64,000 nt of DNA from Propionibacteriales bacterium (GCA_038237745.1 JBBRYJ010000003.1:67426-131425), one strand, 5' to 3'; counted from the first letter of the stretch, positions 1-64,000 are shown. Made by a program: numbers and translations. The notes: generated from the sequence alone by a model not told the origin.

Positions 1-1488
1 GATTTCGGGTTCCGAGAGGCGGCGGTGGTCCGCGCCCGTGCTCAGGTTAACCGGACCTGAGGCGGTTCCTGCCGGGAGCCGAATGACGAAGCGGGCTCCC
101 TCGACGCCGTTGACGCCCGAGCCGTGCCGACCAGAGTCAGTCTGCTGTCGGCTGTCCTCGATGCAGATCGTGCCGTGGTGGCGCTGCACGACCGCCTTCG
201 CGATCGAGAGACCGAGGCCGGTTCCGCCCTGGCTCCGCGCCAGGGTGTCCTCGATGCGAGTGAATCGCTCGAAGACGCGAGCGCGGTCGGCTGGCGGCAC
301 GCCGAGACCGTCGTCGCAGATGACGAGCGAGGTCGTTGTCGTGGACTGGGACAGCTCCACGACGAGCTGTTGCCGTGCATGCCGTTCGGCGTTCTCCAAG
401 ACGTTGCGCACCAGGCGGGAAAGCTCCTCACGACTACCTTGTACAGGAGCGGCCGACACCCCCGACGTGTCCACATGGACATCTGGTCGACGCCGGAGTC
501 GCGCGACCTCCTCGAGCACGACGGTGTCGAGGTCGACCGCCTCGGCGGGCTGCCCCGACCGGCCCGAGTCCTGCTTGGCGAGGAAGAGCAGGTCGCGCAC
601 CAGCCGTTCCATCCGGTCGCTGTCGGCCAACAGGTCGGCCATGAGTCCTTGCCAGTCGACCCCGTCGGGGTGCGCCTGCGCCACCTCGAGCTGGGCGCGG
701 AAGGCGGCGAGCGGGCTCTGCAGCTCGTGGGAGGCGTCTGCCACGAAGTCCCGCTGGCGGCGGGTGGACGCCTCCAGCCTGTCGAGCATGTCGTTCATGG
801 TTGCGGCGAGACGGCCGATCTCGTCTGCCGTCGCGGGAACCGGAACCCTTCGGTCGAGCGCCGCGTCGGAGATCGCCGCGACCTCTGTGCGGATGTCCTC
901 GACCGGCTTCAGCGCGCGTCCGACCAGGAGCCGGGTGCTCACCGCCAACATGACGAGGACGACGGGTATGCCGACCGCCAGCAACCGGCGCAGCGTGGAC
1001 ACGGCCTCGGTGACCGACTCAGGGCTGGATCCGACATAGATGGTCACGGCCCCCGTGGGTGCCGTAGCTCTCTGCGCCCATACGCGGTAGGTCTCGGTCT
1101 CCGAGTCGTCCGGGGCGTTGTGCAGCGTCGTCAGCTCCGGCGTGGGCCCAGCAGGGGCGAACGAGCTGATCGGACCGTCGCCGGCGACGTTGGCCGACGC
1201 CGCGAGCACGGCACCGGAGTCGTCGACCACCTGCCCGACCGAGTTGTCTCCCAAGTCGGTGAGTGTCCGGGGCAGCGAGCCGTCGGCCACCTGCTGCGCG
1301 AGGTCGGCGACCCGAGCACGGGAGAGCTCGTCACCGTTGCTCGTCAGCGACTGCTCCAAGGTGACGAGCAGGCCGACCGCTCCGGCGACGAGGGTGGCGG
1401 CGACGACGAGGGACGCCACGATGGTGGTCCGTGCTCGGACGGACCGTAAGGCTGATCCCGTCCGAGGGCGTCGGCTCCCGGCGTCCAT
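1..1488 (-). CDS. Sensor histidine kinase; the 3' end runs off the left window edge (partial)
   Basis: My own reverse-strand translation; the frame is missing from the ORF track because no stop lies inside the window. ATG at 1488..1486 forms an ATGA overlap with the stop of the upstream response regulator. There is an N-terminal TM segment, then the H-box ADASHELQSPL and the G-box GGTGLGLSIAKAVV, followed by ARFVIRLP near the edge. Confidence 0.85.
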   Translation of the reverse strand, partial: MDAGSRRPRTGSALRSVRARTTIVASLVVAATLVAGAVGLLVTLEQSLTSNGDELSRARVADLAQQVADGSLPRTLTDLGDNSVGQVVDDSGAVLAASANVAGDGPISSFAPAGPTPELTTLHNAPDDSETETYRVWAQRATAPTGAVTIYVGSSPESVTEAVSTLRRLLAVGIPVVLVMLAVSTRLLVGRALKPVEDIRTEVAAISDAALDRRVPVPATADEIGRLAATMNDMLDRLEASTRRQRDFVADASHELQSPLAAFRAQLEVAQAHPDGVDWQGLMADLLADSDRMERLVRDLLFLAKQDSGRSGQPAEAVDLDTVVLEEVARLRRRPDVHVDTSGVSAAPVQGSREELSRLVRNVLENAERHARQQLVVELSQSTTTTSLVICDDGLGVPPADRARVFERFTRIEDTLARSQGGTGLGLSIAKAVVQRHHGTICIEDSRQQTDSGRHGSGVNGVEGARFVIRLPAGTASGPVNLSTGADHRRLSEPEI

Positions 1489-2165
1489 CAGGCGCCGTCC
1501 GCCGCCAGGCGGTACCCCACAAGTCGTACCGTCTGCAGGCTCTTGCGACCGAACGGCTCGTCGATCCGCATCCTCAGCTGGTGCACGTACACCTCGACGA
1601 TGTTGGGGTCGCCCTCGAACGCGAAGTCCCAGACGTGGGCCAGGATCTCGGCTTTGGACACCACCTCACCGCGCCGTCGTAGCAGGAACTCCAGCAGCGA
1701 GAACTGTCGTGGCGTCAGCTCGACGTGGATGCCCGCCCGGTGGACGGTGTGGCAGGCCGGGTCCAGGCTGAGGTCGCCTGCGACCAGCAGGCTCGGCCGC
1801 TCCCCACCGCCGCGTCGTAGGAGAGCGCGCAGGCGAGCGAGCAGCACGACGTAGGAGAACGGCTTCGACAGGAAGTCGTCGGCGCCAGTGTCGAGTGCGT
1901 GCGCCTCGTCGTCGTCGCCGACCTTCGCCGTCAGCATCAGGATCGGGGTCCAGTCTCCTCGCTTGCGCAGTCTGGCGCAGAGGTCGTAGCCGCTCAGCTC
2001 GGGCAGCATTATGTCGAGGACCATCGCGTCGTAGGCGTTCTCAGCGGCCAGCCAATCCGCCTCGACGCCGTCGAAGGCGACGTCGACGGCGAACCCTTCG
2101 GCAGCCAGGCCGCGTCTGACCGCGTGTGCCAGGTGCACGTCGTCGTCGACGACGAGGATGCGCAT
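1488..2165 (-). CDS. OmpR/PhoB-family response regulator
   Basis: ORF 1488..2693 trimmed to ATG at 2165 (MRILVVDDD...). It has a receiver domain plus a C-terminal winged helix (LTPRQFSLLEFLLRRRGEVVSKAEIL, VEVYVHQLR). The upstream 176 codons are Arg/Ser/Thr-rich with no recognisable features. Confidence 0.9.
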   Translation of the reverse strand: MRILVVDDDVHLAHAVRRGLAAEGFAVDVAFDGVEADWLAAENAYDAMVLDIMLPELSGYDLCARLRKRGDWTPILMLTAKVGDDDEAHALDTGADDFLSKPFSYVVLLARLRALLRRGGGERPSLLVAGDLSLDPACHTVHRAGIHVELTPRQFSLLEFLLRRRGEVVSKAEILAHVWDFAFEGDPNIVEVYVHQLRMRIDEPFGRKSLQTVRLVGYRLAADGA

Positions 2166-2298
2166 GTCTCCACCGTGCCACGCGCGCACTGAACGTGGGC
2201 TGAATCGCCCTCGGACCGGCGGCCACCGACCGCCGAGGCGGCATACCGTAATCTCCGTCCCACCCCCCGACCGGTTATTGAGGCCACTGAGGAGGACC

Positions 2299-2844
2299 GT
2301 GTCGCTTCCGACGGTCGCAGCACTGGCACCTGTCGGTGTCACCGAGCGCCCCGACCTGTTGGCCGACCCCGTGCGATCGGCCCTGGCCGACTGGCCGCAC
2401 AGCGGACGCGTCGGCGTCGTCGAGATCGACCCGGGGTTGGCCGACACCGCCGCCATGTCAGAGGCGTACGCAGTGCCGATGAACCTGTCGGCGAACTGTG
2501 TGGTCGTCATGGGAAGGAGGGGCGGCGAGGAGCGTATCGCCGCGTGCGTGGTTCTGGCCGATATGCGAGCCGACGTCAACGACGTCGTGAGGCGTTTGCT
2601 GGAGGTGCGAAAGGCGTCGTTCCTGTCGATGGAGCGGGCCATCGACGAGGCGGGGATGGAGTACGGCGGCATCACACCGGTAGGGCTGCCCACGCATTGG
2701 CGCCTCCTGGTGGCGCCCGAGGTGCTCGCAGCCTCCGTGGTGGTGATCGGCAGCGGGGTACGCCGCTCGAAGCTCGTGCTTCCGGGAGCCCTGGTCGCGG
2801 AGCTGCCGCGGGCCGAGGTGGTCGAGCGGCTGGCGTTCGTCTGA
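2299..2844 (+). CDS. YbaK/EbsC-type aminoacyl-tRNA deacylase-domain protein
   Basis: ORF 2158..2844 trimmed to GTG 2299, which is preceded by GGAGGA (2291..2296). A GGITPVG motif and the overall length are typical of the YbaK/ProX editing-domain family. Confidence 0.65.
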   Translation: MSLPTVAALAPVGVTERPDLLADPVRSALADWPHSGRVGVVEIDPGLADTAAMSEAYAVPMNLSANCVVVMGRRGGEERIAACVVLADMRADVNDVVRRLLEVRKASFLSMERAIDEAGMEYGGITPVGLPTHWRLLVAPEVLAASVVVIGSGVRRSKLVLPGALVAELPRAEVVERLAFV

Positions 2845-2891
2845 GCTGGCCGTGAACCTGTGCAGCGGAAACCGACGTAAGGAGTAGCTCG

Positions 2892-3653
2892 ATGCAGATC
2901 ACCGGAACTGCGGCGCTCGTAACAGGCGCTGCCTCAGGACTTGGCGCCGCCACGGCCCGAGCACTTGCGGACCGGGGGGCGGCGGTCTTCGGGCTCGACC
3001 TCGCCTCAGCGATCGGCGGCGGGACACCCGCTCCGCCCGGCGTCACCCTGCTCGCCGCCGACGTGACCAGTGGCGACGAGGTGACCAGCGCGCTCGACCA
3101 GGTCATGAGTGGCGCCGCACCTCTGCGCATCGTGGTCAACTGCGCGGGCATCGCGCCGTCGCGCAGGATCGTCGGTAAGAGCGGGGTCCATGATCTGGAG
3201 CTGTTCCGAACCGTCGTGACCGTCAATCTGATCGGCACGTTCAACGTCATGAGACTGGCCGCCGCCGCGATGACGGGTCTGGACCCCGACGACACCGGCC
3301 AGCGCGGTGTCGTCGTGAACACCGCCTCGGTGGCGGCGTTCGAGGGCCAGGTCGGACAGATCGCCTACTCGGCGTCCAAAGGTGGCGTCGCAGCTATGAC
3401 GATCGCCGCGGCGCGCGACCTCGCTCAGTTCGGGATCCGGGTCAACACGATCGCACCGGGAATCGTCGATACCCCCATGTTGGCGACGATAAGTGAGGAG
3501 TTCCGGGCTGGGCTGAGCGCGAGTGTGCCGTTCCCCCGGCGACTGGCGAGACCCGAGGAGTACGCCGCGCTGGTCGAGACGATCATCGGGCACGACTATC
3601 TCAACGGCGAGACGATCCGGCTCGACGGGGCGCTGCGGATGGCGCCTCGGTGA
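2892..3653 (+). CDS. Short-chain dehydrogenase/reductase, 3-hydroxyacyl-CoA dehydrogenase type-2-like
   Basis: AAGGAG RBS upstream. Contains the cofactor motif TGAASGLG and the catalytic YSASKGG. Confidence 0.9.
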   Translation: MQITGTAALVTGAASGLGAATARALADRGAAVFGLDLASAIGGGTPAPPGVTLLAADVTSGDEVTSALDQVMSGAAPLRIVVNCAGIAPSRRIVGKSGVHDLELFRTVVTVNLIGTFNVMRLAAAAMTGLDPDDTGQRGVVVNTASVAAFEGQVGQIAYSASKGGVAAMTIAAARDLAQFGIRVNTIAPGIVDTPMLATISEEFRAGLSASVPFPRRLARPEEYAALVETIIGHDYLNGETIRLDGALRMAPR

Positions 3654-3783
3654 AGGTGCCGGCTGGATGCAACGCGTCAACCCGATGCCAGGGCCGCCCG
3701 GGCCCTGGGCATAATGGACGCGTGCCTGACCTTCCGCGCGGCGGGCCAGCCCTACATCCGGCTTCGCCGACGAAGGAGCGAAG

Positions 3784-4260
3784 ATGAGTGGTCTGGTCCG
3801 CGGCGCACTTCGAGGTGCTGCCGCCGGGGCGGCGGGAACGACCGCTCTCAACGCAGTTACCTACCTCGACATGGCGGTGCGCGGGCGCGGTAGCAGCAGC
3901 ACCCCCGAGGACACGGTGGTCAGGCTGTCCGAGCTGGCGGGGGTGGAGATCCCGGGCGACGAGGAGGTCCGTGGGAACCGGATCCAGGGGCTGGCACCGA
4001 TGACGGGGATGCTGGCCGGGGTGGGCATGGGATCGCTGCTCGGGATGGTCCGGTCGACGGGACTGCGGCGCGGGATGGTCGTCGGTACCGGCGCCGCGAC
4101 CCTGCTGGCTCTGGTCGGGACCAACGGCCCCATGACGGTGCTCGGCATCACCGACCCTCGAGCGTGGGCTTTCGCCGATTGGGTGTCCGACGTCGTCCCG
4201 CACGCCGCCTACGGCTTGGTGACGTCCGCGGTGCTGCACGGCCTCGATGGCACAGGCTGA
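3784..4260 (+). CDS. Hypothetical small membrane/glycine-rich protein
   Basis: [10 protein letters not shown] ahead of ATG 3784. Gly/Ala-rich hydrophobic segments; no motif I recognise. Confidence 0.55.
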   Translation: MSGLVRGALRGAAAGAAGTTALNAVTYLDMAVRGRGSSSTPEDTVVRLSELAGVEIPGDEEVRGNRIQGLAPMTGMLAGVGMGSLLGMVRSTGLRRGMVVGTGAATLLALVGTNGPMTVLGITDPRAWAFADWVSDVVPHAAYGLVTSAVLHGLDGTG

Positions 4261-4930
4261 AACGTCCGCTCCGATCGCCGCCCCGGCTGGTGCGGCCTCG
4301 GGGTTCGACGGGTTCCCCGAGGCGGCGCTCGACTTCTACGAGGACCTCGAGAACGACAACACCAAGTCTTTCTGGACAGCGCACCGCGACGTGTACGAGG
4401 CCTCGGTCAAGGCGCCGATGAATGCCTTGCTAGCCGCCCTGGAGCCGGAGTTCGGGTCAGGAAAGGCGTTCCGGCCCTACCGTGACGTCCGGTACTCGAA
4501 GGACAAGACGCCCTACAAGAACCATCAGGGCGGCTTCGTCGAGCACGGAGTCTCGTCGGGCTGGTATGTGCAGGTGGACCCCCGCGGCGTGATGGTAGGC
4601 GTCGGCTTCTACCACGCGTCGAGCGAACGGCTGGGAAGGCTCCGCGAGGCAGTCGCCGACCAGCGGCGAGGCACCCGCATCGAGGCCATCCTCGGCGAGC
4701 TGACCGACTCGGGCTGGACCGTCGGCGGTGACCGGCTCAAGACGACCCCGCGGGGGTACGACGCGCAGCACCCTCGGATCACGTTGCTGCGGCACAAGAC
4801 CCTGACCGTGCGGAAGTCGTACGGCTTCGAGCCTGTCATCCATACCGGCGAGCTCCTAGACCTGGTGGCGCGAGACTGGCGCGCGGGGCGTCCACTCATC
4901 GAGTGGCTGGCCGATGCAGGGGTCAGCTGA
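4247..4930 (+). CDS. DUF2461 (TIGR02453) family protein
   Basis: The stretch FYEDLENDNTKSFW...YRDVRYSKDKTPYK...GFY is characteristic of the DUF2461 family. Overlaps the upstream gene by 14 nt. Confidence 0.8.
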   Translation: MAQAETSAPIAAPAGAASGFDGFPEAALDFYEDLENDNTKSFWTAHRDVYEASVKAPMNALLAALEPEFGSGKAFRPYRDVRYSKDKTPYKNHQGGFVEHGVSSGWYVQVDPRGVMVGVGFYHASSERLGRLREAVADQRRGTRIEAILGELTDSGWTVGGDRLKTTPRGYDAQHPRITLLRHKTLTVRKSYGFEPVIHTGELLDLVARDWRAGRPLIEWLADAGVS

Positions 4931-4944
4931 CCCTGACAGCACGG

Positions 4945-5436
4945 TCAGAGCATCTTGCCGAGGTGCACCGCGTCCGGCTGGTCGGCATAGTGGCCGAAGC
5001 GCGGGATGTCCAGGTAGCCCGCTGCGCGGTACAGAGCCAACGCAAGCGGCTGACGCAGCCCAGTCTCCAGCACGAGGGCGTCCGCCCCCAGTGACTGCGC
5101 AGCCATCTCCAGGCGGGTAAGCAGCCGACGCGCCACCCCTTGGCGACGGGCCCGCAGGACGACGTACATCCGCTTGATCTCGGCAGGGCACTTCGCTGGT
5201 ATGTCGAGCGGCGAGCCGTGTCGGCGGAAGCCGCCCATCGCGAGAGGCTCGCCGCTGCGGTAGACGACGAAGAAGGCGCCGCTGGGCGGGGAGAACTCGC
5301 GGTGGTCGAGGGGGGTGTCGTCCGGTCCTCCGTAGATCCGCTCGTAGTAGGCCTGGACCTCGGCGGTCAACGAGGTGACGTCGGGGTGGTCGAAGCCGAT
5401 CTGTACGAACGCCAGAGGGTCCTCGGCGCCGTCCAC
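4945..5436 (-). CDS. GNAT family N-acetyltransferase
   Basis: GTG start at 5436. Contains the acetyl-CoA motif RARRQGVARRLL. 163 aa. Confidence 0.8.
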   Translation of the reverse strand: MDGAEDPLAFVQIGFDHPDVTSLTAEVQAYYERIYGGPDDTPLDHREFSPPSGAFFVVYRSGEPLAMGGFRRHGSPLDIPAKCPAEIKRMYVVLRARRQGVARRLLTRLEMAAQSLGADALVLETGLRQPLALALYRAAGYLDIPRFGHYADQPDAVHLGKML

Positions 5437-5486
5437 CGGGCCAGGCTAGACGACCTCTTCGACCGGGGGGACCGGCGCTTCGGCTC

Positions 5487-6521
5487 CTACAGCCACCCTC
5501 GGTGCCTGAACGCGGCGTACAGCCCACCAGACAGCGCGACGATGAGGAGGCAGGACCAGATGAACCCGCTCTGGGCGGCAAAACCCGGATAGGGCAGGTT
5601 CTGGCCGTAGAAGCCGGTGATGGCGGTGGGCACGGCGATGATTGCGGCCCAGCTGGTCACCTGCTTGGTGATGATGTTGAGCCGGTTGCTCTGGATGGAC
5701 AGGTTGGTCTCGAAGATGGTGCCGACGAGGTCACGAAGAGACTCCGTCCACTCCGTCGCGCGCAGCACATGGTCGTACACGTCCTGGAAGTACGGGGTCA
5801 TGTCCTCGTGCACGACATCGAGGTCGCGCCGCATGAGGGTGTTGACCACCTCGCGCATCGGCAGGACGACCCGCCGCAGCTTGACCAGGCTCTTCCGTAG
5901 CGAGTAGCTGCGCCGCTGTACGTCGAGGTCGCGCCGCATGTCGCCGGCTCGCTCCCGCTCGCCGCCGCCCGAGCTGTCGCCGAACAGCACGTCCTCGAGC
6001 CCCTCGATCTCGTCGTCGAGGGTCTGTACGGCGTCGAAATGGCCGTCCACCACGTGGTCGACCAGACCGTAGAGCAGGAAGCCCACGCCGCACTCAGCGA
6101 GGTCGGATGAGTTGTCCCAGCGGGCGATGACGTCGTCGATGTCGAACAGATCGTCCTTTCGGATCGTCACCAGCGCCGACCGCGTGAGGAACACCGTGAT
6201 CTCGCTGAGCCGGAGCTCGCCGGTGCTCGACTCGAGAGTCACCCCGTACATGTTGAGAAGCTGGTGGTCGGCGTACCGGTCGAGCTTGGGCCGCTGATGG
6301 GACTCGATCGCATCTTCGACCGCCAGCTTGTGCAGGCCGAGCTCCTCGCCGACAAGCTCCACATCGGCGGGACTCGGTCCGCACAGGTCGATCCACACCA
6401 CGCTGTCGGGCTGGTCGATGTAGTCGGACACGTCGGCGACGGGGAAGTCGACCATGTCGAGCCTGCCGCCGCGGTAGAGCCGTGTGCGGGAGATCGCGTC
6501 GATCGCCGCCTTGGTCGTCAT
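5487..6521 (-). CDS. corA: CorA-family divalent metal (Mg/Co) transporter with a YGQN pore motif
   Basis: 344 aa with two C-terminal TM helices. The signature loop FYGQNLPYPGF sits at the end of TM1 (codons at 5598..5609). Confidence 0.9.
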   Translation of the reverse strand: MTTKAAIDAISRTRLYRGGRLDMVDFPVADVSDYIDQPDSVVWIDLCGPSPADVELVGEELGLHKLAVEDAIESHQRPKLDRYADHQLLNMYGVTLESSTGELRLSEITVFLTRSALVTIRKDDLFDIDDVIARWDNSSDLAECGVGFLLYGLVDHVVDGHFDAVQTLDDEIEGLEDVLFGDSSGGGERERAGDMRRDLDVQRRSYSLRKSLVKLRRVVLPMREVVNTLMRRDLDVVHEDMTPYFQDVYDHVLRATEWTESLRDLVGTIFETNLSIQSNRLNIITKQVTSWAAIIAVPTAITGFYGQNLPYPGFAAQSGFIWSCLLIVALSGGLYAAFRHRGWL

Positions 6522-6610
6522 GACCCGGTCGTGGATGTCATGCCGTCACCTGGCGAGGTCTGCTGCCCTCGACATCGAGCGCAAGGCCGCCCGCCCGCGA
6601 GAACGGCAAA

Positions 6611-6641
6611 GGAGGCGACGGCTGGACGTACCGGCGCCTCC
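6611..6641 (-). terminator. Candidate intrinsic terminator hairpin after the GlsB-like gene
   Basis: The arms ggaggcgacgg / ccggcgcctcc form 11 bp with one mismatch. On the minus strand a short T-rich run (tttgcc) follows. The hairpin lies 16 nt downstream of the stop at 6657. Confidence 0.45.
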
Positions 6642-6656
6642 ATTGCCACGGCAGCG

Positions 6657-6929
6657 TCAGACGCTGCTTCTGCTACGACCGCTGTAGAGCGCTGCGGCCC
6701 CCATCACGCCGATCACGGCGAGGATGACCTGGACGATCAGCTCGACCCAGTCGACTCCGCTGGTGTCCCGCATCGGGCCGACGATCGCGCTACCGATGAG
6801 CGCGGCGACGATGCCGACGACGATGGTGAGCCAGATCGGGATGTCCTGCTTGCCCGGGGCAATGGCTCGGCCGACCACTCCGAGGATGAGGCCGACGATG
6901 ATGGCCATAATGATTCCGGTGACTGTCAT
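6657..6929 (-). CDS. GlsB/YeaQ/YmgE-family transglycosylase-associated membrane protein
   Basis: 90 aa with three hydrophobic helices. The start IIMAIIVGLILGVVGRAIAPGKQ is typical of this family. Confidence 0.8.
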   Translation of the reverse strand: MTVTGIIMAIIVGLILGVVGRAIAPGKQDIPIWLTIVVGIVAALIGSAIVGPMRDTSGVDWVELIVQVILAVIGVMGAAALYSGRSRSSV

Positions 6930-7053
6930 GGTTTCTCCTGTTGGGGAAGGGTGAGTCCAGAGAGACCGGGATGGCTCTTTGTCTCATTCGTACTATATAT
7001 CGGGCTCCACCCTAGTGGGAGCCGCGGGAATTTCGCCGACGACTCACCGGACT

Positions 7054-8313
7054 TCACCATGAGGGTCGCAGTGGATAACCGGCGTCACCAGCCGGGCCCA
7101 CCTTGACGCAGAGTACCTGGTGAAGCTGCACCTCATTCGTCTCGAAACCGAGCCGGGAGCCTGCCATATAGAGGCCCCAGATCCGCGCCCTGGGTCCACC
7201 CACGTCGTCGACGCACTCATCCCAGTTCCGCTCGAGGTTGGCACACCACTGGGCGAGGGTGAGTGCGTAGTGCTCGCGCAAATTCTCCTCGTGACGCACC
7301 TCGAAGCCGGCGTCCTGTGCCGCGGTGATGACGCGCCCCGAACCGGTCAGTTCGCCGTCCGGGAAGACGTAGCGGTCGATGAACTGGCCCGTCGACACTC
7401 GGGAGTCGTTGTGCGCACGAGTAATCGAGTGGTTGAGCAGTCGTCCGCTGTCACGAAGCAGCGAATGCAGCAGCGCGAAGTACGACGAATAGTTCTGCAC
7501 TCCGACGTGCTCCAGCAGGCCGATGGAGCTGATGGCGTCGTACTCGTTCCTCGGGGCATCACGGTAGTCACGGTGCAGCACCTGCGCAGAGGAGGCCAGA
7601 CCCTGCTCCTCGATAGCGGCGCTGGCCCAGGCCGCCTGTTGAGCCGAGAGGGTCACACCCACCGCGGTCACCCCGTAGTGCTTGACGGCGTGGCGGATCA
7701 TGCCACCCCATCCGCAGCCCACGTCGAGCAGCCGCATCCCCGGGGCGAGCCCGAGCTTGCGTGCGACCAGGTCGAACTTCTCCTCCTGTGCCTCTTCGAG
7801 GCTCGAGTCCGGCTTGGGGAAGACCGCGCACGTGTAGGCCATAGAAGGCCCGAGGATCTTCTCGTAGAAGGCGTTCGAGACGTCGTAGTGGTGGGTGATG
7901 GAGCCCGCGTCGCGGCGCTTGGAATGTCTGAGCCCCTCGGCGACGCGTCGCCAACGCGGCAGAGTCTCCTCCGGTGGCGGCTCGGGAGGCAGCATCCGCC
8001 GTAACCCGAGCTCGCGTACCAGGCCGGCAGCCTCGGCCATCCCGGGCCGATGGAAGCGCCACCGACCTAGCAGCTTCATCGCCTCATACGGGTCGCCGGG
8101 GTGCACGCCCTCGAGCTCCAGGTCGCCGCTGACATAGGCACGCACTGCTCCGAGGTCTCCTGGGGCGGTCACCATGAACCGCAGCCCGCGCTCGGTCTTG
8201 AGCCGCAGAGTGACTGGCGAGTCCATAGGCCCGAGGGCGCTGCCGTCGTACGCCTCGAATCGGATGGGCGGGGACTCCGAGATCAGCCGACCTACCATGC
8301 TCGCGATCGTCAT
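7054..8313 (-). CDS. cfa: Cyclopropane-fatty-acyl-phospholipid synthase-family SAM methyltransferase (BfaB/UfaA1-like)
   Basis: 419 aa with SAM motif I LLDVGCGWGG. ATGA overlap with the upstream FAD oxidoreductase. Confidence 0.9.
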   Translation of the reverse strand: MTIASMVGRLISESPPIRFEAYDGSALGPMDSPVTLRLKTERGLRFMVTAPGDLGAVRAYVSGDLELEGVHPGDPYEAMKLLGRWRFHRPGMAEAAGLVRELGLRRMLPPEPPPEETLPRWRRVAEGLRHSKRRDAGSITHHYDVSNAFYEKILGPSMAYTCAVFPKPDSSLEEAQEEKFDLVARKLGLAPGMRLLDVGCGWGGMIRHAVKHYGVTAVGVTLSAQQAAWASAAIEEQGLASSAQVLHRDYRDAPRNEYDAISSIGLLEHVGVQNYSSYFALLHSLLRDSGRLLNHSITRAHNDSRVSTGQFIDRYVFPDGELTGSGRVITAAQDAGFEVRHEENLREHYALTLAQWCANLERNWDECVDDVGGPRARIWGLYMAGSRLGFETNEVQLHQVLCVKVGPAGDAGYPLRPSW

Positions 8314-9743
8314 CGTCGACCCACCGCCTTCTCGTAGAGCCCGGTCAGTCGGTGATCGGGGTCGTACGCCTGCTTTGCCTCCTGGTATCCGAGACCCCCG
8401 TACATCGACGCGAACGTCTGCTCGTCATAGTACGCATCGGAGTACAGCGACTTGTGTCCTTCGTGCTCGGCGACCGCCCGCTCGACATCGCGGTTGACGT
8501 CGCCGTCCGCTCTGCCAGGGGCGATCGGCACCATCCCCCAGAACCCGAGGTTGACGTAGGCCTGCCCGGCCTTGAGCGGATACAACGGCCACGTTCTCGC
8601 GGAGCTAGGCCCCGCGGGTTCTCGCAGCTGCAGTGGGCACAGCCATACCGGGGTCATGGCGACGCGGTCGGAGAACCAGCGAAGGAAGTCAGCCGCCCGC
8701 TCGAGAGGGATCTCGACATCCTGCACGACCCGCTCCTGCGCCGGCTTGCCTCTCAAGCCATCGAGGCGTGACATCACCTTGAACCGGTTCTCGAGTCCTA
8801 CGATGCGGTGGTAGACGTCGCTGCGCCGCAGGGCTCTGGGCCACAGCCGGCGCAGAGTGGGGTTCTGCGCACCGAAGGCGCCCGAGCACCAGAACCAGTC
8901 GGTGTCCCACCGCCACAGGTAGTCGGACACGGTGAGGACATCGCGAGGGCGCTGTCTGATCGAGCGGTAGAAGATTTGCTGGCCCGTGTAGTCGCTCGGG
9001 GCTCGGTTGCCCGACGAGCCCATGTCGTGCGACCAGCGACCGAGCGTGAGGTACCCCTCGTCGGTGGCGAAGATCACCCCGTCGAGGAAGTCGACGTCCT
9101 CCCCTTGCCAGCGACGCTCGCGACAGATGACCCCGACTGCGGCCATCAACTCGTCGAGGTCGGCAAACCGGACGTGCCGCAGATCGACATGCGGCCGGAC
9201 CGGCTCGAGCTCAACCCTGAGCCGGACGCAGTAGCCAAGACTTCCGTAGGAGTTCGGGAAGGCCGCGAAGAGGTCGGCGTGCGGACCCTCGGGGGACGCC
9301 GTTACCAGACTGCCGTCCCCGGTCAGGACGTCCATGTCCAGTACTGACTCGTGCGGCAGCCCGTTGCGGAACGAGGACGACTCGATGCCGAGCCCGCTCA
9401 CCGCTCCCCCCAGGGTGATCGTCTTCAGCTGCGGCACTACGAGGGGCATCAGCCCGTCCTGCAGAGTCCGTGCGACAAGTCGCTCGAACGTGCACATGCC
9501 TTGTACGTCGGCGGTCCGCGCCTCGACGTCCACACGGAGGACGCCGTTGAGACCCGACACGTCGAGACCGGCAACAGGCTGCCGCGTACGCGGGCGGAAG
9601 AGGTTCGAGGTCCGCTTGGCGAGCCGCACCTGCCGGCCCGGTGGGATCGCCGAGTATGACGCCCGTAGCGCTAGCACGGCGGCCTCGTGAGAGTCATGAC
9701 GGCTGGCAGCGGGGTCCATCTCGGCGACACTGTACGACACCAT
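8310..9743 (-). CDS. FAD-binding oxidoreductase (BfaA-like partner of the methyltransferase)
   Basis: FAD_binding_4-like segment LKTITLGGAVSGLGIESSSFRNG. The start is uncertain: ATG at 9743, 9719 or 9776. Confidence 0.8.
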   Translation of the reverse strand: MVSYSVAEMDPAASRHDSHEAAVLALRASYSAIPPGRQVRLAKRTSNLFRPRTRQPVAGLDVSGLNGVLRVDVEARTADVQGMCTFERLVARTLQDGLMPLVVPQLKTITLGGAVSGLGIESSSFRNGLPHESVLDMDVLTGDGSLVTASPEGPHADLFAAFPNSYGSLGYCVRLRVELEPVRPHVDLRHVRFADLDELMAAVGVICRERRWQGEDVDFLDGVIFATDEGYLTLGRWSHDMGSSGNRAPSDYTGQQIFYRSIRQRPRDVLTVSDYLWRWDTDWFWCSGAFGAQNPTLRRLWPRALRRSDVYHRIVGLENRFKVMSRLDGLRGKPAQERVVQDVEIPLERAADFLRWFSDRVAMTPVWLCPLQLREPAGPSSARTWPLYPLKAGQAYVNLGFWGMVPIAPGRADGDVNRDVERAVAEHEGHKSLYSDAYYDEQTFASMYGGLGYQEAKQAYDPDHRLTGLYEKAVGRR

Positions 9744-9825
9744 GGACCAGGTCGCAGCGGGAGTAGCGGTGCCCATGATGGCGGGCACTGGATCTGCCTC
9801 GCCCCGTATTTGGGAGTCTTGCGGC

Positions 9826-10170
9826 GTGGCCACTCTTGCTGACGTGCGGGCCGTCGTCTCGTCACTGCCACGCACGACGGAGAAACCGTCCTACGGGACA
9901 CCGGGGTTCCGCGTGGCCGACAAGCTGTTCGCGCGTGTTCGTGACGACGGCTCATTGATGGCCTACGTGGGCACCGAGTCCGAGAAGGTCGCGCTGATCG
10001 CTGCCGAGCCGGACGTCTTCTTCACGACTCCCCACTACGACGGGTACGCAGTCGTGCTGGTACGGCTGGACGCGATCGCCGACGACGAGCTCGAGGAGGT
10101 GCTCACCGATGCATGGCTGGCGCGGGCACCGAAGCAGCTGAGGGCCGAGTGGGAGAGTACGGACCGCTGA
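9826..10170 (+). CDS. YjbR/MmcQ-family protein
   Basis: ORF 9742..10170 trimmed to GTG 9826, with GGGAG about 10 nt upstream. About 114 aa; the segment KPSYGTPGFRVADKLFARV is family-like. Confidence 0.6.
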   Translation: MATLADVRAVVSSLPRTTEKPSYGTPGFRVADKLFARVRDDGSLMAYVGTESEKVALIAAEPDVFFTTPHYDGYAVVLVRLDAIADDELEEVLTDAWLARAPKQLRAEWESTDR

Positions 10171-10258
10171 CGCCGTGATCGACGAGCGGATCGATGGATA
10201 CAGTTGCCGCGTCACGGTGCCGGCCTTCGGGCGGCGGTCATCGAAAGGAGCACGTCTC

Positions 10259-11854
10259 GTGTCTGAAGTTCAGGTCAACGCCGAGAAGGTGGCCCGCCAA
10301 GACGAGATCCTGAGTGAGGGCGCCCTCGCGTTCGTGGCGGACCTGCAGCAGAGGTTCGGTGGTCGTCGCGACGAGCTGATGGCCGCTCGGAGCGTTCGGC
10401 GCGAGCAGATCCGCAAGACGGGCACGCTGAGCTTCCTGGACGATACTCGCGATGTGCGCGAGTCGGAGTGGACGGTCGCCCCGGCCCCTGTAGCGCTGCA
10501 GGACCGCAGGGTCGAGATCACCGGGCCGACTGAGCCGAAGATGGCAGTCAACGCGCTGAACTCGGGCGCCCGTGTCTGGCTCGCCGACCTCGAGGACGCC
10601 AACACGCCTCACTGGCGCAACGTCATCGAGGGTCAGGCCGCACTCTACGACGCCCATCGTGGTCGGCTCGAGTTCACCTCGGCAGAAGGCAAGGAGTACC
10701 ACCTGAACGAGGGTGACCTCGCCGTCCCCGTCGTGCGCACGCGCGGGTGGCACTTCGACGAAAAGCACGTACTCGTCGACGGGCGGCCTGTGGTAGCCGC
10801 GCTGCTGGACTTCGGCCTGCACTTCTTCCACAACGCCGAGGAGCTCCTCTCCAGAGGGCTGGGCCCGTACTACTACCTCCCGAAGATGGAGAGCCACCAG
10901 GAGGCGAGGTTGTGGAACGATGTGTTCACCCACTCGCAGTCCGTCCTCGGGCTGCCCCACGGCAGTATCCGCGCCACGGTGCTGATCGAGACCATCACCG
11001 CTGCCTTCGAGATGGACGAGATCCTGTACGAGCTCCGGGAGCACGCGTCGGGGCTCAATGCGGGCCGTTGGGACTATCTCTTCAGCCTGATCAAGAACTT
11101 CCGCGACGGCGGCCCGGACTTCGTGCTGCCCGACCGCAACGTGGTCACCATGACCGCACCGATGATGCGCGCGTACAGCGAGCTGCTGGTGCAGACATGT
11201 CATCGGCGGGGCGCGTTCGCGATGGGCGGCATGGCGGCATTCATCCCCAGCCGCCGCGACCCCGACGTCAATGCGACGGCTTTGGAGAAGGTGCGCGCCG
11301 ACAAGGAGCGTGAGGCGGGTGACGGCTACGACGGTTCCTGGGTCGCGCATCCCGACCTGGTGCCCATCTGCATGGAAGTGTTCGACGGCGTACTCGGGGA
11401 CAGGCCCAACCAGCTCGACCGCCAACGACCGGAGGTGCAGGTCGACGCGGCTCAGCTGCTCGACGTGGCGGCGACCCCGGGAGCGGTGACGGCCGAGGGG
11501 GTGCGCGGTAACGTGTCCGTGGCGATCCGCTACATCGTTTCGTGGCTCGGTGGCATGGGGGCAGCTGCCATCGACAACCTGATGGAGGACGCTGCGACGG
11601 CGGAGATCTCGCGCAGCCAGCTGTGGCAGTGGACCCACACCGGCACGCCTCTGGAGGACGGTACTCCGCTCACCGCCGACTATGTGCGAGCCATCGTCGA
11701 GGACGTCTCGAACGGCCTGCGGGAGGCGGCTGACGGCGACGAGGCTCTGCTCGAACGGATCGACCAGGCCCGCAGCCTTTTCGAGGAGGTCTCGCTCGAC
11801 GACGAGTTCGTCGACTTCCTGACCCTTCCCGCGTACGAGTCGTACGTCGCCTGA
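10259..11854 (+). CDS. aceB: Malate synthase A
   Basis: ORF trimmed to GTG 10259, preceded by AAAGGAG. Motifs RATVLIETI and GLNAGRWDYLFS and a length of about 531 aa fit the A-type enzyme. Confidence 0.9.
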   Translation: MSEVQVNAEKVARQDEILSEGALAFVADLQQRFGGRRDELMAARSVRREQIRKTGTLSFLDDTRDVRESEWTVAPAPVALQDRRVEITGPTEPKMAVNALNSGARVWLADLEDANTPHWRNVIEGQAALYDAHRGRLEFTSAEGKEYHLNEGDLAVPVVRTRGWHFDEKHVLVDGRPVVAALLDFGLHFFHNAEELLSRGLGPYYYLPKMESHQEARLWNDVFTHSQSVLGLPHGSIRATVLIETITAAFEMDEILYELREHASGLNAGRWDYLFSLIKNFRDGGPDFVLPDRNVVTMTAPMMRAYSELLVQTCHRRGAFAMGGMAAFIPSRRDPDVNATALEKVRADKEREAGDGYDGSWVAHPDLVPICMEVFDGVLGDRPNQLDRQRPEVQVDAAQLLDVAATPGAVTAEGVRGNVSVAIRYIVSWLGGMGAAAIDNLMEDAATAEISRSQLWQWTHTGTPLEDGTPLTADYVRAIVEDVSNGLREAADGDEALLERIDQARSLFEEVSLDDEFVDFLTLPAYESYVA

Positions 11855-11868
11855 CTCTCCCGCCGAGC

Positions 11869-11907
11869 GGGCGGGAATGCCCCGTTGGGCGGGCGGGAAT
11901 GCCCCGT
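11869..11907. repeat. Tandem direct repeat, two copies of gggcgggaatgccccgt with a 22-nt period
   Basis: Identical 17-mers at 11869..11885 and 11891..11907, in the 57-nt gap between the convergent aceB and methyltransferase genes. Confidence 0.9.
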
Positions 11908-11911
11908 CAGA

Positions 11912-12739
11912 TCAGGCCGGTTTGACGGCTTGAAGCGTGTAGGTGTGGGGAAGACGCCAGGGCCGGTCGGTCAGCTGCCATTCACCGTTGCCGAGAGGCG
12001 TCATCTGTCCGGGCAGTGCGTTCCATGGCACGCTCTGATGCTCCACCAAGCCGGTAACGCCCAGTCCAACGTCGAGGAGCGAGCTGATCACCTCCGCCAA
12101 GCCGTGGTTCCACTCGTGAGTGAGGTTCTCGGTGAACGTCACGTCGGTGTCGACGTAGGTACCTGCCTCGTTCCACACCGTCGGCTCCTCGCGTTCGAAG
12201 TAGGGGAACTCAAGAGTCAGGAGCCCGTCCGGCCGAGGGTCGTGGAGAGCCCACAGCACCGGGTGACCCTCCCGGAGGAACAACCGACCGCCAGGTCTCA
12301 GCAGAGATGACACGACCTCCGCCCATCGGCTCACGCTCGGCAACCAGCACAGGGCCCCCACACCTGTATAGACCAGGTCGAAGGACGCCGGTCCGAGAAC
12401 GCCCAGCGCGTCGTAGACGTCCGCCTCGTGGTAGTCGATCCGAGCGTTGACGCGCGAGGCGAGTGCCATCGCTTGTGCCAGGGAGGCGGGCGAGAAGTCG
12501 AGCCCCGTCATGTCCGCGCCCAAGCGGGCCAGCGACAGGGTGTCGGTCCCGATGTGGCACTGAAGATGTACCCCTCGAAGCCCCGCTACAGCCCCCAGGA
12601 GTGACCTGTCGAACGTCACCACGTCGCTCAGATGGCTGGGATCCTCGATGAAGCGGCTCACCGCATAGTCGTCAGAGGCTGCGTGAGCGGGCGCACGCTC
12701 GTCCCAGTTCGCCTTGTTCACTGCTCGGTAGTCCTGCAC
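11912..12739 (-). CDS. Class I SAM-dependent methyltransferase
   Basis: ORF trimmed to GTG 12739, with GGAAGGA 8 nt upstream. Contains LQCHIGTDTLSLARLG and DLVYTGVGALCWL. Confidence 0.8.
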   Translation of the reverse strand: MQDYRAVNKANWDERAPAHAASDDYAVSRFIEDPSHLSDVVTFDRSLLGAVAGLRGVHLQCHIGTDTLSLARLGADMTGLDFSPASLAQAMALASRVNARIDYHEADVYDALGVLGPASFDLVYTGVGALCWLPSVSRWAEVVSSLLRPGGRLFLREGHPVLWALHDPRPDGLLTLEFPYFEREEPTVWNEAGTYVDTDVTFTENLTHEWNHGLAEVISSLLDVGLGVTGLVEHQSVPWNALPGQMTPLGNGEWQLTDRPWRLPHTYTLQAVKPA

Positions 12740-12888
12740 GACCTGTCCTTCCGGTATCGCCGCGATTTGCGTCCTCTTGCCGGAGCGTTTGCGCCCTTTC
12801 GGCGGTGGCGCGGCCCAAGGTATCTGGCGCCGCTTCGTCGCCGTGAGTGGCACAGTGGGTCTCCCACCACTGCCCAGGAAGGTGATCC

Positions 12889-13290
12889 ATGCCCAGTGAG
12901 GCACTGCCAGAGGGGGTTCAGGAGCTGTTGCGCCAGCCCAACCCCGCCGTCATAGCCACGCTGCGATCCGATGGCCAGCCGGTATCGGTCGCCACGTGGT
13001 ACCTGTTCGAGAACGGCCGGATCCTGCTGAACATGGACGAGAGCCGCAAGCGTATCGACCATCTGCGACGTGACGCTCGGGTCAGCCTGACGGCTCTGAA
13101 AGAGGGCGACTGGTACACGCACGTCAGTGTGCAGGGGCGGGTCGTCGAGTGGGTGGACGACGTCGACCTGACGGATATCGACCGGCTGTCGACCCACTAC
13201 CTGGGCCACGCATACTCCAACCGCAGCCAGAGCCGGGTAAGTGTGTGGATCGAGATCGACACCTGGCACGGCTGGGGCGCAGCAGGGTAG
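12889..13290 (+). CDS. PPOX-class (pyridoxamine 5'-phosphate oxidase-like) probable F420-dependent enzyme
   Basis: 133 aa. The stretch NPAVIATLRSDGQPVSVATWY...NMDESRKRIDHLRRDARVSL is typical of the TIGR03618-like family. Confidence 0.75.
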   Translation: MPSEALPEGVQELLRQPNPAVIATLRSDGQPVSVATWYLFENGRILLNMDESRKRIDHLRRDARVSLTALKEGDWYTHVSVQGRVVEWVDDVDLTDIDRLSTHYLGHAYSNRSQSRVSVWIEIDTWHGWGAAG

Positions 13291-13304
13291 GAGCGCGCGA
13301 AGGT

Positions 13305-13967
13305 TCAGCCCGGACCCTCGACGCGAAGAATTGCGTCGAGGTCGTCTTGGAGATCCTCGAGGGAGTCGTAGACCTTCCGAGCTCCCGCAGACTCCAGCTC
13401 CTCCACCGAGAAGCCGCCGGTACGCAGAGCGTAGGTCTCCAGCCCGGCCCGTTCGGCTGCCTTCGCGTCCCACACCGAGTCACCGATCATGACGGCGTTA
13501 GCGGTGTCCAGCCTGCCCATGGCTGTCTGGATGAGATCGGGCGCGGGCTTGGTCTGCTCAGCGTCTTCGGAGGTCGTCCAGGCCTCCGCGAGCTCTCTAC
13601 CGTTGACCAGGCCCAAGTAGTGCTCGACGTGCTCGCGCTGACCGGAGCTTGCGAGCACCAGGCTCACGCGGCGGCGTCGTACCTCCTCCAGCAGAGCCTG
13701 CGCCCCGGCGAGGGGTTGTACCTCTTCGAGGTAGGGAGCGAACTCTTCGGACCAGGCTGAGCGCAGGTCGTCGCCGAGGCGGCGCTCGACGTCGTCGCCG
13801 GCTATCGCCTGCACCAGCTTGTCGCCTCCCATCCCGACAGCCCGATGGATGCGCCAGATCGGCGGCGTGACGTCGTAGCGCCTGAATGCGCGAAACCACG
13901 CGAGCGCATGCTGGTAGTTGCTGTCGACGAGCGTGCCGTCGACGTCGAATACCACTGCTTCGATCAT
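13305..13967 (-). CDS. HAD-superfamily hydrolase
   Basis: ORF trimmed to ATG 13967 (MIEAVVFDVDGTLVDS, motif I). Motif IV is GDSVWDAKAA. Confidence 0.85.
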   Translation of the reverse strand: MIEAVVFDVDGTLVDSNYQHALAWFRAFRRYDVTPPIWRIHRAVGMGGDKLVQAIAGDDVERRLGDDLRSAWSEEFAPYLEEVQPLAGAQALLEEVRRRRVSLVLASSGQREHVEHYLGLVNGRELAEAWTTSEDAEQTKPAPDLIQTAMGRLDTANAVMIGDSVWDAKAAERAGLETYALRTGGFSVEELESAGARKVYDSLEDLQDDLDAILRVEGPG

Positions 13968-14122
13968 TGTGCTTCTCCTCGGTGTGGATGACCTGGAAGT
14001 GTCTCGGCGGTGCGGGGAAACGTGCCGTGCTTGACTGGACGCGGTCGAGAGCGCAGCGACCAAGAGTCACTACCCACTCGGTGAGGGCTCGAACCGGGCT
14101 TCACGCGTCGAGAGGGGTCCTA

Positions 14123-15211
14123 GTGTCCGTGACGGACAGGCTTGACCGCTTCCAGCGTCGTCATCCGGGGGCCTCATTCCCTCTTGCTGTGGTCTACAAG
14201 TTCGGTGACGACCAAGGCAACTATCTGGCGGCTCTCATCACGTACTACGCATTCCTGGCGACGATCCCGCTGCTGCTGCTGGCCTCGTCGATCCTCGGCT
14301 TCGTGCTGTCGGGCCATCCTGACCTGAGAAAGACCATCCTTGACTCGGCACTGGCCCAGTTCCCGGTCATCGGAGACCAGCTCGGTAGCCCCGCCGGTCT
14401 GCAGGGTAGTGGCACGACTGTCGTCATCGGCGTCCTGGGTTCGCTGTACGGCGCACTCGGCGTTGCCCAGGCCACGCAGAATGCCATGAACGTCTGCTGG
14501 GGGGTGCCTCGCAACAGGCGCCCGAACCCTTTCGCGGCGCGGGGTCGGAGTCTCATCCTGTTGGTCACAGCCGGCCTCGGCCTTCTCGGCACAACCTTCC
14601 TGACAACGCTCGGTAGCAGGATCGACGCGCTGCACACGGAGATAGGTCCCGGGTTGCAGCTGCTCCGCAGCCTCGGTGTCGTCGCAGTGAACGCAGGCGT
14701 CTTCATCCTCCTCTTCCGGCTGGCGACGACACACAGGCACTCGCTGAAGCGGTCTGTACCGGGCGCCGTCTTCGCCGCTGTCAGCTGGCAGCTACTCCAG
14801 CTGGTCATCCCGACATACGTCGACCATGTGATCAAGAACGCGACGAGCATCAACAGCGTCTTCGCGGTCCTACTCGGACTGATCGCCTGGATCTATCTGG
14901 GTGCTCTGCTTGTGGTGTTCGGCGTCGAGATGAACGTCGTGAAGGCGCATCGGCTCTATCCCAGGGCGCTGATGACTCCCTTCACCGACAATGTCGACCT
15001 GACGCCCGGCGACCAGCGCGCCTACTCCGACTATGCAGAAGCGACCCGCAGCAAGGACTTCGAGTCGGTCGAGGTGTCGTTCGAGTACGACGGGCAGTAC
15101 GCCACTGCGAAGCGCCAGGTGAAGGACTCCCCGGGTCGCGACAGCGACGCCGAGCCCGCGTCGACGAAGGACACCGAGACGCGCACCGAGAAGCCGCACA
15201 AGCACTACTAA
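14123..15211 (+). CDS. YihY/BrkB-family membrane protein
   Basis: ORF trimmed to GTG 14123. Has the family-typical N-terminus (GNYLAALITYYAFLATIPLLLL) and multiple TM helices. Confidence 0.8.
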   Translation: MSVTDRLDRFQRRHPGASFPLAVVYKFGDDQGNYLAALITYYAFLATIPLLLLASSILGFVLSGHPDLRKTILDSALAQFPVIGDQLGSPAGLQGSGTTVVIGVLGSLYGALGVAQATQNAMNVCWGVPRNRRPNPFAARGRSLILLVTAGLGLLGTTFLTTLGSRIDALHTEIGPGLQLLRSLGVVAVNAGVFILLFRLATTHRHSLKRSVPGAVFAAVSWQLLQLVIPTYVDHVIKNATSINSVFAVLLGLIAWIYLGALLVVFGVEMNVVKAHRLYPRALMTPFTDNVDLTPGDQRAYSDYAEATRSKDFESVEVSFEYDGQYATAKRQVKDSPGRDSDAEPASTKDTETRTEKPHKHY

Positions 15212-15234
15212 GCCAAGGCCGCCTCGCCTCCCAG

Positions 15235-15257
15235 CGACCGGACACGGTCTCCGGTCG
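15235..15257. terminator. Hairpin between the convergent yihY-like and glpD genes
   Basis: CGACCGGA (15235..15242) pairs with TCCGGTCG (15250..15257), an 8-bp stem with a 7-nt loop. No U-tract. Confidence 0.45.
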
Positions 15258-15295
15258 GGTGGAAGGTGTCCGGTCGGGTTGGGGCCCGTGAGGCG

Positions 15296-17017
15296 TCAGT
15301 CGAGGGCGCGACCTACGGCGACCGCGCGCGTGTCAGGTGCCGCTATTCGGGCGGCGTCGGCAGCCAGGTCGTCGTCCTGCAGCTGTGAGCGCCGCTCGGC
15401 CTCGACCCTGGCGGAGTACGCCTGGACCTCGTTGGCGATGCGCTCCTCGTCCCAGCCGAGCGGCGGGGCGACGAGACGGGCGGCGGCCTCGGCAGAGGCG
15501 GTGCCCCGGTCGGGCGTCTCGATCGAGATCCGGGTGCGACGGGCGAGCACGTCGTCGAGGTGCAGGGCCCCTTCGTGAGTGGCGGCGTACGCGATCTCGG
15601 CTCTCAAATACTCCTCTGCCCCCTCGAGTGGCTCGAGCAGGGAGGCGTCGTTGGCGGTCATGGCGAGCACCTCCTCGGTGAGCGAGCCGTAGCGGTCCAG
15701 AAGGCGTCGCATCCGCCACACCGGAAGACCGTGCAAGCCGGCCACCTTCTCGAGCTGGTTCACCATCGCGTGGTACCCCTCCGCGCCGGTGAGCGGGATG
15801 TGCTGGGTGACGCTCGACGGTGCTCCAGAGGAGACGTCCTCGAGAGCCGCGTCGATGGCGTCCTTCGCCATCACCCGGTAGGTGGTGTACTTGCCGCCGG
15901 CGATCGAGATGAGCCCAGGCTGGGGCCGCGCCACAGCGTGCTCGCGCGACAACTGGGACGTCGACTCGTTCTCTCCCGACAGCAGCGGCCGGAGACCCGC
16001 GTAGACGCCCTGGATGTCGTCGTGCGTGAGCGGAACTGCCAGCACCGTGTTGACGTGGTCGAGGATGTACTCGATGTCGGCGCGGCTGGCAGCCGGATGG
16101 GCCTTGTGAAGGGTCCAGTCGGTATCGGTGGTGCCCACGATCCAGTGGGTGTTCCACGGGATCACGAAGAGCACGGACTTCTCGGTCCGCAGGATCATGC
16201 CGGTCTCGGAGTTGATCCGGTCGCGGGGTACGACGATGTGCACACCCTTCGACGCACGGACGTGGAATCGCCCGCGCCCTCCGGCGAGGGTCTGGATGTC
16301 GTCGGTCCACACGCCGGTGCAGTTGACGACGACCGAAGCCTTGACGTCGACCTCGTCCCCCGTCTCGACGTCACGGACCCGGGCCCCCACCACTCGCTCA
16401 CCGGCGTGGTTGAGCTTCACCACCTCGGCCGAGCTGAGCACGGTCGCGCCGTAGGTGGCAGCGGTGCGGGCCACCATCAAGGTGTGCCTGGCGTCGTCGG
16501 CCTGCGCGTCGTAGTACATGAGCGCGCCGGTCAGGGCGGTCCTCTTGAGTCCCGGCGCCTTGCGAAGGGCGCCGCCCCGGGTGAAGTGCCGGTGGTGAGG
16601 GACGGAGCGGTTCGTGCCGCTCATCAGGTCGTAGAGCGTCATGCCCGCACCTACGTACGGCCGCTCCCAGAACCGGTGCCGAAGCGGGTAGAGGAACGAT
16701 ACGGGCTTCACGAGATGGGGCGCGATCCTGGTGAGCATCAGCTCCCGCTCGTGCAGCGCCTCGCGCACGAGGCCGAAGTTGAGCTGCTCCAGGTAGCGCA
16801 GACCACCATGGAACAGCTTCGAGGAGCGAGACGACGTACCGGAGGCGAAGTCACGTGCCTCGACCATCGCCACCGAGAGACCGCGGGTCGCCGCGTCGAG
16901 CGCCGCACCGCTCCCGGTGACGCCTCCCCCGACGACGAGAACGTCGAACTCGGTCGAGCCCAGCGCCTGCCACGACGAGGCTCGGTTGTCGGTATCGAGA
17001 CGTGCGGGAGAGGGCAT
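15296..17017 (-). CDS. glpD: FAD-dependent glycerol-3-phosphate dehydrogenase
   Basis: ORF trimmed to ATG 17017. Contains the dinucleotide fold VLVVGGGVTGSGAA. Lies divergent to glpF-glpK. Confidence 0.92.
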   Translation of the reverse strand: MPSPARLDTDNRASSWQALGSTEFDVLVVGGGVTGSGAALDAATRGLSVAMVEARDFASGTSSRSSKLFHGGLRYLEQLNFGLVREALHERELMLTRIAPHLVKPVSFLYPLRHRFWERPYVGAGMTLYDLMSGTNRSVPHHRHFTRGGALRKAPGLKRTALTGALMYYDAQADDARHTLMVARTAATYGATVLSSAEVVKLNHAGERVVGARVRDVETGDEVDVKASVVVNCTGVWTDDIQTLAGGRGRFHVRASKGVHIVVPRDRINSETGMILRTEKSVLFVIPWNTHWIVGTTDTDWTLHKAHPAASRADIEYILDHVNTVLAVPLTHDDIQGVYAGLRPLLSGENESTSQLSREHAVARPQPGLISIAGGKYTTYRVMAKDAIDAALEDVSSGAPSSVTQHIPLTGAEGYHAMVNQLEKVAGLHGLPVWRMRRLLDRYGSLTEEVLAMTANDASLLEPLEGAEEYLRAEIAYAATHEGALHLDDVLARRTRISIETPDRGTASAEAAARLVAPPLGWDEERIANEVQAYSARVEAERRSQLQDDDLAADAARIAAPDTRAVAVGRALD

Positions 17018-17170
17018 GTGGATGAGCCTTTCGTTACGTACGCCGAGGCGTCTGGAACCGTGGCGTGCACTTGTTGACCGCACTTACCAGCGGCCCTAGT
17101 GTTCAGCACGATAGCGACACTTCCGCCGTCGGGTCCGTCTCGACCGCACGAAGCCTGGGAGGGCCAAGCT

Positions 17171-17890
17171 GTGAGTTTCGGAGATATCTTCCTCAGCGAG
17201 ACGATGGGCTCGGCGATGCTGCTGCTCCTCGGATGCGGTGTCGTCGCCAACGCCGTTCTCGTCAAGACGAACGGGTTCAACGGCGGGTTCCTGATGATCA
17301 ACTTCGGCTGGGGACTTGCCGTCTTCATGGGCGTCTATGTCGGCTACAAGAGTGGCGCCCACCTCAACCCTGCTGTGACTGTCGGTCTGCTCGCCTCCGG
17401 CGCCGACCTCGGCGGCTTCGGAAACGTCATCGCCTACTTCCTCGGTGAGGCGGTCGGGGCCTTCATCGGCGCGGCGCTGGCGTGGGCTGCCTACAGAGAC
17501 CACTTCGACGACCCGGAGACCGAGGTCCCGAACAAGCTGGGCGTGTTCTCCACCGGGCCCGGAATCGCCAACCCAGCATGGAACGTGATCACGGAGGTGA
17601 TCGGCACTTTCGTCCTCGTCTTCACGATCCTGTCGTTCGCCCACACCCCTAGCCAGCTCGGGCCACTCGCTGTGGCGCTTGTCGTGGTTGGGATCGGTGC
17701 CTCCCTCGGTGGGCCGACGGGGTATGCCATCAACCCGACACGTGACCTGATGCCGCGCATCGCCCACGCGGTGCTGCCCATCAAGAACAAGGGCACCAGC
17801 AACTGGGGCTACGCCTGGGTGCCTGTCGTGGGCCCACTCATCGGCGGAGCCATCGCAGGCCTGCTTGCCAATGCCGTCAATTTCGTCTGA
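17171..17890 (+). CDS. glpF: Aquaglyceroporin (glycerol uptake facilitator)
   Basis: ORF trimmed to GTG 17171. Two NPA boxes (HLNPAVT, AINPTRD). Confidence 0.9.
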   Translation: MSFGDIFLSETMGSAMLLLLGCGVVANAVLVKTNGFNGGFLMINFGWGLAVFMGVYVGYKSGAHLNPAVTVGLLASGADLGGFGNVIAYFLGEAVGAFIGAALAWAAYRDHFDDPETEVPNKLGVFSTGPGIANPAWNVITEVIGTFVLVFTILSFAHTPSQLGPLAVALVVVGIGASLGGPTGYAINPTRDLMPRIAHAVLPIKNKGTSNWGYAWVPVVGPLIGGAIAGLLANAVNFV

Positions 17891-17908
17891 TCGGAGCTGT
17901 CCCAAGCC

Positions 17909-19423
17909 ATGACCCAGTACATCGCCTCAATCGACCAGGGCACCACCAGCACGCGGTGCATCATCTTCGATCACTCGGGATCGATCGTCTCCAGCAGCCA
18001 GAAGGAGCATGAGCAGATCTTTCCTCGCGCAGGATGGGTCGAGCACGACGGTAAGGAGATTTGGGACAACACCCTCGAAGTCGTCGAGGCCGCGCTCAAG
18101 GACGCCTCGCTCGAGGCATCGGACATCGACGCGATCGGCATCACCAACCAGCGCGAGACGGCGATGGTCTGGGACAAGACGACCGGTGAGCCGGTCTACA
18201 ACGCCATCGTGTGGCAGGACACCCGTACCCAGGCGATCTGCGACGAGCTTGCGGCCCTCGGCGGCGATGCCGACCGCTACAAGGCCAAGGTAGGACTGCC
18301 GCTGGCGACGTACTTCTCCGGGCCGAAGGTCCGCTGGATCCTGGACAATGTCGACGGCGCGCGCGACAAGGCAGAGGCGGGCGACCTGCTGTTCGGCAAC
18401 ACGGACGCCTGGCTCGTCTGGAACCTGACCGGCGGTGTGGACGGCGGCGTTCACATCACCGACGTGACCAACGCCAGCCGTACCATGCTGATGGACCTCT
18501 CCTCTCTGTCATGGGACTCCGAGATCGCCGGCGAGATGAAGATCCCGGTCTCGATGCTCCCGGAGATCAAGTCCTCGTCGGAGGTGTATGGCGAGTGCAA
18601 GGTCGGGGTGCTCTCGGGCAAGCCCGTCGCCGGGATCCTCGGCGACCAGCAGGCAGCCACGTTCGGCCAGGCGTGCCTCGAGGTCGGTACGGCCAAGAAC
18701 ACCTACGGCACCGGCAACTTCATGCTGCTCAACACCGGAGAGGAGCAGGTGCCGAGCGAGAACGGCCTGCTCACGACCGTGTGCTACAAGATCGGTGACA
18801 AGAAGCCGATCTACGCACTCGAAGGCTCGATCGCCGTCAGTGGGTCGCTGGTCCAGTGGATGCGCGACAACCTCGGCATCATCTCGTCGGCTCCGGAGAT
18901 CGAGGATCTCGCGAAGACGGTGGATGACAACGGTGGTGCGTACTTCGTTCCGGCGTTCTCCGGCCTCTTCGCCCCGCACTGGCGCTCAGACGCCCGCGGC
19001 GCCCTGGTGGGCCTGACGCGGTACGTCAACAAGGGCCACCTCGCCAGGGCGGTCCTGGAGGCGACCGCCTTCCAGTCGAAGGAGGTCCTCGACGCCATGA
19101 ACGCCGACTCCGGTGTGCCCTTGAAGGAGCTGCGGGTGGACGGCGGCATGGTGCAGAACGAGACGCTCATGCAGTTCCAGGCCGACATCCTCAATGTCGA
19201 CGTGGTCCGACCCAAGGTGGCGGAGACCACGGCACTCGGTGCGGCGTACGCCGCCGGACTCGCGGTCGGCTTCTGGGAGGGCGAGGACGACATCCGGCAG
19301 AACTGGGGCGAGGACAAGCGCTGGACTCCGTCGATGGACGACGACGAGCGGGACCGGCAGTACCGCAACTGGAAGAAGGCTGTCACGAAGACCCTTGACT
19401 GGGTCGATGAGGACGTCAGCTGA
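17909..19423 (+). CDS. glpK: Glycerol kinase
   Basis: 504 aa with a FGGY-family N-terminus ([17 protein letters not shown]). Synteny with glpF. Confidence 0.95.
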
Positions 19424-19444
19424 CCTGTCTTCACCAGCTCGCAA

Positions 19445-19488
19445 ATGGCTGGGGCTCCGCTCGGACTGACGGGCGGAGCCCCAGCCAT
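19445..19488 (+). terminator. Strong hairpin after glpK
   Basis: Perfect 16-bp inverted repeat: ATGGCTGGGGCTCCGC (19445..19460) and GCGGAGCCCCAGCCAT (19473..19488), with a 12-nt loop. No U-tract, which I believe is common for GC-rich actinobacterial terminators. Confidence 0.7.
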
Positions 19489-19551
19489 CGCTGTCGAACG
19501 GACCCGCGAGCCGCACCGGCTCATCCGCATCACCGCTGAAGGGACAGCCGC

Positions 19552-20637
19552 ATGTCACAGGTCGTACAGGGAGTCATCGCAAGGGCCAGGGGGGAGGCGG
19601 TCGAGCTGACCAGCGTCGTCGTGCCGGACCCCGGACCAGGGGAGGCGGTCGTCGCGGTCCAGGCCTGCGGGGTCTGCCATACCGACCTGCACTACCGCGA
19701 GGGCGGCATCGGCGACGACTTCCCTTACCTACTCGGACATGAAGCCGCCGGTGTCGTGGAGTCGGTCGGGGCGGATGTCGACGAGATCGCCGAGGGCGAC
19801 TTCGTCATCCTGAACTGGCGGGCGGTCTGCGGGCAGTGCCGGGCCTGTCGCCGCGGGCGCCCTTGGTACTGCTTCAACACGTTCAACGCAACACAGCGGA
19901 TGACACTCGAGGACGGTACCGAGCTGTCGCCCGCACTCGGAATCGGGGCTTTCGCCGACAAGACGCTCGTGCATGCCGGTCAGTGCACCAAGGTCGATCC
20001 CTCGGCGCCGGCCGCGGCCGCTGGACTGTTGGGCTGCGGCGTCATGGCAGGCCTCGGTGCGGCGATCAACACGGGGGGTGTCGGACGTGGTGACTCGGTG
20101 GCCGTGATCGGCTGCGGTGGCGTCGGTGCGGCAGCCATCGCCGGCTCCAGCCTGGCCGGCGCCGCCAGGATCATCGCCGTCGACATCGACCCCCGCAAGC
20201 TCGCCAAGGCCGGCGAGTTGGGTGCTACCGATGTGGTGGACGGGTCTGCGGAGGACGTCGTCGAGGCGATCCGGGCGTTGACGGATGGGTTCGGCGCCGA
20301 CGTCGTGATCGATGCCGTCGGTCGGCCGGAGACCTGGAAGCAGGCGTTCTACGGCCGAGACCTGGCAGGGACGGTCGTGCTGGTCGGGGTACCCACCCCC
20401 GAGATGTCCCTCGAGATGCCACTCCTGGACATCTTCGGACGCGGTGGCTCGCTGAAGTCCTCCTGGTACGGCGACTGCCTGCCCTCCAGGGACTTCCCGA
20501 TGCTCGTCGACCTCTACCAACAGGGACGGCTACCGCTCGATGCCTTCGTGACGCAGACGATCGGCATCGCAGACGTGGAGGCGGCCTTCGACACGATGAA
20601 CGGCGGGGCCGTCCTGCGTTCGGTGGTGGTGTGGTGA
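19552..20637 (+). CDS. mscR: Zn-dependent class III alcohol dehydrogenase, S-(hydroxymethyl)mycothiol dehydrogenase-like
   Basis: Contains the zinc motif GVCHTDLHY...[12 protein letters not shown] and the NAD fold GCGGVG. Confidence 0.85.
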
Positions 20638-21239
20638 ACAGCACCCTTCGTATCGACCATGGTGTCACGAGCGGGACGTTCTCCCTCGACGGAGAGACGT
20701 TCGACGTGGAGAACAACGTCTGGGTCGTGGGAGATGACGACGAGTGCGTGGTGATCGACGCGCCGCACAACGTCGCCGCCATCCTCGACGTGGTCGGTGG
20801 CAGGCGCGTAGTGGCCATCGTCTGTACGCATGCCCACGACGACCATGTGCGGGTTGCCCCTGAGCTGGCCGCCGAGGTCGATGCGCCGGTTCTCCTTCAT
20901 CCCGACGACTCACCGCTGTGGCGGCTCACTCATCCCGACGTAGCACCAGACGGTTCGCTGGTGGACGGAAGGCGGGTGGCCGTGGGCGACGCGGGGCTCG
21001 AGGTGCTGCACACGCCTGGCCATGCGCCGGGAGCCGTCTGTCTTCACTGTCCGGAGCTAGGCGTCGTCTTCACCGGCGACACCCTTTTCCAGGGCGGCCC
21101 GGGGGCCACGGGCAGGAGCTACTCCGACTACGAGACCCTCGTCGACAGCATCAGGTCGAAGCTGTTCGTACTGCCGCGCGACACGGTCGTTCACACCGGC
21201 CACGGGGCTTCGACCACCATCGGCGCCGAGCTGTTCTGA
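20631..21239 (+). CDS. MBL-fold metallo-hydrolase
   Basis: Contains the HAHDDH metal motif. Its GTG start overlaps the mscR stop by 7 nt. Confidence 0.8.
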
Positions 21240-21243
21240 CCTG

Positions 21244-21816
21244 TCAGTTCTTCAGGCCGCAGACCGTCTTCGCGTTCTGCGTGATGTTCTTGGCGGCGTC
21301 AGCGAAGGTGGTGTCGGCGGAGAACTGCTGGAGCTGCTTGCCCAGCTTCTGGAGCTGAGTCACCGTGACTCCCTGCGGGACCTGCCCGGAGCTCAGGGCC
21401 TGAAGGTCGTCGAAGGTGAGCCCAGCGTCCGCGAGGATCTGACGGACGTGATCGAGGCTCGAGGTCAAGCCGCTCCAGTCGTCCTGCACATCGGGAGGAG
21501 CGGCTTGTCCCAGCGTGTCGAACTCGTCGCGAAGCTTCTGGAACTGGTCCTCGCTGAGATGTTGGAAGTCGATGGTCTTGAACTCGGCCTTGGCCGTCTT
21601 CAGCTCCGTGCAGTAGGCCGAGCCCACGGCTCCGGTGCTGTCGCCTCCCGATGTCGACGGCGCATCCGAGGACGATGTGTCGGACGTCGGAGCCTGGACT
21701 GCCGACGTGTCGCTCGAGCCGGCCGTCGTATCGCTGCCGGCCGTATCGCTCGAGCCACCGCACGCTGTCAGCGACGCGGCCAACAGGGCGACGGTAGCGA
21801 ACGCAACTCTTCTCAT
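21244..21816 (-). CDS. Hypothetical lipoprotein
   Basis: ORF trimmed to ATG 21816. It has a signal peptide plus lipobox (LAASLTAC), then a Ser/Thr/Asp-rich linker, then a helical domain. Confidence 0.6.
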   Translation of the reverse strand: MRRVAFATVALLAASLTACGGSSDTAGSDTTAGSSDTSAVQAPTSDTSSSDAPSTSGGDSTGAVGSAYCTELKTAKAEFKTIDFQHLSEDQFQKLRDEFDTLGQAAPPDVQDDWSGLTSSLDHVRQILADAGLTFDDLQALSSGQVPQGVTVTQLQKLGKQLQQFSADTTFADAAKNITQNAKTVCGLKN

Positions 21817-22018
21817 GTCGTCCCGACTCTCCAGTCTCCGAGTCGACACGATGCCGACGTCTGCCGAAAACCCTCTCATACGTGCGGGGAGGACGTGACC
21901 GTTATGCCAGCCCCCCGACCTTCGGTGCCCCGTCACCGACGTGGGAGGACTGCGCCGGCGCGAGCGACTACGCTGGGCCAGCCGGCGGGCGGCAGTCGCC
22001 AGCCGCAGCCCGACGCTC

Positions 22019-23953
22019 ATGATGTGTCGAGACGCACAGGTGGTGGTGGGATCAGTGCGGCGTGCTCAGGTGGCTCTCGTCGTGGCTCTGCTCGCCTTCG
22101 TGATGGCCGCGTGCACCGGCGGGTCAGGGGACCCCGGTCCCACGGACGCACCTGACAACGCCGGTGGTGCCGTCATCTCGCGCTTCGCCGAAGCCTGGCC
22201 CGACGCCTCCGTGACGAGCTTCCGAAACATCGTCGACAGGCCCGGGGCTGCCGCCGACGACATCGCCGCACATGTCGGGGCGCTCGGGATCACCCGGACC
22301 CAGGTCACCCTGGTCGACGACCTGAGCTGTTCCAGCGACTCCTGTCGGCAGCACGCACGGGTCACACACCAGCTCGCGGGTGTCGGCACGTGGTCCTACG
22401 AGACTCTTATCGAGTCCGCGCTGAAGCGGGGCCACTGGATGGTGCAGTGGTCACCAGGCACGTTCAACCCCGATCTCACTGAAGTCACGACCCTGGTGAG
22501 GCACCGCACCCTTCCACCGCGCGCTCCGATACTCGACCGCAACGGAGTTGCTCTCACTCCGGAGCGTGCGATCGTGCGGGTCGGCGTACAGCCCGCGAGG
22601 GTGCATCCGGCGACGTACCAGGGACTCGCCGAGCTTCTCGACATCGACACCGCCGCCCTCCAGGACCGGGTGAAGTCCGCACAGCCGTCGGCATTCGTCC
22701 CCGTGATCGACCTGCGGCGCCGGGACTACCACCCGCTGAGGGAGCGCATTCTCCAGGTGCCTGGGATCGTGATCGACACCGCGAGGCGCGCCCTCGCGCC
22801 CTCGTCGGAGTGGGGAAGGGCCATTCTCGGCTCAGTCGCTCCGGCTACCGCCGACACCCTCGAGAACGCAGGGCACAAGGCCCTGTCGTCGGACGAGGTC
22901 GGGTCGAGCGGGCTTCAGTTCGCATACCAGCGCACGCTTGCCGGCAGGCCGGGAGGCACCATCGACCTCGTGGAGAAGGCGAGCGGTGACGTGCTCAACC
23001 ATGTGCTGTCGCGTCGACCGGAGCGGGGCCAGCCCCTGTCGACGACACTCGACCTGAAGGCACAGAACGCCGCGGAGCAGGCGGTGTCGCAGGCGACCGA
23101 CACGACCGCAGCCGTCGTGGTCAAGGCGAGCACCGGGGAGATCCTGGCCGCGGCCAACGCACCCGGCCCGACGTCGTACAACACCGCGTTCGTCGGACAC
23201 TACGCTCCCGGGTCCACGTTCAAGGTCGTCAGCGCCGGCTCGCTTCTCTCGCACGCAGTCGTCACCCCGGAGACCCCAGTGGCCTGTCCCGACACCACGG
23301 TGGTCGACGGCAAGCAGTTCAAGAATTACGACACCGGGATAGCCGGGCCCGATCCCTCATTCGCCGAAGCCTTCGCCGCCTCGTGCAACACCACGATGGT
23401 CAGCTTCGCCGACGACCTCCGCGGGACGGATCTCGCGACGACTGCGTCCCAGTTCGGCCTCGGCGCCGAGTGGGACGTCGGACTCGACTCCTTCAGCGGT
23501 TCAGTGCCGGCCGACGCCGACATCGTGACCCGGGCCGCCGACATGATCGGCCAGGGAAGGGTCGAGGCCAGCCCGCTGGCGATGGCCATGGTGGCGGCGG
23601 CGGTCGACTCCGGAGTCTCACGCACGCCGACCCTGCTTCCCGATCTGCTGCCGGGCCGGCGGCTCACCGAGCTCGACGCGACCGTCGACTCCGACCTTCA
23701 GAGCATGATGCGGCTGGTCGTGACGGACGGCACCGGCACCTCGGTCGACCTCCCCGGTGCGCCGGTCTACGCCAAGACGGGTACTGCCGAGTACCAGGAC
23801 GGGAAGCAGATCGGTACCAACGCCTGGATGATCGGCTACCGCGGCGATATCGCCTTCGCGGTGCTCGTCGCAAACGGCTCGTCCGGTGCCCACGACGCCG
23901 CGCCGATCGTCAACGCTCTGCTCACCGGGCTTCCCGCCCGGCTCTACGGCTGA
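22019..23953 (+). CDS. Class B-like penicillin-binding transpeptidase lipoprotein (PBP-lipo-like, NTF2/MecA_N-type N-domain)
   Basis: Lipobox FVMAAC. Transpeptidase motifs STFK, SCN and KTG (AKTGTAE). The start is approximate (ATG 22019/22022 or a downstream GTG). Confidence 0.85.
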   Translation: MMCRDAQVVVGSVRRAQVALVVALLAFVMAACTGGSGDPGPTDAPDNAGGAVISRFAEAWPDASVTSFRNIVDRPGAAADDIAAHVGALGITRTQVTLVDDLSCSSDSCRQHARVTHQLAGVGTWSYETLIESALKRGHWMVQWSPGTFNPDLTEVTTLVRHRTLPPRAPILDRNGVALTPERAIVRVGVQPARVHPATYQGLAELLDIDTAALQDRVKSAQPSAFVPVIDLRRRDYHPLRERILQVPGIVIDTARRALAPSSEWGRAILGSVAPATADTLENAGHKALSSDEVGSSGLQFAYQRTLAGRPGGTIDLVEKASGDVLNHVLSRRPERGQPLSTTLDLKAQNAAEQAVSQATDTTAAVVVKASTGEILAAANAPGPTSYNTAFVGHYAPGSTFKVVSAGSLLSHAVVTPETPVACPDTTVVDGKQFKNYDTGIAGPDPSFAEAFAASCNTTMVSFADDLRGTDLATTASQFGLGAEWDVGLDSFSGSVPADADIVTRAADMIGQGRVEASPLAMAMVAAAVDSGVSRTPTLLPDLLPGRRLTELDATVDSDLQSMMRLVVTDGTGTSVDLPGAPVYAKTGTAEYQDGKQIGTNAWMIGYRGDIAFAVLVANGSSGAHDAAPIVNALLTGLPARLYG

Positions 23954-24645
23954 ACCAGCCAACCGGTGTGAGGGAACCAGCGCCCGCAGGCGCCTCGGAA
24001 GCGAGACGGCTCCCAGCACCCGACCCCGGCCGGGATCTCCCCTAGCAGCGGTAGCCCGGTGACACGGCGAAGCTCGTCACGGTTGCACTCCTCGGCCAGC
24101 CCGAGAGCATCGGGTACCGCGCCGAGTACGAGTCCAGCCGGGTCCAGGCCGGCATCCCGTACCGCTCCGACCGTGAGCTCCGTGTGGTTGAGCGTGCCGA
24201 GCGCCAGGCGCGTCACAACGACGACACGGACTATGGCTCCGCTTCGGGCCAGAACCGAACCGAGGCCGAGGACGGTGCCGCCTCTGGTGTCGAGCCGCAC
24301 GGCCACGCCTCCCGCTCCCTCGACGAGGAGCAGGTCGCAGCCGGTCGCTGCGGACAGGCACCGCTCTGCCAGCTCGCTCACGGTCGGCGTGACGAGGCCT
24401 CGCCTGCGAGCGGCGGTGTCAGGTGCCAGCGGATCCTCGAGCCGGACGAGCTCGGTGACGAGGGCGCACCCACCGAGTGCTGCGACGACCTCGATGTCGC
24501 TCTGCTCCGCCGACGATGCCCCCGTCTGAGTCGGTTTGACGACCGCGACCCGGAGGCCAGCGTCGAGCGCGATGCGACTGAGCGCGGTTGTCGTGATGGT
24601 CTTCCCGACACCGGTGTCCGTCCCCGTGACGAGCACGACCTTCAC
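23944..24645 (-). CDS. bioD: Dethiobiotin synthetase
   Basis: ORF trimmed to GTG 24645 (VKVVLVTGTDTGVGKT P-loop). Lies immediately downstream of bioA. Confidence 0.85.
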   Translation of the reverse strand: MKVVLVTGTDTGVGKTITTTALSRIALDAGLRVAVVKPTQTGASSAEQSDIEVVAALGGCALVTELVRLEDPLAPDTAARRRGLVTPTVSELAERCLSAATGCDLLLVEGAGGVAVRLDTRGGTVLGLGSVLARSGAIVRVVVVTRLALGTLNHTELTVGAVRDAGLDPAGLVLGAVPDALGLAEECNRDELRRVTGLPLLGEIPAGVGCWEPSRFRGACGRWFPHTGWLVQP

Positions 24646-24665
24646 CGCGTGCCGGCCCTCGAAGG

Positions 24666-25982
24666 TCACGCCACCGCTGCGGCGGCTGCCAAGGCCTCGC
24701 AGATGGCGGCAATGTCGGCGTCGGAGGTGACGTACGGCGGCATCGTGTAGACGAGGTCCCGGAAGGGGCGCACCCAGACGCCATGCTCGGCTGCCGCGCG
24801 GGTCGCCGCCGGTACGTCGACCTGGTGGTCGAGCTGGACGACCCCTACCGCCCCCAGAACCCGGACGTCGAGGACGCGGTCCGCTGCTCGCAGCGGCTCC
24901 AGACCCGCTGTCAGCGAGCCCTCTATCCGATGCACGTCGCGTTGCCAGGTCCCCTGTCGAAGCAGGCGCAGGCTGGCCGACCCGACGGCACAGGCCAGCG
25001 GGTTCGCCATGTAGGTCGGTCCGTGCATGAGTACCCCTGGGTCGCTGGCCTCGAGGCCAGCTGCCACCTCGCCGGTGCAGAGAGTTGCGGCAAGGGTCAG
25101 ATAGCCGCCGGTGAGAGCTTTGCCGACGCACATGACGTCTGGTGACACCGCGGCACGCTCAGAGGCGAAGAGCGTGCCCGTGCGGCCGAACCCGGTGGCG
25201 ATCTCGTCGAAGACGAGTACGAGGTCGTGCTGGTCGGCGATCGACCGGAGCACCTGAAGGCACTCCGGAGGGTAGACGTGCATCCCTCCCGCCCCCTGGA
25301 GGACGGGCTCGCAGATCACCGCAGCAAGATCGGCGGCGTGCCGCGCGGCGAGGGTCCGCACCTGTCGCTCCCAGGAGCCGATGTCGGACTCCAGCCCGGA
25401 CGGCGGGCGCGGGGCGAAGAGCTGCTCGGGGATGACGTCGACGAACATCGCATGCATACCGCCGACAGGGTCGCAGACACTCATGGCCCCCAGGGTGTCC
25501 CCGTGGTACCCCCCCCGAAGGCTGAGAGTCCGCGTCTTTCGAGGACGCCCACGGCCACGCTGGTACTGCACGGCCATCTTGAGTGCCACCTCGACTGCGA
25601 CGGAACCCGAGTCGGCGAAGAAGACCCGGTCCAGCGGCGCCGGCGTCATGTCGACTAGAGCACTCGCCAGCTCGATGGCCGGCCGATGGGTCAGGCCGCC
25701 GAACATGACGTGGCTCATGGAGGCGCTCTGCCGGCGGAGCGCCTCGTCGAGCTCCGGGTGCCTGTACCCGTGGATCGCGCACCACCATGACGACATCGCG
25801 TCGATAAGCACGCGTCCGTCAGCCGTGGTGAGGCGGACGCCCTCGGCGGAGTCGACCAGCGTGACCGCCGCCGGAGCAGACATCGAGGTGTACGGATGCC
25901 ATACGTGCGTGCGGTCGAAGGCGAGCAGCGACTCGGCGGAGACGGGCAGACCTTGCGTCGGGTGGGCAGCTGTGTCGGGCAC
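24666..25982 (-). CDS. bioA: Adenosylmethionine-8-amino-7-oxononanoate aminotransferase
   Basis: 438-aa class III aminotransferase ([27 protein letters not shown]). Synteny with bioD. Confidence 0.9.
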
Positions 25983-26104
25983 TGTACGGCGAGGCTACCG
26001 CTCGCGGGGCCGCCGCGTGCTTGCACAACCACCCGCGGCGCAGCGAGTACCGGCACTCGGCGGGGCAGGCTCCGGGCACATCGCCAGGGGATAGATTGGC
26101 GGCC

Positions 26105-27109
26105 GTGACAGAGCCACTGGGCATCCTCGAGCTCGCGCGCACCAAGGTCCTCGACGAAGGTTCCGGGCTGGACGAGCAGCAGCTGGTCCGGATCCTGCGG
26201 CTGCCGGACTCCGACCTGCCGGCCCTCCTCGCCCTCGCGCATGACGTGCGGATCGCGTGGTGTGGCCCCGAGGTGGAGGTCGAGGGCATCGTGTCCGTCA
26301 AGACGGGGGGCTGTCCGGAGGACTGCCACTTCTGCTCGCAGTCTGGAAGGTTCGACTCACCGGTGCGCGCCGTATGGCTCGACATCCCGGCACTGGTCGA
26401 GGCGGCCCGGCAGACGGCAGCCACCGGAGCCACGGAGTTCTGTATCGTCGCCGCCGTCCGTGGCCCCGACGATCGGCTGCTCGACCAGGTCGAGGCGGGT
26501 GTTCGGGCTGTCCGGGCGGAGGTCGACATCAACATCGCGTGCTCGCTCGGCATGCTCACGCCCGAGCAGGTCGACCGGCTCGTCGCGATGGGCGTCCACC
26601 GGTACAACCACAACCTCGAGACGGCGAAGAGCTACTTCGGCCGCGTCGTCACCACACACTCGTTCGAGGAGCGTTGGATCACGTGCGAGCTGGTCCGCGA
26701 GTCAGGTATGGAGCTGTGCTGCGGAGGCCTGGTCGGCATGGGGGAGTCCCTGGAGCAGCGGGCGGAGCTGGCCGCCCAGCTCGCCGCCCTCAACCCCCAC
26801 GAGGTGCCGCTCAACTTCCTGAACCCGCGCCCCGGCACACCGTTCGGTGACATGCCTGTCATGGGTTCCGGCGACGCCTTGCGAACCGTCGCCGCCTTCC
26901 GGCTGGCCATGCCGAGGACGACCCTTCGCTACGCCGGCGGCCGGGAGATCACCCTCGGTGAGCTGGGCACCCGCGACGGCCTGCTCGGCGGCGTCAACGC
27001 GGTCATCGTGGGCAACTACCTGACGACCTTGGGACGCGACCCGGACGACGACCTCGCACTGCTCGCCGAGCTGCACATGCCGATCAAGGAGCTGTCCAAG
27101 TCGCTATGA
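26105..27109 (+). CDS. bioB: Biotin synthase (radical SAM)
   Basis: ORF trimmed to GTG 26105. Contains the [11 protein letters not shown] radical-SAM cluster motif. Divergent to bioA. Confidence 0.92.
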
Positions 27110-27158
27110 CCCGCTGCGTGTCCGCGGTCCCGATCGGCCTCGGTCGGGCGGGACGACC

Positions 27159-27383
27159 GTGACATCGGCAGATGGTTCTGGGCTACCGACCTTTGTCACG
27201 GGGTACTGCGACCACTGCGGCGCTCTGCTCGGCGAATCAGCACACACAGGGTGCAGCACGCAGCGAGCGCTGGAACCGCCTCGCTACTGCGCAGCCTGCG
27301 GGCGCCGGCTCAAGGTCCAGGTCGTCCCCCGGGGATGGTCGGCTCGTTGCGTCGTACACGGCGTTACGACCGGACGCGGGTAA
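27159..27383 (+). CDS. bsaP: Small Cys-rich protein downstream of bioB, biotin synthase auxiliary protein-like
   Basis: 74 aa with CDHC...C...[27 protein letters not shown]. Position and motif resemble the actinobacterial BsaP (Rv1590-like) family. Confidence 0.65.
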
Positions 27384-27403
27384 GGGTCGTGCCTAGCTGG
27401 TGC

Positions 27404-28846
27404 CTAGGGGTGGTGCCTGCCGGGGTTCGTGACCCGATGGGGCAGGGGCACCGCCTGCGCCGAGTCCGGGTTCCGGATCAGCAGCCACGAGACGGTACCG
27501 CCGGCGACCAGCAGGGCCACGCAGATCCACATAGCGGAGGTGTAGCCGGCGGAGAAGGTCGCCGGGCGGTCATAGTCGGCGCCTCGTAGCCCGACCACCG
27601 CCGGGAGGGCGGCGACTGCAAGCAGTGAGCCGGCGCGGGCGACCGCGTTGTTGATGCCGCTCGCGATCCCGGCATTGCGGTCGGGCGCCGCTGCGAGCAC
27701 GGTCGCTGTCAGCGGCGCCACCAGCAAGGCGAGACCGAGTGAGAAGACGGTCAGCCCCGGGAACACCTCAGCCCAGTAGGCCGCCTGCGGGCCGACGCCG
27801 GTGAGCAGTGCGATCCCGACGGCGCAGACGATCGGCCCGAGCGCCATCGGCAGGCGCGGCCCGATTCTGGCCGCCAGCTGACCGCCCCGGGACGCGAGGA
27901 ACAGCATGACGACAGTTATCGGCAGGGTGGCGATCCCGGCGGCGAGCGGGCCGTAGCCGGAGACGGTCTGGAGCTGGAGGACGAGAAAGAAGATGACACC
28001 GCCGAGCGCGGCGTAGACAAGCAGTGTCATCGCGTTGGCGGCGCTGAACTGCCGTGACAGGAACAGGCCGGTTGGCATCATGGGGTGCCGGGCCCGGCGT
28101 TCGGTGACGATGAACGCGACGCAGCTGGCGACCCCCACCAGGGCGCTCACCACGACGAGAGTCACGCTGATGTTGCCGAGCTCGATAAGCGCAAAGGTGA
28201 GACCGCCGAGCCCGAGTGCTCCGAGTCCCGCCCCGAGAAGGTCGAACCCGGGGACCGACTCGGGGTCTTTGGTCTCCGGGACGCTGCGGCGGGAGATGGC
28301 GATGGTGAGCACCGCGAGGGGTAGGTTGAGCAGGAACACCCAGCGCCAGGTCGCGTACTGCACAAGCCAGCCGCCGATGAACGGGCCGACCGCCGCGGCG
28401 ATGCCACCCAGGCCCGACCAGGAGCCGATGGCCCTGGCCCTGTCCTGCGGTGCGAACGCCCCCTGGATCATCGCGAGGCTCCCGGGAGTGAGCATCGCGG
28501 CGCCCACTCCCTGGATCACCCTGGCGGCGATCAGCTGCGATGGGTTCTGTGCCACGCCGCAGACGAGCGAGGCCAGCGCGAACCAGAGCACACCGATCTC
28601 GAAGATCCGCCGCCGCCCGAAACGGTCGCCGAGCGACCCTCCGACCAGGATCAGCGAGGCAAGTGCGAGCAGGTAGCCGTTGCTGATCCACTGGAGCTGG
28701 GCCAGGGTCGCGTCGAGGTCCTGGCCGATCTTGCGCAGCGCCACGTTGACCACAGTGCCGTCCAGCATCGCCATGCCGGATCCGAGGACGGCGGCCGCCA
28801 GTACGCCGCGCCCGGTGGGCGAGTCGAGTCGCACAGCCTCGGTCAT
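27404..28846 (-). CDS. MFS transporter, DHA2/EmrB-like (14 TM)
   Basis: ORF trimmed to ATG 28846. Contains MAMLDGTVVNVAL and the motif GSLGDRFGRRR. Confidence 0.85.
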   Translation of the reverse strand: MTEAVRLDSPTGRGVLAAAVLGSGMAMLDGTVVNVALRKIGQDLDATLAQLQWISNGYLLALASLILVGGSLGDRFGRRRIFEIGVLWFALASLVCGVAQNPSQLIAARVIQGVGAAMLTPGSLAMIQGAFAPQDRARAIGSWSGLGGIAAAVGPFIGGWLVQYATWRWVFLLNLPLAVLTIAISRRSVPETKDPESVPGFDLLGAGLGALGLGGLTFALIELGNISVTLVVVSALVGVASCVAFIVTERRARHPMMPTGLFLSRQFSAANAMTLLVYAALGGVIFFLVLQLQTVSGYGPLAAGIATLPITVVMLFLASRGGQLAARIGPRLPMALGPIVCAVGIALLTGVGPQAAYWAEVFPGLTVFSLGLALLVAPLTATVLAAAPDRNAGIASGINNAVARAGSLLAVAALPAVVGLRGADYDRPATFSAGYTSAMWICVALLVAGGTVSWLLIRNPDSAQAVPLPHRVTNPGRHHP

Positions 28847-29069
28847 GGTGGTCCTCTCGCCTGTCGCTCTGCCGCCTTCTCGGGCCGCAGCCTCTCGGCA
28901 GTCGCTAGCTCTGGCCCCGGTCTGCGGCGTGAACATCGGCTGAGGACGAGACATTCCGTTCGGCGTACCGGGCTAGCAGCCTCGGCGTAGTCAAGCAGTT
29001 CTGCTCCACCACACGTGCGGGCGGGACTACAGTGCGTCACAGAGTGTGACATTCGACGAGGAGCCAGCG

Positions 29070-29603
29070 ATGAGTATGCAGCGTGCGACCGTCGCTGTCA
29101 TGGTCGCCACGACGGCCCTGACCGGGTTCTTGTCAGCACCGTCTCTGGCACACGCGCCCACGGTGTCGCCGCCTTCGGTGCGCCGCGACGGCGCCCGGAT
29201 CGTCGACGTGATCGACGGTGACACCGTTCGCGTGCGCTTCAGCGGCCGCGAGGCGGTCGTGCGTCTGCTCGGAATAGATACGCCAGAGGTCTACGGGAGG
29301 ATCGAGTGCGGTGGACCGGCTGCGTCACGGTCAGCCAAGCGGCTGCTTGCTCCTGGCACCCGGGTGACGCTGGTATCGGATCCCAGCCAGGCCAACAAGG
29401 ACCGGTACCGTCGGTTGCTGCGGTATGTCGAAAGGCGCGGCACCGACATCAACCGGGCGCAGGTGCGCCGAGGATGGGCCGCGGTGTACGTCTACGACAA
29501 CGTTCCTTTCCGCCGGACTCACGACTACCGTGTCTCTCAGCAAAGAGCCCGCCGCCACGACCGAGGCGTGTGGGGGCGCTGCGACGGCAACTTCCACAGG
29601 TGA
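29070..29603 (+). CDS. Secreted thermonuclease (SNase-like) family protein
   Basis: GAGGAG RBS and ATG 29070. Signal peptide ending ...SLAHA. Motifs VIDGDTVRV and LLGIDTPE. Confidence 0.8.
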   Translation: MSMQRATVAVMVATTALTGFLSAPSLAHAPTVSPPSVRRDGARIVDVIDGDTVRVRFSGREAVVRLLGIDTPEVYGRIECGGPAASRSAKRLLAPGTRVTLVSDPSQANKDRYRRLLRYVERRGTDINRAQVRRGWAAVYVYDNVPFRRTHDYRVSQQRARRHDRGVWGRCDGNFHR

Positions 29604-29614
29604 CGAGGCGTGGC

Positions 29615-30094
29615 GTGATCCGTGTCGCGACGGGTGATGACGCGGTGGCGCTCTTCGACATCGAGAAGCAGGCGTCCATCGCCGCGCTGTCGCACATCTT
29701 CGGACCTGACATCTCCTTCCCCGACGATGACGTGCTGGCCCGCTGGCAGCTGGTGCTGGAGGAGCCGGGTATCACGACCCTGGTCGATGTCGAGGACGAC
29801 GACCCGGTGGGCTACGCCGCCTTCGGGGACGGGTGGCTGCGCCACTTCGCGGTGGTCCCGTCCCTGTGGGGCACTGGCCAGGCGACGACGCTGCACCGTG
29901 CCGCTGTCGACGGCCTCGCGGCCCAGGGCACGACGACGGCGTACCTCTGGGTTCTCGTGGACAACGTACGCGGCAGGGCCTTCTACAAGCGGCAGGGCTG
30001 GGTCGACACCGGAGTCAGGGACGTCGAGGTGTTCCCGCCGTACCCGGCCAAGATGAAGCTGAGGAGGACACCACCCTCCCAGTCGACAGGCTGA
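29615..30094 (+). CDS. GNAT family N-acetyltransferase
   Basis: ORF 29306..30094 trimmed to GTG 29615. Contains HFAVVPSLWGTGQATTLH (acetyl-CoA motif) and RGRAFYKRQGW. Confidence 0.7.
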   Translation: MIRVATGDDAVALFDIEKQASIAALSHIFGPDISFPDDDVLARWQLVLEEPGITTLVDVEDDDPVGYAAFGDGWLRHFAVVPSLWGTGQATTLHRAAVDGLAAQGTTTAYLWVLVDNVRGRAFYKRQGWVDTGVRDVEVFPPYPAKMKLRRTPPSQSTG

Positions 30095-30189
30095 TCGCCT
30101 CGACAAGGTGCTCGGCGTTCTCGCGGCTTAGACATACACGGTGTGCGAGGATTGTTCGTTCACACGATGCCGGGAGGACCGAGCTCCAC

Positions 30190-32352
30190 GTGTCACACGT
30201 CAACACTTCCGAGACTGCGCGCGCTGGCCACGGCGGCGAAAGCGCCCATGTGGTCGAGCAGGAGATCAAGCACGAGCAGTCCGTCGTCGACAGGGTCTAC
30301 TCGAGGCTGGAGGCTGCCGCCGATGCCGCGCATGCGCTCGCCGCTGACGGTCACGCGAGAGCGAGGCTGGGCAACGAGGGTGGCCTGGTCGAGCGGGACG
30401 CCATCGTGTTCCAGGCGGCGAGGCGTCTGGCCATGATCGATGCGGCGCGTGACGGGCTCGTCTTCGGCCGGCTCGACATGAGGGACACCCAGCCCCGCTA
30501 CATCGGGCGGCTGGGTCTTCGAGACGAGCAGCGCGAGGTGATGCTGGTCGACTGGCGGGCTCCTGCTGCGGCGGTGTTCTACCAGGCCACCCCGAAGGAG
30601 CCGTCGGGTGTCATCCGGCGCCGTGTCCTGCAGTCGGTAGGCGAACGGGTGGTCGGGCTGCACGACGACCTGCTCGACGCCGAGGCTGCCGGCGACGTTG
30701 TCGTGGTCGGTGAGGGCGCTCTGATGGCGGCCCTCGCCCGGTCTAGGGACCGTTCGATGCATTCCGTCGTCGCCACGATCCAGAAGGAGCAGGACGAGGC
30801 GATCCGCGCCCCCCAGCGTGGAGTGACTAGCATCGTCGGTGGCCCGGGCACGGGAAAGACCGTCGTGGCGTTGCATCGCGCCGCCTACCTCCTCTACACG
30901 GACCGCCGGCGCTACGAGAGCGGTGGTGTGCTCGTCGTCGGGCCCAACCCGGTGTTCATGTCCTATATCGACCAGGTGCTTCCGACGCTCGGTGAGACCA
31001 GCGTGTCGTTGCGGGCGATCGGCGAGGTCGTCGACGGAGTGCACGCGACCCGCCACGACCGGCCCTCCGTCGCCGCCGTGAAGGGCTCTGCGAGGATGCG
31101 TGCCCTCCTGTCGCGGGCGGCGCGGGGACCCGTGCCAGGTGCCCCGACGTCGTTCCGCATCTTCTACCGCGACGACGTCCTGACCTTGTCGGCCGGACGG
31201 CTCCAGGCGATCAGGCGGTCGTTGCTCAGCTCCGGCCAGCGGCGCAACCGCCTCGTACGTGCCGCCCCCGACGAGCTTCTCGCTGCCTTGTGGGAGCAGG
31301 TCGGTGGGCAGCGGGCGCTCGAGCGCGGCAGCGACGAGTTCGCGCAGACCCTGCTCGGTCTGAGGGAATTCACCGACTTCGCGACGAAATGGTGGCCGGC
31401 GGTCGACGCGGTCGACGTGCTCGGCTGGCTGGCGGACCGCGAACGACTCGCCAGCGACGCCGGGTCCCTGTTGTCGCCAACCGAGGTCGACGACCTCGTC
31501 GAGTCGCTCGGGTCGGGAGACCTCACGGTCGAAGACGTGCCGTTGGTCGACGAGCTGCGCTACCTGCTCGGAGAAGTGCCTGCACCCGAGCTCGGCGAGG
31601 ATCCCCTTGCCGACCTGATTGATGACGAGGCGCCCGAGCTGTCGACGCGTGACCAGTGGTTCCCGGGCGACAGGTCGACGGAGCGACCGACCGGGTCGAT
31701 CGAGGACGACGGGTACGCGCACGTGCTGGTGGACGAGGCGCAGGACCTCTCACCTATGCAGTGGCGGATGTTGGGCCGTCGGGGACGCCATGCCAGCTGG
31801 ACGATCGTGGGTGACGCCGCCCAGAGCTCCTGGCAGCTCCCGCACGAGGCGGCGGCCGCACGAGCGGAGGCGATGGGCGCCAAGCCGGAGCACGTCTTCC
31901 GCCTGTCGACCAACTATCGCAACTCGGCCGAGATCTTCGCACTGGCCGCTGACCTGGCTCGTGCGGCGATCCCAGACGCCGATCTTCCGGTCGCCGTGCG
32001 CAGGACCGGCGTCGAGCCACGGATCCGCGAGGCGGAGCACACGGAGCTGGCGACGGCGGTCCGCGAGGCGACGAGCGACGTCATGAATGTCGTCGAGGGC
32101 ACGGTGGGTGTGGTGGTGCCGGATGGCTGGCGCGACCGCGTCGAGCGATGGCTGGGCAACCGCGACGTCGTACGCGTCCCGGTACTGGAGGCGCTCGACA
32201 CCAAGGGGCTGGAGTTCGACGCGGTTGTGGTGGTCGAGCCTGATCTCATCGCCGCCGCGTCCGAGGCCGGTTTGCGCACTCTGTACGTCGTGCTCACCCG
32301 GGCGACGCAACAGCTCGACGTGGTGGGCACCAGTCATCGATGGCGCCCCTGA
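30190..32352 (+). CDS. helD: UvrD-like ATPase, HelD-type RNA polymerase recycling factor
   Basis: ORF trimmed to GTG 30190. The N-terminal coiled region is followed by MLVDWRAPAAAVFYQAT, Walker A GGPGTGKT, Walker B VDEAQD, and a C-terminal LEFDAVVVVEP...LYVVLTRA. Confidence 0.8.
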   Translation: MSHVNTSETARAGHGGESAHVVEQEIKHEQSVVDRVYSRLEAAADAAHALAADGHARARLGNEGGLVERDAIVFQAARRLAMIDAARDGLVFGRLDMRDTQPRYIGRLGLRDEQREVMLVDWRAPAAAVFYQATPKEPSGVIRRRVLQSVGERVVGLHDDLLDAEAAGDVVVVGEGALMAALARSRDRSMHSVVATIQKEQDEAIRAPQRGVTSIVGGPGTGKTVVALHRAAYLLYTDRRRYESGGVLVVGPNPVFMSYIDQVLPTLGETSVSLRAIGEVVDGVHATRHDRPSVAAVKGSARMRALLSRAARGPVPGAPTSFRIFYRDDVLTLSAGRLQAIRRSLLSSGQRRNRLVRAAPDELLAALWEQVGGQRALERGSDEFAQTLLGLREFTDFATKWWPAVDAVDVLGWLADRERLASDAGSLLSPTEVDDLVESLGSGDLTVEDVPLVDELRYLLGEVPAPELGEDPLADLIDDEAPELSTRDQWFPGDRSTERPTGSIEDDGYAHVLVDEAQDLSPMQWRMLGRRGRHASWTIVGDAAQSSWQLPHEAAAARAEAMGAKPEHVFRLSTNYRNSAEIFALAADLARAAIPDADLPVAVRRTGVEPRIREAEHTELATAVREATSDVMNVVEGTVGVVVPDGWRDRVERWLGNRDVVRVPVLEALDTKGLEFDAVVVVEPDLIAAASEAGLRTLYVVLTRATQQLDVVGTSHRWRP

Positions 32353-32404
32353 CGCCAGCTTCCGCTCACCCACGTCCACCCTGTGCTCTCGATCGGCCCC
32401 CACC

Positions 32405-34285
32405 ATGACTCTGCTTGATGAAATCCTGACCTGTCCGGCGTACGCGCTGGTCCGCTTCGAGGGCTCGGAGACTGTCACCGTGCTCGGAGGTGACAGGGTC
32501 GACCACGAGTGGCTGGCCGACGTGCCGATGGACGCCGGGGAGCCTTCAAAGGGCGACAGGTTCGACCGTCTGGTCTGCATTCCCTTCGCGCAGATCCGCG
32601 AGCGCGGTTTCGAGGTTCAGGAGGACGGCACTGCGCTGAGCAGCATCGAGATCGCCGTGCAGGGCGAGAGCACGGCGGCAGAAATTCTCGCTCTCCTGCC
32701 GGACGAGCAGCTGGAGGCGGTGGGCTCACGAGGCTTCGACGTCGGCGACGAGGAGTACGCCGACCTGGTGGGTCGCATCATCGCCGACGAGATCGGGAAC
32801 GGCGAGGGCGCCAACCTCGTCGTGGCCCGCAGCTTCCATGCCACGATCGCGGACTGGGACGTGCGGAAGGCACTGACGGTGTTCCGGCGGCTGCTGGAGC
32901 GTGAGCACGGGGCGTACTGGACGTTCCTGGTCTACACCGGTGACCGCTACCTGATCGGCGCCAGCCCGGAGCGGCATGTCAGCGTCCAAGGTGGGCAGGT
33001 TCGGATGAACCCGATCAGCGGCACGTTCCGTATCGGCGCCGGCGAAAGCCGAGCCGACCGCAAGTCCCGGCTCCTCTCGTTCCTGGACGACGAGAAGGAG
33101 ATCTACGAGCTCTTCATGGTCGTGGACGAGGAGCTCAAGATGATGTGCGACATCTGTAGCGAGGGTGGCCAGATCCTCGGTCCGTACCTCAAGGCGATGT
33201 CGCATCTGATCCATACCGAGTATGTCTTGGCCGGGCGGACGTCGAAGGATGTCCGCGAGGTGCTTCGCTCCTCCATGTTCGCCGCCACCGTCACCGGGAG
33301 CCCCGTCGAGAACGCCTGCCGTCTGATCAAGAGGTACGAACCCGGTGGTCGCGGCTACTACGGTGCCGTGATGGCGCTGCTGGGGCGCGACGCTGTGGGA
33401 GTGCCGACGGCTGATGCTCCGATCCTGTTGCGCACAGCGGATGTGAGCGTCGGCGGCGACGTCCGCATCACCGTGGGTGCGACGCTCGTCAGGGACTCCG
33501 ACCCCCAGTCCGAGGTGGCGGAGACGCATGCGAAGGCGGGTGGCATCCTGACTGCGTTCGGGCTCGCGACGGCTCCCGCTGCCAGATCAGGTGAGATCGC
33601 GGACGTGGCGCAGGACGTGGACGTACTTGCCGCTCTAGGTCGCCGTAACCGACGATTGAGCCGTTTCTGGTTCAACGACCAGTCCGATGCCGTCGAGTCC
33701 GGACCGCTGGCGGGCAAGCACGTGGTGGTGCTCGACGGCGAGGACGACTTCGTGACCATGCTTCGCCACGTGCTCAGTGTGCTCGGGATGACGAGCGAGA
33801 CGGTGCGTCACCAAGACTACGCACCTGGCGCGTTCGATGCCGCTGACGTCGTAGTGGTGGGACCCGGTCCGGGTGACCCGCGTGACCTCGAGGACTCCAA
33901 GATCAGGGGGGTCCGGACGGCGGTCGGCGACCTGCTCGAGGCGCGCACGCCCTTCCTGGCCGTGTGCCTGGGGCACCAGGTGCTCTGCGGCGTGCTCGAC
34001 GTGCCGCTCGTCTTCAAGGACATCGTGTTCCAAGGCACCCAGACGCGGATCCATGTGCTGGGCAGGGAGGAGAACGTCGGGTTCTACAACACGTTCGTTG
34101 CTCGCGTCGGAGGTGACACCCCGCTACCAGCGGGTCTGGTTGTCGACCACGACGCTGACAGTGGGGACGTCAACCATCTTGCTGGCCCGCACTACCACGG
34201 TGTGCAGTTCCATGCTGAGTCCATCCTGACCGAGCACGGCTTCGACCTGATACGCGAGCTGATGCTGGACCTGTTGGCCACCTGA
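32405..34285 (+). CDS. Anthranilate synthase family protein, fused chorismate-utilising and glutamine amidotransferase domains (PhzE-like architecture)
   Basis: ORF trimmed to ATG 32405. The chorismate-binding core contains SPERHV...NPISGT...VTGSPVENA...GGRGYYGAV. The C-terminal GATase contains LAVCLGHQ and GVQFHAES. Confidence 0.8.
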   Translation: MTLLDEILTCPAYALVRFEGSETVTVLGGDRVDHEWLADVPMDAGEPSKGDRFDRLVCIPFAQIRERGFEVQEDGTALSSIEIAVQGESTAAEILALLPDEQLEAVGSRGFDVGDEEYADLVGRIIADEIGNGEGANLVVARSFHATIADWDVRKALTVFRRLLEREHGAYWTFLVYTGDRYLIGASPERHVSVQGGQVRMNPISGTFRIGAGESRADRKSRLLSFLDDEKEIYELFMVVDEELKMMCDICSEGGQILGPYLKAMSHLIHTEYVLAGRTSKDVREVLRSSMFAATVTGSPVENACRLIKRYEPGGRGYYGAVMALLGRDAVGVPTADAPILLRTADVSVGGDVRITVGATLVRDSDPQSEVAETHAKAGGILTAFGLATAPAARSGEIADVAQDVDVLAALGRRNRRLSRFWFNDQSDAVESGPLAGKHVVVLDGEDDFVTMLRHVLSVLGMTSETVRHQDYAPGAFDAADVVVVGPGPGDPRDLEDSKIRGVRTAVGDLLEARTPFLAVCLGHQVLCGVLDVPLVFKDIVFQGTQTRIHVLGREENVGFYNTFVARVGGDTPLPAGLVVDHDADSGDVNHLAGPHYHGVQFHAESILTEHGFDLIRELMLDLLAT

Positions 34286-34304
34286 GCAGGCCCTGCGGCC
34301 CGGC

Positions 34305-35597
34305 TCAGGTGGCGTCGGAGCCGAGTGTCACGTCGACGGTGTGCGAGGCACCCGTCGAGTGACCGTTCGGGGTGGACGACGTGACCGTGAGGGTGACGGT
34401 GTCGCCGGGCCGGTATGTCCGGACTGTCGCGACGAGGGAGTCGGAGTCGGTGATCAAGGTGTCGTCCACCTTCGTGATGACGTCGCCCTTCGCTAGGCCC
34501 GCATCGGAGGCGGCTGTGCCGGCTTCCACCTTCTCGACCAGCGCGCCGTCTGGGAGCCCGACCGAGTCACTGGCGTTACCGACCGACACGCCGATTCGCG
34601 CGTGGGTAGGCGTCTGGTGGTTTCGAAGCTGTTCGACGATCGGGATGGCGTCGTTGATCGGAATGGCGAAGCCCAGACCGATCGAGCCGCCTTGGCCGGT
34701 TGAGCTGGTGGTGTCGGTCCTGATGGCGGAGTCGATCCCCACGACGAACCCCTGGTCGTCGATCAGCGGCCCTCCTGAGTTGCCGGGGTTGATCGCGGCG
34801 TCGGTCTGAATGGCGGGGAACACCGTCGCCGGGTCGTTCAGCGCCTCGCCCTGTGTAGTGACGGGCCGGTTGAGCGCACTCACCACCCCGGTGGTCACCG
34901 TGCTCTCGAGCCCGAAGGGTGACCCCACGGCGATGACCTGCTCGCCGATGGCGAGGGAGTCGGAGTCACCGAGTGTCGCAGGCTGAAGGCCGCTCACGCC
35001 CTGCGCCTGAATGACGGCCAGATCGGTGAGCGGGTCCCGTCCGACAATCGTTGCACGAGCCGTCGTCCCGTCGTTGAAGCTGACCGCGAGATGGCCGCCG
35101 CCGGTCCCGAGCTCGGCCACGTGGTTGTTGGTGAGGATCTGGCCGTTCGCGGTGAGGATGATCCCGGACCCGGACCCGCTCTGTCCCGCACTGCTGGCGT
35201 AGATCTTGACGACCGACGGCAGGGCCTTGGCAGCGGCCGCCTCCGTGGTACCAGAGACCACCCCACTCGGTTGAGCGTTGGAGTGGCTGCCGCTGCTCGT
35301 ATCGGAGACACGCAGCGGGTCGACGCTCGAGGAGGCGCTCGTGCCGTCCTGGGTCTCGTGCAGAACCGCCGCACCGCCGACCCCTGCGGCACCACCCGCC
35401 AGTGCTCCCACCAGCAGTGCCGCCCCGATGACGCGTCCCACGCGTCGAGGCGGAGTCGGTGGGGTCGCCGGATACTGCTGAGGAGCAGACGGGTACTGCG
35501 GCGGAACCGGCGGGTACTGCGGGGGAACTGGCGGGTACTGCGGAGTTTCCGGCCGGCGCTCCGGTGGAGAGGGGGGTGGGTAAGAATCGTTGCTCAT
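34305..35597 (-). CDS. pepD: HtrA/PepD-type S1C serine protease with a PDZ domain and a proline-rich N-terminus
   Basis: Catalytic motifs TNNHV and GNSGGPL, plus a C-terminal PDZ domain. Lies directly downstream of an mprA/mprB-like pair. Confidence 0.85.
   Translation of the reverse strand: MSNDSYPPPSPPERRPETPQYPPVPPQYPPVPPQYPSAPQQYPATPPTPPRRVGRVIGAALLVGALAGGAAGVGGAAVLHETQDGTSASSSVDPLRVSDTSSGSHSNAQPSGVVSGTTEAAAAKALPSVVKIYASSAGQSGSGSGIILTANGQILTNNHVAELGTGGGHLAVSFNDGTTARATIVGRDPLTDLAVIQAQGVSGLQPATLGDSDSLAIGEQVIAVGSPFGLESTVTTGVVSALNRPVTTQGEALNDPATVFPAIQTDAAINPGNSGGPLIDDQGFVVGIDSAIRTDTTSSTGQGGSIGLGFAIPINDAIPIVEQLRNHQTPTHARIGVSVGNASDSVGLPDGALVEKVEAGTAASDAGLAKGDVITKVDDTLITDSDSLVATVRTYRPGDTVTLTVTSSTPNGHSTGASHTVDVTLGSDAT
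35470..35543 (-). repeat. In-frame 21-nt tandem repeat (about 3.5 copies) encoding PQYPPVP units
   Basis: Plus-strand units gggtactgcggcggaaccggc (35491..35511) and gggtactgcgggggaactggc (35512..35532), a partial copy at 35533..35543 and a degenerate copy at 35470..35490. The protein reads PQYPPVPPQYPPVPPQYPSAPQQYP. Confidence 0.85.
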
Positions 35598-35642
35598 GAG
35601 ACAACCTTGCGTCGGGTCACTGATAGTGCGCTGAGATGCTCC

Positions 35643-37013
35643 TCAGAGATGACTGTGAGAAGTCGCAAGGTTCCGGTCGCCGGGCAAGGTCATCGTGAAG
35701 ACAGCCCCGTGGGGTTCCTGGTTGTGTACCGTCACCGATCCTCCGTGCCGCTCGGCTGCCTGCCGGACGATCGACAGGCCAAGTCCGGAGCCCGGCATGG
35801 TGCGTGCGTCCGCGGCCCGGTAGAAGCGCTCGAAGATCATGGGCAGGTCATCATCGCCGATGCCCAACCCCTGGTCGGCAACCGTCAGCACTCCGGTCTC
35901 CAGCCGGACTGTCACCGTGCCGTTGCGCGGGCTCCACTTGGCGGCGTTGTCGAGAAGGTTGGTCACCGCCCGCTCGATGATCTGCGGCTCCCCCACGATC
36001 CACCAGGTCGACAGGTCGAGGTCGAAGGTGACGCCGATCGCCCGGCGGCGCACCCGGTCGACCGCACGCGACACGATGTCGGCGAGATCGAGTGGCTCCG
36101 GCGTCTGGACGAGCGGCTCGTCGCGCGCCAGCTCGACGAGGTCACCGACGAGGGTGGACAGCTCTTCCACCTGAGCCGTCGCGTCTGTGAAGATCTCGTC
36201 GCGCTGGGCGCTGCTCAGGCCCCCCCGCCGGTCCGCTTGGGCGAGCAGCTCGAGGTTCGTGCGCAGGCTCGTCAGAGGCGTGCGCAGCTCGTGTCCGGCA
36301 TCGGCGACCAGGCGGCGCTGCCGGTCTCGGGAGGCGGCCAGAGCGGCGAGCATGTCATTGAACGAGGTGGCGAGGCTGGCCAGCTCGTCGTCTCCCGTGA
36401 TCGCGATCGGTGTGAGCTCGTCGGTCCTGGCGATGTGTTCGGCGGCTGCGCTCAGGCGGCGCACGGGCAGCAGCGCCGACCGTGCGACGGCGAGTCCGAT
36501 GACAGCTGCCGAGACGATACCGCCGAACCCCACGAAGAGGAGGACGAGTTGCATGCGGTCCAGAGTCCGTTCGATGGGCTCCACAGACTGCACGAACATC
36601 AGCGCGGTATGCGGACCGGCCTGAACCGTGGCGGCGCGCACGTCGAAGCCGTCGGTGGGCATCGTCCGCAGGGACTGGTCAAGAGCGCCGTTGGCGACCG
36701 CGATCTCGTCCGCGGTCGGCGTGCCTATCCAGTTCGATGCCTTGTCGGGGAAGATGGTGCCGTCGGAGTTGACAAGGTAGATACGGAGGTCAGCGGCTCC
36801 CAGGACGTTGGCCGACAGGTTGTGCAATGTGGCCGACTCGACGATAGGAGTCTTCGCGGCAGCGCTGGCACGGTTGAGCAGCGAGTCGTCCAGCCGCTCG
36901 TGCAGCTGTGCCCGAAGCGTCACATAGGCCGCGACGCTTGCCATCGCGACAGAGAGTCCGACGGCGCAGGCTGCGAGGAGCGAGATCCTTGCAGCCATCG
37001 ACATTCGTTTCAC
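35643..37013 (-). CDS. mprB: Sensor histidine kinase, MprB-like
   Basis: H-box [14 protein letters not shown] and G-box [13 protein letters not shown] overlap with the upstream regulator. Confidence 0.8.
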
Positions 37014-37702
37014 GGAGGCGACTCGCGCAAAACATAGCCGACACCGCGAACGGTGTGGAGCAGGCGCCTCTCTCCTTCGGCCTCGGTCTTGCGTCGCACG
37101 TAGCCGACGTACACCTCAAGGGAGTTCGCGGTGGTCGGGAAGTCGTAGCCCCACACCTCTTCCAGGATGAACGCCCGCTCCAGGACACGCTTGGGGCGCC
37201 TCATGAACAGCTCGAGCAGATCCCACTCCGTGCGGGTCAGCGTGATCTGGCGGCCTGCGCGCTCGACCTCACGGGTGACCGGGTTCATCGTCAGGTCGGC
37301 GAACGCCAACGGCCCGTCGTCCTCGCCGTCCACGGTGCCGAGGGTGCGGCGTCTGAGCATGGCGCGGACCCGTGCAAGCAGCTCCTCCAGGGCGAAGGGC
37401 TTGGCCAGGTAGTCGTCGGCGCCAGCGTCCAGCCCGTCGACCCGGTCGCCGATGGAGTCGCGCGCGGTCAGCACGAGAATGGGCAGGTCGTTGCCTGCGG
37501 CCCGCAGAGCCCTGGTCGTCTCGATGCCGTCGAGCCGCGGCATCATCACATCGACGATCAGCGCGTCGGGGGCGAGCCCGTTGATACGTGCCAACGCCTC
37601 GACCCCGTCGTTGGCGAGCGCGACCTCGTAACCGTTGAACTCCAGGGAGCGTCGCAGGGAGTCACGCACGGCTCGGTCGTCGTCTACGACCAGTATGCGC
37701 AT
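37010..37702 (-). CDS. mprA: OmpR-family response regulator, MprA-like
   Basis: [16 protein letters not shown], a receiver plus winged helix. Operon order regulator-kinase-protease. Confidence 0.85.
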
Positions 37703-37762
37703 CTGTGAAGCGTGCCACGCTGATCTGAGACGGGGCTGAGAGGTGCCCGGGCAGATCGCGTG

Positions 37763-38299
37763 TCAGGTGGGCGCTCCCGAGCCGAGCTCGCGCAGCCGGG
37801 CGAGCAGCACGTCGGTCGTACGGTCGACGATGGCGAGGACGGAGCTGAAGTCGTCGGCAGCGCCGTACCAGGGATCCGGAACGTCCAGATCACCCTTCGA
37901 AAGCGGGTCGAACTCGCGGAAGAGCCTGACCCGGCTCCGCGCCTGGTCGTCGTCCATCAGGGCGTGGATGTCACGCAGGTTGGCGCGGTCCATCGCCAAC
38001 ACGAGGTCGGCACGATCGAACCACTCACCGTTGAACTGCTGGGCGCGGTGCCGGCTGGGGTCGTACCCGGCTGCGGAGAGGGTGGCGGCTGCCCGCGCGT
38101 CCATGGGGTCCCCGGCGTGCCAGTCGCCAGTGCCTGAGCTGAGCACGTCGATGTGACTGTCGAGGTGTGCGGCGGCGAGTTTCGACGAGAGCACGACCTC
38201 CGCTGTGGGCGAGCGGCAGATGTTGCCGAGGCACACCATGGCGATGACGTACCCACCGGGTGTTCGCGCCTCGGGGAGCGCACTCGCGGGGGGTCTCAC
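37763..38299 (-). CDS. ptpA: Low-molecular-weight protein-tyrosine phosphatase
   Basis: Contains the CLGNICRSP (CX5R-S) P-loop and a DP acid loop (DVPDPWYG). GTGA overlap with the upstream gene. Confidence 0.85.
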   Translation of the reverse strand: MRPPASALPEARTPGGYVIAMVCLGNICRSPTAEVVLSSKLAAAHLDSHIDVLSSGTGDWHAGDPMDARAAATLSAAGYDPSRHRAQQFNGEWFDRADLVLAMDRANLRDIHALMDDDQARSRVRLFREFDPLSKGDLDVPDPWYGAADDFSSVLAIVDRTTDVLLARLRELGSGAPT

Positions 38300-38673
38300 T
38301 GGCGGTCGGGCAGCACGAGCCCGACGATCCAGCTCACGAGCGAGACGACGATCGACCCGAACACGGCGGTCCAGAATCCGCGTACCTCGAAGCCGAGGTC
38401 GAACTGCCTGGCGAGCCAGCCGGTGAGGAGGAGCATCGCTGCGTTGACGACGAAGAACATCAGCCCGAGGGTGAGCAGATAGAGCGGAAACGAGAGGAAG
38501 GCCACGATCGGACGGACGGTCTCGTTGACGAGGCCGAAGATCAACGCCACGACGGTCAGGGCGAGGAGCCGGGTGCCTGGTGTGTCACCTGTGACCTCGA
38601 TTCCGGCGAATGCCCACGCCGCCGCCGCCAGTCCGCAGGCGTTGGCCACGATGCGAACGAGCCACGTCGTCAT
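38296..38673 (-). CDS. Small four-helix membrane protein, Phage_holin_4_2/DUF360 (YvlD)-like
   Basis: 125 aa, strongly hydrophobic (LALTVVALIFGLVNETVRPIV...LGLMFFVVNAAMLLL). ATGA overlap with the upstream GntR gene. Confidence 0.65.
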   Translation of the reverse strand: MTTWLVRIVANACGLAAAAWAFAGIEVTGDTPGTRLLALTVVALIFGLVNETVRPIVAFLSFPLYLLTLGLMFFVVNAAMLLLTGWLARQFDLGFEVRGFWTAVFGSIVVSLVSWIVGLVLPDRQ

Positions 38674-39344
38674 ATGCCGATCGTGCCATGCCCGGTGGCG
38701 TGGAGCAGGGACCCCTCAGCGGCGGCCAGGTGCTGCACGAGGTCATCGATCGCCGCGGAGATCAGGCCCCGGTCGAGGAGGCTCACGAGGCGACGGTGGT
38801 CGGCCACCTGCTCCGCGATGTTGGCGCGGGTGCGGTCGAGGTGGGCCAGGCCCAGCCGGATCTCCGCGCTCAGCGCGTCAGCGGCGGCTACGAGTCGCCG
38901 GCTTCCGGTGAGCGCCACCAGGGCGCGGTGGATCTGCAGATGTGCCTCGGTGAGCTCGGCAGGACCGGCGGGCGCCTCGGCAAGATGGGCGTAGTGGTCG
39001 AGTGCCTCGTGCAGCGTTCGGCGATCCTCGTCGGCCGCTTCGGGCCAGTGCCGCAACCCGGCCGTCTCGAGGGCAACTCTGGCCCGGCTGACGTCGTGGA
39101 CGTCGTCGGCGGTGAGCTCCTTCACCGCGACGCCTTTGTTGGGCACGCGGACGGCGACCCCTTCGCCGACCAGCACGCCGAGTGCCTCACGGATGGTGCT
39201 GCGACCCACGCCCATCGCCTCTGACAGCGCAAGCTCGCGAAGCGGCGTACCGGGCGCGAGCTGCCCCGCGAAGAGGGCGCGCCGAATCTCGTCGGCGGCG
39301 CGATCGACCGTCGAGGAGTGCTCGAGCTGGAGGTCCTCGTACAT
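38670..39344 (-). CDS. GntR-family (FadR/FCD-type) transcriptional regulator
   Basis: N-terminal wHTH (LRELALSEAMGVGRSTIREALGVL) and a helical C-terminal FCD-like domain. Confidence 0.85.
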   Translation of the reverse strand: MYEDLQLEHSSTVDRAADEIRRALFAGQLAPGTPLRELALSEAMGVGRSTIREALGVLVGEGVAVRVPNKGVAVKELTADDVHDVSRARVALETAGLRHWPEAADEDRRTLHEALDHYAHLAEAPAGPAELTEAHLQIHRALVALTGSRRLVAAADALSAEIRLGLAHLDRTRANIAEQVADHRRLVSLLDRGLISAAIDDLVQHLAAAEGSLLHATGHGTIGI

Positions 39345-39427
39345 ACCACCGCGAGCCTAGGGCGTCGGCGTCCCCTCGGGCTCGACGCACCTCCTGGTGT
39401 GACACGTCCGATGCTAAGGTATTTTTC

Positions 39428-39438
39428 TTGTCAGACAA
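39428..39438. promoter_or_regulatory. Candidate GntR operator palindrome TTGTC-A-GACAA
   Basis: Perfect 11-bp palindrome in an AT-rich patch of the divergent GntR/amidinotransferase intergenic region. It fits the GT-N-AC core of FadR-type GntR boxes. A second palindrome, GTGT-G-ACAC, lies at 39397..39405. Confidence 0.4.
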
Positions 39439-39471
39439 TCGGACGATCACACACTTGCGAAGGAGCAACCG

Positions 39472-40371
39472 ATGAGGCCAACCAGGCGCCCGCAGACGAT
39501 GTGGGGCACTCGCTACCTCATGGTGCGGCCAGAGCACTTCCGAATCGACTACCAGATCAACCCCTTCATGGATGTCTCGTCGCAACCCGATGTCGGCGTG
39601 GCCATGCGGCAGTGGCAGGACCTGCGCGCAACGCTGGAGGCCCATGGCGGCAGCGTCGAGGTCGCCGACCAGCGAGCCGACGCTCCCGACATGGTCTACG
39701 CGATGAACCTCGGTCTGGCGGTCACCGACGGGACCGCAAGGCTCGTCACCTTGTCTCACATGCGCTTCCCCGAGCGCCGGATGGAGACGGTCTCGGCCCG
39801 TCGCTGGTTCGAGGGGTCAGGCTTCCAGCCCTTGTCTGTCGGATCCGACGGGTTCGGCCCCACCTTCGAGGCAGGAGACGCCTTCCCGTTCGCAGGGGCT
39901 CTGGTGGTGGGGTACGGCCCGAGAACCGAGGAGCTTGCGCTCAAGCATCTCGCCCATGACCTCGGCGTCCGAGCACTGGGCGTCCGGCTGACGCACCCGG
40001 GTATGTATCACCTCGACCTCGCGTTCTGCCCACTCGACGAGCGGCGGGCGCTGGTGTGTCCGGCCGCCTTCGACGAGGCGAGTGCCCGAGCGTTGCTCGC
40101 ACTCGTACCGGAGCCGATCATGATCACCGAAGAGGAGGCACTGACGACGTTCTGCGCCAACTCCGTGGTGCTCGGCAGCACGGTCGTCATGCCGGGTTGC
40201 CCGGACCGGGTGCGGTCCAGCCTGGAGTCCGCCGGCTTCTCGGTCGTCGTCGTCGACGTGAGCGAGTTTCACAAGGGCGGAGGTTCGGTCCGCTGTTTGA
40301 CGAACCCCCTCGACATCGCTGTGGGACGCGACCTGGACCGCGTGCCTGGAGGCGAGGTCACGACTCCCTGA
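39472..40371 (+). CDS. Amidinotransferase/DDAH-superfamily (guanidino-group modifying) enzyme
   Basis: [11 protein letters not shown]-terminal YLMVRPEHFRIDYQINPFMD, and a C-terminal nucleophile motif GGGSVRCLT. Confidence 0.75.
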   Translation: MRPTRRPQTMWGTRYLMVRPEHFRIDYQINPFMDVSSQPDVGVAMRQWQDLRATLEAHGGSVEVADQRADAPDMVYAMNLGLAVTDGTARLVTLSHMRFPERRMETVSARRWFEGSGFQPLSVGSDGFGPTFEAGDAFPFAGALVVGYGPRTEELALKHLAHDLGVRALGVRLTHPGMYHLDLAFCPLDERRALVCPAAFDEASARALLALVPEPIMITEEEALTTFCANSVVLGSTVVMPGCPDRVRSSLESAGFSVVVVDVSEFHKGGGSVRCLTNPLDIAVGRDLDRVPGGEVTTP

Positions 40372-40493
40372 CGGCCTAGGTTCGTGTGTGGTCATCGCGG
40401 CCTCTGCTCCCCCGACTGCGCCGCCGTCGAAGGCGAAGCGCGGCGAGTGAATGCGTGGTCTCTGCGTTGTCTGGCCGGATGTGGCCTCGGTGG

Positions 40494-41453
40494 CTAGGTG
40501 AGCAGGCCGGGTGACGCGCCGTCGGGCCGGACGATCCGTGCGGTCTGAGCGAGCAAGATCCCGACGAGAACCAACGCGATACCTGCGAGCTGGGCAGCCG
40601 ACAGATCTTCACGAAACCACAGCCAGCCCAAGACGGTGGCTCCCACCGGCTCGACCATTCCAAGGACCGTGACCTCGGTGGCCGACAGGTGCTGAAGCGC
40701 CGTCAGCTCGGCCAGGAACGGGCACACGGTACCGAGCACGACGAGCCATCCGATGAGCGCCCAGACAGGGGCGGCGGCTCCGGACAGAGTGCCGCCGAGG
40801 CTCTGGCTCGACGACAGGTCCGTGTGCCACAAGGTGGGCAGTGGCTTGAGCAGGTTCCAGAAGATGGTGGCCACGATGAAGGCCTCGGTCAGCACATGGA
40901 GCGGTGACTCCTCGCTGACGCTGCGCTCGCCGAGCAGGAAGTACGTTGCAAGCGACAGCGCCGCTGCGAACCCGGCGACGACACCGAGCGTGTCGAGCTG
41001 CAACCCCCGCCACACCTCGGCGACCAGCGCCAGCCCACCCAGGGAGCAGCCGATGCCCAGCCACATCCGTCGACGTACCGGCTCGCGGTACACGTACCGG
41101 GCGAACAGCGCGACGAGCACCGGTGCGGTGAACTCCAGCAGCAGGGCGATACCGACCGGCAGCCGGTCGATCGCCACGAAGTAGAAGTACTGCACGAGGG
41201 CGACGCCTGTGACGCCGAAGCCGACCACGAGCCCGACCTCTCGCAGCGAGCGAGGTGGGTGGAGACGTTCCCCTCGCGCCAGCACGACGAGTACGAGAGC
41301 GAACGCCGTGCCCGTGCATCGCGTCGTGGTGAGGGTCATCGAGTCGACACCGGCCGCCTGGATGACGCGGGAGACTCCGGCGTTGACGACGAAGAGCACG
41401 GCGCCGGTCGCAACCAGCAGGTATCCCGTCCGGGCGTCACGGGCGGCAGGCAT
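40494..41453 (-). CDS. EamA/DMT-family transporter
   Basis: 319 aa, about 10 TM helices, two EamA-like halves. Confidence 0.8.
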   Translation of the reverse strand: MPAARDARTGYLLVATGAVLFVVNAGVSRVIQAAGVDSMTLTTTRCTGTAFALVLVVLARGERLHPPRSLREVGLVVGFGVTGVALVQYFYFVAIDRLPVGIALLLEFTAPVLVALFARYVYREPVRRRMWLGIGCSLGGLALVAEVWRGLQLDTLGVVAGFAAALSLATYFLLGERSVSEESPLHVLTEAFIVATIFWNLLKPLPTLWHTDLSSSQSLGGTLSGAAAPVWALIGWLVVLGTVCPFLAELTALQHLSATEVTVLGMVEPVGATVLGWLWFREDLSAAQLAGIALVLVGILLAQTARIVRPDGASPGLLT

Positions 41454-41520
41454 GCAGCAGACCCTACGCAGCCGAGGTCACGCGCGATCGGCGTGACGCG
41501 TCTCGTTATCGTGGCTCGTC

Positions 41521-42591
41521 ATGACCGGCCCGCGGCTGCGCCCCGCCCTCGACTCGATCCCGGCGTACAAGGCAGGCAAGCCCCCCGCTCCTGGGAGGGC
41601 GGCGTTCTACAAGCTCTCCAGCAACGAGAACCCGTACGCGCCCCTGCCCGGCGTTCTCGAGAAGGTCGCGGACGCAGCGCGCTCGATGAACCGGTATCCC
41701 GACATGGGGGTCGGCGCGCTGCACGAGGCCCTGGCGGAGCGACTCGGTGTCGGCGTCGAGCGACTCGCGTCGGGGGCGGGCTCGGTCGCGGTGCTCTACC
41801 ACCTCTTGCAGGCCGCCTGCTCGACCGGCGACGAGGTCGTCTACGCCTGGCGCTCGTTCGAGGCGTACCCGATCGCGGTGGGGCTTACCGGTGCGCGTGA
41901 CGTCCAGGTCCCGCTGGCCGCCGACGCTCGGCACGATCTGGCGGCGATGCGCCGAGCCGTGACCGACGCCACGAAGGTCGTGATCGTCTGCACCCCGAAC
42001 AACCCGACGGGCCCGGCCGTGCACCGCGAGGAGCTGTTGGAGCTCGTCGATGCGCTGCCCCCCACGGTCATCGTCGCCATCGACGAGGCGTACGGCGAGT
42101 TCGTGACCGACCCGGACACCGTCGACGGGCTCGAGGTCGCGGCAGACCGCCCGAACGTCGTGGTGCTCCGTACCTTCTCGAAGGCCTACGGACTTGCCGG
42201 GCTTCGGGTCGGGTATGCCGTCGCGCCGCCCCGAATCGCCGAGGCGGTCCGCAAGTGCGCTCTCCCCTTCGGTGTCTCCGGCGTCGCCCAGGTGGCTGCC
42301 CTGGCCTCGCTGGACGCCGAGGCCGAGCTGCTCGAACGGGTCGACGCCCTGGTGCTCGAACGTGACCGCGTGGTGGGAGAACTGCGTGCCCAGGGCTGGT
42401 CGTTGCCGGATGCGCAGGGAAACTTCGTCTGGCTTCCCCTCGAGGAGCGTTCCACCGGCTTCGCGGCGCGGTGCGACGAGCGCGGGGTGAGTGTGCGCCC
42501 GTTTGAAGGCGATGGAGTGCGAGTCTCGATCGGTGAGGTGGAGGCCAACGACCTGCTGCTCGCCGTGGCTGCGGAGCTGCCCCCGCACTGA
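41521..42591 (+). CDS. Histidinol-phosphate/aromatic aminotransferase (class II PLP enzyme)
   Basis: Contains LSSNENPY and the PLP-lysine motif FSKAYGLAGLRVGY. It is not next to other his genes. Confidence 0.85.
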   Translation: MTGPRLRPALDSIPAYKAGKPPAPGRAAFYKLSSNENPYAPLPGVLEKVADAARSMNRYPDMGVGALHEALAERLGVGVERLASGAGSVAVLYHLLQAACSTGDEVVYAWRSFEAYPIAVGLTGARDVQVPLAADARHDLAAMRRAVTDATKVVIVCTPNNPTGPAVHREELLELVDALPPTVIVAIDEAYGEFVTDPDTVDGLEVAADRPNVVVLRTFSKAYGLAGLRVGYAVAPPRIAEAVRKCALPFGVSGVAQVAALASLDAEAELLERVDALVLERDRVVGELRAQGWSLPDAQGNFVWLPLEERSTGFAARCDERGVSVRPFEGDGVRVSIGEVEANDLLLAVAAELPPH

Positions 42592-42775
42592 CTGCGCAGC
42601 TGACGGCGACCCACGCGGCGTCTGCTCGATGCAACGAATCTCGGTTGGCTCTGTCAGAGGCAGTCGGTAGAGTGCTGGTTACAGCCCACCGCCTTCGCGT
42701 CTCCAGGCCTGGACCCGCGCCCGGGGCGGCGACATCTCGGGCCGCCGACCGACCACAAGGGGCGAACGCCGCCTG

Positions 42776-44587
42776 ATGAGCCACCCGACCAGCAACGGCT
42801 CCCGATACGACCACGTGCCGCCCCCCAGGGGTGGCACGCACTCGCTGTGGCGACTGAGCGGATACCTGCGGCCGTACCGCGGGTCGCTCGCGGTGATGGG
42901 GGTCTCCGCCGTGGCCGGAGTCTTCGTGAGCCTCTCGATCCCGCTGGTGACCAAGTCGCTCATCGACGGCCCGATCACCGAGCACCGGTCCGGGCCGATC
43001 CTGCCGCTCGGGCTGCTCGCGCTAGGGCTGGGAGTCGCCGAGGCCGGGCTGATCCTGCTGCGGCGCTGGGTGCAGGCACATGCCGTGCTCGGGTTCGAGA
43101 CGGCAGTCCGCAACGACCTCTACCGGCACATGCAGGCTCTCCCGATGGAGTTCCACAGTCGCTGGCAGAGCGGCCAGCTACTGTCCCGGGTCACCACCGA
43201 CCTGAGCGCCCTTCGCCGCTTCATGGGGTTCGGTCTGCTCTTCTTGATCATCAACATCCTTCAGCTCACCGTGGTGACCGCGGTTCTGCTGCGGATGTAC
43301 TGGCCCCTCGGTCTCGTCGTCGCGGTGTCGGCGGTGCCGATCATCTGGCTCAGCAAGCGGTTCGAGTCCCGTTACGTCGTGGTGTCGCGTCGGGTCCAGG
43401 ACCAGCAGGGTGACGTGGCGACGTCTGTCGAGGAGGCGGCAGTCGGCTACCGCGTGACGAAGTCGTTCGGCCGGCGCAGCTACAGCGACGAGAACTTCGC
43501 GAAGCTCACCGAGAAGCTGTACGAGTCGTCGGTCGAGAAGGTCCGGCTCTCGTCGGCGTTCTGGACCTTCCTCGAGATCATCCCCAACCTGAGCCTCGTC
43601 GTGGTGCTCCTCCTGGGCGCCCTCGCCGTCGGGCGGGACGCGCTGACGCCTGGCACGCTCGTGGCCTTCATCATCTTGATGCTCCAGCTGATCTGGCCGC
43701 TGGAGTCGCTCGGCGTCATCCTCGCGATGGCGCAGGAGGCCATGACGGCGGCCGACCGGGTGCTGGAGATCTTCGACACCGAGTCGACGGTCGTCGGCGG
43801 GGACCGTGAGCTGCAGGACCCGCGAGGGGCGCTTCGTCTGGAGCACGTCGACTTCCACTTCCCCGACTCGTCCGAGCTCGTGCTCCGCGACGTCAACCTG
43901 GAGGTGTTCCCGGGCGAGACCGTTGCCGTCGTCGGTGCGACCGGCTCCGGCAAGACCGCGCTCACCGGGCTGGTCCCTCGCCTGTACGACGTCACCGGCG
44001 GCTCGGTGATGATCGACGGTGTCGATGTCAGGGACCTGAGCCTCAGCTGTCTCCGCACGGTCGTCGCGACGGCATTCGAGGAGCCGGTGCTCTTCTCGAT
44101 GAGTGCCCGGGAGAACATCGCCCTCGGACGTCCGGACGCGACCGACTCAGATGTGGCCGAGGCGGTCCGGACGGCTCAGGCCGGTTTCGTCTACGACCTT
44201 CCCTGGGGGATCGATACCAGGATCGGGGAGCAGGGGCTGTCGCTCTCGGGTGGCCAGCGGCAGCGGCTCGCACTCGCCCGAGCTGTCCTCGCGCGTCCCC
44301 GCATCCTGGTGCTCGACGACACCTTGTCGGCGCTGGATGTCCATACGGAGGCGCTCGTCGAGACCGCCCTGCGGCGGGTGCTCGCCGACGCGACCGGCAT
44401 CGTGGTGGCACATCGAGCCTCCACGGTTCTCCTCGCTGACCGGGTGGCGCTGCTGCAGGACGGGACGATCACCCACGTCGGGCTGCACCAGGAGCTGCTG
44501 TCGAGCGTGCCGGCATACCGCGACCTGCTCGGTGGCGACGAGGGCGATGCACTCGTGGCGGCCGACGCGAGCGCGGCGTCGTCGTGA
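42776..44587 (+). CDS. ABC exporter, fused permease/ATPase (half transporter 1)
   Basis: Six-TM domain, Walker A GATGSGKT, signature LSGGQRQR, Walker B LVLDD. Confidence 0.9.
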   Translation: MSHPTSNGSRYDHVPPPRGGTHSLWRLSGYLRPYRGSLAVMGVSAVAGVFVSLSIPLVTKSLIDGPITEHRSGPILPLGLLALGLGVAEAGLILLRRWVQAHAVLGFETAVRNDLYRHMQALPMEFHSRWQSGQLLSRVTTDLSALRRFMGFGLLFLIINILQLTVVTAVLLRMYWPLGLVVAVSAVPIIWLSKRFESRYVVVSRRVQDQQGDVATSVEEAAVGYRVTKSFGRRSYSDENFAKLTEKLYESSVEKVRLSSAFWTFLEIIPNLSLVVVLLLGALAVGRDALTPGTLVAFIILMLQLIWPLESLGVILAMAQEAMTAADRVLEIFDTESTVVGGDRELQDPRGALRLEHVDFHFPDSSELVLRDVNLEVFPGETVAVVGATGSGKTALTGLVPRLYDVTGGSVMIDGVDVRDLSLSCLRTVVATAFEEPVLFSMSARENIALGRPDATDSDVAEAVRTAQAGFVYDLPWGIDTRIGEQGLSLSGGQRQRLALARAVLARPRILVLDDTLSALDVHTEALVETALRRVLADATGIVVAHRASTVLLADRVALLQDGTITHVGLHQELLSSVPAYRDLLGGDEGDALVAADASAASS

Positions 44588-46458
44588 CAGCTACCGATAC
44601 CAGCCCTCCGGCCGACTCCGGTTCGGCCGACGAGACGCGTCCGGCTGGTGACTGGCGAGGAGTTGCGGCCCAGGACACCGAGGAGATACCCGAAAGCACT
44701 CCGCTCCTGCTGAGAGACCGCTCCCGGAGGTTGATGGGCCAGCTTCTTCGTCCGCACCGGCGAGCCCTCGGCTGGGTGCTGCTCCTCGTGCTGATCGAGA
44801 ACGCCGCCCGCCTCTCGGTGCCGTACCTGGTGAAGGAGGGCATCGACCGGGGTATCCCGCCGATCCTGGCCGGCGAGGGGAACCGCACCCTGCTTGTCAT
44901 CGTGGCGATGGTGCTGGCTGCCGTGGTGGTCCAGGCGGTCACCCGGCAGTTCTTCCTGCTGTTGGCTGGTCGGGTCGGTCAACAGATCCTGGTCACGTTG
45001 CGCCGACGGGTCTTCACCCACTTCCACAAGCTGTCGCCCGCGTTCCACGACAGCTACACCTCGGGCCGGGTCATCTCCCGGCAGACCTCCGACATGGATG
45101 CCATCAACGAACTGCTCGAGGGCGGCTTCGACGGGCTGATGACGGCACTGCTGACGCTTGTCGGTACCGCAGTGCTCCTGCTCGTCCTCGACCTGAAGCT
45201 GGGACTGGTCGCCCTGCTCTGCTTCCCAGTCCTGCTCGCACTCTCCCAGTGGTTCCGGCGGGAGTCCGCAAAGGCCTACCGGCGCACCCGGGAGACCGTC
45301 GCAGCGGTGATCGTCCACTTCGTCGAGACGGTCAACGGCATGCAGGCCGTGCAGGCGTTCCGCCGAGAGGGACGCAACCAGGCCATCTTCGACGAGGTGA
45401 GCGGGGAGTACCGCAGAGCGAACGAGCGTGCCTTCCGGCTCGTCGGGGTCTTCATGCCGGGGATCAAGCTGATCGGAAACGTGACCATCGCCGTCGTGCT
45501 CGTCTACGGTGCGCATCTGGCCTTCAACGGTGAGGTGACTGTCGGGGTGCTCGCCGCATTCCTGCTCTACCTGCGCCAGTTCTTCGAGCCGATGCAGGAG
45601 ATCTCGCAGTTCTACAACACCTTCCAGTCCGCTTCGGCAGCGCTCGAGAAGCTGTCGGGGGTACTGGAGGAGGTGCCTTCGGTACCGGAGCCCGAGCGCC
45701 CCACCCGGCTGGCGCGCGCCAGTGGCTCGGTACAGCTCGACGGCGTCGGCTTCGAGTACGTCGTCGAGCGTCCGGTGCTCGCCGGCCTCGACCTGGAGAT
45801 CCCGGCGGGCCAGACGGTCGCGATGGTCGGAACGACCGGCGCCGGCAAGACGACGCTGGCCAAGCTCGTGTCCCGTTTCTACGACCCGACGGCGGGCCAG
45901 GTCAGGCTAGACGGCATCGACCTGCGCGAGCTCACCGAGGACGACCTGCGTCGTGCCGTCGTCATGGTGACGCAGGAGAGCTACCTCTTCAACGGCAGCG
46001 TCGGCGACAACATCAGGTTCGGCAAGCCCAACGCGTCGGTGGAGGAGATCGTCCATGCGGCCAAGGCCATCGGAGCTCACGACTTCATCGCCAGGCTTCC
46101 GGACGGCTATGACACCGACGTCGCCAACCGAGGCGGCCGCCTCTCGGCCGGCCAGCGCCAGCTCGTCGCATTCGCCCGGGCATTCCTGGCCGACCCAGCA
46201 GTCCTGATCCTGGACGAAGCCACGTCCAGCCTCGACGTGCCGTCGGAGCGACTGGTCCAGCGGGCCCTCCGCACGATCTTGGCCGAGCGTACGGCGCTCA
46301 TCATCGCCCACCGGCTGTCGACGGTCGCGATCGCCGACCGGGTGCTCGTCATGGAGCATGGCGCCGTGGTCGAGGACGGCACACCGGCAGACCTCATCGC
46401 CAGCGGGGAGGGACGGTACTCCGACCTGCACGAGGCCTGGCTCGCCTCCCTCGCCTGA
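44584..46458 (+). CDS. ABC exporter, fused permease/ATPase (half transporter 2)
   Basis: 4-nt overlap with the upstream gene. Walker A GTTGAGKTT, signature LSAGQRQL, Walker B LILDEATS. Confidence 0.9.
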   Translation: MTATDTSPPADSGSADETRPAGDWRGVAAQDTEEIPESTPLLLRDRSRRLMGQLLRPHRRALGWVLLLVLIENAARLSVPYLVKEGIDRGIPPILAGEGNRTLLVIVAMVLAAVVVQAVTRQFFLLLAGRVGQQILVTLRRRVFTHFHKLSPAFHDSYTSGRVISRQTSDMDAINELLEGGFDGLMTALLTLVGTAVLLLVLDLKLGLVALLCFPVLLALSQWFRRESAKAYRRTRETVAAVIVHFVETVNGMQAVQAFRREGRNQAIFDEVSGEYRRANERAFRLVGVFMPGIKLIGNVTIAVVLVYGAHLAFNGEVTVGVLAAFLLYLRQFFEPMQEISQFYNTFQSASAALEKLSGVLEEVPSVPEPERPTRLARASGSVQLDGVGFEYVVERPVLAGLDLEIPAGQTVAMVGTTGAGKTTLAKLVSRFYDPTAGQVRLDGIDLRELTEDDLRRAVVMVTQESYLFNGSVGDNIRFGKPNASVEEIVHAAKAIGAHDFIARLPDGYDTDVANRGGRLSAGQRQLVAFARAFLADPAVLILDEATSSLDVPSERLVQRALRTILAERTALIIAHRLSTVAIADRVLVMEHGAVVEDGTPADLIASGEGRYSDLHEAWLASLA

Positions 46459-46484
46459 GGCTGCCTCACATGTCGGGACCCGGC

Positions 46485-49400
46485 CTACCCTGCGGATGGG
46501 GCTTCCGGTACCGGCGGAGGCAGGAGGGCCGCCTTCTTGTCCAGCTCCTGCAGAGCCAGCCTCAACGCCTCGTCGAGCTGCCTGTCCCTGCGCTGAACCC
46601 TGTCCTTCGGTGACATCGGGATCTCGATGTCGGGGTCTACCCCGTAGTTCTCGACGTCCCAGCCGAACTGCTCGAACCAGAATGCGTATCGAGGTTGGGT
46701 GACCAAGGTTCCGTCGACCAGCCGGTAGCGCATGTCGATTCCCACGACACCGCCCCAGGTGCGGGTGCCCACCACCGGACCCAGCTTGAGCGAACGGATC
46801 GCCGCTGTGACGATGTCGCCGTCGGAGCCCGCGTACATGTCCGTCACGGTCACCATCGGGCCGCGCCGAGCGTCAGCGGGATAGGACTCCGGCTGGTGTC
46901 CGCGGCTGACGTCCCAGCCGATGATCGTGCGAGCGAGCTTCTCGACCACGAGCTGAGAGGTGTGACCGCCGCGGTTGGCGCGCACGTCCACGATGAGAGC
47001 GTCCCGCCCGACCTCGGTGCGCAGGTCGCGGTGCAGCTGTGCCCAGCCGCCCGACACCATGTCGGGAACGTGGAGGTATCCGACGCGTCCATCGCTGCGG
47101 TCGTGGACATGGGCCCGGCGCTCGGTGACCCAGTCCTGGTAGCGCAGCGGCATCTCGTCGGCCAGGGGCACGACGACGACCCGCCTGCTGGGACCGCCCG
47201 CCCCGGGGGCGAGGGTCAGCTCGACCGGCTTGTCCGCCGAACCGACGAGAAGTGACGACGGTCCCCTCGTGCGGCTCGTGGCGCGGCCGTCGACCGCCAG
47301 GATCGCGTCACCAGCCTTTGCGCCGACGCCTGGAGCCGTGAGTGGTGAGCGGGCGCGTCGTTCGGACGCCTCGCCCGGCACGATCCGGGCGAGCTTCCAC
47401 GTCTGGCCGTCGAACTCCAAATCGACGCCCAGCAGACCCTGTCGCCGACTAGGCTCGACGTCTGCGTCGGGAGGCATGCAGTACGCGTGCGACGAGCCGA
47501 GCTCGCCGTGCAGCTCCCAGATCAGGTCGACCAGGTCGTCGTGTGAGCCCAGCCTGTCGAGCAGGGGTGCGTAGCGCTGCCTTTCAGCGTTCCAGTCGTG
47601 ACCTCCCATGTCTGCCCGCCAGTAGTGGTCGCGCATGAGCCGCCACGTCTCGTCGTACATCTGGGCCCACTCGGCCTGCGGCAGCACCTCTACCCGGAGC
47701 CGGTCGAGGTCGACGGCATTGTCACCAAGTCCGCCTCCGGGCGGGTCGGCCTTGCGGGTGGCCGGGACGACCAGCAGCGTCCCCCTGTCGCGCACGACGA
47801 GAGTGTCGCCGTCTCCGGTGGCGGTTACCGAGTCCGCTGCCTCGAGCAGCGTCTGGACCTTGCCGGATGCGAAGTCGATGTGCTCGAGGCTGGCACGAAG
47901 AGACTCGTCGTCTGGGCGGGGGAGGTCGTCTCCGAGCTCGCCCTTCAGGGGCTGCTTCAACCAGACGAGTCCTCCCCTCACCGCTCGAAGATGCGAGTAG
48001 CGCCCGCCGGCGACGGGCGCGGCGGTGACCCGCTGGTCGAGGCCGTCGGGGTCGACGGTCGTGAGCGGAGGTTCCGGAGACTTCTGGCCGGTTTCGCCGC
48101 CGCTCGGGTCCTGGCCACGAGCAGGGCCCGTCGGCGGTTCGGCCATCCGGCGGCCCTCGAGGCGCGGGTCGAAGGGAGAGGGCGTGTCGATCGCCAGCGG
48201 GATGACGTGGGGGCGACATCCGTTCGGGAAGGACAGGTCGAACACCACAGCGTCGTACACCGGGTCGAGGCTGCGGATCGACAAGAAGGCCAGGTGCTTG
48301 CCGTCAAGGGCGAACACCGGGTCGGAGTCGGTGAACCGTAGCGGCGTGACGTCGATCGGGTCGGCTCCGGCCGCCCCGACATTCGCCATCCTGATGTTCC
48401 GCAGCGGCGCTGGACCTGGCGCCGACCAGGCAAGCCACTGCGAGTCCGGCGAGAATGCCAAGCCGCTCATGTCGCCGTTCGTCGTCCGGTCGAGCTCCCT
48501 GAGCTGTGCGGCCTCACCGTCGCTGGCTGGAACGCTCACCTCCAGGAGCCGGCCGTCATGGCTGGCGACCGCGAGGCGCCGCCCGTCCGGGGATGCGGCC
48601 AGCTCCAGCACCCGGCCGACGTGCCCGGAGGCCACGAGCTGTGTGGCAGTGACCTCGACGTCGTCTGTGCGACTGAGCTCGATGGCGTCGTCGCCGTCCG
48701 CGCCGGTCACCCAGGCGACACGGGAGGTATCGCCCAGCACGGCTGGCAACCGGCGGCGTACCCCCGAACCGTGAGCGAGTGTCCGGACCGGACCGTCGCG
48801 GTGGGTCAGCCAGTGGATCGTGCCGCGAGTCTCGACGGCAGACGCCCGGCCGCTCTGGTCCGGGCTGATGGACCCCAGCTTCGAGGCATCCACCGTGATC
48901 CGGGTCGGTTGGCGAGCGGTGCGCGCCCCGCCGAGGCGGACGGCGACCTCCCGCGGCTCCACGCCGTCATCGAGGGAGTCCAGCAGGTAGAGCGAACCGC
49001 CCGCTGCGTAGACCACCTGCCGGCCGTCGGATGTCGCGTGCCGGGCGTAGAAGTCGTGGTCGCTGTGCCGGACGAGCGACTCCGTCGTCGGTGCGCCGTC
49101 GTCGACGACCGCACTGTAGAGCTGCGCCCGGTGTTCATGGTCGGAGAGGAATCCGATGCGTTGGCGGCCGTCCCGCCCTCGGGCCCATAGCGGACTGACC
49201 AGGCTGGAGCGCAGTTCGGTGAACAGACGCTCGTACTCGCCTTCTCCGGTCCGGTCGAGCCACAGCTGTGCCGCCGTGCCGCCGCGGTAGTTCTTCCACC
49301 AGGCGGGCTCCACGGTGGTCGCCGTCGACAGCAGTACGCCGCCGCCGGGCTCCAGGTCGAGCTCCCCGACCCAGCCGTACGGCAGCTGGCGACTCGGCCC

Positions 49401-49772
49401 GCCGTCCAGAGGAACGGCGTGCGCGAACATCCGGGCCCGTTCGGCCTCGCCTGTCGTGCTCACGACCAGGATCTCCTCGTCGTTGAACCACCCCCTGACG
49501 AAGGTCCGGTCCTGGCCCCAGAACGTGAGACGCGTCGAGACGCCCCCGTCGATCGGGGCGACGTACACCTCCCGCCCGCCGTCGCGCTGGGCGCTCCAGG
49601 CGACCCACGATCCGGAGGGGGAGATGCGGGGAGAGGTTGCCGGTACCTGGTCCGCGCTGACGCGGTACGGGCGGCCACCCTCTCGTCCGGCAAGCCAGAT
49701 GTCGTTCTCGGCGACGAAGACGATGGCGTCGTCACGCACGTGGGGGAACCGGATGTAGGCGTCTGTCGTCAC
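46485..49772 (-). CDS. Tricorn protease homologue (S41 peptidase with beta-propeller and PDZ domains)
   Basis: 1095 aa. N-terminal IRFPHVRDDAIVFVAENDIWL, WD40-like/TolB-like repeats, and a C-terminal S41 catalytic region. Confidence 0.8.
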   Translation of the reverse strand: MTTDAYIRFPHVRDDAIVFVAENDIWLAGREGGRPYRVSADQVPATSPRISPSGSWVAWSAQRDGGREVYVAPIDGGVSTRLTFWGQDRTFVRGWFNDEEILVVSTTGEAERARMFAHAVPLDGGPSRQLPYGWVGELDLEPGGGVLLSTATTVEPAWWKNYRGGTAAQLWLDRTGEGEYERLFTELRSSLVSPLWARGRDGRQRIGFLSDHEHRAQLYSAVVDDGAPTTESLVRHSDHDFYARHATSDGRQVVYAAGGSLYLLDSLDDGVEPREVAVRLGGARTARQPTRITVDASKLGSISPDQSGRASAVETRGTIHWLTHRDGPVRTLAHGSGVRRRLPAVLGDTSRVAWVTGADGDDAIELSRTDDVEVTATQLVASGHVGRVLELAASPDGRRLAVASHDGRLLEVSVPASDGEAAQLRELDRTTNGDMSGLAFSPDSQWLAWSAPGPAPLRNIRMANVGAAGADPIDVTPLRFTDSDPVFALDGKHLAFLSIRSLDPVYDAVVFDLSFPNGCRPHVIPLAIDTPSPFDPRLEGRRMAEPPTGPARGQDPSGGETGQKSPEPPLTTVDPDGLDQRVTAAPVAGGRYSHLRAVRGGLVWLKQPLKGELGDDLPRPDDESLRASLEHIDFASGKVQTLLEAADSVTATGDGDTLVVRDRGTLLVVPATRKADPPGGGLGDNAVDLDRLRVEVLPQAEWAQMYDETWRLMRDHYWRADMGGHDWNAERQRYAPLLDRLGSHDDLVDLIWELHGELGSSHAYCMPPDADVEPSRRQGLLGVDLEFDGQTWKLARIVPGEASERRARSPLTAPGVGAKAGDAILAVDGRATSRTRGPSSLLVGSADKPVELTLAPGAGGPSRRVVVVPLADEMPLRYQDWVTERRAHVHDRSDGRVGYLHVPDMVSGGWAQLHRDLRTEVGRDALIVDVRANRGGHTSQLVVEKLARTIIGWDVSRGHQPESYPADARRGPMVTVTDMYAGSDGDIVTAAIRSLKLGPVVGTRTWGGVVGIDMRYRLVDGTLVTQPRYAFWFEQFGWDVENYGVDPDIEIPMSPKDRVQRRDRQLDEALRLALQELDKKAALLPPPVPEAPSAG

Positions 49773-49782
49773 GGAAGGGACC

Positions 49783-50874
49783 TTAGCGACCCGTGGGCGG
49801 TGCCGCCCCCGCCACCTCCGTCCAGGCCGCCGCCGGCGAGTCGGCCAGAGGTTCGCCGTCTGTACCCTCCGTAGCGGCTGGCACTGGTGACCGTCGCGGG
49901 GCCGGTTGCGCGCGTCGCTCGGACGTCACGACCACGGCGACCGCGAGAACCACCACGGCCCCGCCAACGACGATCGGCGCCGTGACAGGCTCGGAGAGCA
50001 CGAGCCAGCCGAGGAAGACGGCGACGACCGGGTTCACGTAGGCGTACGTCGCCACGAGCGAGATGGGCGCCGCCTGGAGCACCCACACGTAGGCAGTGAA
50101 TGCGACCACCGAGCCGAACGTGACCAGGTATGCCCATGCCAGCCAGGCTTCCAGCGGAGCGGCGACAGGCACGACGTACTCGCCGCGAACCACCGCACCC
50201 ACCATCAAGAAGCCGGCTCCGAAGAGCATCTCGTACACGGTCACTACGAACGGGTCCCGCGGGAGCGTCAACCGCGGGGTCGACCACGAGCCGAACGACC
50301 AGCTGATGCTCGCGACGACGACGACCAGGCATGCCGGAACCTGGACGCTGCCACCGATGCCGGCCGCGGATACGAGGCCGACGAGCCCCGCGAATCCGAG
50401 CGCCACCCCAGCGAGGGTGAGAGCTCTCGGCCGGTCGCCCGTGCCGCTCCGGTAGAGCACCACCCACAGCGGTACGGCCGCGACAAGGAGCGCGGCGATC
50501 CCCGAGGGGGCTCCCATGTGCTCGCCGAGGACGACCAGACCGTTGCCCGTGGCAGGCAGCAGCAGGCCCAGCAGCGCGCATCCGAGCAGCTCACGGCGAG
50601 TGGCCCGCAACCTCGACGGGCCACCGCGAAGGCTCAGCACAACAGCGAGGATCACGCCGGCTGACATGTAGCGCCAGCTGGCTGAGGCGAGAGGGGGCAA
50701 GTCGTGCACCGCGATGCGGATCGCGAGGTAGGTCGACCCCCACACGACGTACACGATGCCGAGGGCAAGCATGACGAGAAGCGGAGATGCCGCTGCTCTG
50801 TACGGCGACGGGGAAGGCGTCGGGGATGGGGAAGGCGTGGCGGGGTTCGGCTCCGCGACCGCATCTTCGGTCAT
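49783..50874 (-). CDS. EamA/DMT-family transporter
   Basis: ORF trimmed to ATG 50874. Contains GSTYLAIRIAV and about 10 TM helices, with a Pro/Ser/Thr-rich N-terminal tail. Confidence 0.8.
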   Translation of the reverse strand: MTEDAVAEPNPATPSPSPTPSPSPYRAAASPLLVMLALGIVYVVWGSTYLAIRIAVHDLPPLASASWRYMSAGVILAVVLSLRGGPSRLRATRRELLGCALLGLLLPATGNGLVVLGEHMGAPSGIAALLVAAVPLWVVLYRSGTGDRPRALTLAGVALGFAGLVGLVSAAGIGGSVQVPACLVVVVASISWSFGSWSTPRLTLPRDPFVVTVYEMLFGAGFLMVGAVVRGEYVVPVAAPLEAWLAWAYLVTFGSVVAFTAYVWVLQAAPISLVATYAYVNPVVAVFLGWLVLSEPVTAPIVVGGAVVVLAVAVVVTSERRAQPAPRRSPVPAATEGTDGEPLADSPAAAWTEVAGAAPPTGR

Positions 50875-51174
50875 GGGTCTATCAACCCTTTGGTCCTGTC
50901 GCACGCTTCCAGGCTAGTGCCCGCCGAACGAGCCGTCGCGCGGTTTAAGGACACCGAGCCGAGATAAACCGCCGAATGCCGAACGTGCATATCTGCCCGC
51001 TCGGCGGAGCTTCTTCGCCCTTTCGCGGGGTACCGTAGCCCTACGTCGGGCCACCGTGTGGTGCGACGCGGGCTCGACGATCCGGGCACCACCACTCGCT
51101 CGGTGGACGGCGCGCTCGCCATGTCCGTGCAGGGTGACCGGCGATCCCGGACACCTCGACACCAGGGAGCCTGT

Positions 51175-52329
51175 GTGACCACTACGGGATTCGGCCCCGA
51201 CCTCGGGGACGTGTTCGGCCCGACCCACGACGGCGGAGGGCCCGAGCTGATCCAGCTGTTGACCCCCGAGGGCGAGCGCGTCGAGCACCCGGACTTCGCG
51301 TTCGACCTCGATGACGAGGCGATCAAGGGCTTCTACCGAGACCTGGTGATGACGAGGCGGATTGACACGGAGGCGACGGCCCTGCAGCGGCAGGGCGAGC
51401 TCGGTATCTGGGCCAGCCTGCTGGGGCAGGAGGCTGCGCAGATCGGGTCCGGCCGCGCGATGCGCGAGCAGGACTACGCGTTCCCCACCTACCGCGAGCA
51501 TGGCGTCGCCTGGTGCCGAGGCATCGACCCCCTCCACCTGCTCGGCCTGTTCCGCGGGGTCGACCAAGGCGGATGGGACCCGCTGAACGACAGGTTCGCC
51601 CTGTACACCATCGTCATAGGAGCGCAGACGCTGCACGCCACCGGCTACGCGATGGGCCTTCAGCGCGACGGGGTGATCGGCACCGGGGACCCCGACCGGG
51701 ACACGGCCGTCATCGGCTACTTCGGAGACGGCGCGACCAGCCAGGGTGACGTCAACGAGGCGTTCATCTGGGCCAGCGTCTTCAACGCCCCCGTGGTGTT
51801 CTTCTGCCAGAACAACCAGTGGGCAATCTCCGAACCGATCGAGCGCCAGTCCAAGATCCCGCTGTACCAGCGGGCGCTCGGCTTCGGCTTTCCTGGGCTT
51901 CGTGTCGACGGCAACGACGTGCTCGCCGTGTACGCCGTCACCAAGGCTGCGCTGCAACGGGCCCGGGAGGGTAGCGGTCCCACGTTCGTCGAGGCCTACA
52001 CCTACCGGATGGGGGCGCACACGACGTCCGACGACCCGACCCGCTACCGGGTGAGCCATGACCTGGAGCACTGGAAGCTCAAGGACCCGATCGAGCGGGT
52101 GAGGGCATACCTGTCACGAAACGGCCTCGCCGACGACGGTTTCTACGCAGGCGTCGACGCAGAGGCGGCCGAGCTGGCCGCCCGGCTCCGCAAAGGGTGC
52201 CTCGAGATGGCCGACCCGAGCGTGCTCGACATCTTCGACCAGGTCTACGAGGAGACGACTCCCGAGCTCGCAGCGCAACGCGACGGTCTTGCGGCCTACC
52301 TCGCGTCGTTCGACGAGGTTTCCCGATGA
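51175..52329 (+). CDS. bkdA: 2-oxoacid (branched-chain/pyruvate) dehydrogenase E1 alpha subunit
   Basis: ORF trimmed to GTG 51175, with GGGAG upstream. Contains the ThDP motif GDGATSQGDVNEA...FFCQNN. Confidence 0.85.
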   Translation: MTTTGFGPDLGDVFGPTHDGGGPELIQLLTPEGERVEHPDFAFDLDDEAIKGFYRDLVMTRRIDTEATALQRQGELGIWASLLGQEAAQIGSGRAMREQDYAFPTYREHGVAWCRGIDPLHLLGLFRGVDQGGWDPLNDRFALYTIVIGAQTLHATGYAMGLQRDGVIGTGDPDRDTAVIGYFGDGATSQGDVNEAFIWASVFNAPVVFFCQNNQWAISEPIERQSKIPLYQRALGFGFPGLRVDGNDVLAVYAVTKAALQRAREGSGPTFVEAYTYRMGAHTTSDDPTRYRVSHDLEHWKLKDPIERVRAYLSRNGLADDGFYAGVDAEAAELAARLRKGCLEMADPSVLDIFDQVYEETTPELAAQRDGLAAYLASFDEVSR

Positions 52330-53300
52330 CCGCGATCACCCTCGCCAAGGGCGTCACGATGGGACTGCGGGCGGCCATGGAGGCCGACCCGAAGGTCATC
52401 ATCATGGGTGAGGACGTCGGCAAGCTCGGTGGCGTCTTCCGCGTGACCGACGGCTTGCAGAAGGACTTCGGCGAGGACCGCGTCATCGACACCCCGCTCT
52501 CCGAGTCGGGCATCCTCGGTACGGCCGTCGGGTTGGCGATGCGGGGTTACCGTCCCGTCTGCGAGATCCAGTTCGACGGTTTCGTCTACCCCGCCTACGA
52601 CCAGATCGTCAGCCAGGTGGCGAAGCTGCACTTCCGCAGCCGCGGGAAGGTGAGGATGCCGATCGTGATCAGGATCCCGTTCGGAGGCGGCATCGGGGCT
52701 GTGGAGCACCACAGCGAGAGTCCGGAGGCGTACTTCGCCCATACCGCGGGTTTGAAGGTGGTGGCGTGCTCGAACCCGGTCGACGCCTACTGGATGATCC
52801 AGCAGGCAATCGCCTCGGACGACCCGATCGTGTTCTTCGAGCCCAAGCGGCGCTACTGGGAGAAGGGGGAGCTCGACGAGCACGCGACCCCCGACCCGTT
52901 GTTCAGCTCTCGGGTCGTGCAGGCCGGTACCGACGTGACGGTGCTCGCCTACGGCCCGATGGTGAAGACGGCGGTCCAGGCGGCGGCGGCCGCGGCGGAA
53001 GACGGCCAGAGCCTCGAGGTGATCGACCTGCGGACTCTCTCACCGCTCGACATGGCTCCCGTCCACGAGTCGGCACGCAAGACCGGCAGGGTCGTGGTCG
53101 TCCACGAGGCCCCGCAGACCCTCGGCCTCGGCAGCGAGATCGCCGCACGCATCAGCGAGGAGTGCTTCTACTCCCTGGAGGCCCCGGTGCTGCGGGTGAG
53201 CGGTTACGACACCCCCTACCCGCCCAGCCGGATCGAGGAGGAGTTCCTTCCCGACCTCGACAGGGTGCTCGACGCCGTCGACCGCTCGCTCGCCTACTGA
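52326..53300 (+). CDS. bkdB: 2-oxoacid dehydrogenase E1 beta subunit
   Basis: ATGA overlap with E1 alpha. Contains [18 protein letters not shown]...DTPLSESGI. Confidence 0.9.
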
Positions 53301-53311
53301 ACGGAGTACCG

Positions 53312-54805
53312 ATGCCCGACATCAGGCAGTTCAAGCTTCCCGACGTCGGGGAGGGCCTGACGGAGGCCGAGATCGTCACCTGGAGGGTCAAGGTGGGCGA
53401 TGTCATCGGCGTCAACGACATCGTCGTCGAGATCGAGACCGCCAAGTCACTCGTGGAGCTGCCGAGCCCGTTCGGCGGAACTGTCTCAGACCTCCTGGTC
53501 GAGGAAGGACAGACGGTCGACGTCGGTACGGCGATCATCGGGGTGGACACGGGCGAAGGGGCAGGCCCGGCCGAGCAGGCTCTGGACGTGGTCCCGCTGC
53601 CGGAGGACGGCGTGGCCGTCGAGCCTGGTCTGATCGGTGGTCCGGCGCCGGGCGGGCGCACGTCGGTGCTCGTCGGCTACGGGCCTCGGACGACGGAGGC
53701 GAAGCGCCGTCCGCGCAGGGGGGCCAAGCCCGCGGAGGCGTCCCCGGCCGCTGCTCAGGTTGGCGTCCAGCACTCTTTCACCCCCCACGCGACTCCTGCT
53801 CCCGGCGTCGACATCGACGACGCGGTGGCCGCTGCCCCCTCGGCGCCGGCCACCCTGTCGGCCGCCTCGGCGCAGCCCGGCGTCCGGGCCCTGGCGAAGC
53901 CGCCCGTCCGCAAGCTGGCGAAGGACCTGGGAGTCGACCTGTCACTCGTCTCCCCGACCGGCGAGACGGGCACGATCACCCGCGCTGACGTCGAGCGCCA
54001 CGCCGTCGGGGGTGCCTCCGCAGCCACGTCTCCCGCGGTGGCCAGAACGGGCCCCGCCAGCGAACAGTCTCGGCCGACGGGCGGGACAGGCGTGGCCGGA
54101 CAGACACCTCGCGAGCGCCGCATCCCCGTAAAGGGTGTACGGAAGATGACGGCACAGGCCATGGTGTCGTCCGCGTTCACAGCTCCCCACGTGACGGAGT
54201 GGGTCACCGTCGACGCGACACGGACGATGAGACTCGTCGCACGGCTGCGACGCGACCGAAGCTTTCGCGACGTCAAGGTGTCACCGCTGCTGGTGGTCGC
54301 CCGGGCGGTCTGCCTGGCCGTGCGGCGCACCCCGGAGCTGAATGCGACCTGGGACGAGGCCGCCCAGGAGATCGTGGTGAAGACCTATGTCAACCTCGGC
54401 ATCGCCGCCGCGACCCCACGCGGTCTCGTGGTGCCCAACATCAAAGACGCAGAGCAGCACTCGACTCCTCAGCTCGCCTCGGCTCTGCGGGACCTGACGG
54501 CTGTCGCACGGGAGGGCAAGACGCAGCCGGCCGACATGTCCGGCGGCACCTTCACGATCACGAACGTCGGGGTGTTCGGCATCGACTCCGGTACGCCGAT
54601 CCTGAACCCGGGAGAGTCGGGGATCTTGGCCATGGGCGCCATTCGCAAGCAGCCGTGGGTGGTCGGAAAGGCGATCAAGCCGCGCTGGGTGACCACGCTG
54701 GCGTTGTCGTTCGACCATCGAGTCGTGGACGGCGAGCAGGGCTCGAGGTTCCTGGCGGACCTCGCCTCGATCGTCGAGGACCCCGGCACCGCGCTGCTCT
54801 TCTGA
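53312..54805 (+). CDS. bkdC: Dihydrolipoamide acyltransferase E2
   Basis: Trimmed to ATG 53312. Lipoyl domain ([14 protein letters not shown]), Ala/Pro linkers, an E3-binding segment, and a catalytic DHRVVDG. Confidence 0.9.
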
Positions 54806-54859
54806 GAGCGGAGCTCACGAACCGTAGGCCGGCGACCGGAGCCTGAGCCGGGAGTCGAC

Positions 54860-56446
54860 TCAGTGCGCCCCGTCTTTGCTCAAGACGGCCTTGACCGTGC
54901 GCAGCGCGATCGAGACCTCGCGGCCCGGGCTCCAGTTATCGACGTAGTCGGAGTCGATGCGCACCGACTCGTCCCACGAGAGGTTCGAACGTCCGCTGAC
55001 CTGCCACAGTCCGGTGAGCCCCGGTTTGACGGCTAGTCGACGACGGGCCGACTCGTCGTACGACGCCACCTCATGGGGCAGCGCCGGCCTCGGGCCGATG
55101 AGGGACATGTCGCCGACGACCACGTTCCAAAGCTGCGGCAGCTCGTCGAGCGACAGTCTGCGGAGCCACGTGCCGGCGCTGGTGATGCGGGGGTCCTCCC
55201 GGATCTTGAACAGTCCGCCGCCGACCTCGTTCTGGTCGGCAAGCTCCTCGAGGCGAGACTCGGCGTCGGCAGTCATCGTCCGGAGCTTGTACATGGTGAA
55301 CTCGCGTCCGTGCTCGCGAACCCTGATCTGCTTGAAGAGCACGGGGCCGGGCGACGAGAGCTTGATGGAGACCGCGCACAGTGCGGTGATCGGGGCCGTG
55401 ACAACCAGGAGGGCCGCGGCGAGCAGCCGGTCGATGACGCTCTTGATGAAGGCGACGACGCCTTGGGGGCGGCTGTAGGCGACGTCGACCATCACGCGCC
55501 TTCCCAGCTTGCGCACCCTGGCGCGTTCGACGATGGTGTTGGTGATCGGCGTGATGACCGACAGCTGCGTGCCGGAGTCTTCGAGAGCCCACTGGAGCTT
55601 GGCCAGCTGCAGCCCACCGAGCTTGTCGACGTCGTGCACCGCAACGACGTCGATGTGCATACGACGGCTGAGGGACGCCACATCGGCGACCGAACCGAGG
55701 ACTGGAACGTCGTTGATCGTCTTGGGTCCGAAGTCCGACTCGGAAAGGCAGACCCCCACGACGTTCACGAGGTCTAGGTCCTGCCACTCGTTGATCGTCC
55801 GAGCAACGCTCGCATGGTCACCGACGATCACCACGCTCTCGCCGACGTCGATGCCCAGGGCGCGCCTGGACGACGGCAATCCGAGCAGCCAACGGTCGCC
55901 GAACCCGAGTGTGGCAACCCCCGCGGACAGCAGCAGCACCATCCGTGCGCCCTCCACGTCAGTGACGAAGACGATGCCCACCAAGGTCATCACCAACACG
56001 AAGTTGGCACTGGCCTTGATGAAGGGGCGGAGGTCGTCGAGGTCGGCGATGCGTCCGTCACGGGTGGCGCGTACGGCCGTCATCAGCAGCCAGAACACCG
56101 GCACCAGCATGAACCTCGGGCCTTCGAGCAGGAGTGCAGCCACCGCTCCCAGCGAGGCGATTGCCGCGTCGGCAACCCACAGGACGAGGCGGAGTCGCCA
56201 GAAGTCGTTGCGGCTGGTCATCCCGGGCCGGGCCTTGTGGGCTCCGTCCGGGTCGATCCGTACGTCGTGCGTGGGACCCGACTCAGAGCTGCGGGGCCGG
56301 GCGAAGTCGGGGGGTACGGCCAGGCTGCCGCTCTCATTGCCGGACGAGTGGCTCCGAGTAGTGCCGTCAGCGAGCTGGTCGGCGTAGGCCGTCGACTCGG
56401 TGGCTGCTAGGGGTCCGCTCGACGCCGTCGTACGCGAAGACGACAT
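54860..56446 (-). CDS. Polyprenyl glycosylphosphotransferase (WbaP/EpsB-type priming sugar transferase)
   Basis: Start set to ATG 56446, with GAGGAG 8 nt upstream; the track uses TTG 56452. N-terminal TM helices, and a C-terminal Bac_transf domain (LDELPQLWNVVVGDMSLIGPRP). Confidence 0.85.
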   Translation of the reverse strand: MSSSRTTASSGPLAATESTAYADQLADGTTRSHSSGNESGSLAVPPDFARPRSSESGPTHDVRIDPDGAHKARPGMTSRNDFWRLRLVLWVADAAIASLGAVAALLLEGPRFMLVPVFWLLMTAVRATRDGRIADLDDLRPFIKASANFVLVMTLVGIVFVTDVEGARMVLLLSAGVATLGFGDRWLLGLPSSRRALGIDVGESVVIVGDHASVARTINEWQDLDLVNVVGVCLSESDFGPKTINDVPVLGSVADVASLSRRMHIDVVAVHDVDKLGGLQLAKLQWALEDSGTQLSVITPITNTIVERARVRKLGRRVMVDVAYSRPQGVVAFIKSVIDRLLAAALLVVTAPITALCAVSIKLSSPGPVLFKQIRVREHGREFTMYKLRTMTADAESRLEELADQNEVGGGLFKIREDPRITSAGTWLRRLSLDELPQLWNVVVGDMSLIGPRPALPHEVASYDESARRRLAVKPGLTGLWQVSGRSNLSWDESVRIDSDYVDNWSPGREVSIALRTVKAVLSKDGAH

Positions 56447-56837
56447 AGACAACTCTCCTCATATGCAATAAGTGGCACATCAGCGTTTCGGTCCCCCCGC
56501 CGGCCGGCCGGCGTGTGCGCCGATCCTGCCGTCAGGCTCCGAACTATCGCCTGCGCACCCGTCGTGTCATGTTCGTGACCTCGAGCCATGCGAGACCCGA
56601 ACTATAGCCCGGTTAGCCATGGTCGGTCGGCGGGACCGAATGATGACTCCCCCTGGCACAACGAGGCGGCGGACGGACAGGTTACGTTGCGGTGATAGAG
56701 ATTCACTGTGCGCGTCCAAAGGACCACGGCCCGATGAATGGATCATCCGAGGGACTGGAGCGCAAGGAACACGAGTCATACGTCCGGCTACTTTTGGATG
56801 GATGAAGGGTCACCGTCGGATAGTCCGTTGAGGCTAG

Positions 56838-56853
56838 TGTGATCTGCGTCACA
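56838..56853. promoter_or_regulatory. Perfect CRP/GlxR-type site TGTGA-N6-TCACA
   Basis: The sequence tgtgatctgcgtcaca matches the consensus exactly. It lies 12 nt downstream of the CoA-transferase stop and about 390 nt upstream of the sugar-transferase start. Confidence 0.45.
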
Positions 56854-56864
56854 TCTAGGCTAAG

Positions 56865-58040
56865 TCAGCTCGCCTCACAGCGCTCCAGCCACTCAGCGAC
56901 TGCCGCGTTGTGCTCACCGAGATGCGGCGGTGGCAGGTGCTCCGTGCGACCACCTGCGTGCTGGTGGTCGTCGAATCGCACCGGCGGCCCGGGCAGCCGA
57001 AGTACGCCGAGGTGCGGGTCGTCGGCTTCGATAACCAGGCCCTGTGAGCGGGTCTGTTCCCACTCGTAGACCTCGTCGAGGGTGCGCACCTTTCCGGCGG
57101 GCACTCCGGCACTTGCCAAGATCTCGAGCCAGGACTCGGCGCCCCGGGAGGCGAACGCCGTCTCGACCAGGGTCTCGAGCTCCACCCGGCCGGCGACCCT
57201 GAGCTCGTTGGTGAGAAACCGAGAGTCAGCCGGGTCGATCCCCACGACAGGAGCAAAGGCCCGCCACAGACTCTCGCTGCCACACGCCACCTGCACCGGT
57301 GCGTCGGCCGTGGCGAACAGGCCGTACGGCGCGATCGAGGGATGGTGGTTGCCGATCGCGCCAGGTACCTCACCCGCAACCGTCCAGCGAGTGCCTTGGT
57401 AGGCGTGCACTCCGACGACCGCGGACAGCAGGCTGGTATGGACGACACCGCCCCGGCCGGTGTGGACCCGTTCGTACAGGGCAGCCGCTGCACCGAAGGC
57501 GCCGTACATGCCGGCGAGAAGGTCGGCGATCGGCACTCCTACCTTGGTCGGCTGGCCGGCCGACGAGCCGGTGACGGACATGAGTCCGGCTTCGCCCTGC
57601 GCGATCTGGTCGTACCCCGCTCGGTCGCCCTCGGGGCCGTCATGGCCGAAGCCTGTGATCGACAAGACGACCAACCGTGGGTTGAGCGCCTGTAGCTCCC
57701 GGTGGGAGAGGCCCAGACGGTCCAGCACCCCGGGACGGAAGTTCTCGGCGAGGATGTCGGCTTGCGCCACCAGCCGCCGGAGCAACCGCACGCCCTCATC
57801 GGTCTTGAGGTCGGCCGTGACCGACTCCTTGTTGCGGTTGCAGCTCAAGAAGTACGTCGACTGCCGGTGCGCTCCTGTCCCGACGAACGGCGGTCCCCAG
57901 CCACGGCTGTCGTCTCCGCCGTCGGGGGACTCGACCTTGATCACCCTGGCACCGAGGTCGCCCAACATCATCGCTGCGTGCGGCCCGGCCAGGGCGTGCG
58001 TGCAGTCGATGACGACGACGTCGCTGAGCAATCCGGTCAC
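56865..58040 (-). CDS. Family III (CaiB/BaiF) CoA-transferase
   Basis: GTG start at 58040. Contains VVIDCTHALAGPHAAMMLGDLGARVIKVE and a later aspartate-containing core. Confidence 0.85.
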   Translation of the reverse strand: MTGLLSDVVVIDCTHALAGPHAAMMLGDLGARVIKVESPDGGDDSRGWGPPFVGTGAHRQSTYFLSCNRNKESVTADLKTDEGVRLLRRLVAQADILAENFRPGVLDRLGLSHRELQALNPRLVVLSITGFGHDGPEGDRAGYDQIAQGEAGLMSVTGSSAGQPTKVGVPIADLLAGMYGAFGAAAALYERVHTGRGGVVHTSLLSAVVGVHAYQGTRWTVAGEVPGAIGNHHPSIAPYGLFATADAPVQVACGSESLWRAFAPVVGIDPADSRFLTNELRVAGRVELETLVETAFASRGAESWLEILASAGVPAGKVRTLDEVYEWEQTRSQGLVIEADDPHLGVLRLPGPPVRFDDHQHAGGRTEHLPPPHLGEHNAAVAEWLERCEAS

Positions 58041-58188
58041 GGGCCGACTCTACGGTGACGCCTCACCCTGTGGTCGTATCCACTGAAGTCGCCTGGGGGT
58101 GGCCACACCACCATCCGTCGCCGCGCTCGCCGAACGGCGCACCTCTGCTAGATTTCGCCTGTCGGGACAACCGGCGACAACTGAATAA

Positions 58189-58299
58189 CGCTTGCGCTTG
58201 AGGGGAAGTCGGTGCGAGCCCGACGCTGTCCCGCAGCCGTGATCGGCCCAGACGTCTTTCGTCTGACCAGCCGTCAGCCGGAATGCCTCTGCGCGAGCG
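58189..58299 (+). promoter_or_regulatory. Cobalamin (B12) riboswitch aptamer
   Basis: P1: cgcttgcgc (58189..58197) pairs with gcgcgagcg (58291..58299). Core: AGGGGAAGUCGGUGCGAGCCCGACGCUGUCCCGCAGCCGUGA (58201..58242), which fits GGGAA-N3-GGUG...CC...CCCGC-N2-C-GU-A. Internal hairpins are GUCGG/CCGAC and CAGACG/CGUCUG. A B12-box-like AGCCGGAAUGCCU lies at 58276..58288. The 3' end is 107 nt upstream of the first ATG. Confidence 0.75.
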
Positions 58300-58405
58300 A
58301 GCGGCTCCACACCTGTCGAGGTCTACAGGATTCGGAGTCTGGACTCCGCCTCCGTGCCGTCCGACACGTTCCGCTCCTGGGACCGCTCGTGAAAGGCACA
58401 ATCAG

Positions 58406-59500
58406 ATGAACACTCACCCTGCCGTACGCGCCGCCGTAGCTGCGCTGGCACTCACCCTCATGTCGGCGGGAAGCCCCGCAGTGGCTCAGGCCGGCGCCTC
58501 CTCGTCGCCCCACTACCGGGCCAAGGGCACTGCGGCCGCCCGCTGGCAGGCGACCCAGCTCCACAAGCGTCGGATCCACACCAGCGGGTTCGACGACTGG
58601 GGGCTGACGATCGACTCGGCCTTCGCGATCGCGGCGGACGGCACCCAGCCCAGGCTGCTTCGCCATCTGACCAGGGCGATCGAGAACAACTACTACGACC
58701 ACTACGCCACTTTCAAGGGTGACGTCTTCGCCGGAGCGATGGCGAAGTCGCTCGTGGCGGCGAAGATCTTGGGGCGGCGCGCACGGCACTTCGGCGGCCA
58801 CAACGTCCGCCACCGGGTCCTGTCGCTCGTTGCGCCCGCTCGGGCCGGGTTCGAGGCCGGAAGACTGCGCGACACGGGCGCGACCGACTTCACCAACACG
58901 ATCAGCCAGGCGTACGGCGTGCTCGGGCTGGCCCGCACTGGCGGCGTTCGGCACAGCGCCGTCACCTACCTCCTGAAGCAGCAGTGCGCGCAGGGCTACT
59001 TCCGCACCTTCGAGACCGTCGGCGAGACGTGTGACCGCAGTTCCAGCCGGGCCGACGTCGACGCGACCGCGATCGCTATCCAGGCCCTGGTCGCAGCTCG
59101 GAGGTCGGGCGCACGGGTGACCCGTGCTGCCATTCCTGATGCGGCCCGCTGGCTCTTGTCCAAGCAGCGGGCGAGTGGTGGTTTCGGCGGAGGACCGGCC
59201 ACTCGAGCGGTCAACACCAACAGCACCGGCCTCGCCGTTCAGGCGCTGGTTGCCACCCACCACTCCGGCGTACGGTCCCGGGCCGCGCGTTACGTCGCGT
59301 CTCAGCAGATCACTCGCGCCCGAGCCGACCGAGGCCGCGCACGTCGCGACATCGGAGCCATCGCCTATAACGCCGCCGGGCTCGCGGCAGCGTTGAGGGA
59401 TGGGGTCACCTCGACCACGCGAGACCAGTTCCGGCGGTCGACCGCTCAGGCGATCTACGCCCTCGTCCCGAGACCGCTGAGCACCCTGTCGGTGAGGTGA
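58406..59500 (+). CDS. Exported prenyltransferase/squalene-cyclase-repeat (alpha/alpha toroid)-like protein
   Basis: ORF trimmed to ATG 58406, with GAAAGG 9 nt upstream. Signal peptide ending ...SPAVAQA. Repeat-like motifs LLKQQCAQGYF and LLSKQRASGGFGG. Confidence 0.65.
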   Translation: MNTHPAVRAAVAALALTLMSAGSPAVAQAGASSSPHYRAKGTAAARWQATQLHKRRIHTSGFDDWGLTIDSAFAIAADGTQPRLLRHLTRAIENNYYDHYATFKGDVFAGAMAKSLVAAKILGRRARHFGGHNVRHRVLSLVAPARAGFEAGRLRDTGATDFTNTISQAYGVLGLARTGGVRHSAVTYLLKQQCAQGYFRTFETVGETCDRSSSRADVDATAIAIQALVAARRSGARVTRAAIPDAARWLLSKQRASGGFGGGPATRAVNTNSTGLAVQALVATHHSGVRSRAARYVASQQITRARADRGRARRDIGAIAYNAAGLAAALRDGVTSTTRDQFRRSTAQAIYALVPRPLSTLSVR

Positions 59501-59504
59501 CGCC

Positions 59505-60623
59505 GTGATGCGTGGATGCTTCGCGACCGGCGTCGCCGTCGGGGTCCTGCTGGGCCTCGGGGTGGCCGGACCGGCCTTCGCGCGCACCTCGGCTGAAGGC
59601 GCATCGTCCCCGGAAGTGGCGACCTCTGCCCTTGCCGCGGCCGGCTCACCCGGTTACTGCGCGAGCGATGTCGGTGTGACCGTCGTGGTGGACCTGACCG
59701 CTCTCGGGGGTGATGTCGTCGTCCGCTGCGCGCAGGGCTCGGTCGAGCCGGGGTTCACCGGGCTCGACGCCCTACAGGGAGCCGGCTTCAGCGTGACCGG
59801 CACCCAGCGGTTCGGTCTTGCGTTCGTGTGCAGGATCCAGGGGAGCCCGGCCGCCGACACGGCCGTTGCCATCCCGGGCAACCCGGACTACCACGAGCAA
59901 TGCCGGGACACACCGCCCTGGACGGCATACTGGGGATACTGGTACGCCCCTAACGGTGGTCGGTGGACCTACAGCAGCGGCGCCGGGGCAGAGGCCCGCG
60001 ACGTGATCGCAGGAGGCTTCGAGGGCTGGGCGTTCTCCCTGGGGGAAGGTTCTCCGCCGCAGCCCGCCCTCGAACCGCGCCGTCCCGAAGCAACGCCGTC
60101 GTCGGTGCCCCCTCCGGCCACCACCCCGACCCCGCCGCCGCGACGGCACCACGCCGTTCCTATCTCGAGCACCCCCATATCGGTGCCCTCGGGGGGAGGG
60201 CCTGCCGGACACGCGCATGCCAGCGCCTCTGCTCTGAGCCGGTCCACCAGACCGACGACCTCGCCGCCGCCCGGTACCTCGGCTCCGGTGGGCACCGCCT
60301 CTCCCCCTACGCATGCGGGACAGTCCGACTCCGGCGTGCATGGGCCCGCCGCTCCGAGCACTGCCACGCGGTCTCCAGCCCCTGACCGCAAGACGCCTGC
60401 GAAGACTGCCCGGGGCACCGTGCCCCCCACGGCCCAGCCGGCGCCGACCTCGGCCGGCCCTACCGGTGTCGCGGGCAGCGGGGTCGAGGTCACAGGCGAC
60501 CTGCCGGACACCGGCGCGCAGTCGGTCGGCTCGTCAAGAGCCACCGTCCTCGGAGCCGGGCTCCTTGTGCTCATAGGTCTTGGCGCTGGACTGACGGCGT
60601 GGCGTCGCTCGCACCGAACGTGA
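59505..60623 (+). CDS. Sortase-anchored surface protein with an N-terminal DUF4430/transcobalamin-C-terminal-like domain and a Pro-rich stalk
   Basis: Signal peptide ending ...GPAFA. Globular domain ending WGYWYAPNGGRWTYSSGAGAEARDVIAGGFEGWAF. About 170 aa of P/T/S/A-rich linker, then LPDTG, a hydrophobic helix and WRRSHRT. Confidence 0.7.
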   Translation: MMRGCFATGVAVGVLLGLGVAGPAFARTSAEGASSPEVATSALAAAGSPGYCASDVGVTVVVDLTALGGDVVVRCAQGSVEPGFTGLDALQGAGFSVTGTQRFGLAFVCRIQGSPAADTAVAIPGNPDYHEQCRDTPPWTAYWGYWYAPNGGRWTYSSGAGAEARDVIAGGFEGWAFSLGEGSPPQPALEPRRPEATPSSVPPPATTPTPPPRRHHAVPISSTPISVPSGGGPAGHAHASASALSRSTRPTTSPPPGTSAPVGTASPPTHAGQSDSGVHGPAAPSTATRSPAPDRKTPAKTARGTVPPTAQPAPTSAGPTGVAGSGVEVTGDLPDTGAQSVGSSRATVLGAGLLVLIGLGAGLTAWRRSHRT

Positions 60624-61780
60624 CCGGTCTGGGCGCCTACTGGCTCCCCAGGTCGCTGCACCCGGTCGCCTGGTGGCTGTGGGCGCTCGGGCTCGCGGTC
60701 GCCGCCAGCCGCACCACGAACCCACTTCTGCTGGGAGTGGTGCTGGGCGTGGTGTCCTGGGTCGTCGTCGCTCGTCGTTCCGACACGCCCTGGGCGAAGG
60801 CGTTCAAGCTGTACGTCGTCGCGGGCGTGGTGGTCGTCGGTCTGCGCGTGTTCTTCAGGCTGCTCTTCGGTGGGGGCGGAGACGGTCACGTGCTCCTACC
60901 GCTGCCCGAGATCGTCCTGCCCAGGCTTGTGGCAGGCATCCACCTCCTCGGTGACGTGACGGCGGAGTCGCTCCTCGGAGGGTTCTACGACGGGCTACGC
61001 CTCGCGACCATGCTGATATGTCTCGGGGCGGCGAACGCTCTCGCCAACCCGCGCCGTTTGCTGCGCTCCATGCCCGGGGCTCTGCACGAGGTCAGCGTCG
61101 CCGTCGTCGTCGCCTTGTCGGTGTTCCCTCAGCTCGCCGAGAGCGTGGTAAGGACGACGTCGGCCCGCAAGCTGCGACCGGGAAGCGACGACCGCGGGTT
61201 CGCCGCCCTCCGCGCTGTCGTCATACCGGTGCTCGAGGATGCGCTCGACAGGTCGCTGATGTTGGCGGCGTCCATGGACTCGCGAGGTTACGGGCGCTCC
61301 GGCGACCGGCCGCGACGGACCAGCGTGGTCGTCGGGGCCCTGCTCATCGGCGGACTCGCCGGGATCTGCGTCGGCGCCTATGCCCTGCTCGACGCGACGA
61401 CGCCTCGGTATCTGGCCATGCCGGTGCTCGGTGTCGGCGTCTGCGTTGGTGTCGGAGGGCTCACGTTGTCGGGTGGCTCGGTCCTGCGGTCGTGCTACCG
61501 ACGGGACCGTTGGCGCACGGCCGAGATCGTGACCGCCGGATCGGGACTGACCACCGGCCTTCTCCTCTCTATGTCCGCTCGTGTGGACCCCTCGAATCTC
61601 AATCCGTCGCTGGCGCCGTTGTCGTGGCCGCAGCTGTCGGCGCTGTCGCTTCTCGGTGCCCTGGTCGGTCTCTTGCCGGCCGTCGCGACGCCGTCGCCGG
61701 TACCCACCCAGGCGCCCTCGTCGCCGTTACCGTCCGACACGCCCTCGTCGTCGGCTCCGCACGAGGCGTGCTCGTCGTGA
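60620..61780 (+). CDS. ecfT: ECF transporter transmembrane (T) component, CbiQ/EcfT family
   Basis: GTGA overlap with the upstream stop (alternative GTG 60599). Multi-TM protein with the conserved coupling region ARKLRPG...DALDRSLMLAASMDSRGY. Confidence 0.8.
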   Translation: MTGLGAYWLPRSLHPVAWWLWALGLAVAASRTTNPLLLGVVLGVVSWVVVARRSDTPWAKAFKLYVVAGVVVVGLRVFFRLLFGGGGDGHVLLPLPEIVLPRLVAGIHLLGDVTAESLLGGFYDGLRLATMLICLGAANALANPRRLLRSMPGALHEVSVAVVVALSVFPQLAESVVRTTSARKLRPGSDDRGFAALRAVVIPVLEDALDRSLMLAASMDSRGYGRSGDRPRRTSVVVGALLIGGLAGICVGAYALLDATTPRYLAMPVLGVGVCVGVGGLTLSGGSVLRSCYRRDRWRTAEIVTAGSGLTTGLLLSMSARVDPSNLNPSLAPLSWPQLSALSLLGALVGLLPAVATPSPVPTQAPSSPLPSDTPSSSAPHEACSS

Positions 61781-63405
61781 TCTCCTTCGACGGCTACAGC
61801 TTCTGGTACCCGGGCGCGCTCGAACCGACCTTGCGCTCGGTCACTTTCGACATCGGCGAGGGTGAGCTCGCACTCGTGGTCGGGCTCACCGGCTCGGGGA
61901 AGTCCACCCTCTTGCGTTCGGTCAACGGGCTGGTGCCGCACTTCACCGGTGGCCATGTCGAGGGTCGGGTCACGGTCGGCGGCCGTGACCCACGTCGGTA
62001 CCCGCCGCGGGAGCTTGCAGACACGGTGGGCGTCGTCGGGCAGGACCCGCTGGCCGGGTTCGTCACAGACACGGTGGAGGAGGAGCTTGCCTACGGCATG
62101 GAGCAGCTGGCCTTCTCACCTCAGGTGATGCGGCGTCGGGTGGAGGAGGTGCTCGACCTCATGGGCATCGCGCGCCTGCGCCACCGCACCCTGCGCACGC
62201 TGTCCGGAGGGGAGCAGCAACGGGTGGCCCTTGGCTCAGTGCTCGCCGCCTCCCCGCGGGTGCTCGTGCTCGACGAGCCGACGTCCGCACTGGACCCGGC
62301 CGCCGCCGAGGACGCGCTCGCGGCGATGCTGAGACTCGTCCACGACCTCGGCGTCACTGTCGTTGCCGCCGAACACCGACTCGAGCGCGTCGTGGAGTAC
62401 GCCGACAGCCTGGTCCTGGTACACGATCAGCGTGCGAGCCTCGGCGATCCGCGGGCGATGCTCCGGGACGGCCCGCTCGCCCCGCCGGTGGTACAGCTCG
62501 GCCGGCTTGCCGGCTGGGACCCCCTGCCGCTCTCGGTGCGTGACGCACGTCGCGTCGCCGGTCCGCTGCGCGGTCGCCTCGACGGGCTCGCGCCGCCCTC
62601 CCCTGCGCTGTCGGCGGGGAGCGCCTCGGACGGTCTCGAGGTCTCGGCGCTCGTCGTCCGGTACGGCGGAGTGGTGGCCTTGCGCGGTGTGGACGTGGAG
62701 GCCGCACCGGGCGAGGTCGTGGCTCTGATGGGCCGCAACGGGTCCGGCAAGTCGTCGCTGCTCTGGGCGGTGCAGGGCTCCGGGCGTCGCAGTTCCGGCA
62801 GGGTGTCGGTGTGCGGGCGGGATCCGGTGGGTCTGGCTCGGCGGGACTCGGCACGGCTGGTGGCGCTGGTGCCGCAGCAAGCCGCAGACCTGCTGTACCA
62901 CGACTCGGTCGACTCCGAGTGCTGCGCGGCCGACCGGGCCACCGGGATGTCTCCGGGTACTGCTCGTGGGCTGTTCGACCGTCTTGCCGATGGTACGGCG
63001 GTCTCCGGCGCCTCGCACCCCCGGGACCTGTCCGACGGGCAGCGGCTCGCCCTGGCTCTCGCGGTCCAGCTGGCCGCCCGGCCCCGTGTGCTTCTTCTCG
63101 ACGAGCCGACCCGCGGCCTCGACTACTCGGCGAAGGACCGGCTCTCGACGGTTCTGGGCCGCCTCGCCGCCGAAGGGTGTGCAGTCGTGGTTGCCACCCA
63201 TGACGTGGAGTTCGTGGCGCAGTGCGCGCACCGGGTCGTCGTCCTCGCCGAGGGGGAGGTCGTCACCTCCGCGCCCACGGGGCAGGCGCTTGCGGGGTCA
63301 CCGGTGTTCGCTCCTCAGGTCGCCAAGGTTATGGCGCCGCAGCCGTGGCTGACCGTGGACCAGGTGGCCGGGGCCCTGTCGGGACAGGCGGTGGGGCATG
63401 GGTGA
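61777..63405 (+). CDS. ECF transporter ATPase, fused A-A' (two ABC domains)
   Basis: ORF trimmed to GTG 61777 (GTGA overlap). Two sets of motifs: GLTGSGKST/LSGGEQQR/VLVLDEPTS and GRNGSGKSS/LSDGQRLA/LLLDEPTRG. Confidence 0.9.
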   Translation: MISFDGYSFWYPGALEPTLRSVTFDIGEGELALVVGLTGSGKSTLLRSVNGLVPHFTGGHVEGRVTVGGRDPRRYPPRELADTVGVVGQDPLAGFVTDTVEEELAYGMEQLAFSPQVMRRRVEEVLDLMGIARLRHRTLRTLSGGEQQRVALGSVLAASPRVLVLDEPTSALDPAAAEDALAAMLRLVHDLGVTVVAAEHRLERVVEYADSLVLVHDQRASLGDPRAMLRDGPLAPPVVQLGRLAGWDPLPLSVRDARRVAGPLRGRLDGLAPPSPALSAGSASDGLEVSALVVRYGGVVALRGVDVEAAPGEVVALMGRNGSGKSSLLWAVQGSGRRSSGRVSVCGRDPVGLARRDSARLVALVPQQAADLLYHDSVDSECCAADRATGMSPGTARGLFDRLADGTAVSGASHPRDLSDGQRLALALAVQLAARPRVLLLDEPTRGLDYSAKDRLSTVLGRLAAEGCAVVVATHDVEFVAQCAHRVVVLAEGEVVTSAPTGQALAGSPVFAPQVAKVMAPQPWLTVDQVAGALSGQAVGHG

Positions 63406-64000
63406 GTCTCACGCGATGAGCCTCGGGAAGCGGACGGCAGTCGTTCTCGCGATGGCGTCGGGAGCCGGAATCGTCATGTTCTGCTGGCCGCTGTTCGTGA
63501 AGACGGGCGGGGACTCCTCCGCCCATACGTCCGACGCACCTTTCGTCTTCGTATTGGTCCTGCCTTTCCTCGTCGCGATCGTGCTCACCGCCTTCGCCGA
63601 AGGAGGCATCGACTCCAAGGCGCTCGCTATGCTCGGCGTCCTGTCCGCGATCAACGCTGCGCTTCGGCCACTCGGGGCGGGCGTGGCAGGTATCGAGACC
63701 GTCTTCTTCCTGCTTGTCCTGGCCGGGAGGGTGTTCGGGCCGGCGTTCGGCTTCGTCCTCGGCTGCACCTCGCTGTTCGCGTCCGCGCTGCTCACCGCCG
63801 GGGTAGGGCCGTGGCTGCCGTTCCAGATGCTGGCGTCGGCATGGATAGGTCTCGGCGCGGGACTGCTCCCTCGGAGGTGGCGGGGCGGCACCGAGATCGC
63901 CATGCTCGTCGCCTACGGCATCGTGGCTGCGTACGCCTTCGGGATCCTGATGAACCTCTGGTCGTGGCCGTTCACGGTGGGGTACGGGACCGCCCTGTCC
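63398..64000 (+). CDS. ECF transporter substrate-capture (S) component, 3' end beyond the window (partial)
   Basis: My own translation; not in the ORF track because it is edge-truncated. ATG 63398 overlaps the ATPase stop (alternative ATG 63416). The protein is hydrophobic throughout (VVLAMASGAGIVMFCWPLF..., GIETVFFLLVLAGRVFGPAFGFVLG...). Confidence 0.65.
   Translation, partial: MGESHAMSLGKRTAVVLAMASGAGIVMFCWPLFVKTGGDSSAHTSDAPFVFVLVLPFLVAIVLTAFAEGGIDSKALAMLGVLSAINAALRPLGAGVAGIETVFFLLVLAGRVFGPAFGFVLGCTSLFASALLTAGVGPWLPFQMLASAWIGLGAGLLPRRWRGGTEIAMLVAYGIVAAYAFGILMNLWSWPFTVGYGTALS

What the first reader, a model, noticed from the sequence alone, without database searches (positions are those of the whole stretch)
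58406..60623. Two exported proteins behind a B12 riboswitch that together resemble the two domains of transcobalamin/intrinsic factor: candidate wall-anchored B12-capture device
Seen in sequence: both ORFs start with clear signal peptides and are the first genes after the riboswitch.
- Protein 1 (364 aa) carries Q-x-x-x-G-(G/Y)-F repeat motifs (LLKQQCAQGYF, LLSKQRASGGFGG), typical of prenyltransferase/squalene-cyclase alpha/alpha-toroid repeats.
- Protein 2 has a roughly 150-aa globular domain ending in WGYWYAPNGGRWTYSSGAGAEARDVIAGGFEGWAF. This resembles the G-W-x-Y-x-V-N-G ... G-D-x-I-x-W hallmark of DUF4430.
- Protein 2 continues with about 170 aa of Pro/Thr/Ser-rich stalk and an LPDTG + TM + RR sortase signal.

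Established knowledge: eukaryotic B12 carriers are built from an alpha6/alpha6 barrel plus a beta domain. DUF4430 (PF14478) is the transcobalamin-like C-terminal domain. As I recall it, Pfam places Cobalamin_bind in the same six-hairpin clan as the prenyltransferase repeats.

Inference: this is a split, surface-displayed B12-binding pair handing substrate to the downstream ECF importer. I am not aware of a characterised surface B12 scavenger of this design in Actinomycetota; the known bacterial examples, such as BtuG in Bacteroides, are unrelated folds.
Basis: partly seen in the sequence, partly recalled or inferred. Interest (0 to 1): 0.8.

Follow-up and report, generated by a model that had tools for sequence, protein, structure and literature searches.

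The report
Riboswitch-controlled two-protein vitamin B12 catcher
Behind a vitamin B12-sensing RNA switch, this actinobacterium encodes a secreted barrel-shaped protein and a membrane-tethered partner. They probably catch B12-like molecules outside the cell for the importer encoded next to them. The design was predicted for other Gram-positive bacteria in 2007, but here the second domain is strongly diverged and unstudied.

Summary
The genes are real and form one operon. The order is cobalamin riboswitch (58203-58287), exported alpha/alpha-toroid protein P1 (58406-59500), exported stalked protein P2 (59505-60623), then EcfT, a fused EcfA-A' ATPase and an S component.

The B12-capture reading is well supported by context:
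- P2 relatives occur in 343 actinobacterial species genomes.
- P2-T-AA'-S are collinear in 62 of 67 loci.
- A P1-like gene lies upstream on the same strand in 62 of 70 loci.
- A same-strand cobalamin riboswitch precedes the operon in at least 32 of 56 loci.
- P1-like and P2-like domains are fused in one chain many times, in both orders.

- P2 is not a detectable DUF4430. There is no PF14478 hit in any of 60 members and no Foldseek match to transcobalamin. Only a faint profile-profile signal exists (P about 0.01).
- P1 is a generic toroid, closer to small squalene-hopene-cyclase-like proteins. Transcobalamin ranks 11th.
- The LPDTG motif is not conserved (2 of 120 homologs), so a C-terminal membrane anchor is more likely than sortase anchoring.

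The design is also not new. Burroughs et al. 2007 predicted it, and L. sakei lsa1836-1840 is a partly tested split example.

Verdict: a new, widespread, uncharacterised actinobacterial variant of a known kind.

The parts
58203..58287 (+). Cobalamin riboswitch aptamer (core; model positions 46-168 matched)
   Evidence: RF00174 at 36.9 bits against gathering 31.5, E 9.2e-6. Orthologous loci carry RF00174/RF01482 at the same place.
58406..59500 (+). P1: exported alpha/alpha-toroid protein, 364 aa, signal peptide about aa 1-28, no anchor. Candidate alpha-like half of the corrinoid clamp.
   Evidence: ORF with RBS GAAAGG 9 nt upstream. Pfam/NCBIfam sub-threshold toroid hits and SCO2321_fam at 1.6e-18. 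Family profile against PDB: SHC 1.5e-20. AF2 pLDDT 92.4. Foldseek: 8pak 1e-7, transcobalamin 7qbg_C 1.6e-4.
59505..60623 (+). P2: exported, stalked, C-terminally anchored protein, 372 aa
   Evidence: ORF. About 170 homologs found by word-indexed search. 2583 clusters at 50% identity. 343 species genomes.
59640..60059 (+). P2 globular domain (aa ~46-185): 8 strands plus 1 helix, four invariant Cys. Candidate beta-like half of the clamp.
   Evidence: AF2 core pLDDT >92. Invariant C52, C75, C109 and C133. No PF14478 hit. No PDB neighbour by Foldseek. Faint hhalign signal to DUF4430.
60060..60509 (+). P2 Pro/Thr/Ser/Ala/Gly-rich stalk (aa 186-335)
   Evidence: Composition is 73% P+T+S+A+G. Homologs have tails of similar kind but variable length and sequence.
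60501..60620 (+). LPDTG (60501-60515), hydrophobic helix (60546-60602) and basic tail RRSHRT (60603-60620)
   Evidence: Coordinates. The motif is not conserved, whereas the helix plus basic tail is conserved in 111/120 homologs.
60599..61780 (+). EcfT/CbiQ transmembrane component; overlaps the end of P2 by 25 nt
   Evidence: PF02361 CbiQ at 37.2 bits against cut-off 25. Collinear with P2 in 62/67 loci.
61777..63405 (+). Fused EcfA-A' double ABC ATPase
   Evidence: Two ABC_tran domains. TIGR04521/TIGR04520 ECF ATPase hits at 1e-76 and 6e-74.
63416..64000 (+). ECF S-component-like membrane protein (cut off by the window end)
   Evidence: ECF-ribofla_trS at 1.8e-5. Full-length orthologue in L011: ECF_trnsprt at 29.9 bits against cut-off 30.7. 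No sequence match to solved S components.

Best explanation
This is a B12-repressed operon for corrinoid scavenging. When intracellular cobalamin is low, the riboswitch allows expression of five proteins.
- P1 is secreted as a free alpha/alpha-toroid protein.
- P2 is exported and held at the cell surface. It has a C-terminal transmembrane helix and a stalk of about 150 residues, rich in Pro/Thr/Ser, that is long enough to cross the wall.
- The small disulfide-stabilised P2 domain and the P1 toroid together bind a corrinoid (cobalamin, cobinamide or another cobamide) between them. [quoted passage not shown]
- The pair then passes the ligand to the S component of the dedicated ECF transporter (EcfT, EcfA-A', S) encoded directly downstream.

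Shown here: the riboswitch, export signals, folds, operon structure, conservation, domain fusions and riboswitch co-occurrence.

Inferred: corrinoid as the ligand, the sandwich geometry, hand-over to the S component, and the mode of anchoring.
For: Regulation:
- RF00174 lies directly upstream.
- At the gathering score, a same-strand cobalamin riboswitch precedes the operon in 32 of 56 related loci.
- In 4 of 6 'negative' loci re-scanned at lower stringency, a cobalamin match just below the gathering score sits at the expected place.
- About 0.6 Mb of DNA held roughly 50 cobalamin riboswitch hits and only one other RNA, a tRNA.

Functional linkage of P1 and P2:
- They are adjacent here and in 22 loci.
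- A P1-like gene is upstream on the same strand in 62/70 loci. In 6 more it is fused or downstream.
- Single-chain fusions exist: P0229, the L036 ORF at 4806-6785, and 9 of 10 long family members. Both domain orders occur, including the transcobalamin order in P0404.

Link to transport:
- P2-EcfT-EcfAA'-S are collinear in 62/67 loci, with overlapping stop and start codons here.

Folds:
- P1 is an alpha/alpha toroid, with transcobalamin among its significant structural matches (TM 0.53, rmsd 5.3 A over 349 columns).
- The P2 model has the element order hairpin-helix-hairpin...hairpin, with 8 strands and 1 helix. This is the order described for the ubiquitin-like transcobalamin beta domain (PMC11107200).
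- The best-probability Foldseek hits for P2 are weak ones to beta-grasp folds.
- hhalign places P2 on genuine DUF4430 in the expected register. The score is 21.6 and P 0.014. It is exceeded by 0/60 column shuffles and 2/60 block shuffles.

Other support:
- Extracellular location fits the signal peptides and the invariant Cys pairs.
- Precedent: the same architecture was predicted for B12 scavenging in Gram-positives (PMC1796856).
- Isolated transcobalamin domains bind B12 and associate only with the ligand (PMC11107200).
- Extra toroid paralogues sit alone behind their own B12 riboswitches in L037, L062 and L066.
Against: - No binding data exist for any member.
- P2 has no detectable PF14478 match.
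- HMM cross-searches barely separate real sequences from decoys.
- The hhalign probability is only 0.4-3%.
- Foldseek finds no transcobalamin, intrinsic factor or haptocorrin beta domain for P2.
- P1 is closer to small terpene-cyclase-like toroids than to transcobalamin. It fails the PF01122 cut-off.
- The S component is generic and shows no sequence match to any solved structure, including the solved B12 S component CbrT.
- Many host genera (Streptomyces, Amycolatopsis, Nocardioides) are known B12 producers (my own knowledge), so the need for scavenging is not obvious.
- In L. sakei, the analogous operon was linked experimentally to heme rather than B12.
- P1 has no anchor, so it is unclear how it is retained at the surface.
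Confidence: 0.62

Rival explanations
1. The module captures another tetrapyrrole or metal chelate (heme, a corrin precursor, a metallophore) rather than finished B12. The B12 riboswitch would then merely tie its expression to cobalamin status.
For: The L. sakei lsa1836-1840 operon has the same layout: S, AA', T, a transcobalamin-beta-like protein and a transcobalamin-alpha-like protein. Its deletion affected heme uptake (bioRxiv 10.1101/864751). Burroughs et al. allowed 'B12 or its precursors' or a distinct metabolite. The host genera include B12 producers (own knowledge).
Against: Cobalamin riboswitches precede the operon across many genera. The operon clusters with classic B12-regulon genes: MetE, NrdI and further riboswitches. 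No heme- or iron-related gene or regulator was seen at the locus.
Confidence: 0.13
2. The ECF module imports cobalt ions for B12 synthesis, like B12-riboswitch-controlled CbiMNQO systems. P1 and P2 would be surface accessory proteins that concentrate the metal or serve another envelope role.
For: CbiQ and cbiO-type profile hits. B12 riboswitches commonly control cobalt transporters in B12 producers (established knowledge; PMC2667541, for Cbi/NikMNQO as ECF systems).
Against: No CbiM- or CbiN-like component is present. The S protein matches generic vitamin-type S components: ECF_trnsprt, the riboflavin type and the folT family. A 330-residue toroid plus a 140-residue domain, fused in many lineages, suits a large organic ligand. 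No conserved His or free Cys metal site exists in P1.
Confidence: 0.08
3. P1 is an extracytoplasmic enzyme of the terpene-cyclase or prenyltransferase type acting on an envelope lipid. P2 is an unrelated surface protein. Linkage to the ECF genes and the riboswitch would reflect co-regulation only.
For: The best structural and profile matches of P1 are squalene-hopene-cyclase-like proteins. The P1 segment DVDATA aligns with the SHC catalytic DVDDTA.
Against: The third Asp of DxDD is Ala in 41/56 members and never Asp. No conserved His or Zn ligands exist, and the only conserved Cys are a likely disulfide pair. The protein is exported. Repeated fusion with the P2 domain and strict synteny with a transporter argue for binding rather than catalysis.
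Confidence: 0.05

Closest known systems
Bacterial transcobalamin-like SLBB (DUF4430, PF14478) plus alpha/alpha-toroid surface proteins of Gram-positive bacteria, in CbiQ/CbiO operons (Burroughs, Balaji, Iyer & Aravind 2007, PMC1796856)
   Same: Signal peptides and a C-terminal anchor. A small beta-rich domain is combined with an alpha/alpha toroid, fused in either order or encoded side by side. Paralogous second copies occur in the operon, with adjacent CbiQ/CbiO-type transporter genes. The predicted role is extracellular scavenging of B12 or precursors (here).
   Different: The small domain here does not match PF14478 by HMM, and Foldseek finds no solved transcobalamin, intrinsic factor or haptocorrin beta domain for it. 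It carries four invariant Cys and an extra hairpin insert of about 25 residues. It belongs to a separate family, labelled PF28005 in the database's precomputed Pfam column, and shows only sub-cutoff hits to NCBIfam SCO2322_fam. The hosts are Actinomycetota, many of them B12 producers, whereas the 2007 set mostly lacked B12 synthesis.
Lactobacillus sakei lsa1836-1840: ECF-like transporter with Lsa1839 (transcobalamin beta-like) and Lsa1840 (transcobalamin alpha-like) (bioRxiv 10.1101/864751)
   Same: The two halves are split into separate exported proteins. They are encoded in one operon with EcfS, a fused EcfA-A' and EcfT.
   Different: In L. sakei both proteins give strong HHpred matches to transcobalamin domains, and the operon was tied experimentally to heme uptake. 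Here the beta-like half is undetectable as DUF4430, the operon is riboswitch-controlled, and P2 has a long stalk and a membrane anchor.
Eukaryotic transcobalamin / intrinsic factor / haptocorrin (PF01122 + PF14478)
   Same: An alpha6/alpha6 toroid plus a ubiquitin-like beta domain. [quoted passage not shown] P1 aligns structurally with transcobalamin. The order of secondary-structure elements in P2 matches the beta domain.
   Different: Here there are two polypeptides instead of one. P1 fails the PF01122 cut-off. P2 gives no structural or HMM match. The proteins are surface-tethered and feed an ECF importer rather than a receptor.
ECF-CbrT vitamin B12 transporter of Lactobacillus delbrueckii (PMC5997447)
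   Same: An ECF-type importer proposed or shown to carry cobalamin.
   Different: The ECF-CbrT complex solved in that paper consists of CbrT plus the ECF module only. The S component here shows no sequence match to any solved chain, CbrT included.
NCBIfam SCO2321 family membrane protein / SCO2322 family protein (Streptomyces coelicolor neighbours)
   Same: These are the nearest named families. P1 hits SCO2321_fam at 1.6e-18. P2 homologs hit SCO2322_fam at 1e-5 to 1e-9 over the YWSYW...GGFEGWSF segment.
   Different: All scores are far below the curated cut-offs: 67 against 300 bits, and 24-39 against 85 bits. The window's own P2 gives no hit at all. No paper in the library describes SCO2321-2325 function.

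Membership tests
DUF4430 / transcobalamin-like C-terminal SLBB domain (PF14478) | Match to the PF14478 profile | tested here: not met
   There is no hit at E<=1 for P2. There is none at E<=10 for any of 60 family members. A DUF4430 HMM built here scores real P2 domains at mean 0.0 bits, against -1.2 and -1.9 for reversed and shuffled decoys.
DUF4430 / transcobalamin-like C-terminal SLBB domain (PF14478) | Profile-profile similarity to genuine DUF4430 sequences | tested here: inconclusive
   The first hhalign run gave probability 0.44% and E 0.14. With 254 P2 domains it gave probability 3.2%, P 0.014 and score 21.6, in the expected register. Controls scored 13.3 (reversed), 12.1 +/- 2.4 (column shuffles, 0/60 reach the real score) and 16.3 +/- 2.3 (block shuffles, 2/60 reach it).
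DUF4430 / transcobalamin-like C-terminal SLBB domain (PF14478) | Structural similarity to the beta domain of transcobalamin, intrinsic factor or haptocorrin | tested here: not met
   Foldseek of the confident P2 model against PDB gave no hit with E<=0.001 and no transcobalamin, intrinsic factor or haptocorrin chain among 24 weak hits. The best-probability hits are ubiquitin-like, PB1 and DIX beta-grasp folds at prob <=0.09. The element order of hairpin-helix-hairpin...hairpin, with 8 strands and 1 helix, does agree with the published description.
DUF4430 / transcobalamin-like C-terminal SLBB domain (PF14478) | Context: secreted, combined with an alpha/alpha toroid, next to CbiQ/CbiO genes | tested here: met
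   Signal peptide. Fusions with toroids in both orders. Synteny with the ECF genes in 62/67 loci.
DUF4430 / transcobalamin-like C-terminal SLBB domain (PF14478) | Binds a corrinoid | not testable with these tools
   This needs purified protein and UV-vis or ITC measurements.
Alpha/alpha toroid (six-hairpin) superfamily: prenyltransferase, squalene cyclase, transcobalamin alpha domain | Toroid of paired helices with Q-x-x-x-G-x-F/W repeat motifs | tested here: met
   PF13243 at 1.5e-5 and PF00432 at 3.2e-5, both just below cut-off. Family profile against SHC at 1.5e-20. AF2 pLDDT 92.4, all-helical. 47 Foldseek hits at E<=1e-3, all toroids.
Eukaryotic cobalamin-binding protein alpha domain (PF01122) | Match to PF01122 at its gathering score, or transcobalamin as the nearest structure | tested here: not met
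   PF01122 gives E 0.0082 at 15.6 bits, against a cut-off of 25. Transcobalamin is absent from the profile-against-PDB sequence hits. It is Foldseek rank 11 at E 1.6e-4, behind cyclase-like and prenyltransferase toroids.
Class II terpene cyclase / protein prenyltransferase (as enzymes) | Catalytic DxDD motif, or Zn-binding Asp/Cys/His | tested here: not met
   The aligned motif is D-V-D-A-T-A. Position 220 is Ala, Thr, Ser or Val and never Asp in 56 sequences. There is no conserved His, and only Cys194 and Cys209 are conserved.
Sortase-anchored LPXTG surface proteins | LPXTG motif followed by a hydrophobic segment and a basic tail, recognised by LPXTG models and conserved in orthologues | tested here: not met
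   LPDTG, a hydrophobic stretch and RRSHRT are present in this protein. However, PF00746 and TIGR01167 give no hit. Only 2/120 homologs have L[PA]x[TSA]G in the tail, and the aligned position reads LPRSA, LPDSP, LPNDP and so on. In contrast, 111/120 keep the helix plus basic tail.
Group I (dedicated) ECF transporter | EcfT, two ATPase domains and an S component encoded together | tested here: met
   CbiQ at 37.2 bits, above cut-off 25. Two ABC_tran domains with ECF_ATPase profiles at 1e-74 to 1e-76. The S component is borderline: ECF_trnsprt at 29.9 bits against 30.7 in the L011 orthologue.
Cobalamin riboswitch (RF00174, clan CL00101) | Score at or above the gathering threshold, upstream of and on the same strand as the regulated genes | tested here: met
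   36.9 bits against 31.5. The same arrangement occurs in 32/56 related loci at the gathering score. A match just below it occurs in 4/6 loci re-scanned.
NCBIfam SCO2321_fam / SCO2322_fam | Score at or above the curated cut-off | tested here: not met
   P1 scores 66.8 bits against 300. P2 gives no hit, and its homologs score 24-39 bits against 85. The families are related but are not the same.

The most novel reading that the evidence does not exclude
The P2 domain is a previously unrecognised corrinoid-binding module with no solved structural neighbour. It is either an extremely diverged cousin of the transcobalamin beta domain or a convergent replacement. Together with a secreted toroid, it gives hundreds of actinobacterial species, including B12 producers, an extracytoplasmic substrate-capture stage in front of an ECF transporter. 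ECF transporters are a class defined by working without soluble binding proteins.
Probability: 0.5. Interest if true: 0.65.

Novelty: new variant of a known kind. Interest (0 to 1): 0.5.

Why it matters
- ECF transporters are textbook examples of importers that need no extracytoplasmic binding protein. A conserved, riboswitch-controlled pair of surface proteins in front of one would be an exception, and it can be tested directly.
- How Actinomycetota take up B12, other than through the mycobacterial transporter BacA, is poorly known.
- This operon occurs in at least 343 species genomes. It is marked by a ligand-specific RNA switch, which names the likely ligand in advance.
- It could clarify the bacterial origin of the animal B12 carriers.
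- It could explain why B12 producers still scavenge corrinoids.
- It could provide a new small corrinoid-binding domain.

Tried and rejected
- Direct sequence search of P2 and of its family profile against PDB gave only low-complexity noise.
- Foldseek of the P2 model against PDB gave nothing significant.
- A DUF4430 HMM run against P2 domains, and the reverse search, gave almost no separation from reversed and shuffled decoys.
- I had recalled that Bacteroides BtuH carries a DUF4430 domain. The paper does not mention DUF4430, transcobalamin or intrinsic factor, so I dropped this comparison.
- I considered modelling the natural fusion P0229 to see the interface. I used the two structure jobs on the window's own proteins instead. 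Foldseek could not align a beta-then-alpha chain onto transcobalamin (alpha-then-beta), and no coordinates are returned.
- The full-length S component of the L011 orthologue matched no solved structure by sequence, so there is no match to the solved B12 S component CbrT either.
- Literature searches for SCO2321-SCO2325 found nothing relevant. A search for squalene-oxidase-repeat proteins with cobalamin found no paper holding that term.
- The consensus scan found no sigma-70-like promoter and no intrinsic terminator around the leader.
- Neighbouring window genes are unrelated to B12: a CoA-transferase III, a sugar transferase, 2-oxoacid dehydrogenase E1 subunits, a tricorn-like protease, ABC exporters and EamA transporters.
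Full report
**What is at the locus**

On the + strand there is a cobalamin riboswitch aptamer at 58203-58287. It scores 36.9 bits on RF00174, against a gathering score of 31.5 (E 9e-6). It is the only Rfam hit in the 64-kb window.

The first ORF starts 118 nt downstream, behind a GAAAGG ribosome-binding site. This is P1, 58406-59500, 364 aa. P2 follows four bases later at 59505-60623, 372 aa.

The end of P2 overlaps the start of a CbiQ/EcfT gene (60599-61780; PF02361 at 37 bits, above cut-off). That gene overlaps a double ABC ATPase (about 61777-63405), whose best NCBIfam matches are ECF ATPases at 1e-74 to 1e-76. An S-component-like membrane protein begins at 63416 and runs off the window.

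An identical P1 and the same gene order occur on a Logan contig from SRR19962011. The surrounding window genes are unrelated to B12.

**P1**

Pfam gives four hits, all below their cut-offs:
- SQHop_cyclase_C at 1.5e-5.
- Prenyltrans at 3.2e-5.
- The A-macroglobulin TED domain at 0.006.
- Cobalamin_bind at 0.008 (15.6 bits against 25).

A profile of 56 family members hits squalene-hopene cyclase in the PDB at 1.5e-20, but not transcobalamin.

The AlphaFold model is confident (pLDDT 92.4, pTM 0.88) and all-helical. In Foldseek the best matches are small single-domain squalene-hopene-cyclase-like proteins (8pak, 8paj; 1e-7 to 3e-6). A prenylcyclase and prenyltransferase beta subunits come next. 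Transcobalamin (7qbg_C) is rank 11, with E 1.6e-4, TM 0.53 and rmsd 5.3 A over 349 columns.

P1 is therefore an alpha/alpha toroid of the right superfamily, but it is not specifically transcobalamin-like. It is unlikely to be an enzyme, for three reasons:
- Its DVDATA segment aligns with the catalytic DVDDTA of SHC, but the third Asp is never present in 56 relatives.
- There is no conserved His.
- The only conserved cysteines, C194 and C209, look like an extracellular disulfide.

**P2**

No Pfam or NCBIfam family matches it. PF14478 matches none of 60 family members, even at E<=10.

Its homologs carry a precomputed label, PF28005, which is absent from the local Pfam copy. They give weak NCBIfam SCO2322_fam hits of 24-39 bits, against a cut-off of 85.

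The family alignment shows a domain of about 140 residues with four invariant cysteines. Its conserved blocks are GVTVVVD, VVRC, TGLDAL, FVCRI, DTPP, YWSYWYA and GGFEGWSF.

The AlphaFold model of the domain is confident (core pLDDT above 92). Its elements are a hairpin (58-63/71-76), a helix (86-92), a hairpin (97-100/104-111), a hairpin (120-123/126-130), and strands 141-148 and 172-179.

Foldseek against the PDB finds nothing significant and no B12 carrier. The highest-probability weak hits are ubiquitin-like, PB1 and DIX beta-grasp domains.

I obtained genuine DUF4430 sequences, human transcobalamin beta plus bacterial PF14478 proteins, and compared profiles:
- hhalign gave probability 0.44% with the first alignment.
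- With 254 P2 domains it gave probability 3.2% and P 0.014.
- The real score of 20.7, obtained on the compacted alignment that the controls used, exceeded all 60 column shuffles. It exceeded only 58 of 60 block shuffles.
- HMM cross-searches hardly separated real sequences from decoys.

The published description of the transcobalamin beta domain is ubiquitin-like, with a hairpin, a helix, a hairpin and a further hairpin, eight strands in all. That fits the model's element order (PMC11107200).

My reading is that a very distant relationship to the SLBB/transcobalamin beta domain is possible but unproven. Membership in DUF4430 is not met.

**Anchoring**

The stalk is real: 150 residues, 73% P/T/S/A/G.

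The LPDTG motif is present, but only 2 of 120 homologs have any L[PA]x[TSA]G in the tail. The aligned positions read LPRSA, LPDSP, LPNDP, LPRGG and so on. In contrast, 111 of 120 keep a hydrophobic helix followed by a basic tail. No LPXTG model matches P2.

The conserved feature is thus a C-terminal membrane anchor, and the LPDTG is most simply a chance variant. In other lineages the toroid protein, rather than P2, carries a stalk with a true LPXTG signal. An example is P0237, which has LPTTG and hits PF00746 and TIGR01167.

**Context across genomes**

- Pattern scanning of one genome per GTDB species found 343 loci encoding P2 relatives. The best 80 are all from Actinomycetota: Nocardioidaceae, Propionibacteriales, Kribbella, Tessaracoccus, Streptomyces, Lentzea, Amycolatopsis, Actinomadura, Micromonospora and others.
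- An exhaustive HMMER search found 2583 clusters at 50% identity with E<=1e-3.
- P2, EcfT, EcfAA' and S are collinear in 62 of 67 loci that have enough downstream sequence.
- A P1-like gene lies upstream on the same strand in 62 of 70 loci, and is adjacent in 22. In six more it is fused or downstream.
- Rfam at gathering scores finds a same-strand RF00174 or RF01482 hit just upstream of the operon in 32 of 56 loci scanned.
- Four of six 'negative' loci re-scanned at lower stringency have cobalamin matches just below the gathering score, at the expected place.
- The only non-cobalamin RNA hit in about 0.6 Mb was one tRNA.
- Several loci are small B12-regulon islands, with further riboswitches in front of MetE, NrdI, a family-5 solute-binding protein, or extra toroid paralogues.

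**Fusions**

P0229 (596 aa) and an ORF in L036 (659 aa) have the same layout: signal peptide, P2-like domain, P1-like toroid, stalk and membrane anchor.

Of ten long proteins holding a P2 domain, nine also hold toroid segments. Both domain orders occur, including the transcobalamin order (toroid then P2) in P0404. Some carry Ig domains. One second toroid hits Cobalamin_bind at 1.8e-4.

Amycolatopsis (L062) has a riboswitch, then a 911-aa toroid protein, then a soluble P2 paralogue, then an anchored P2, then EcfT.

These 'Rosetta stone' fusions are the strongest evidence that P1 and P2 act as one unit.

**Mechanism**

The best-supported reading has five steps:
1. The switch is off when B12 is abundant.
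2. At low B12, P1 is secreted.
3. P2 is displayed on a wall-spanning stalk anchored in the membrane.
4. The two proteins clamp a corrinoid between them.
5. The ligand is delivered to the S component of the dedicated ECF importer.

The sequential, ligand-dependent association known for separated transcobalamin domains gives a plausible precedent for a split clamp.

Ligand identity, geometry and hand-over are inferred. I put this reading at about 0.6. The rivals, given with their evidence in the Rival explanations section, are:
- Capture of another tetrapyrrole, as suggested by the L. sakei heme data.
- Cobalt ion uptake with accessory proteins.
- An enzymatic role for P1.

**Comparison with what is known, and novelty**

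Burroughs et al. described the architecture in 2007 for Gram-positive bacteria. It comprised transcobalamin-like SLBB domains with signal peptides and Gram-positive anchors. These were fused to, or encoded beside, alpha/alpha toroids in either order. Paralogous second SLBB proteins occurred, in operons with CbiO/CbiQ. The predicted role was to scavenge B12 or its precursors (PMC1796856).

Verplaetse et al. described a split beta-like/alpha-like pair next to an ECF transporter in L. sakei. A deletion there affected heme uptake.

No member has been shown to bind B12, however. I found nothing on the actinobacterial family or on SCO2321-2325.

What is new here:
- A large, riboswitch-marked actinobacterial branch.
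- A small domain that has diverged beyond HMM and Foldseek recognition.
- A conserved membrane-anchored stalk.

I rate this a new variant of a known kind, with interest about 0.5.

Noticed in passing
L062 195-1223 (-), L066 1440-2567 (+), L037 137-1156 (-): Extra toroid-like paralogues (weak Prenyltrans/SQHop hits) each sit directly behind their own cobalamin riboswitch, separate from the main operon. The toroid family itself therefore seems tied to B12 regulation.
   Followed up: partly
L018 2-1726 (-), L043 6407-6835 (+), L025 57-1703 (-): Next to the operon, further cobalamin riboswitches precede MetE (B12-independent methionine synthase), NrdI (class Ib ribonucleotide reductase flavodoxin) and a family-5 solute-binding protein. 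The loci form small B12-regulon islands.
   Followed up: partly
L042 27-175 (-), 303-506 (+), 4746-4860 (+), 9567-9766 (+): There are four cobalamin riboswitches within 10 kb. One lies directly in front of a P2 gene, and no P1-like gene was detected in the locus.
   Followed up: no
L036 4806-6785 (+) and about 6800-7558 (+): A P2-toroid fusion protein (659 aa) is followed by a second stand-alone P2 paralogue before EcfT. Amycolatopsis L062 likewise has a soluble P2 (193 aa, 4345-4926) and an anchored one, after a 911-aa P1-like toroid protein that ends in a hydrophobic helix.
   Followed up: partly
P0356, P0372, P0376 (proteins): Very long members of the P2 family (740-1195 aa) also contain immunoglobulin-like domains. 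This recalls the Ig-fused SLBB proteins listed by Burroughs et al. 2007.
   Followed up: no
P0340 residues 621-826: The second toroid region of a 918-aa P2-toroid fusion hits Pfam Cobalamin_bind at E 1.8e-4 (21 bits, cut-off 25). This is the closest approach to the eukaryotic family seen in this study.
   Followed up: no
window 59850-59925 (P2 aa ~116-140): A short form of the P2 domain lacks about 14 residues of the hairpin insert (RINGKPTAATEPCVNTPP). It is found in P0114, P0229 and the soluble Streptomyces paralogues in L033, L043 and L065, as well as the anchored one in L050. The insert is therefore lineage-specific.
   Followed up: no
P0084, P0100, P0109, P0110, P0112: NCBI and UniRef name some P2 homologs 'ABC transporter substrate-binding protein', although no substrate-binding-protein family matches them here. 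The origin of that name is unknown.
   Followed up: no
window 58330-58345: A perfect 6-bp hairpin (CGGAGT-CTGG-ACTCCG) lies between the aptamer and the P1 start, without a U-tract. It could belong to the expression platform. The consensus scan found no canonical terminator or promoter.
   Followed up: no
window 46485-49772 (-): A 1095-aa tricorn-protease-like protein (PD40/WD40 repeats, Tricorn C1 and PDZ domains, Peptidase_S41) lies 8.6 kb upstream. It is unrelated to the finding.
   Followed up: no
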